36,167 nucleotides of DNA from Octopus bimaculoides (taxonomy: Eukaryota): the NCBI RefSeq assembly GCF_001194135.2, contig NC_068984.1:7549783-7585949 (forward strand). Direction: 5' to 3'. The number at the start of each line of letters is the position of its first letter. Position 1 is the first letter of the stretch. Made by a program: the position numbers and the translations under genes. Under the pieces are notes generated by a model that had not been told where the DNA came from, searched no databases, and was given only the letters and a program-made list of their open reading frames with translations. Positions 1-36,167 of this stretch are shown in pieces.

Positions 1-19
1 TAATTCAGAAAAAATATTA

Positions 20-20
<1 letters not shown>

Positions 21-95
<75 letters not shown>
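21..95. repeat. (TAA)n microsatellite
   Basis: Perfect TAA run, read directly. Confidence 0.98.
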
Positions 96-98
<3 letters not shown>

Positions 99-555
99 TT
101 TTTCTTCAAACTTTTCTTTTTGACGTTGTCTTACTCTCGTTAGGTATTAAATGAAGTTGTCATGCAACGTGAACAGTGTCAATTATCTATAAATACAGAC
201 GGCAACTAACCAAAAATATTTGATTATAGATATTTGTTACAGAATCTATATAGAAGCAGAAATATATTATATAAATTTTGCTGGCCTCTTTTAAACAGTA
301 CCTGCCAAATGTTTACCAATATCCTCGGTGCTATGTGATTTTGTAGTTTGTTGCGGGGTACGTTTTAAATATCTAATTCCCTTCCACCGCAAAGACTTAT
401 TGTTATGATAAGTAGAATACTAACAACAAAGTTCTCTGCCAATGCTAAAAATATGTACGATCCAAACGCGTCATCACATGATACGCATGAAAGGGTCGCC
501 GCTAATGGCCGTGCGTCGGAGCGCATCGACATTTGTGCTCGTTAAGATGCGTCCA

Positions 556-970
556 TCTTTTATGTTTAATTTGTTAGTCATTAGACTACTGTGGCCATGG
601 TGCAGCAGCGCCTTGGCGAACTTTTAGTGGAGTGGATTGATCCTAGTGCTCATAATCCTAAAACCTGGTTAACCGCTAGGTTACGGGGACGTAAACACAC
701 GAACACCGATTCTCAAGCTATGGAGGAGGAGAAATACGCACACGCACACATTCACACACAGACAAACACACACACGCACATATATACACACATATATAAA
801 TATATTTACGACGGGCTTCTTTCAGTTTCCGTCTACCGAATCCACTCAGTAGGCTTCGGTCTGCCCGAAGCTATACTAGAAGATATTTCCTCAAGGTTTC
901 ACTTGAAAGGACTGAACCCGGAACTAAGTGGTTGTGAATCAAGCCTCGTACCACGCACCCACCCCTGCGC
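556..970 (-). mobile_element. SINE family A copy (tRNA-like head, internal CA/TA microsatellite, tail), degenerate
   Basis: Shares tacgacgggcttctttcagtttccgtctacc, gactgaacccggaac and ttacggggacgtaaacac blocks with the copies at 22116-22690 and 34364-34817. Confidence 0.9.
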
Positions 971-1218
971 CATCTCTTTTTAGCTTGCAGCTGACGCATT
1001 GAGATGATCTACTCAGTACTTTTCCAGGGTTAATTGTCAGCTTTTGCTTCATCCGTCTTCAATCCATCTCTGCTATCTCAAAGAGGCTGCTCTCACTCAT
1101 CATTGTACGTCACGTTCGAAATTAACCAAAGTCCAATCCTCATCCTAGAATCGTATCAAATAAAGGCTCTGCACACGACCACTATCGTCCATAGCTCTCC
1201 CAACATCGATTTCCCGTT

Positions 1219-1748
1219 GAGTCGTGGTTCTGTGGTAAGAAGTTTCCTTCCCAACGTCATCGTTCCAGGTTTAATCCCACGCCCAGGCATGTATATTCAT
1301 CTATAGCCTCGGCCCTAGCAATGCTCTGCGAGTACGTTTGATAGACAGTATCGACCAGAATATCGGATATTCTTATACAAGGCTGGTCTCAGTGCACTCC
1401 CTATTGTTGCAGCTTTCGACAAATACTACCCACTCTGGTTAGGCAAGTAGGCGATGTGTGTGTGTGTGTGTGCGTGTCTGTGTGTGTGTGCGCGCACGTG
1501 TGAGTGCGTGTGTATGTCTGTGTGTATTTCTGTGTCTGTGTTTGTTCCACACCAGCGTTTGACAACCTGTGTTGGTATACTTATGTCATCATAACTTAGC
1601 GGTTCGGTAAATGATACCGATAGCATAATTGCCAAGCTTAACAAAAATGGTAAGCACTACTGGTCGATTCATCCACCTAAAATGTACTTCTAGGGTCGGC
1701 TCCAATGTGGCTGCAGTCTAAAGATTGTTACATGAAAAACAAAAGAGA
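1219..1748 (+). mobile_element. SINE family A copy, old and interrupted, with (TG)n at about 1455-1545
   Basis: Head gtggttctgtggtaagaag...ctatagcctcgg (1219-1345). Tail ttgacaacc...cataacttagcggttcgg...gataccgatag...ggctgcagtc (1540-1748) is the reverse complement of the minus-strand copies. Confidence 0.75.
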
Positions 1749-1847
1749 TATTCAAGATGGCAGTGCTTTAAACACGACTTTATTTTTTTCTTCAAACATT
1801 TGGGAGTATTCTTTGTTTGTTTTTAATACTTCTTGGCAAAATTTGTA

Positions 1848-2005
1848 CGGTGGCGGAGTCGATAAAATGCCGGACAAAATGCTTTACGATATTAAGTTTT
1901 CGCTCTGTATGTTCTGAGTTCAAATATCTATGAAATCAACTTTGCCTTCTATATTTCCAGTGTCATTCAAACAGAATGACACTGAAATGCAGGGTGAGAT
2001 GGAAT
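1848..2005 (+). mobile_element. SINE family B, degenerate
   Basis: gccggacaaaatgctt...gttctgagttcaaat...caactttgccttc matches 20416-20590 and 32042-32259. Confidence 0.65.
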
Positions 2006-2057
2006 TCAATAAAGCCTTCCTAAACATCTTGGATAAAGCTGCTTCCCGAATCATATA

Positions 2058-2250
2058 AACTCATAGCGTCGGTTTCCCGGTTTCTGAAGCCTATATATTT
2101 TACCAGTAGACGGCATGCCGGTCCACTGCACGATTCGTCGTTTTTGGAAGTTGAGTGGACTGGAACGACGTAAAATGAAGTGTCTTGCTCAAGAGAAGAA
2201 TGCATTGCCCGGTCGAAGAATCGAAGTTACAGACTATCGATCATGAGTCC
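2058..2250 (-). mobile_element. Chimeric SINE: head/core type H2 + tail Y
   Basis: Reverse complement has cttgagcaagacacttc...ccagtccactca (core shared with 35485-35802) and tgcagtggaccggcatgccgtc...aaaccgggaaaccg..ctatgag (tail shared with 10389-10470). Confidence 0.75.
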
Positions 2251-4710
2251 AGTTTTAGATTCCCCAGGATTTTAGAAAAATGTCGCCGTCAACCACTGAA
2301 CAAAGTTTTAAAAGAAAATAGCACTTATATAATTTTCTATCACTAGAATTTTTATCCTGATACCTAATTTAGAAATGTTTTTATTAACCAGGAATAAGAT
2401 ATGGTGGATGGCGAATCGCTAAATAGTGGAGAAACCATAATGGATGCGCTTAATTTCCTCGACCTACATTCTCTGTTCAAATCAGCCATTATCGACATAT
2501 TATTTTAACTACTCCGGGTTCAAAATACAACCACCAATCAAAAACCGGAGTCCGTATAATTAGACCTTTTGCTTAATTAAGAAATTATTAATTAATCGAT
2601 AAAGAAATCGATGCGATTGATATTCATTTTCAAATTTCTATGTCGACATTTGTAAGCAAGACGTGGACAGGAGAAACCATCCAGGAGATCTGCATCTCTT
2701 GCAAGGAATTACTGGGGATAGCGTTTATATCGCGCTTGTACGATGCCGCGAATAACGGAAGTGGGCCTGAATGGTGCAGATTAGCAGTTCAACGGAGCGA
2801 AAACCGTCTTTGTAGAAAGAAACTGTGGTTACGAAGAGGTTTTAGTAGGGTTTTTTATAGTGTTTGGGTCATAAGATTGGCTATATCCAGTTGAAAAGTA
2901 AGCTTTATTCATACATGTATTGCAAATTATATTTCCCATGACAGTCCAGCGAACCGAATGAAAAGAAGAACAACAACCAAGAAACAAATCTACATTAGAC
3001 AAAAGCGGTAGAACGCTAATGCTGAGAACTGGATCGATACTTAGCATAGCTGCATTTAACTCCTTCAGTGGCGCTGCCGCTCATAATGTAGGATTTAACT
3101 GATTCCGTCAATTTGATCAATTGAGGTCCAGGTATGATCTGATCAAACAAACGTAAGTAGAAAAAGCCAACCTGCCCTTGCCATTTTTGCCTTATAATCC
3201 GACATCTTATCTCAAGGATTTTATTATTCCATGAGTTCTTAATTTCTTTTTATATCAGTAGAGTGTGATTTAAGAGTAATTTTCCTGCTATTTCTAGCAG
3301 GTAAAGCGACAACGTAAATGCTCTCTTGTTGCTCAGGGCGTTATTAAATATTCACCAACTATGGATGTCAGATTTTGATTTTGATATAAATATGTCAATG
3401 TGACTGAACCATTCATTTCAATTCAAACAAGGTAGGAATCCATGAGTAGAATTATAATGAATAGACGAATTGGTGTATCAACTCGTTTCATGCATACAAA
3501 TATATATTGTTCAACATCTCTCACTACATCTATTATTTGTCACTCGCACTGCGAACAAGTGCAGGTTTAATTTCCAGCCTCTTCACTTTGAAACTGGATC
3601 TGACACAGAACCGGTTGCGATCCAGGAATTCTTTGGAGAAAGTAGCAAAGTTCACTCCCAGATTATTGATTACAAATAAAATATCTTAACAATAATAGAA
3701 AGTGAGAATGTCATTTCTTCAGGCATTTAATGCTATATGTGCAGCTACTGGTTGCGCTAATGATTACAGGTGAATTAATAGTAAGTGGACACACACGGAC
3801 AGCAAAGAGCGACTACATGAATGCTTTTCGTTTAGTAACGATAGATGACTGCCTTTGTAATTTAGTTTAAGCCTTGATTCATAAAGATTGGCATAAGCGC
3901 GGATTCGGTGAACTGCTTCCATTAGATTTATTATTAAACTATCCCTTTCCACTCAAGAAATATTTATTTTAATGTTCCACTGATTGTTTTCCTATGAAAA
4001 GCTGATAGAATGTCTTTCTAAGGTGAATGCTATTCTATACATGTGTTATATATGAATGTTATATATCTGTGTATAGGAAATACGCAATTAGGAAGCTACT
4101 AACAAAAGGCTTTCTGCAACATTTTCTCCCGAAAGGCATGAACAGGAATCCTAAGATTACTTGAGAAAAGAAAATTAGAGGTTATGACGTCAGTGAAGTG
4201 AAACAACGACAAAAGAAACTGAAAACTCTGTAAGAAAATAAAAACCGAAAGGAGGTTATTTCTCTCGTTATACAACACACAATATGGACTCCATAAATAT
4301 TGTATTTACTGAGATAATGGCCGACATTTAAATCTGAGAACAATCAAACTATCTTGTCTACTTCAGCCCAAATATAACTTTTATGTCATTTCTAAGGAAA
4401 ATGCAGATTTAAAATAACGATTTTATCAGTTCAATGTAGCAGCTAATCTTGGGGTTAGACAAACTACAAGCGATTTTCTTTAGGAATGAATTTAAAATTC
4501 AGATTCATTTGTATAGCAAATGACTAAGCCATTTCAATTTCAAACGTAAGATGTCGCTTAGAGATGTGAAGCGTCTTATATGCTGGATTACAGGATTGAA
4601 CTAAATATTTAAGTGAAATTTTGAGAACGAAAATCTCATTTTTCTCCTAAGTATGCATTTTTTCGAGGCGTCCTGGGTTCATAAATGTTTTACAACCCCA
4701 ACTTCATGTA

Positions 4711-4730
4711 TAATAATAATAATAATAATG

Positions 4731-4797
<67 letters not shown>
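4711..4797. repeat. (TAA)n microsatellite
   Basis: Near-perfect TAA run with one TGA. Confidence 0.98.
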
Positions 4798-4798
<1 letters not shown>

Positions 4799-5032
4799 CA
4801 CGCATCCAAAACCATATCCTACGTAAAATACTATGTAATCTCAAATTTTAAATCAAACTTATAATTTTCTTATGGTTTCTTACACATTCTCTAGAACAAC
4901 ACTATGTACAACACCAAATATATAGCACCCTAAGCATAACACCAGCATGAACTTCTAACTTGTTGTCTCTTGAGGTCTGTGGGTGAAACTTGGAGCCAAC
5001 TTGTACAAATACAAAGCAAAAGTGAAACATAA
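4798..5032 (+). mobile_element. 3'-terminal fragment of R4/Dong-clade non-LTR retrotransposon (ORF C-terminus + 3' UTR)
   Basis: 4813 onward reads HILRKIL, like the (T)AHILRK(I/V)LS C-terminus of R4/Dong-type ORFs. The UTR is roughly 80% identical by eye to rc(16258-16500) and ends directly in (TAA)n. Confidence 0.75.
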
Positions 5033-5085
<53 letters not shown>

Positions 5086-5090
5086 TGATG

Positions 5091-5176
<86 letters not shown>
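5033..5176. repeat. (TAA)n microsatellite, LINE tail/target
   Basis: Direct; source of the poly-I and poly-Y ORFs in the track. Confidence 0.98.
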
Positions 5177-5177
<1 letters not shown>

Positions 5178-7230
5178 GTCAAGAAAAAGAAACATAACGG
5201 GAGTGACAAAAGAAAAGATCCATGGTGGAAAAGAAGAATACAGGTAGGGTTAGACATACTCTCGATGGAAATCTCTGTGTTAGACCGAAAAGAGAAAGGA
5301 GAGCTTAAAGCGAACAAAAATACAGGGCGCTGAAAACGAAGTATAATATTGAAAGAAAGGACTTGAAAGTGGTGATGGAGCAACTGAAACAGCGTCTCGT
5401 TGCAAAGAAAGCAAAGATGATAAGATGCGACCAAAGAATGAAGGGTCACCACCAGAATAAGCTATTCAGAGTAGATCAGAAGAGATTCTACAAAGAAATA
5501 ATTGGAGAGTGTACAGATGAAAAGTTGATACCAGATAACAATGAAAGTCAAAGGTTTTGGAGTGACATCTGGAGCAAAGACAAGGAGCACAAGAAGGATG
5601 CTGAATGGTTGCAAGAACTGAAACAAACAGTAGTCTGTCCAAAACAGGCAGAACTAGTCATCTCAGTTAGGGAAGTGAAGGAAATTAGCAAAAAAAAAAA
5701 AAAAAAAAAAATAGAAATAGAATGAGCAACTGGAAGGTCCCGGGAGTAGATGGAGTTCAAGGCTACTCAATCAAAAGATTTGGTGAACGTCATGCACGAA
5801 TAGCTGCGCACCTCAACGCCTTGTTAAATGCCGACCAAGTAAAACATCGAAAAAGGCAATACGGTAGACGATTACAGGCCGATATCCTGTTTGCCACTTA
5901 TATGGAAGTTATTGGGTGGAATACTCGCAGATTCAATTTACGAACATCTGGAAAAAAATGGAGTCCTGCCACATGAGGAGAAGGGTTGCAAGCGTAAGTG
6001 CAGAGGTACCAAGGATCAACTCCTGACAGACAAAACTGTATTAGAGATAGCAAGAGGAGGAAAAGTAACTTAGCCATGTCATAGATCAGCTATCGAAAGA
6101 CGTACGATACGATCACACATTCTTGGATTATGGAGTGTATGAACCTATTTGGTATTGCATCGAATGTTGAGCGATTGCTTCGAAAAAGTATGGCGAATTG
6201 GAGGACGGACCTGAAAGCATACGGAAGAAATTTAGGGACAGTAGAAATTAGGAGGTGCATCTTCCAATGGGACTGCCTGTCCCTACTCATCTTTGTACTG
6301 TGCTTGATACCACGAACACTGATTCTGAGGAAAGCAAAAGCTAGGTATATATTCAAAACCCGCCAACAAAAAGTCAACAATCTTTAATCATGGATGATGT
6401 CAAACTTTATGGTAAAGATGAATCCCAAGTCAGTTCCCTCGTTGATACGGTGTATACTTTCAATGATGATATCAGAATGGAGTTCGGACTGAAAAGATGG
6501 GGTGTGTTATTATTGAAGAGAGACAAAATCAAATGTATGGACGGGCTAGCGATACTATCGGGGAAGGTTATGAAGCAGATAGAAGAGACGGGCTATAAGT
6601 GCTTAGGGATTTTGAAAATGGATAAATTGATGGAGAAAGAAATGACAGAAAAATTGTAGGTGGAGTACTTGTGCAGACTGAGACTGATCCTTAAGTCGAA
6701 ATTAAACGGACGGAATATGATCGAATCTATCAACACCTGGGCGGTTTCACTCCTTAGATATGGAATAGGGTTAATCGCATGGACAGTAGACGAACAAAAC
6801 AGCTCAGACAGAAAGACAGAGACGTTGCTAACTAGATATGGGTCACTCCACTCAAAAAGTGACACAGACACTGTATGTACCAAGAAAAAGAGGGGAACGA
6901 GGACTTATTGGATGTGAACACAGCATTAGAGAAGAAGGAAACAACATAGCATGGTATGTAAAAAATGCCACAGAACCGCTATTATTAGAAGTAAGAAGGT
7001 CAGGCTTGTGTAGGATGAAAGATTGCAGAGATAAAGCACTATACAGGAAATTGAAAACGAATGAAAGTGAAAATAGGTGGGTAAAGAAAAGAATGCATGG
7101 TCAATTTCATAGGGATATTGAAGATAACAGAGAGAAGAGATGGCTGTGGATGACTAAAAGTGATTTAAAACCGGAAACGGGGGGTCTAACCTGTGCAACC
7201 CAAAAGCAAGCACTAAGAACAAAATACATG
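5177..7230 (+). mobile_element. Decayed R4/Dong-clade (RLE-type) non-LTR retrotransposon, reverse-transcriptase region; frameshifted, truncated at both ends
   Basis: Motifs across frames: [42 protein letters not shown] (5873-5896), [22 protein letters not shown] (for IFQGDSLS), MDDVKL (6390), YKCLG, INTWAVSLLRY, LYVPRKRGERGL, KRMHGQF, QALRT. Multiple stops and frameshifts. Confidence 0.92.
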
Positions 7231-7451
7231 ATATTGCTTTCAAATTTTGGCACAACGACAGCACGTTCGGGAGAGGTGTAAATCGTTTACATCGACCTCA
7301 CTGCTTAACTGGTACTTCTTATTTTATCAATCCCGAAAGGAAGAAAGACAAAGTCAACCTCGGTGGAATCTGATCTTAGAACGTAAAGATGGACGAAATG
7401 CCGCTAAGCATTTTTTCCGACGGGCTAGCAATTCCATCAGCTCGCTTTCTT
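7231..7451 (-). mobile_element. SINE family B
   Basis: ctggtactt..tttatc..cccgaaagga.gaaag.caaagtcaacctcggtggaat...gaacgta...gacgaaatgccgctaagcattt matches the other B copies. Confidence 0.9.
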
Positions 7452-7755
7452 GAATGATCATATTAATATTAGTCTTCAATAGGCACTTTTCTGGGTCACT
7501 TCAGTTAATTGGGAATTAGATCGTAATGGACCGCATTATTCTCTAGAGTTCACTCTGTCACTTTCGTCCGCCGCTCAATCCACTCTGACAAGTTTGTCTT
7601 GAGTAACAATGAATTCGAGTGAAATAAAGTGACCCCGGTATATTAACCATGCTTTTCTGATATTATTCTGATATTTTTCAATGCCAAATTTTCCTGGAAA
7701 CACAATGTTTCTAAGGAATAGCTTACCAAAATTAATAAGAAACTAAACTAGATTC

Positions 7756-8109
7756 GGAGTAAAGATTATTTGCCAACATAACATGGCAGTCCTGGTTTAG
7801 GACGAATGTTGCTGTAATTTAGCCCCAGGAGATATCGTCTCCAGCTGGCGAAACGACACGATCTTTGTCCTTATATTTTCGAACAAGGGAATCTAGCGCC
7901 CCCACTCAGCTCAAAGCAATATCTGTGTATCGCGATACACAGGTATTGTTTTGAACTGAGCAGGGGTGCTAGATTCCCTTGTTCAAAAATACAAGGACAC
8001 AGTTCGTGTCGTATAGCCAGCTGGAGACGATGTCTCCTGGGGCTAAATTACAGCAACATTCATCCTAAACCAGGACTGCTACATTATGTTGGCAAATAAT
8101 CTTTACTCC
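7756..8109. mobile_element. 354-bp loopless palindrome (foldback/MITE-like element)
   Basis: 177-bp arms, gapless, 17 mismatches by hand count (about 90% identity), centre atcg|cgat at 7932/7933. Flanked by the 13-bp direct repeat ctaaactagattc (7743-7755, 8162-8174). Confidence 0.9.
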
Positions 8110-8854
8110 AAAGTACTGTTGCTGAATATCTCTTGTTTTGAGATTTACAAATAGTAATTTTCTAAACTAGATTCCTTCAAATATTTAAACCGCAAACATT
8201 CATTAATAAAAAAAGTACATAACTTCCGAACAAATAAATGGATTTTCGTGCAACCTTCATCATTCTTTGTTACATTGAACAATAAACAATACTGGATAGA
8301 GTGAATATTGACATAAATTCCATAGTTATAGCGTTATTGTAAAAAAAATTACAAAGCCTCCATTTTTCGGAGTTTAGGGGGCTTGGGGGAGTAAATGCCT
8401 GTGATTGGTCTCAGCGAAAATTTAGGATTTTTCTAGTAAACAAATATAGTAACCTTTTAGCCCTCAGGAATTTTCCATTTCCACAATTAATTATTTTCAC
8501 TCCACCCTGATACTCAGCCGGTATGTAAGGAGTGCGGGTACAAGTCCTGTGACAGTCTGCTGATAAATTTCGCGTCTTATTAGGCTAAAATACGCAATCT
8601 TTCTGCCTGTTTTCACTGCTATGCTGCGTTCGAAATATTACCTGTCTGTATGATAAAACAAAATCTTTGTTCTTTGGTTCTGTTATAAATATTTACGCTG
8701 TATGATTAATAGTAGTATATTTGAATCGGATTTCATCAAAAGCCAGGTTATTAATTATTCTACTACTAAAGCTAGAGTGTTAGATAATATTTCTTTGGCT
8801 TGATATAGAGTTGTTATTAGAATAACATAGGAATTACTGCAGTAAAATACTTAC

Positions 8855-8974
8855 ACATGCATTTATATTTGTTCCAATGAAAGCCAGGACCGCAGACACA
8901 TTTATATCCAGACGGATGATCATCACATCTCGGCTCAGTATAGTAAAGCTGATGGCACTTATCGTCGGGGTTCT
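8855..8974 (-). CDS. Internal coding exon (120 bp, phase 1-1) encoding an EGF-like module of an unidentified extracellular or membrane protein
   Basis: Acceptor ttttttattttgtacag| and donor |gtaagt. Translation xNPDDKCHQLYYTEPRCDDHPSGYKCVCGPGFHWNKYKCM has the EGF pattern C..C..GYxCxCxxGF..C; the first Cys is presumably on the preceding exon. Confidence 0.85.
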
Positions 8975-9047
8975 CTGTACAAAATAAAAAAAATACAATT
9001 GAATCTAATTCTGTGATTAAAAATCGAGTAAAATGAAGTACAATATA

Positions 9048-9261
9048 GTGATTTCAAAATTTGGCCACAAGGGCAGCTTGGGGGGGGGGATTAAGTCGAT
9101 TACATCGATCCCCAGTATTTCACTGGTACTTAATTTATCGACCACAAGAAGATAACAGGCAAAGTCGACCTCGGAGGAATTTGAACTCAGAACGTAGCGG
9201 CGGTCGAAATACCGCTAAGCATTCCGTCCTGCTTGCTAACGATTCTGTCAGATCGCCACCT
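9048..9261 (-). mobile_element. SINE family B
   Basis: ggcaaagtcgacctcggaggaatttgaactcagaacgtag...ccgctaagcatt...gctaacgattctgtcagatcgcc. Confidence 0.92.
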
Positions 9262-10203
9262 AAAAGTACAATATAACAACGAAGTACAAACAACAACAAG
9301 TACAGTGTTATGGTAGGTTTTTGAATTTATCCCTCTCAGACCTGGCCCTCTTTGTCTAACTTTACCCTCTACCTGGGCTCTGAGCAAAATATAACCCGTT
9401 ACATATACAGCCCAAGAGTAACGATTGCTTGTAAACTAATGGACAAAACCAGCTGGTATCTTCTTTTTCTACGAGTGGTGTTCATCATCTTAACCTGTTT
9501 CTACCATAGCGGGAATACGGCGTGACGGGGTTAAGTGATATTCTATGGTTTTTTTTTTGTCTTCATTTCCAAAGGTACACACTTGTTTATATTTTCTGTT
9601 TGTAAACATTTTGATGTAGGTCTGGAAAAACGTTATTTTCCAAGTACAGACTACATGTTCAGTTCCACAATAAGACACTTTGGCCAAATATACTGCCATG
9701 GGTAACTTTGGGAAATGAATCTACTTTGACAAACCTGTACTACCTACAGGTACTCTTCTATTTTTAATTATTCGAAATTTCTCTGTAATGAACGATCCGT
9801 TTCCCGACAAAGATACAAAGCAGCAATTTTGAAATGTAAATAACAAAACACATTCTCATTTTGAACTTAGGAAAAGTTTTGCATATTTTTATTGTTCCAC
9901 CTAGAGATAGTATTTGTCAGGCGAGTATTAGCTTGTTGATTTCTTTTTCTGAAAACCCTAGCTTATCCAGAATTGCCACTTAAGCATTTATTGACATAAG
10001 TAAGTCCACCCATTATCATTGGTATAAATGTGTATTCATAACCTGGATATAGAAGTTGGAGGTTTCGAAGCCGTTGTCCGTAGTTATCTACTTTCTCTTT
10101 CATTTTCGAAGAAATATTCAAATCTGTAGAGTAGCTGATACCTTCTCAGTCCCAGACAACGATAGCTGACTCGAGACGTTTGCAATTGTATGTATATTTG
10201 TAA

Positions 10204-10492
10204 GTAGAGGTGCAATGGCCCAGTGGTTAGGGCAGTGGACTCGCGGTCGGAGGATCGCGGTTTCGATTCCCAGACCGGGCGTTGTGAGTGTTTATTGAGC
10301 GAAAACACGAGGCTCCGGCAGGGGTGACCCCTGTTGTATTCTTTCGCCCCAACTTTCTCTCACTCGTTCTTCCTATTTCTTGAGTAACGCTGCGATGGAC
10401 TGGAATCCCGTCCAGCTGGGGGGGAGGAACACATACGCCATACAAACCGAGAAACCGGGCCCATGAGCCTGGCTAGGCTTTATAAGGGCGCA
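10204..10492 (+). mobile_element. tRNA-derived SINE: head H1 + tail Y
   Basis: A-box-like tggcccagtggtta and B-box-like ggtttcgattccc. Head nearly identical to 29923-30030; the 3' part ctgcgatggactggaatcccgtccag...aaaccgagaaaccgggcccatgagcc differs. Confidence 0.92.
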
Positions 10493-10884
10493 AAGAAAAA
10501 GAAAGATGTATGTATGTATGCATGTATGCATGTATCTATGCATGCTTGCACGTCTGTGTGAGTGTTAAACTGAGGTTTGTATCTCAAAGAAAATTTAAGA
10601 GTAAACACGATATATTTATTGGTAGAATATCAGAAGATTGAGGACTGAAGTTAGAGAAAGCTGTTGTAATACAGATGTTGAGTGGGACTTCAAGCTTCTC
10701 CTGCTATCTTATCCAGCCCTTGAGGCAGCACTGAAACTCCTACTCATTATGAATTTTACAATATTTTCTCTAAATTATATATTTATATATTATATATTGT
10801 GAAATTTAATTTAATTTTGATAAATAATTAAATTGAATTTTTTCCCTGTAAATTAGGAATTTTTTTACTTATATCATATATGTA

Positions 10885-11048
10885 TATATTTATGACTGAC
10901 TTTCAATTGCCGTCTACCAAATCCACTAAGACAAGCCTGCGGTCGGCCTGGGTCAATAGTAAGTGATACTTGTCCTAGAGTAGGACTGAACCTGGAACTG
11001 GAATCATGTGGTTGAGAAGCAAACTTATCACACAACCACGCCAGCACC
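10885..11048 (-). mobile_element. SINE family A, head half only
   Basis: ccgtctaccaaatccact...ggtcggcc...ggactgaacctggaac..catgtggtt...cacacaaccac. Confidence 0.8.
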
Positions 11049-11760
11049 ATTGAATAATTCCGAAAGCAAGAATATAATGAGTAAGATAAGCAAAATAAAC
11101 CACACGAGAATAAGATGTAAATATAGCCACATCCTCAATAAAAGTAGATCGAGATAGATTAGAACGGATACCTATATGTTAAACAATGTAATTGATGGAA
11201 GTACTGTGTACATATAAACCAGATGTCTAATGTAATTTAATAAATATTTCACTATCAGAAAAATAATCTCTTTGTTGTGTTGTTTAATCAAACAGAATAC
11301 ATAGCAGATGTAAATATAAGAATATATAACAGATTTAAAGGGATTGCAAACTTTCAGGCAATTTGGTTGCCATGCTAGTGTAAAAAGCATTTACCTACAA
11401 TCCAACAGAATTTGATTTATGTAATAGAAACGTTATTTAATTTTTAAATGATAAAAATACAATTTTAGCGTCGATGTAAAAATCAACAATATGTTTACAC
11501 TACGATCTCTTTATCTGTCGCTGGACTGCAAAAACTGTGTGTAGATTATTTTTTATCTAATTAGTTTACTAATCAAACTAATTTACAACATATTTTGTCC
11601 GACGCTATACTTCGAATTCCCTCCCCACGAAAATAAATGCTTGCTCCTTAACACCAACGGACAAAGCATATGTCGTGTGTGTGCGCGCGCTTGTGTGTGT
11701 AGATAGCTAGATTGAGAAATATAAGATATATATACATGTATAAACATAAAGTTATATACA

Positions 11761-11762
<2 letters not shown>

Positions 11763-11802
<40 letters not shown>

Positions 11803-11855
11803 NNNNNNNNNNTATATATGTACATACACACGCACAAACACACATGCACACGGAA

Positions 11856-11890
<35 letters not shown>

Positions 11891-11891
11891 T

Positions 11892-11926
<35 letters not shown>
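11763..11926. repeat. (TA)n / gap (11803-11812) / (CA)n compound microsatellite
   Basis: Direct. Confidence 0.95.
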
Positions 11927-14228
11927 CTGGAAGTAAGTTTAAGTAAAATTTTATGAATTACAATTTTTCCTTACGGCCTCTTTCTGGTGATAAGCAAAGC
12001 ATTAAGCAGACTCCAACATCTCATAACGAAACCCTTACGAGAAGTGTTTTAAATAAATATTCACTATTTGAATTCATTCTTAATAAACCACCAACACAAA
12101 AACAAAACCTGAAGTAGGAAAAGTAAAACGGATTAGTTTATCTCTCGTTACGCATTATGTTGCTGTTAATAGGTGTACAATAAAACAAACTCATTCCTCT
12201 ACACCTAATCACACCCAATCTCTAACGTCGTCTAAACATTACAATCTAAAACCACCGAGCCATCCTCTACCGACATTTATATTTGCATTAACCGGAATGC
12301 ATATCACCTAATATCTAATTGTCAGGTTAGCAATAAATGCACTAATGGACCTTACAAGCTAATCATTCTCTCACATGCACCGGTCACACATTTACACCTT
12401 TTAAGTTACGCTCCACTAATCATGCGCATACATTTAGAAACACTGACATATATAATGAAGCAGCTCCTCTATCCCGAGTCATTACAAATGAAAATCAATA
12501 ATTTACCACACAATCTGAAACGGACGACAAGTTATATAAGTCATATACCGGAAAAGCAAAGGACTTGTAATCTTTGCACTTCAAAGAGATTGCAATTCTT
12601 TTCAGCTACCGTTAATAAACACAATAAAGCCATATATTATTGCTTTGACAAATGCCTTTCCTCATATCACTATTATAAACTTAATCCTTATCCTCACAGA
12701 CAAAATTCTGTTAGCTTACGCATCGAATTTTTAAAATCCCCTTTAGCTCAGTTTGATTTATTAAAACGTACTTGCTGCCTCAATTAACGCTTATTAACTC
12801 ACACTAATAGTTGTTATATAATAATCAAACTATAATAAATTACCAGTTTCTAACGTTAACATTTAAATTTTAATCCTTGCAAAAAGTAGTCTCGAAATAG
12901 CTTATATAATCCGTAAATTTCTATAAGCCGATAATTCATCCCGTTAGCTTCAGTTCCTGCTCATGCATTGATATTTAAAACAGATTTATTATCCTGCTCT
13001 CAATATATTTTACTCACGTTCCCTTATAATGTCTAGAACTACAAAATACGGGCAACATTTTATTTCTAAAGGCTGTCCGATAGCTATTCTCTATATAGTA
13101 GCCGCGATATTTGCCTGACATGCTGTTACCAGCGCTTCCCACTGTTGACTTTTAGTAGACCGAAATCATGTGATATGGAAATTCCCGGGCCCATGACAGA
13201 CAATTTTCTTCTGCTACAATCTATGTGTGTATTGTTATGCACCAAGCGCCTACAAGAGAGGATTTCTCAAGGATATTAACACATTAGTCGGCGTTCTAAC
13301 AAGCCATCCATGTTTAGTTGGATATAAAGATTACCTTTCGGTATTAATACTGCTTCCGTCGCTAATAATTAATCATTAGATATAATTAGCAAAGGTGGCT
13401 GTCAATGTTATCGTTAAGGAAGAACAACCAGGAAGTAATCGATTCAATAAAATTATAAACAGTACATTTAATATCAATAGTTTCATATTAAAGAACATAG
13501 TTCTCGCCTGTCACACAATCATTAGTAATTAAGGCGCTTCATTTAGCAGAATCGATCCTCAACATGAGAGAGTCTGAAATAAATAAATATTAGATAGTTT
13601 ACCATTTATTTGCTTAATTCCTATAATCCAGTAATGGTGTAAAATCTAGAATCTTTCTTCAAAGAACAGGGTGTCACTTTTCATATAGTTGGTTTTTACA
13701 ACCTCCACCCACCCACTGAGTATTTTTGTACCTTAATATTTAATTCAATGATTATTTTATTTTTGCTCTGTTCCCTAAACCCTCAAACGCACTCAATAAT
13801 TTACACTCAAACAGTGATGTTATTTCTATATAAATAACTTTCAAAATTTCAGTAGAAATTAAAACATCTTCCTTTTGTTCTCAGACACAGAATCCAATAT
13901 TTCTACGGAAAACAATATTTTATCAGAATTTTGTCGGATTCAATTACAATTTCTTTATATTTCCGAAACATACTGCTTTAAGTATGGTATATTCTTATGA
14001 TCTTCTTAATTTCCACCAACGCTTTTTTCTTGCTGCCGTGAAAGACGACTAAAGGTGGTCGAAGTAGGTTTTGCACTTCGACTTCGTAAACCATCATCAG
14101 CAACGACGACCCAGACTCCTGGATTGGAAGGTTTTCGAATGAATGGTGCAATAGTGTCATCCGCCAGGAGTAGGAGCCACCAACAAATGACGGATGCACT
14201 TTCGCACTGTTACAGCGCAAGCCCCCAA

Positions 14229-14410
14229 ACTACTATCACTACTACCAGTATACTACTACCACTACTACTACTACTATTACTTCTACTATTACTACTACTA
14301 CTAATAATAATAATAATAACAAGAAGAAGAAGAAGAAGAAGAAAAAGAAGAAGAAGAAGAAGAAAAAGAAGAAGAAGAACAACAACAACAACAACAATAA
14401 TAATAATACT
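14229..14410. repeat. Compound trinucleotide microsatellite (CTA)n-(TAA)n-(GAA)n-(CAA)n-(TAA)n
   Basis: Direct; source of the poly-L/I/R/T ORF 14055-14435. Confidence 0.95.
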
Positions 14411-16202
14411 ATGTTGCCATTACCCCCCAAAGTAATATCCATATAAATTTAAGTTTTTAACAAGAACTTCTTATAAAAATTCTGTCTTAAAACCAGCTCA
14501 CAGATCTCAGAGCCGTAATTGTCTGGCAAACAAGTTGATCTGAGACTGGTAACTGAAACTAAAATAATTACGGTGTGGGAGACACATGTTAGCCATTACA
14601 AAAAAAAATTGACAAAGGTTGTGTCGCAGCAGAGCAATATTTGTGACCTGGTCGCAGTCGGTGCGACAAAAGTCATGACACCAAATAATAAATGTTTTAA
14701 CGAAGTCTTTGTGTGCTTTTGAAAGAAGAGTACTTTTTTACACGCTATATTTGTTATCATATTTACAACATCCCCTTATACAAAATTGATTCGTTAACTG
14801 ATTAATTCGTGTTTTCTTAAGTTGTCTTTATCTTGCCTGTATTTTCGACCTCAGATTCATATTTCTTCTCCAATGACTATATCATCCGAGTCTAGACTGA
14901 CTCAAAACCTTTCTTAATAACCTCGCAATACAATTACTTTAATTCACCATATAAACTCTGTCATTCTGTCATTTTTCATTTTTACTTATCTCCATAACTT
15001 TGTGGTATATATTACAACACTTTAAACGACTGCCATAACATCTTTTCAAATCTCTCTTCGGCCTTTATATTAAATTAAAATTAATTCTCACTTTGGCATT
15101 TACCACTTCCTATATAAGAACATCAATTAAAAGATACTAAAATCTAATCTCACGTTGATCTCCATCTTCGCTCCGAACTCCATCTAAATCTAACATATCT
15201 TATTAATCTTTCCCGTGGTAAAGTCTGAATATATTGAAATGCCAATGCAGATAATTGTGTACAAGAAACAGTGTAATGACAGAAGCGATACATGACCCTA
15301 CTAAATACATTTATCATGAACTTCAGCGTTCACAAAGCAACAGAGAACAGGTCCTAGAGATAACAGATAGACTTCCTTTAAATTACAAGTTATCGTCTTA
15401 TAATTTAAATGTAAATTAGAAGATGTAATACTGGATATTCCGAAACCGATCAAGGCTAGAGCACTAAGAATCATATATGTCTGTTCGATTAGTTTTAGAC
15501 TGTGCCTAAATGGTGTTCCTAAATTCACTCTACTACATTTAGAAGAGTCAATTTTGCTTTCCAGAATTTGACCGTTACTTCGGAAAATATAAATGCTGCG
15601 TTTAAAACTATGAGAGACAGAATGGCGGCCAATTGATTGATGTACCACAACATCGCATTAAATACTTTGCCATATTTTGTTCCGGCTTTCAATATCCGGT
15701 TTACATTCATCTAACCATCAAGTCGCATCCATGAATGATAAAACTGACACCTTTTAATATTCCGGTGTCAAATCACTTAGTAATATTCTTTCTCTCCAAA
15801 TCAGTGATAATCTACCAAAATAGCTTAAGGATATGAGCATATATTTGCATTGAAGTCGTTTCCCAATTATCTTCAACTTTATTTAACTTGGATATTGCAT
15901 GAACAACATACACTATGTCAACGAACAAAGACGTATTTCTAGGGGTGAATTATTCAAAGCCCAAAGAATTCCACTCAACACATGGCAATGATGATCTCCA
16001 ACTATTCCTGCTCGAGATCAGAGACGCAGGTATCGTCAGCCACTAACGGATATGCTCAACCGGCTAAGATCAAGAAACTGACAAGTGAATCCGTGGTATT
16101 TGCTCTGCTCCATCTTTTTATACCAAGGCAAAACATGTACATAATAACACTTCTAATCATTTAAGATTAGAAGCCATGAGAGCCAATGCCTGGTATTGCA
16201 TC

Positions 16203-16257
16203 ATTATTATTATTATTATTATTATTGTTATTGTTGTTGTTGTTGTTATTATTATTA
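16203..16257. repeat. (TTA)/(TTG) microsatellite, the (TAA/CAA)n tail of the adjacent LINE fragment
   Basis: Direct. Confidence 0.95.
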
Positions 16258-16582
16258 TATAGTTAACATTTGCTTTGTGTTTGTTCAAGTTGGCTCCAAG
16301 TCTCACCCAGAGACCTCAAGAGACAACAAGTTAGAACTTCATGTTGGTGTTATGCCTACAGTGCCATATATTTAGCTTTGCACATAATATTGTTCTGGAG
16401 AATGTTTAAGAAGACATGAAATTTATGAGTTTGTTTTATTTTTTTTTAGTTTGATATTACATAGACAGTATTTTACGTAGGATATGGAGAGTTCATATGA
16501 ACACCAACTTTTGAATTTCTGCCATTTTGTGGTTTCTTGGTATCTGAGCTACGTAGGAGTCAGTCCCTTTTGCTATCTAGAA
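16258..16582 (-). mobile_element. 3'-terminal fragment of R4/Dong-clade non-LTR retrotransposon
   Basis: Minus strand reads IAKGTDSYVAQIPRNHKMAEIQKLVFI*TLHILRKILSM* (stop 16459-16457), then a 3' UTR homologous to 4830-5032 and a TAA-rich tail. Confidence 0.8.
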
Positions 16583-16704
16583 AAGCCAACTAGAAAATGC
16601 CGAGCTTTTTTCGACACTTACTTCACTTCGCTTTGAATGACGTTTCCTCATCTGCCAAAGCCGCCCAAGACGTTTGTGTTGTGTCAAGCCCCGTTGATTT
16701 TTAC

Positions 16705-16803
16705 CGTCAAAGTGTTGGCAATATCGTGGAACTTGGGCAAGAAGTCGTGAACAATGAAGTAGAATATATTGTTGACTAATTTGTTAAAATTGTTGATGCA
16801 AAT
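16705..16803 (-). CDS. Candidate internal exon (99 bp, phase 0-0), unknown product
   Basis: Acceptor ttttttcatttattttaatcatag|, open frame ICINNFNKLVNNIFYFIVHDFLPKFHDIANTLT with 17/33 C-ending codons in an AT-rich background, weak donor |gtaaaa. No recognisable domain. Confidence 0.4.
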
Positions 16804-17688
16804 CTATGATTAAAATAAATGAAAAAAATGAACGAATTTATGTGACAATCTCGTATGCACATTAACAATAAACCAGAATTGCACATTCAACACAAATGCA
16901 AATAAATCTATTGTTAGACATAGAGAACGTCCAATGTAGAAATACTAGTAATTACTAATAGCAGATTGAATGTAGCTTTTAATTAGACTGACGGTAAACA
17001 AACCATATTCGGCTAAATAAAAATTTCATTGCACATACAATATCACTTTACTAACAGTGATTAGATGCCCGTGTATAACTAGGTAGACTTAATTATGGAG
17101 AATGAGGCAACTTCGCCAAAGTCTCGGCACATTCGCTAATGACTGTATAGCGATAATCAGATTAGTTTTGGCTGGTAACCTGAGACCTAACAATTCATGA
17201 AGAACTGTTCAGTGGTATTGAAACATGATAGAAAGCTGCTATTATTTAATGCGTCATTCATAATAGAAAGTTATAGCAATTGAATCAATCAGTGGGCATG
17301 TTAATGTTATTACTTGTTAATTAGGCAGCAATATATATATAGTAACACAAGGATAGTTGCTAATATGTACCGGCGTAAATCAATTACCAAATATAACCAT
17401 AAACTGATATATCTATGCGTCACGTGAACAGTTAATCTCAATGTATGTCCTGATGAAGGATCGAACGAGAAATTCTTGTCTCAAATTATTCTTCTCATTA
17501 TACACCAACATATAAATTCATTTATTGCATTTGAATGTGTTTCCACATGCAGCTGTCGACATTTTTCCATCCAAGGCATTTTTAACAAATATTCTATTAC
17601 ATGATATTATTTACGGTTCTATCTGCTTTTAGTTGAAAAATAATGATTTACTTCATATCTCTTGGAGTTTCTAAATGTTCATAATGCA

Positions 17689-18525
17689 AAGGCGTGGCTG
17701 TGTGGTAAGAAGCTTCCTTGGCAACCACATTGTTCTGGTTTCAATTCTGCTGCGTGTGAACTTAGGAAGACAGACTTCTACTATAACTAAGGGCCGGCCA
17801 AATATATATGTGNNNNNNNNNNNNNNNNNNNNNNNNNNNNNNNNNNNNNNNNNNNNNNNNNNNNNNNNNNNNNNNNNNNNNNNNNNNNNNNNNNNNNNNN
17901 NNNNNNNNNNNNNNNNNNNNNNNNNNNNNNNNNNNNNNNNNNNNNNNNNNNATATATATATATATATATATATATATATACGCACACACACACGCACACA
18001 CGCGCACACATTCACATACCTCAATGTCTATACACACATATATTCACACAGAGTTGAAACGCTCACCCCTTCCTTTCACATTCATAAACATAAGAGTATT
18101 ATTATAGTAGATTATCTCGCAACCGTGGGAACTATGAAAAAATATCACATCACCCTTTCCTTCCTGAATTCATCTATCAACCCTTCGTTTCTCATTCATA
18201 AACAGAACAGTGTTATTATAGTAAATTATCTCGGTAACCATGGGAGCTATGAAAAAACTACAAAGCCCAGCATCACCACTGGATCATTCTACACATCTGT
18301 GTAATTTTTCGCACAATAACACCGAGCCGTTTGACCGTGAATCCCAGACACCTGGTGTTGGTGTGTTGACGTCTTCATAACTTAGCAGTTCGATACAAGA
18401 GAATGATAGAATAAGTACCAGGCTTCAAATAACATAAGCACTAGGGTCTATTCGTTTGACTAACATCGTCAAGGCTGCGCTCCAGCATGGTCACAATCTA
18501 ATAAATGAACCAATTAAATGATAAT
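17689..18525 (+). mobile_element. SINE family A with expanded linker: head 17689-17812, gap 17813-17951, (TA)/(CA) run, tail about 18325-18525
   Basis: Head ggcgtggctgtgtggtaagaagcttcctt..caaccacat..tctggtttcaatt; tail cataacttagcagttcg...gatagaataagtaccaggctt...gctccagcatggtcaca. Whether both halves belong to one copy is inferred. Confidence 0.7.
18067..18257 (+). repeat. Diverged direct duplication, about 76-nt unit, period 114
   Basis: cccttcctttcacattcataaaca...ttattatagtagattatctc..aaccgtgggaactatgaaaaaa (18067-18142) versus cccttcgtttctcattcataaaca...ttattatagtaaattatctc...aaccatgggagctatgaaaaaa (18181-18257). Confidence 0.9.
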
Positions 18526-19747
18526 ACGCGCTTGAAAGAACAACGTTTCTAAAATAGATGCATACAATTGGAAGGGTTTCTTTAGTGCAATAGCTAGAAC
18601 GTCTATCGTGTTTACTGAAGATAAGAGTTCGTGCCCCACAGGCAGCCTTAGAATTTTATTCCTTCAAAGAGTCTTTATTTAACTCGATATTCTGCAAGCT
18701 ATTCTTCATAGCTGTATCTAATTCGAGTTTCCCCGTTAAAAATAATTTACTTTATTTGTCTAATTATAAACTGATTGATGTATCTGTTAATGACGTATTG
18801 ATTAATAATGAATGTGTCCTAATGATTTATAGATTAACTTGTTCATTTAGCAAAAGGATAGGTCACCTAGGTAGTCATTTTGTACCTGCGTAGCCACAAA
18901 GATAAGCTGTTAGCGATTTTACAATACTGCATCTCTTTGCCTGAATCATCAAAGGAAAATCGATTCTGTCAGGTCTGAACACCTATTAGCAAGCCTTGAT
19001 ATCTTGAAAAACAAGTAAGATGCCTGTTATTAATTTTAGAATTTTAACATGTCATATCAGATTATAATTAATTCGGGAGAGTGTTACATTCGAAGCGCTT
19101 CACATACAAGAGCTAAGACAATTCAAACAATTATTACACTTTCATCCATTACCCGCTGCTTTTTATTATGCTATGATGTTTTAATAATCTGCATTAGAGA
19201 ACGTTGATGCCAGGAAAACGTCGACTCTATATTCATTAGTCAACGTATATAATTTATATACATCTTATAATAACAATAGCTTCTGACATTGGCAAATGGC
19301 CAGAAATTTATAGGGGATGAATAATTTGATTCACTTGACTCACAATATGTTGCTGAAGCATATTCTGTAGAGCAGAGAAGATAAACAGATAAAATCGACA
19401 TCGACAGGATTTGAAATAAACATGTAAAAGGATTTAACACAAAATTGCAATTTATTGTGCCCGGCACTAATTGTATCACTCCTGATCTAATATTTTTCTG
19501 GAAAAATCTACTCAACACATATTGTTATCTATAGCACTCTCTTTCTAGCTCTACCAAACATGTAATATCATAAGAACACCTACCGTTGACCCGACACAAC
19601 GTGTATTAATCACACTTATTACATTGGGCATGAGACGTTCTGGCATAACCATTTTGGCGCCGCCTATTTGGCAGCGCTAATTCGATACTGACTTCATAGA
19701 CATTATTTACATTTGACGGATATTTGTCCTCATCTTGTTTGTTGAGG

Positions 19748-19775
19748 AAATATATATATATATATATATGCATGC

Positions 19776-19811
<36 letters not shown>

Positions 19812-20075
19812 NNNNNNNNNNNNNNNNNNNNNNNNNNNNNNNNNNNNNNNNNNNNNATATATAATAGTATAGTATATGTGTGCGCGATGGCGTATGTCTG
19901 TGCATTTTTCTTTGTATTTGTGTTTGAAGGCCACCACTTGACAATCCATGTAAGCTAACGGTTCGAAAAACAAGACCGATAGAATTAGTATCAGTCTTAA
20001 AAAAGTAAACTCGTCGTGGCGGCGTCACAGCATGACCACAGTCCAATAACTTAAACAGGCAAAAAGAAGATATGA
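19748..20075 (+). mobile_element. (TA)n / gap (19812-19856) followed by SINE family A tail
   Basis: ccacttgacaa...acggttcg.aaaa..agaccgatagaat.agta...cagcatgaccacagtc. Confidence 0.7.
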
Positions 20076-20145
20076 CAGCAGCTATTTTGGCTTTATACTG
20101 CCGTTTCATATTGGTAGTAAAACTAGTAATATTACTAGTAACTAG

Positions 20146-20366
20146 TTTTATCCTTTCTACCATAGGTACAAAGATGGACATTTGCTGGTTGTGGGGGGCA
20201 GTCGATTAGATCGACGCCAGGACACAACTAGTACTTAATTTATCGACCCCGAAAGGATAAAAAGTAAATTCGATCTCGGTGGAATTTGAACTCAAAAGGC
20301 AGCGACGAGCGAAATATTGTGAGCATTTCGCCCGGCGTGCTAACCACCTTGCCAGATCGCTGTCTT
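20146..20366 (-). mobile_element. SINE family B
   Basis: agtcgattagatcgac...gtacttaatttatcgaccccgaaaggat...ggaatttgaactca...gcatttcgcccggcgtgctaac. Confidence 0.92.
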
Positions 20367-20415
20367 ACAAGTAACTGGTAATATGAGCGGTTGTTAGTTT
20401 ATACTATTTGAGTCT

Positions 20416-20785
20416 AAGGCGATGAACTGACAGAATCGTAAACGCACCGGACAAAATGCTTAGCGGAATTTCGTCCGTCTTTGCGCTGTGAGTTCAAATT
20501 CCGCCAAGGTCGACTTTGCCTTTCATCCTTTCGATGTCGATTAAATAAGTACCAGTTACGCACTGGGGTCGATATAATCGAGTTAATCGTTTGTCTGTCT
20601 TTGTTTGTCCCCTCTGTGTATAGCCCCTTGTGGGCAGTAAAGAAATAGGTATTTCGTCTGCCGCTACATTCTGAGTTCAAATTCCGCCGAGGTCGACAAA
20701 ATAAATACCAGTTGAACACTGGGGTCGATATAACTGACTCATCTCCACCTCCTCCAGGCTGCCCTTTTGGCAAAAATTTGAAATA
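20416..20785 (+). mobile_element. SINE family B, dimeric (core duplicated)
   Basis: Core gagttcaaattccgcc.aggtcgac...ctggggtcgatataa occurs at about 20485-20580 and again at about 20670-20735. Confidence 0.92.
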
Positions 20786-22115
20786 ATTATTAGTAGTTAT
20801 TAGTAACATTGTTTTAAGTGAAATTGTTCGTAAGATTTTGAGAATATATACAAATAAGTATGAAAGAGCAATAATTATTTTCAAGCAATTTATAACGTAA
20901 GCCAATGTTTGGCACGTTTCTAAATTATTTATTTTTGAAATATATTCTGCCTCATAAGGAATTCATTTAAAGCAGGATGTTGCAAGATTTCTTTAAGAAT
21001 CTAAGACTCAATGATGGGATAAACATAGCTGCTGATATCAGTCATGGATTAGCCATTTCCTTTCAACTGTTCATGCCGTTAAATCTATATCGAAGTTAAC
21101 AATCAACGAATCAATAAAAAGTAATCAATAAAGAAAACAAAAAAAAAAAGATATGTCGTATATCCTAATATGTGTAATTAGACAGGAGAAATAAACTAAA
21201 ATATCAGATCTGGCAATGAAGGAGAGATTAAGGTTTCTTCGAATCGGCAGACCAAACTAATACGCATCTAGATTACTGCTATCATTCAAAAGACTTTTAT
21301 CAATGTTAAATAATTCCAAAACTAAAGAAAATCTATCAATCTGATAACGAATAAATAAACACATAATAAACAAATAAATTATACTGACAAACAAAATGAG
21401 AAGAAGAAAAAACACACACAAAAGAAAACAATCAATAACTTGGAAATTACTATTAATCTGCCGTTTATCTCACATTGCAGAAAAATATTGGAAAATGGAT
21501 CCATTGAAATGTATAAGAAGAAATAAATAGCAATATAAAATATTCAACGCGATTTTTTCGCGAGAAATAATTTAGGAAATAAAGAATAGCTAAATAATGG
21601 TAAGGTTCTCTTGAGAAATGGGAAATTCAATAGTGTGAAATAAAAGATAAACAAAAATTGATTTGGAAGAGGGGAAAAAGAGATTGTCTAGAATTACTTC
21701 GATTAATGCCCGTTGACGGTTGCAAAAACCATTTTAACATATGCACGTATACTTTTTCTGACTGTAATAAAGGACAGGACGAAAGAATTTTATTGAGTAA
21801 AAACGTTATCGAGTACGAATTTGAAGTTATAGAATAACAACTTAAGAATTTACTTTAGTTTAAAACGTATGCAGGCAGCCTTCTTCACTTTCTCCGACAC
21901 CGTCAGCTTTTAGACAGAAGGAAGATTATATGTCTTTCAGCGTTACAATGAAACATAAATCTTTTACTGTTTCAATAAAGCATAAATACCAACGTTAATG
22001 GCATGGAAATGGTTATTCTTGTTATTGTTGTTGAACCATATTTCAACCCTCGTAGAACACCCTTCTTATCAAAGACGCTCCACTCATGACCACCTATATT
22101 TTCTATATTAGTGTA

Positions 22116-22690
22116 TACTCTTTACTCTTTTACTGTTTTACTTTGTTTCAGTCATTTGACTGCGGCCATGCTGGTGCACCGCCTTTAGTCGAGCAAATCG
22201 ACGCCGCGACTTATTCTTTGTAAGCCCAGTACTTATTCTATCGGTCTCTTTTGCCGAACAGCTAAGTGACGGGGACATAAACACGCCAGTATCGGTTGTC
22301 GAGCGTTGTTCGGGGAGGGGCAAACACAGACACACAAACACAGACACACACACACACACACTCACACACACACACACACACACATATACATACATATATA
22401 TANNNNNNNNNNNNNNNNNNNNNNNNNNNNNNNNNNNNNNNNNNNNNNNNNNNNNNNNNNNNNNNNNNNNNNNNNNNNNNNNNNNNNNNNNNNNNNNNNN
22501 NNNNNNNNNNNNNNNNNNNNNNNNNNNATATACGACGGGCTTCTTTCAGCTTCCGTCTACCAAATCCACTCACAAGGCTTTGGTCTGCCCGAGGCTATAG
22601 TAGAAGACACTTGCCCAAGATGTCACGCAGTGGGACTGAACCCGGAACCATGTGGTTGGTAAGCAAGCTACTTACCACATAGCAACTCCT
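22116..22690 (-). mobile_element. SINE family A, best-preserved copy; gap 22403-22527 lies in the internal (CA)/(TA) linker
   Basis: Complete head, core, linker and tail ending in short (aaaagagt)-like repeats. Confidence 0.95.
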
Positions 22691-22705
22691 ATTCTAATAT
22701 TTTCT

Positions 22706-23110
22706 AAGTGTGGCTGTGTAATAAGAGGTCTGCTTCTCAACTACATGGTTCCGGGTTCAATCTTAATGCGTGGCACCTTGGGTAAGTGTCTTTTCCATAA
22801 CCTCGAACCGATCAAAACTTTGTGAGTGGATTTGATCGACGGAAACTGGAAGAAGCTTGTCGTATGTATATATATCTATATAAATATATGTCTGTGTGTC
22901 TTTCTGTCTATGTTTAACTCCCACCGCTGCTTGACAACTGGTGTTTGCGTGTTTATATCCCCATAATGGTTCGGCAAAAGCAATCAATAAAATATAAATA
23001 CCAGGCTTTAAAAGATTATAAGTAGTTGGGTCGATTCATTCGACTAAAATTCTTGAAGGTGGCGCCACAATATGGCCGCAGCCTGATAGCTCAAATAAGT
23101 AAAAGATAAA
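22706..23110 (+). mobile_element. SINE family A, older copy, head-to-head with the previous one
   Basis: gtggctgtgt..taag...catggttccgggttcaat...ttgtgagtggatttg..gacggaaactg.aagaagc..gtcgtat, plus tail; roughly 75-80% identical by eye to rc of the neighbour. Confidence 0.93.
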
Positions 23111-23945
23111 TGATGCTACTTCGTTTATTACGGTGAACCAAGGTAACACAGTAAGCTCTATTACATTTATCACGGATTGATCTGCGATAACACGGGTTGG
23201 CAATCAGTTGAAGAGTATGTTTGTCCTGCGAAAACACATTCCGGCGATCTCTCGCAATCTTTAGCTTCACAGAATGCATCGACTGTCACTTGCGACCATC
23301 TCACGGTGCCGCGAGGCTGCGCATTTCCGTTATAGATTTACGTGCTCGCACCCATGAACATTGGATCAGTGAAGAGAGAAATACGAAGGCACCTGATCGT
23401 GAAAGACGGCGCAGAGGCGTGTATTTTCTACGCGAAGTAGAGACAATTAAGAAAATACGCGATTGTGGAAACTTCGCTGCTGTGGGCCGCGATGTGTCGA
23501 TGACTCTATTATTCATCCTATCAGAAAACTACATAGAGATGATTCATTTATCACAGGAATTTCTCAACCAAATCCCTGTGGTAAATGAGGATAGACGTAT
23601 TAATTTATATTAATATAATTGGAAAACTCCGTAATGAGATGAATATAGAATCTGAATGAGAGACGTTTAGCTTTCGATCTTTTTTGCGACAATTGCAAAA
23701 CACGAGACAACACTGCTCCGTTGTAAGACATTTCACAACATCGAAGAATAACAATTAACATAGAAAATAAGATATGTCGGTCGGATCCATAGATATCAAG
23801 GGATTTTTGACACGAGAGAATTTATTCAAAGATAAAACCTTTCAAATCAAACGCCATAATCACTTGTCTGGAAACATGTAGATTTTACTTTCGTTTCTTC
23901 TTTTCCTTCTCTCTCGGTTATCTATTAGTGTTTCTGTTTGACACA

Positions 23946-23985
<40 letters not shown>

Positions 23986-23996
23986 TCTCTCCCTCT
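23946..23996. repeat. (CT)n microsatellite
   Basis: Direct. Confidence 0.95.
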
Positions 23997-24142
23997 ATCG
24001 ATGTCTTTCTCTCCCTTAGATGTTGACACATGCAAATAAATAAACGACGAGGCTTCTGTGTTGCCGATCAGCTTGCTACAACTCGGAACCAAATGTCCTT
24101 GAAATCAAGACCACTACATGTACAAAAAGTAAGGCACATTGT

Positions 24143-24228
24143 ATATGTGTGTGTGTGTGTGTGTGTGCCTATGTGTCTGAGTAGGCGTATGTGTGTGTGT
24201 GTGTGTATGCGTATGTGTGAATATATGT
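24143..24228. repeat. Imperfect (TG)n microsatellite
   Basis: Direct. Confidence 0.9.
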
Positions 24229-24231
24229 ATA

Positions 24232-24364
24232 TCATTTTCTAATCTAGGTACAAGACCCGAAATTTTTGGAGGTGGGGCCAGTCGATTAGATCCACCCCAG
24301 TACGCAATTGGTACTTAATTTATCGACCCCGGAAAGATGACAAACGAAGTCGACTTCGGCGGAG
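24232..24364 (-). mobile_element. SINE family B, 5'-truncated
   Basis: ggggccagtcgattagatccaccccagtacgcaattggtacttaatttatcgacccc...gtcgacttcggcgga. Confidence 0.9.
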
Positions 24365-24394
24365 TGAATGTATGTATATTAGTATAATTATGGA

Positions 24395-24577
24395 CACAAG
24401 CATTTTCTGATTGGTATCCAAGAGACCAGAAAAGGTCACTGTAAAGGCCCCCACGATGGTAGGGAGATGATCTACTCAAACAATTTTGGTCAAGAGGGAA
24501 GGAATGGCACAATCAAGGCAGAACTGGCAGCATCTGTTGATCTAGTAAATACTATGATACTGTGATATTTGTGTCAG

Positions 24578-24625
<48 letters not shown>

Positions 24626-24928
24626 CATACACACACATATATACACACACATAGATATACACACACATACACAAACACACATATATATACACACACATAC
24701 ACATAACACATATATATACACACACATATATTTTCTGCTGTGTCTGGGGGGAGTCATTCTCTTCTAGTACCTTATAATTTAACACACTCACCGGTTAAGT
24801 TTCCACTCATTGTGGCCTGGGGAGGGGTGACTGGTATGCATGGCCGACTGCTGGTCTTTTAAAAGCCACTTTGACCGGTCTTATGCCTCGGAGGGAAACA
24901 TTCTAGGTGCAATCCCATGGTCATTCTT
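24395..24928. mobile_element. Probable further interspersed repeat with internal (CA)/(TA) array (24577-24730)
   Basis: The microsatellite is direct. The flanks (gagatgatctactcaaacaatttt..., ctaggtgcaatcccatggtcattc) are recognised from memory of Octopus repeats; the 15-mer gagatgatctactca recurs near 1000-1015. Confidence 0.45.
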
Positions 24929-25759
24929 TAAAAATTATTGAATGTGCCACGGTATCATGCTACAACTAAGAGAACTCTGTAAGTAACATTACTGCCGCTA
25001 AATCCAAGCATTTACTGATCCTGTTATCTTATCTACAACAGGCACACATTTAATGATGCCACTCTAAAATTTCTATTCCTTACTCTGCATAGCTCACTCA
25101 CCAACATCTTGACAAAGTACTCTACTTTGTTACCATGTATCGATACAAAATTCTAAAACCAAAAAGAAATAATTTTATTTCCCTTCATTGATCTAACTGA
25201 AGCAGATAGGCAGCTCAAGAAAACAATTTGATTCTGGTTGTGCAATGGCTATAAATGGAGGAACATTTTCGCAAGCGAAGACTAATTCATTTCCACAATT
25301 CCCCACTCGGGCAAAGTTACCTAAAGATTGAAACACTTGTGACTCTGAGATATTTGCCAATGGAACAAAAGCGTTTCACAAGGTACAATAGATTCCTCAG
25401 AAGAGCTTCCACTAAGTCTGATTTGATCCTGCGTGAGGCGAAATATCTTCGATATTTATTTCACCTGAAATTACATATTCTGTGATTTCTTTATAAAACT
25501 GACGTCCAAATCATTCTCGAATTGTCACATAGCAACGGGCTGCAATACATGAACGCATGGCATATATTAGCGTGTTATTTCAACTCTATCGCTTTCACTG
25601 ATCTTCTAACAGTTCCAGATATCAAAATAAGAAGATACATATAATCTGACGTATTCACTTCCCAACTTCTGTCATTCCTTCCTAGATATTCCGCTCAAAA
25701 AATGTCCAAACCATTTTCTTGATCTCCCGTGTCATGTTCTTCGAGCTTATATTTATTCA

Positions 25760-26030
25760 TGAGATACATACGTAGGCGTGCATAAATGTGTACGTATATA
25801 TGTGTATGTATGTATGTATGCGCAACAGTACGAATATACATGTGTAGTTTGTGTAAGTGTGTATGTGTGTGTTTGCGTATATGTGTGTGTATACATGCAT
25901 GTATATATGCATGTATATATGTGTGGTTCACATACTAAAAAGCAGACAAAAAGAAATGCAGCGAGGAAACGAATGGAAAGAGCAAAAATCTGGAGAAAAA
26001 CATCTGTCTGCATTAATACACGTATGCGTG

Positions 26031-26072
<42 letters not shown>
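25760..26072. repeat. Imperfect (TATG)/(TG) array and (TA)n running into the gap
   Basis: Direct. Confidence 0.85.
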
Positions 26073-27053
26073 NNNNNNNNNNNNNNNNNNNNNNNNNNNN
26101 NNNNNNNNNNNNNNNNNNNNNNNNNNNNNNNNNNNNNNNNNNNNNNNNNNNNNNNNNNNNNNNNNNNNNNNNNNNNNNNNNNNNNNNNNNNNNNNNNNNN
26201 NNNNNNNNNNNNNNNNNNNNNNNNNNNNNNNNNNNNNNNNNNNNNNNNNNNNNNNNNNNNNNNNNNNNNNNNNNNNNNNNNNNNNNNNNNNNNNNNNNNN
26301 NNNNNNNNNNNNNNNNNNNNNNNNNNNNNNNNNNNNNNNNNNNNNNNNNNNNNNNNNNNNNNNNNNNNNNNNNNNNNNNNNNNNNNNNNNNNNNNNNNNN
26401 NNNNNNNNNNNNNNNNNNNNNNNNNNNNNNNNNNNNNNNNNNNNNNNNNNNNNNNNNNNNNNNNNNNNNNNNNNNNNNNNNNNNNNNNNNNNNNNNNNNN
26501 NNNNNNNNNNNNNNNNNNNNNNNNNNNNNNNNNNNNNNNNNNNNNNNNNNNNNNNNNNNNNNNNNNNNNNNNNNNNNNNNNNNNNNNNNNNNNNNNNNNN
26601 NNNNNNNNNNNNNNNNNNNNNNNNNNNNNNNNNNNNNNNNNNNNNNNNNNNNNNNNNNNNNNNNNNNNNNNNNNNNNNNNNNNNNNNNNNNNNNNNNNNN
26701 NNNNNNNNNNNNNNNNNNNNNNNNNNNNNNNNNNNNNNNNNNNNNNNNNNNNNNNNNNNNNNNNNNNNNNNNNNNNNNNNNNNNNNNNNNNNNNNNNNNN
26801 NNNNNNNNNNNNNNNNNNNNNNNNNNNNNNNNNNNNNNNNNNNNNNNNNNNNNNNNNNNNNNNNNNNNNNNNNNNNNNNNNNNNNNNNNNNNNNNNNNNN
26901 NNNNNNNNNNNNNNNNNNNNNNNNNNNNNNNNNNNNNNNNNNNNNNNNNNNNNNNNNNNNNNNNNNNNNNNNNNNNNNNNNNNNNNNNNNNNNNNNNNNN
27001 NNNNNNNNNNNNNNNNNNNNNNNNNNNNNNNNNNNNNNNNNNNNNNNNNNNNN
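26073..27053. other. Assembly gap (about 980 N)
   Basis: Direct; the long ORFs across it are artefacts. Confidence 1.
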
Positions 27054-27067
27054 CGCTCTTCCGATCT
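27054..27067 (+). other. Illumina adapter remnant CGCTCTTCCGATCT (assembly artefact)
   Basis: Exact 14-mer 3' end of the Illumina Read-1 primer/adapter (…ACGACGCTCTTCCGATCT), forming the first bases after the gap. Confidence 0.9.
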
Positions 27068-27269
27068 ATATATAGCTTTCCTGTCACTCCCTTCCTGTAT
27101 GTAGTCATCTCATTTATATATATAGCATTCTCATTTTCTCTATTTTTCCCTATTTGTCTCTGATGAGGGAATATCCCAAACTCGGGGACATCCCAGAAAC
27201 AGCTGTTAGACGGAATTTTTTTCCAATAGTAATATTCTATGCGATTTGAGATGCTTGTCTTGCCTTAAT

Positions 27270-27928
27270 GTTTGGACCTGCTGCGATTCGCTCTTGATTT
27301 CGACAACGGTATTAAGACGGCGACCTTTAAGCTTCATTTTCATTTTGGGGAATTGATGTGTGTTTCAGGTGCCAAACCCGGTGAATAGGGCGGGTGCAGA
27401 AGCGGCACAATATTGTTTTTGGTGACAAACTGACGAATGAAGAGAGTACAATTATAGGGCCCATTGTCGTCGTGAAGAATGCACTTCTTCGCGTTCCATG
27501 GATCCGATTTCTTTCGCCGAATGTCCCTCCACGGCCACCGCAGACTCTTCAAAACGTGGCCGTAGAAATCTCGATTGACAGTATGACCCTGAGGATAAAT
27601 TGTCGATGCACAATACCGCTTATGTAAAAATAATAAGCAATGAACATGCTCTTGACTGATTTGCAGCTTTGTCGTGCCTTCTTCGGTCGTGGAGATGAAG
27701 AGCTCTTTCATGGTGACGATTGCTGCTTCGCCTTTGAAGTATGTTCCATGTCTTTGTATAAGAATTTCCAAGTTTAACCCACAATTTCACGTTGGACCTT
27801 TATTCCAACAGCCTATTCGTGACAAAAATCGCATGCTATAGCATACACGTGATCACAAAAACAGAAATTTCACAACCTGCGAAGTAAACAGTTCTGCAGT
27901 AGCTGGTTCTTTTGGTCAAACTATCGTA
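27270..27928 (-). mobile_element. Mariner (Tc1/mariner DD34D family) transposon relic, internally deleted, probably irritans-like
   Basis: N-terminal E*RSNVKLWVKLGNSYTKTWNILQ joined to KQQSSP*KSSSSPRPKKARQS..KSM, then QGHTVNRDFY, ILHDDN, HPPYSPGLAP (about 27367-27396) and PKMKMKLKGRR. A TIR-like tacgatagtttgaccaaaag starts at TA 27927-27928; the other TIR is not visible. Confidence 0.88.
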
Positions 27929-29736
27929 TCTCCAGCTGCTTCAGATGCCATAATATGAAAAATTGTTAAAGTGTAGTGCAACGGTTTTGCTATTGAATGG
28001 TGAAACTATTTTTTCGTTTTCTGAAAAAAAGTAACGCTTTGATTTTACGATACTTTTGCATAATAGCAACAATATGTATATGTATATATGTCCAAAACAT
28101 ATATGTCCAAAACATTTAAATGGAAATCAAAACAAAAATTGCATTTGAAACTTCCAATTTTCTTAGAAAAAGTAGATTATTTTTCCATATAATCTTCCTG
28201 CTTTATCGTCTTTTTTTTTTTTTTGGTGAGGGGAGGTTTGTTATTTCTAAATTTTCCGGTCTGCTTAAAGCAACAATGACATTCAGATACAAAAATATCA
28301 TCCATCATTTCTGCAATGACATTTCAAAATGTTTCTGTAATTACAACCGTGTTTTCATGGCGGCAATTCTTCGAGTTCTTGAGATGAGAGAAAAGGATGT
28401 CATCTGAAGAAATAATTGCGAGAGAAATTTGACGAACGAATTCAATGAAAATATTATTGATACATGAGTGGCGAGGTCTGATCTATTGTCGTGGTTATAC
28501 TCGATGTCACGTGACAGGATGACTTTTCTCCTGTTGTTTCTATTGAATGTTGATAATTATAATGTTAATTGCTGTCACATAGTATTGACTTGTCATAGTT
28601 TGACTAGAAGCATCGATTCGTTCCATTCAATATGAATGACACATTTAAGATAATAAAAGACACGTCATCAAATTTGCTCCAATTAACTTAATTATTTCTG
28701 GTTTGATAGGAGATGGGGATCCCTTAATCGTCATTCCATTCATAGTTAGTTGCTGCCTATTTCACTATACACACATGAATGAGTGTGTGCGTGTGTGTGT
28801 GTGTGTTTGTTTGTTTATTCGTACAAACTGGATAGGGAAAATTCAGAACACGAGTATATATATATATCTTTACATTTTTGTTGGCAGAAGTTGCAATGTG
28901 ACTCATGTTAAGGCCCCAAACATTACGTCAAAGCATTCACCGGGAATCGAAACCTTCATGTCTGTACCATTATGCTAAGACGCCCCTGACAACAGATACT
29001 GCCCTTTTATGCTGGTAAGTAATAACTTTTGGAACGTGAAACCAGTCTGCAAACAAATTTATTAGTGCTGAGTGTGTTGATATTCTACAGAAAATAAAGG
29101 AATTCCCGAACACAGGAAGGCTGTGAAGACGGCTTAGAAAATCGGGTTAAAACCGTTTCGAACCCTGCACCTTCCAAATTCCATCCGTGGTTCTCTAGAT
29201 TTGTTCAAAGCGTCGACGTTCACGACGTCATCCGTGACTTGGACTTTCTTCCTCGAGATCTGCTTCAACAAGCGAGTCTACATCAAGAATCTTGCAAACC
29301 AAATACAAACCACTCTCTCCCTCTCCGTCTCTCTTCCCCCTCTCTCTGTATTTACGCACGTCAATGTCTGCACACTGCGCTTTGCTACATACTATAATGC
29401 CCAGACATGATTTGACTCCATTTGGTTATTACTAAGCAGCCAATAATTTTATGATATTTAAATATTTTCAGACGTGCAGCGATTCTTAGCCATTCTTATG
29501 TAATTAAAGAATTATGTAAACAAGATTATAACGACTAGTTAGTGGATTAGTTAATTACATTTCTTTCAAACTTTCAATACAAACACGACGATATGTTACC
29601 AGTTTGTTAATTGCCAACGAGAATATTAATATACCTCGGGTGTATAATATTTCAGCCATTAGATTATTCAGTGAAACACTATTCTGAAATGCGGAAATTT
29701 ATGACATTTATTTTTTTGTTTGATATTTGTTTGCTA

Positions 29737-29915
29737 AAGGCGGCACGCTGGTAAAATCGTTAGCACGTCGAACATAAAATTTATGGGCATTTATTTTTTC
29801 TTTCGGGTTGATACGTTCGAATTTCAAATCCCGCCGAGGACAAATATGCTGCCCATCTCCTCGGGACGTTGTATTATAAAGTACTAGTCGTTTATAAGAA
29901 TCCATGTAACTGACG
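29737..29915 (+). mobile_element. SINE family B, degenerate; interrupted, remainder probably at about 30316-30365
   Basis: aaggcggcacgctggtaaaatcgttagcacg...ttcaaatcccgccgagg. Confidence 0.75.
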
Positions 29916-29922
29916 TGCTGTA

Positions 29923-30315
29923 GTGGAGGCACAATGGCCCAGTGGTTAGGGCAGTGGACTCGCGGTCATAGGATCGCGGTTTCGGTTTCCAGACCGGGCG
30001 TTGTGAGTGTTTATTGAGCGAAAACACCTAAAGCTCCACGATTCTCCGGCAGGGGATGGTGGCGAACCCTGCTGTACTCTTTCACCACAACTTTCTCTCA
30101 CTCTTACTTCTTGTTTCTGTTGTGCCTGTAATTCAAAAGGGTCAGCCTTGTCACACTGTGTCACGCTGAATATCCCCGAGAACTACATTAAGGGTACACG
30201 TATCTGTGGAGTGCTCAGCTACTTGCACGTTAATTTCACTAGTAGCCTGTTCCCTTGATCGGATCGACTGGAACCCTCGACATCATAAGCGACGGAGTGC
30301 CAACAACAACAACAA
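29923..30315 (+). mobile_element. Full-length tRNA-derived SINE: head H1 + tail X ending in (CAA)n
   Basis: A/B-box-like head, tail gtcacgctgaatatccccgagaactacattaagggtacacg...ctggaaccctcg...gacggagtgc(caa)5. Confidence 0.95.
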
Positions 30316-30749
30316 ACTGACTTGTGCCCCACCCTCTCAAACCTTGGTGGTCTTCACCCATCAAACAGACCGGTGTTCTGTTCGAGTGGATGTTGTGATC
30401 TTGCTCCTGTATATTCCATGGAAACCGGTTAACAGTCTTTAGGAATCTTAGAACTCAAGAAAAAGAAAACGCTCTGCTTTTAGGATCGTAAATAGAAAGA
30501 GCATCATTACTTTTGGTGCAATCAGAAAATAGAGCAAAATACTCCAATTTCTGTTGAGATTTTGAATATATAGGTAGCCATACTTTTCTGATGGGTCGAA
30601 ATTTGATGTATTTTAAAGTATTTAGATATTTACCATTAATTCTGGGGTTTATTTCCGGCGGAAGTTTGTCTTTACTGTTCATCCTTCAGTTTCAGAGTGC
30701 AGAATATTTCAATTTCACAAACAGTGTCACACATCTTTAAATGGACAGT

Positions 30750-31148
30750 TTGCTATTCTAATAAAATATCGATTAGTTCTTAGTGGCCACGATCGACGGC
30801 TCGGTTCGTATATCTGATGAAGTATAACGACACAGAAACATAAGCACCCCACAGTTCAGTAACTTCATTCACGGCCCTGAAGTGTGTTTGCATTTATATT
30901 GAGACAACATATGCAGCGTATTGTCATTCCGTATCCGTATGTAGACCAACAGGTCAAATAAGGAACGGCAGAATTATATTTCATTCGATACTGCTTAATG
31001 TGCCTCTAATTTATTCCTGCTTCATACCACTTTTCGCACATCACTATACTATTTGCAATTGTAATACAAGAGTGACTATCGCTTAGTGGCCATGAACAAC
31101 GGCTCAGTATACATAGCTTGCGAAGTGTAACGACTCAAGAGCGTATGT
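30750..31148. repeat. Gapless diverged direct repeat: 96-nt copies at 30750-30845 and 31053-31148
   Basis: 66/96 identities by hand alignment, offset 303, no indels. Confidence 0.9.
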
Positions 31149-32041
31149 TTTTTTATATAATTCTTGGACATCAGATATGGTCTAGTAATGTGTTTACATC
31201 TGCTAGTGTTTGTCTAAACACCTACACCAGAACTTCACTGATGTAGCAATCTACGCTTGGTCCATCCCAAGTAGAATTTAATTGCACTATATTCGTGGTG
31301 ACAAAATCTCTGACTCCTATTTGCCATCAGCTGGATGTGGTGACGTCGAGCGGTTGCCTCACCATTCTGTAATTAGCGCCAAAGGTGCTTATATATAGAG
31401 CACAGTGAGAAAGACCTAGAAAATCGAATCACACAATGGCTGGATGCTGACTGGTCGCTAAATAGACCAATCAAGTGAAACTACTGAGCTCAGACCATGT
31501 CTGCTCAGCGACCTAGGGATTCGCTTTCGAATCTTCGACACACTCATATTGTCTTTAAGAAGAATTTCTTCGCCCTAAACAACCTAGCGTAGCAGCGTAT
31601 AGCGTTTCCATGTGCAAATGCACATAAACATGACTGCACGTAAATAACCGTTAACAACCGGCGTCGAGTCAATTAGAAACACGTCTCTCTTCAAATCGAT
31701 GGTCAAATATGAACACAGAATGAAACAATGCACTTTTAGCTTTGGGGGCGCTGTGTTTTACCAATTCTCACTACGATCATACTGTGACACCACCTTCCAG
31801 AATATCCCTGAGAGAAACAGAAATATTCCTATTTTAAAGATATGTAACCACGTCTTTGCGTTTGGAAATGACGTAGCAATCATAAACACTAAATTTTTCA
31901 TAGAAAGTGTTTCCCTTAATAGAATCACCAGTGTTGTAGTTAGAAAATGTAGCTGATCCGATAAATAGTGATCCTGATACAATGTAATCGGTCCATATGT
32001 TAAAATATCATACATTTATTCTTATTAGTACCCATTGGTGA

Positions 32042-32259
32042 AAGGCTGCGTGCTGGCAGAATTGTTAGCACGCCGGGCAAAATGCTAAGCGGCATTTCGT
32101 CTGTTTTTACGTTCTGATTTCAAATTCCGCCGACGTTGATTTTGTCATTTATCCTTTCGGAGCCGATAAAGTAAGTACCAGTTGAATACTGGGCTAGATG
32201 TAACTGACTTACCCACTTCCTTTAAACTTACTGGCCTTATGCCAAAATTTGAAGCCAAT
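32042..32259 (+). mobile_element. SINE family B
   Basis: gctggcagaattgttagcacgccgggcaaaatgctaagcggcatttcgtc...ttcaaattccgccga...aagtaccagttg...gccaaaatttgaa. Confidence 0.92.
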
Positions 32260-32709
32260 AAAACTCATCAGTGTAAACGAATAACACTCACAAACTATCC
32301 ATTCGCCTGAGAGTAGGGGTAATACAGACAAATGGATATACCTAAGTCAACAAATGCTCACATTTATGCAAACATAAAGACATAAAATATATACTCACTG
32401 GAAATACAATATTGAGAAATTGCTAGATTTTGTGGCACGGTTTTTAGGTGATAAGGGGATGGAATTTAGCCAAACAAATATTCATATTCGGTAGTTAAAC
32501 ACAGGAAAGCTGTTTTTCAGCCTTTAAGATATAAATGTTTTCTGTCTGTACTGTTCTATACAATGTATGCTAAAAATACCGATGTATTCACGAAAATATA
32601 TCGATGTGCCATGAATTAAAATGGAGTTTTAAAGTTTTTTTCTATCAGATATGAAAGAAAAAACATTCTGGCGTAGAAGGATTCTGAAGTGAAAAAAGAA
32701 ATGAAACAA

Positions 32710-32910
32710 GACGCATGCATAGCTGTGTGGCAAGAATCTTGTTTTCCAAGTACACTGCTCTGGGTTCGATCTCACTGAGTGGAATCTTGAGGAAGTGTCT
32801 TCGATTATAGCTTTGAGCCGACCCAAACCTTTTGAGTGGGTTTGGTAGAAAGTAAATAAACGAAGCACATCGCGTGTATATGTGTGTGTGTGTGTGGTTG
32901 TGTGTGTGTG
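32710..32910 (+). mobile_element. SINE family A head followed by (TG)n
   Basis: agctgtgtggcaagaat...ctgggttcgatctcactg...aagtgtcttc..ttatagc...tgagtgggtttggtaga. Confidence 0.8.
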
Positions 32911-33061
32911 ATCTTATGTCCTAGTAGGGTGTAAAGGTAGGGAATTTCCAGAGAAGCACTCAAACGTGAACACTGGGCTATCAACACTGACGGGTTCCAG
33001 GCGAATGCTGGTACTGTTACAGCATATCTCTCGCTCAGATATTTAAAACTAGCCATTTTTC

Positions 33062-33210
33062 TCTGAATATATACATATTATACATACATTCTTCAAACAT
33101 ATATACATCATATACACGTTATACATACATACATAACATACGTATATGCATGCATACACATAATCATGCTTAAATACATACACATACATATATATATGCA
33201 TATACACATA
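33062..33210. repeat. Imperfect (TACA)/(TA) low-complexity array
   Basis: Direct. Confidence 0.8.
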
Positions 33211-33354
33211 ATAAATACTTCATTTTGACAGATAACAGCCGTCTAAATCAATCGAAATCCTTCTGATAATCTCCATTACGTCTGGATGCTTTGAGAAAAC
33301 TGTCAAATAGGAAAACTCCGTCAAAACCTTTTCTGTCCAAGATTTATAATATAC

Positions 33355-33643
33355 GTGAAAGCACCTGGCCTAGTGGTTAGGGCATTGCACACACGATCGC
33401 TAGATTATGGTTTCGATTTCCAGCCCGAGCGGCGCCTTGTGTTCTTGAGAAAAACACTTCTTTTCATCTTGCCCCAGTTCATTCAGCCGTAAATGGACAC
33501 CCTGAGACAGAATAGCATTCCGATCAGGATGAATGGTTGGTGTACTCGCCCAGCCAGAAGGGGTGACATCATTCTAAAACTAGAACAATGCGAAGCGCAT
33601 TGTGATCAGTGATGCATAACAGTATTCGATAGTCTGATCGATA
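33355..33643 (+). mobile_element. tRNA-derived SINE: H2-like head/core + third tail type (Z)
   Basis: tggcctagtggttagggc...ggtttcgatttcc...ttgtgttcttgagaaaaacactt...; tail aacaatgcgaagcgcattgtgatcag is not shared with X or Y. Confidence 0.8.
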
Positions 33644-33678
33644 CCGTGCTACGCAAAGACACAAACACACGTAGACAC

Positions 33679-33681
<3 letters not shown>

Positions 33682-33732
<51 letters not shown>
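33682..33732. repeat. (TA)n(CA)n microsatellite
   Basis: Direct. Confidence 0.95.
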
Positions 33733-34244
33733 AAGACTACTCAATGAAATATGCACAATGAACTAAATGTATGCGTGTGTGTGTGTGTGTACATTCAGAA
33801 AATAACGTGTTTAAACGAAATATATGTACTTCAAAAGAGTTTGTTAAATTGTTACAAGAGCAGCGTATATTGAGCTCCTTGATATATTTCAGCAACCACA
33901 TTGCATATTTACTGAAGGGAGTTGAAGGAAATCATCTTAAACCAGAATGGTCTCATAACTTGAAAAACAATGTATTATCGCCGATACTTTCATCAGAATC
34001 GAATAAATGTAAACGCATTAGCAACGCAGTTTGAGAATAAGATCACATAGACTTAAATTATAGATCACATGAGCTGAAAATAAGAACTGAAGAGCCGCAT
34101 CTGAAAACGGACAACAGAAATCGATATATTATAAAGGCAAAATGCTGACGAGATTGTTTTGCGATGAGCCTAAAACAGTATTTGGTGGTCTCAACATAAA
34201 TAAGCACTGTTAGTGTAAAAGCATTTCCACCACGAGAACACGTA

Positions 34245-34286
34245 AAGAGTACAACGAGTCTGTAGAAGAGTACTACGAGTCTGTAA
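34245..34286 (+). repeat. 21-bp tandem duplication
   Basis: aagagtacaacgagtctgtag / aagagtactacgagtctgtaa. Confidence 0.9.
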
Positions 34287-34363
34287 AGAAGGAGACACGA
34301 TATGTTTTCCGAGACCAAAGGATGAATGAGCTAAATCATAGATCCTTAAAGTTCACAAATATA

Positions 34364-34817
34364 TTCTCTTATTCTTTAATTCTTTTACTTGTTTCAGTCA
34401 TTTGAATGCGGCCATGCTAGAGCACTGCCTTTAGTCTAATAAATCGACTCCACGACTTATTCTTTGTAAGTTTAGTACTTATTCTATAGGTGTCTTTTGG
34501 CGAGCTGCTAGGTTACGGGGGGGGGCGTAAACACACCAACATCGGTTGTCAAGCGATGGTGCGGAAGCAAACACAGACACACAAATACTTATATATATAT
34601 ANNNNNNNNNNNNNNNNNNNNNNNNNNNNNNNNNNNNNNNNNNNNNNNNNNNATATATATACGACGGGCTTCTTTCAGTTTCCGTCTACCAAATCCACTC
34701 ACAAGGCTTTAGTCGGCCCGAAGCAATAGAAGAATACGCTTGCCCGAAGTGTCACGCAGTGCAACTGAACCCGGAACCGTGTGGTTGAGAAGCATGCTTC
34801 TTACAACACAGCCACTC
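34364..34817 (-). mobile_element. SINE family A, complete; gap 34602-34632 in the (TA)n linker
   Basis: Colinear with 22116-22690. Confidence 0.95.
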
Positions 34818-34827
34818 TTATAATATC

Positions 34828-35040
34828 GATGATTTCGATTTTTGGCTCAAAGCCAGCAATTTCGAGGGCGGGGTGAGGTGGAGTGGGGATTAGTCGGTTA
34901 CATCAACCCCTAGTGTTCAACTGGTACTTATCTTATCGATCGCGAAATGACGAAAGGCAAAGTTGACCTCGGTGGAATTTGAGAAAATGCCACGAAGCAT
35001 TTTGTCCAGCGTGCTAACAATTTTACCAGGTATCCACCTC
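34828..35040 (-). mobile_element. SINE family B with internal deletion
   Basis: ctggtactta.cttatcga...gaaaggcaaagttgacctcggtggaatttga..gcattttgtccagcgtgctaac. Confidence 0.88.
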
Positions 35041-35187
35041 AAGAATAATATAACGGGTAAATGTGTAAGTATACTTTTGTCACTATGGGTAAGATCAGGA
35101 AATATAGTATACATAAAATAGTTATAATTTAAGCTAAAAAGCCAGTTCTAAAATCTCTCTAAGTGATGATCGCAGTTGTTGTTCTAG

Positions 35188-35344
35188 CAAGTAATGTTCG
35201 TAGCCACTTCAGCATGGCTGTTCCGTTCGAGTGGAGTTTACTGCGATTTTGTAACCACTAGAGGACATCTCTTGAGGTTAAAAAATTGCAGTAAATTCCG
35301 CTCGAACGGAGCCGCCATACTGAACTATCAACGAACATTACTTG
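35188..35344. mobile_element. 157-bp foldback/MITE-like inverted repeat
   Basis: caagtaatgttcgt...ttcagcatggctgttccgttcgagtggagtttactgcgattttgtaacc pairs gaplessly with ggttaaaaaattgcagtaaattccgctcgaacggagccgccatactgaac...acgaacattacttg; central agag-gacat-ctct. Confidence 0.85.
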
Positions 35345-35484
35345 TTAATTATTATTTAACTTGTATCAAATTTCTTGACTATTTGAACAAAATAATGAAA
35401 TAAATACTAATTTTTAAACAGAAAAATTTTATTGCTTTATAGTAAAATAAAATATAAAAATTTCTCATTTGTCTAACTAGCATT

Positions 35485-35802
35485 CTTGTCGTTTACAACG
35501 ATGAGGTTTCCAGTTGATCCGGCTAACGGAACAGCTTGCTCGTGAAATTAACGAGCAAGTGGCTGAGTATTCTACAGATATATGTACCCTTAATGTAGCA
35601 CTCGGGGAGATTCAGCATGACACAGAATGTGACAAGGCCGGTCCTTTGAAATACAGATAGTACTCATTTTTGCCAGCTGAGTGGACTGGAGTAATGTGAA
35701 ATAAAGTGTCTTGCTCAAGGACACAACGCGCCGCCGTGAATCGAACTCACGACCTAATGAAAAGGAGTCGATTACCATAACCGCTGAGCCACGCGCCTTC
35801 AC
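35485..35802 (-). mobile_element. tRNA-derived SINE: head/core H2 + tail X
   Basis: rc head gaaggcgcgtggctcagcggtt...gtcgtgagttcgattc, core ttgtgtccttgagcaagacac; tail homologous to 30135-30290. Confidence 0.92.
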
Positions 35803-35866
35803 TCATTTGTATAAGTCCTACCACAACTTTCTCATTTAGACTATCCTTCTCCTCCTCATTCTCCCC

Positions 35867-35917
35867 ACTACAACTAATACTGCTGCTGCTGCGACTACTA
35901 CTACAACTACTACTACA

Positions 35918-35962
<45 letters not shown>
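35867..35962. repeat. (CTA)n microsatellite with (CTG) leader
   Basis: Direct. Confidence 0.95.
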
Positions 35963-35963
<1 letters not shown>

Positions 35964-36063
35964 ATCTATTATTCTTCCCCTACCCCCGTGTGTGTGCAGA
36001 GCTCTTTCACTTTTTGCTTGCCACCAAGCCTCGCATGTGCACTGATCCTGGAACTCCATTATT

Positions 36064-36108
36064 ACTTCTCTCTCTCTCACTCTCTCTCTCTCACTCTCTC
36101 TCTCTCCA

Positions 36109-36167
<59 letters not shown>
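36064..36167. repeat. (CT)n microsatellite running to the window end
   Basis: Direct. Confidence 0.95.

What the first reader, a model, noticed from the sequence alone, without database searches (positions are those of the whole stretch)
8855..8974. Hidden EGF-module exon: the window lies partly within an unannotated gene
Seen: canonical splice sites, a symmetric phase 1-1 120-bp exon and the EGF signature GYKCVCGPGFHWNKYKC, missed by the ORF track. Established: EGF modules are typically on phase 1-1 exons. Unusual: only five Cys here, so C1 should be on the upstream exon, and the C2-C3 loop is long (HQLYYTEPR). I cannot name the gene; it could be a lophotrochozoan-specific extracellular protein.
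Basis: partly seen in the sequence, partly recalled or inferred. Interest (0 to 1): 0.7.

Follow-up and report, generated by a model that had tools for sequence, protein, structure and literature searches.

The report
Known octopus adhesion-GPCR EGF-like exon
The 120-bp segment is a real, conserved coding exon, but it is not hidden: it is the second coding exon of an already annotated 356-kb Octopus adhesion G-protein-coupled receptor gene and encodes that receptor's N-terminal EGF-like module.

Summary
On the minus strand, 8974..8855 is a 120-bp phase 1-1 open segment between a pyrimidine tract plus AG and a GTAAGT donor. It encodes (E)NPDDKCHQLYYTEPRCDDHPSGYKCVCGPGFHWNKYKCM.

This peptide is 100% identical to residues 39-78 of Octopus bimaculoides XP_014771943.1 / XP_052822835.1, which RefSeq names "cadherin EGF LAG seven-pass G-type receptor 1 isoform X1". 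That gene spans 356 kb, so the 36-kb window appears to lie wholly inside it: exon 2 plus parts of introns 1 and 2.

The protein is an adhesion GPCR: N-terminal hydrophobic stretch (probable signal peptide), EGF-like module, pentraxin/LamG, HRM, GAIN-like region, 7TM. It has no cadherin repeats. Orthologues occur in molluscs, brachiopods, nemerteans, annelids, a flatworm and a hemichordate.

The "missing" cysteine is not C1 on an upstream exon. The five cysteines are invariant in 29 family members, and nothing conserved precedes the first. The flatworm orthologue has a sixth Cys at the C2 position. So the module is C1-x9-C3 with C2 lost, which explains the "long loop".

A related cephalopod's mRNA contig matches the window only across this exon, ending exactly at the donor, with dN/dS about 0.06.

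Verdict: real exon, already annotated, low novelty.

The parts
8855..8974 (-). Second coding exon (120 bp, phase 1-1) of the Octopus adhesion-GPCR gene. It encodes residues 39-78, the N-terminal five-Cys EGF-like module.
   Evidence: Sequence read. 100% tblastn identity to P0060 residues 39-78. 77% nucleotide identity to a related cephalopod's mRNA contig, L001 1474-1595, ending exactly at 8855. dN/dS about 0.06.
8975..8994 (-). 3' splice site of intron 1: pyrimidine tract ttttttttattttgtac followed by AG.
   Evidence: Sequence. PWM rank 47 of 1986. The annotated protein joins L38 to E39 here; the E codon is G from exon 1 plus AG.
8849..8854 (-). 5' splice site of intron 2: GTAAGT.
   Evidence: Sequence. 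The annotated protein continues M78-S79; the S codon is T from this exon plus CN from exon 3. Similarity to the mRNA contig stops at 8855.
8975..36167 (-). 3' part of intron 1 (at least 27.2 kb). Repeat-rich, with six N gaps.
   Evidence: Exon 1 (residues 1-38) was not found by tblastn. The gene spans 356 kb. Repeats and gaps are shown.
1..8854 (-). 5' part of intron 2 (at least 8.85 kb).
   Evidence: Exon 3 (SSALDSRLEFRNK...) was not found by tblastn. A scan of concatenated minus-strand segments found no Pfam domain; the query covered most of window 1260-18968, after two low-complexity segments were left out when chunk 3 was pasted.

Best explanation
Window 8974..8855 (minus strand) is the second coding exon of an annotated Octopus adhesion G-protein-coupled receptor gene: O. 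bimaculoides XP_014771943.1 / XP_052822835.1, 1055 aa, gene span 356 kb.

Shown: the exon is bounded by introns in phase 1 on both sides. In the annotated protein it joins exon 1 (residues 1-38) to exon 3 (the start of the pentraxin/LamG domain).

It encodes a single EGF-like module. This module keeps C1, C3, C4, C5 and C6, the C-x-C-x2-G-F core and the C-x-D-x4-Y-x-C-x-C consensus. It has lost C2.

Inferred: residues 1-38 carry the signal peptide, so the module is the first domain of the mature extracellular region, ahead of pentraxin, HRM, GAIN and 7TM. There it most likely acts as a ligand-contact or capping module for the pentraxin domain of a receptor that signals through a secretin-type 7TM.

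Inferred: the retained, invariant C4 probably has a partner outside the module.

The rest of the window is intron, with SINE-like repeats, microsatellites and assembly gaps.
For: - The exon translation is exactly identical to P0060 residues 39-78, and both junction codons fit: G|AG gives E39 and T|CN gives S79.
- The P0060 gene spans 356,302 bp in GCA_001194135.2.
- Pfam on P0060 gives 7tm_2 at 121 bits, Pentaxin at 66 and Laminin_G_3 at 67, with HRM sub-threshold. Orthologues also hit GAIN and HRM.
- An exhaustive HMMER search with the 39-aa peptide found single-stretch hits of 53-68% identity near the N-termini of the longer family proteins. It also hit short genomic ORFs that read through the donor.
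- The five Cys, plus Y23, G28, G30, W33 and N34, are invariant in 29 sequences.
- A 5177-nt transcript contig from SRR23936177 carries an uninterrupted 1054-aa orthologous ORF. It matches the window only at 8976..8855.
- Differences fall 7/5/16 by codon position, giving dN/dS about 0.06.
- An AF2 model of the module has pLDDT 73 and a beta-hairpin at residues 15-19/22-26. Its nearest PDB folds are almost all EGF domains, though none reaches significance.
Against: - Pfam EGF-family models stay below their gathering scores for the module.
- The fold matches are not statistically significant; the best E-value is 0.77.
- The module has five rather than six cysteines.
- I could not compare the window DNA with the O. 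bimaculoides record because the gene is too long for the tool. The species call rests on protein identity, which O. vulgaris shares.
- No RNA-seq from the source species itself was available here.
- The biochemical role of the module is untested.
Confidence: 0.95

Rival explanations
1. One reading: the exon belongs to an unannotated, lophotrochozoan-specific secreted EGF protein, with the first cysteine (C1) encoded on an upstream exon.
For: A short-word search with the 40-aa peptide returned nothing. No other coding exon is visible in the window.
Against: - One search was a false negative of the word index. The identical peptide sits in RefSeq, UniRef and EukProt proteins.
- Family members have no conserved Cys upstream of the first one.
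- The six-Cys flatworm orthologue places the extra Cys at the C2 position.
- The family includes a hemichordate.
Confidence: 0.02
2. The segment is an orphan or pseudo-exon: a dead duplicated fragment of the receptor gene lying elsewhere in the genome, and not spliced.
For: Only one exon of the gene is present in 36 kb. I could not align the window DNA to the annotated locus.
Against: - The exon is 100% identical in amino acids to the annotated protein, with intact canonical splice sites.
- A 356-kb gene for 1055 aa predicts mostly one or no exon per 36 kb.
- The exhaustive search returned no second Octopus copy.
Confidence: 0.03
3. The segment is a chance open frame with an EGF-like motif in non-coding DNA.
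For: The Pfam hits are sub-threshold. The window is AT-rich, with 880 stop-free segments of at least 25 codons.
Against: - The pattern occurred 0-1 times in 300 simulated windows.
- There are homologues in several phyla.
- A related cephalopod's mRNA matches the exon.
- dN/dS is about 0.06.
Confidence: 0

Closest known systems
Octopus bimaculoides RefSeq gene product XP_014771943.1 / XP_052822835.1 / XP_052822836.1 ('cadherin EGF LAG seven-pass G-type receptor 1 isoform X1'), and the O. vulgaris (CAI9721819-21) and Argonauta hians (GAB1599317.1) models
   Same: Residues 39-78 are identical to the window exon in O. bimaculoides and O. vulgaris. This is the same gene.
   Different: Nothing differs at the sequence level. 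The RefSeq name is misleading: Pfam finds no cadherin repeats, and the protein is 1055 aa. True CELSRs are about 3000 aa (my recollection).
Vertebrate pentraxin-domain adhesion GPCRs, especially ADGRD1 (GPR133); also ADGRD2, ADGRG4 and ADGRG6
   Same: Both have an N-terminal pentraxin/LamG-type domain followed by GAIN and a secretin-type 7TM. ADGRD1 is the best PDB sequence match to the GAIN-7TM part, at 126 bits. PTX domains are predicted in four aGPCRs, and the ADGRD1 PTX domain binds PLXDC2 (PMC10687090; PMC13197933).
   Different: - The 7TM is about equally similar to ADGRL2, at 115 bits.
- The best vertebrate hit in the large protein search is only 27% identical over 35% of the query.
- The octopus family adds a five-Cys EGF-like module before the PTX domain and an HRM after it.
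- Orthology to ADGRD was not tested phylogenetically.
Calcium-binding EGF modules (LDL receptor EGF-B, Notch, fibrillin cbEGF)
   Same: - It is a phase 1-1 exon.
- The C3-x8-C4-x-C5 spacing is identical to LDLR EGF-B.
- It matches C-x-[DN]-x4-[FY]-x-C-x-C (the Asx-hydroxylation consensus, recalled from PROSITE PS00010).
- It has G-[FY] after C5.
- HMMER aligns it to LDLR and Notch EGFs.
- The nearest folds are EGF domains.
   Different: - C2 is absent, so the C2-C4 disulfide cannot form within the module.
- The N-terminal [DEQN]-x-[DEQN]2-C calcium-binding consensus is not met (NPDDKC).
- Pfam scores are below threshold.

Membership tests
EGF-like domain (Pfam EGF / hEGF; PROSITE EGF signatures) | Score at or above the Pfam gathering threshold. 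| tested here: not met
   hEGF scores 22.1 bits against a cutoff of 29.3. EGF scores 16.9 against 21.5. Only residues 16-33 are matched.
EGF-like domain (Pfam EGF / hEGF; PROSITE EGF signatures) | Six cysteines forming the C1-C3, C2-C4 and C5-C6 disulfides. | tested here: not met
   There are five Cys and C2 is absent. This is invariant in 29 family members. Only the Macrostomum orthologue has C2. Disulfide connectivity was not testable.
EGF-like domain (Pfam EGF / hEGF; PROSITE EGF signatures) | The C4-x-C5-x2-G-[FYW] core, C6, and EGF-type spacing. | tested here: met
   The sequence is C-V-C-G-P-G-F...C. The C1-x9-C3-x8-C4-x-C5-x10-C6 spacing equals that of LDLR EGF-B apart from C2.
EGF-like domain (Pfam EGF / hEGF; PROSITE EGF signatures) | The EGF fold (a two-stranded major sheet). 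| tested here: inconclusive
   The AF2 model has pLDDT 73 and a hairpin at 15-19/22-26. The top Foldseek PDB hits are nearly all EGF domains, but the best E-value is 0.77.
Calcium-binding EGF (EGF_CA) | The N-terminal [DEQN]-x-[DEQN]2-C consensus plus C3-x-[DN]-x4-[FY]-x-C. | tested here: not met
   The second half is met (C-D-D-H-P-S-G-Y-K-C). The first half is not: the sequence is N-P-D-D-K-C, and the position is not conserved in the family. The pattern was recalled from PROSITE.
Adhesion GPCR (class B2) | A secretin-type 7TM domain. | tested here: met
   Tested on the annotated protein, not within the window. 7tm_2 scores 121.4 bits at residues 731-963 of P0060.
Adhesion GPCR (class B2) | A GAIN domain with a GPS immediately before TM1. 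| tested here: met
   Pfam GAIN exceeds its threshold in four of the seven orthologues scanned (P0001, P0009, P0011 at 30-44 bits), though not in P0060 itself. The four GPS cysteines are present, at C660, C690, C702 and C704. The region aligns to the ADGRL3, ADGRE5 and ADGRG6 GPS.
Adhesion GPCR (class B2) | The autoproteolytic H-L-T/S triad at the GPS. | tested here: not met
   Octopus CAC-H-MQG-VYAITTDM aligns M-Q-G to the HL(T) of ADGRL3 and the HFT of ADGRG6. Not all aGPCRs cleave, so this does not exclude membership.
CELSR / ADGRC (the RefSeq name of the gene) | Cadherin repeats and an EGF/laminin-G array in the extracellular region. | tested here: not met
   Pfam on P0060 and on seven orthologues finds no cadherin domain. 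It finds only Pentaxin/Laminin_G_3, HRM, GAIN and 7tm_2.
ADGRD (GPR133/GPR144) | PTX domain plus GAIN plus 7TM, with 7TM orthology. | tested here: inconclusive
   The architecture is compatible. ADGRD1 is the top PDB sequence hit at 126 bits, but ADGRL2 scores 115. No phylogeny was run.

The most novel reading that the evidence does not exclude
The family-wide, invariant five-Cys EGF-like module has lost C2 but keeps C4. C4 may form an inter-domain disulfide with one of the extra cysteines after the pentraxin domain, C253 or C288 in octopus numbering. That would lock the N-terminal module onto the PTX-HRM unit. The family is an ancient bilaterian adhesion-GPCR lineage, found from flatworm to hemichordate. 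It has no close vertebrate orthologue and a GPS that lacks the cleavage triad.

The only support is a single lineage. Macrostomum has C2 and lacks both C253 and C288.
Probability: 0.25. Interest if true: 0.3.

Novelty: already known. Interest (0 to 1): 0.12.

Why it matters
This matters little for discovery. The exon and its gene have been in RefSeq, UniRef and EukProt since the first Octopus bimaculoides annotation.

There are two practical lessons:
- A bacterial-style ORF track will always miss short internal exons of giant cephalopod genes. Such 'hidden exons' should be checked against eukaryotic proteomes before being called unannotated.
- The automated name 'CELSR1' is wrong for this receptor. 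It belongs to an uncharacterised pentraxin-type adhesion-GPCR family whose N-terminal module escapes Pfam's EGF thresholds.

Tried and rejected
- Short-word homology search with the 40-aa peptide. It found nothing, which later proved a false negative because the identical peptide is in the collection.
- Pfam scan of concatenated minus-strand stop-free segments; the pasted query covered most of window 1260-18968, two low-complexity segments having been left out of chunk 3. It found nothing, and even the EGF hit was lost, so this design is insensitive.
- Passing DNA references that contain stop codons.
- tblastn of all family proteins and of P0060, P0061 and P0087 against the window. Only the one exon matched, so exons 1 and 3 and the alternative-isoform segments are not in the window.
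- blastn of 8300-9600 against the window. The exon is unique and only the adjacent SINE-like element is repeated, so the idea that the exon is part of a repeat was rejected.
- Rfam gathering scan of the window. No hits.
- Pfam on five long window ORFs. No hits.
- Search for further six-Cys relatives using the Macrostomum protein. None were found, so the cysteine covariation rests on one lineage.
- Foldseek on the 39-residue model. The hits are EGF domains, but none is significant.

Full report
**1. The observation**

On the minus strand the sequence reads ttttttttattttgtacAG | AG AAC CCC GAC GAT AAG TGC CAT CAG ... AAA TGC ATG T | GTAAGT. The exon is therefore 8974..8855, 120 bp. Two bases complete a codon at its 5' end and one base starts a codon at its 3' end, which is phase 1-1.

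It encodes NPDDKCHQLYYTEPRCDDHPSGYKCVCGPGFHWNKYKCM, with five Cys, inside a 78-codon stop-free segment at 8820-9053.

With a rough generic splice PWM, the acceptor ranks 47 of 1986 and the donor 115 of 2145 on that strand. EGF-core patterns occur once each in the window. In 300 Markov-simulated windows they occurred 0 and 1 times in total. The other Cys-rich frames in the window are translated microsatellites.

Pfam hits are EGF-family but sub-threshold: hEGF 22.1 bits against 29.3, and EGF 16.9 against 21.5.

**2. What it is**

A short-word search with the peptide found nothing. The exhaustive HMMER search of 1.84 billion representatives found 26 hits.

The informative hits match in one stretch at 53-68% identity. 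In the longer proteins, from about 250 to 1169 aa, the stretch lies near the N-terminus (residues 1-90). These come from Patella, Aplysia, Lymnaea, Elysia, Bulinus, Crassostrea, Lingula and Macrostomum. There are also short ORFs from genomic Logan/ENA contigs that read through the donor site, for example ...CM|CKY and ...CV|GK.

Pfam shows the long proteins to be adhesion GPCRs with Pentaxin/Laminin_G_3, HRM, GAIN and 7tm_2.

Searching with the Patella protein returned Octopus bimaculoides P0060. Its accessions are XP_014771943.1, XP_052822835.1 and XP_052822836.1, and its name is 'cadherin EGF LAG seven-pass G-type receptor 1 isoform X1'.

Its residues 39-78, ENPDDKCHQLYYTEPRCDDHPSGYKCVCGPGFHWNKYKCM, are 100% identical to the window exon. 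The flanking residues fit the phase: L38|E39 is G|AG, and M78|S79 is T|CN.

The exon is also identical in the O. vulgaris models and differs at one residue in Argonauta. The species therefore cannot be fixed from the protein alone. The many N gaps suggest the scaffolded O. bimaculoides assembly, but this is an inference.

**3. Context**

The P0060 gene spans 356,302 bp on a 147.8-Mb record of GCA_001194135.2.

tblastn of P0060, P0061 and P0087 against the window finds only this exon. Residues 1-38 and residues 79 onward are absent. The window is therefore exon 2 plus at least 27.2 kb of intron 1 and at least 8.85 kb of intron 2. One caveat remains: a 115-nt exon 1 could hide in an N gap, the largest of which is 981 N.

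The isoform differences (X1 versus X2, and the long O. vulgaris isoform) lie in the GAIN region and the C-terminus, not here.

**4. Transcript and selection evidence**

A Logan contig from SRR23936177 (L001, 5177 nt) carries an uninterrupted 1054-aa orthologous ORF, so it is an mRNA. Its 90% cluster includes a Sepia pharaonis protein.

blastn between L001 and the whole window gives a single match, window 8976..8855 against L001 1474-1595, at 77% identity. It ends exactly at the last exon base.

Substitutions fall 7/5/16 by codon position, and dN/dS is about 0.06 with dS saturated.

Read-through ORFs from other animals show that the phase-1 intron after the module is conserved. The residue after C-[MVI] is C from T|GT or G from G|GT. 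In the spliced proteins it is S or A.

**5. Which cysteine is missing**

Four results argue against this.

- In 29 aligned family members C6, C16, C25, C27 and C38 of the exon peptide are invariant.
- Upstream of the first Cys there is only the variable N-terminal leader (a probable signal peptide) and a short variable linker, with no conserved Cys.
- The Macrostomum orthologue has ECHADFYCRPECLDRPDGYYCECGPGF...C. This is a canonical C1-x5-C2-x3-C3-x8-C4-x-C5-x10-C6 pattern. Its extra Cys sits where the molluscs have T, H, N or W.
- HMMER aligns the query's DKC...C with the DEC(C1)QDPDTC(C2)SQLC(C3) of LDL-receptor EGF-B, at identical length.

The module is therefore complete on this exon, as expected for a phase 1-1 EGF exon. 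It has lost C2, and the 'long C2-C3 loop' is really the C1-C3 segment.

The C-x-[DN]-x4-[FY]-x-C-x-C consensus is conserved throughout the family. The N-terminal calcium-binding consensus is not (patterns recalled from PROSITE).

An AF2 model built with the 29-sequence alignment has pLDDT 73 and a beta-hairpin. Its nearest PDB folds are almost all EGF domains (Notch EGF12, NELL1, fibrillin cbEGF, factor Xa), but none is significant, with a best E-value of 0.77.

**6. The whole protein and how it probably works**

Pfam on P0060 gives 7tm_2 at 121 bits, Pentaxin at 66 and Laminin_G_3 at 67. HRM is sub-threshold at 17.5 bits, and there are no cadherin repeats.

By sequence against the PDB, the GAIN-7TM part is closest to ADGRD1 at 126 bits, nearly tied with ADGRL2 at 115 and ADGRL3 (101-103). 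The PTX domain is closest to neuronal pentraxin 1 at 83 bits.

The name CELSR1 is therefore not supported. The architecture is nearest to the PTX-bearing aGPCRs: ADGRD1/2 and ADGRG4/6 (PMC10687090; PMC13197933).

Scholz et al. 2019 (PMC6900090) already noted that many invertebrate aGPCR clusters, including O. bimaculoides sequences, lie outside the nine vertebrate subfamilies.

Inferred mechanism: exon 2 supplies the outermost module of the mature ectodomain. Together with the PTX domain it would contact ligand or matrix, and the signal would pass through GAIN to the 7TM.

The ectodomain has 18 Cys:
- five in the EGF-like module;
- C253 and C258;
- C288;
- six in the HRM;
- four in the GPS.

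The odd EGF cysteine (C4, which is C64) could therefore pair with C253 or C288. Macrostomum, which has C2, lacks both C253 and C288. This is one lineage only, and a search for more six-Cys relatives found none.

**7. Distribution**

Orthologues with 37-81% identity occur in gastropods, bivalves, a chiton, cephalopods, a brachiopod, nemerteans, an annelid, a flatworm and the hemichordate Glandiceps talaboti. The family is not lophotrochozoan-specific. The best vertebrate hit in that search was 27% identical over 35% of the query.

**8. Verdict**

This is a real, conserved and correctly delimited exon. It is already annotated and of an ordinary kind, an EGF-like module on a phase 1-1 exon.

The residual interest is small: a family-specific five-Cys EGF variant, a misnamed receptor family, and a GPS without the cleavage triad.

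Noticed in passing
window 9036-9280; also 7222-7445, 20200-20360, 20390-20588, 20648-20790, 24280-24363, 32053-32211, 34885-35054: A SINE-like element of about 160-220 bp lies immediately upstream of the exon, within the intron. It recurs at least seven more times in the window, on both strands, at 70-79% identity. Rfam gives no hit.
   Followed up: partly
window 11803-11812, 17813-17951, 19812-19856, 22403-22527, 26073-27053, 34602-34652: There are six runs of N, 1351 N in total, mostly flanked by (AC)n, (AT)n or (TA)n microsatellites. They look like assembly gaps at simple repeats. A short exon could in principle be hidden in one of them.
   Followed up: no
window 5001-7300 (+): This is a purine-rich stretch on the + strand, with GC skew +0.25 and AT skew +0.37. 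It carries ORFs of 120 and 147 aa (5363-5725 and 6838-7281) that look like decayed retroelement coding sequence. Pfam finds nothing.
   Followed up: partly
window 27340-27771 (-): A 143-aa ORF ends ...LLHPPYSPGLAPE. This recalls the C-terminal motif of mariner/Tc1 transposases, but that is from my memory only. The Pfam scan was negative.
   Followed up: partly
P0060 residues 700-716 (not in the window): The GPS of the octopus receptor reads CACHMQGVYAITTDM. M-Q-G aligns to the H-L-T / H-F-T cleavage triad of ADGRL3 and ADGRG6. Patella (HIPG), Crassostrea (FVPG) and Lingula (YRLG) also lack it. The family is probably not autoproteolysed.
   Followed up: partly
P0060 versus P0023, extracellular cysteines: Macrostomum alone has the C2 cysteine in the EGF-like module. 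It alone lacks both C253 and C288 (octopus numbering), which are conserved in 22-23 of the 24 aligned sequences. This may be a swap between an intra-module and an inter-domain disulfide.
   Followed up: partly
database annotation of P0060 and its orthologues: Automated names disagree and do not fit the domains. They include 'CELSR1', 'ADGRL2-like', 'latrophilin-3' and 'latrotoxin receptor'. No member has cadherin domains in the Pfam scans.
   Followed up: yes
tool behaviour: The word-index protein search reported no candidate for a 40-aa query whose exact sequence is in the collection. Negative results from that tool for short queries should not be trusted.
   Followed up: yes
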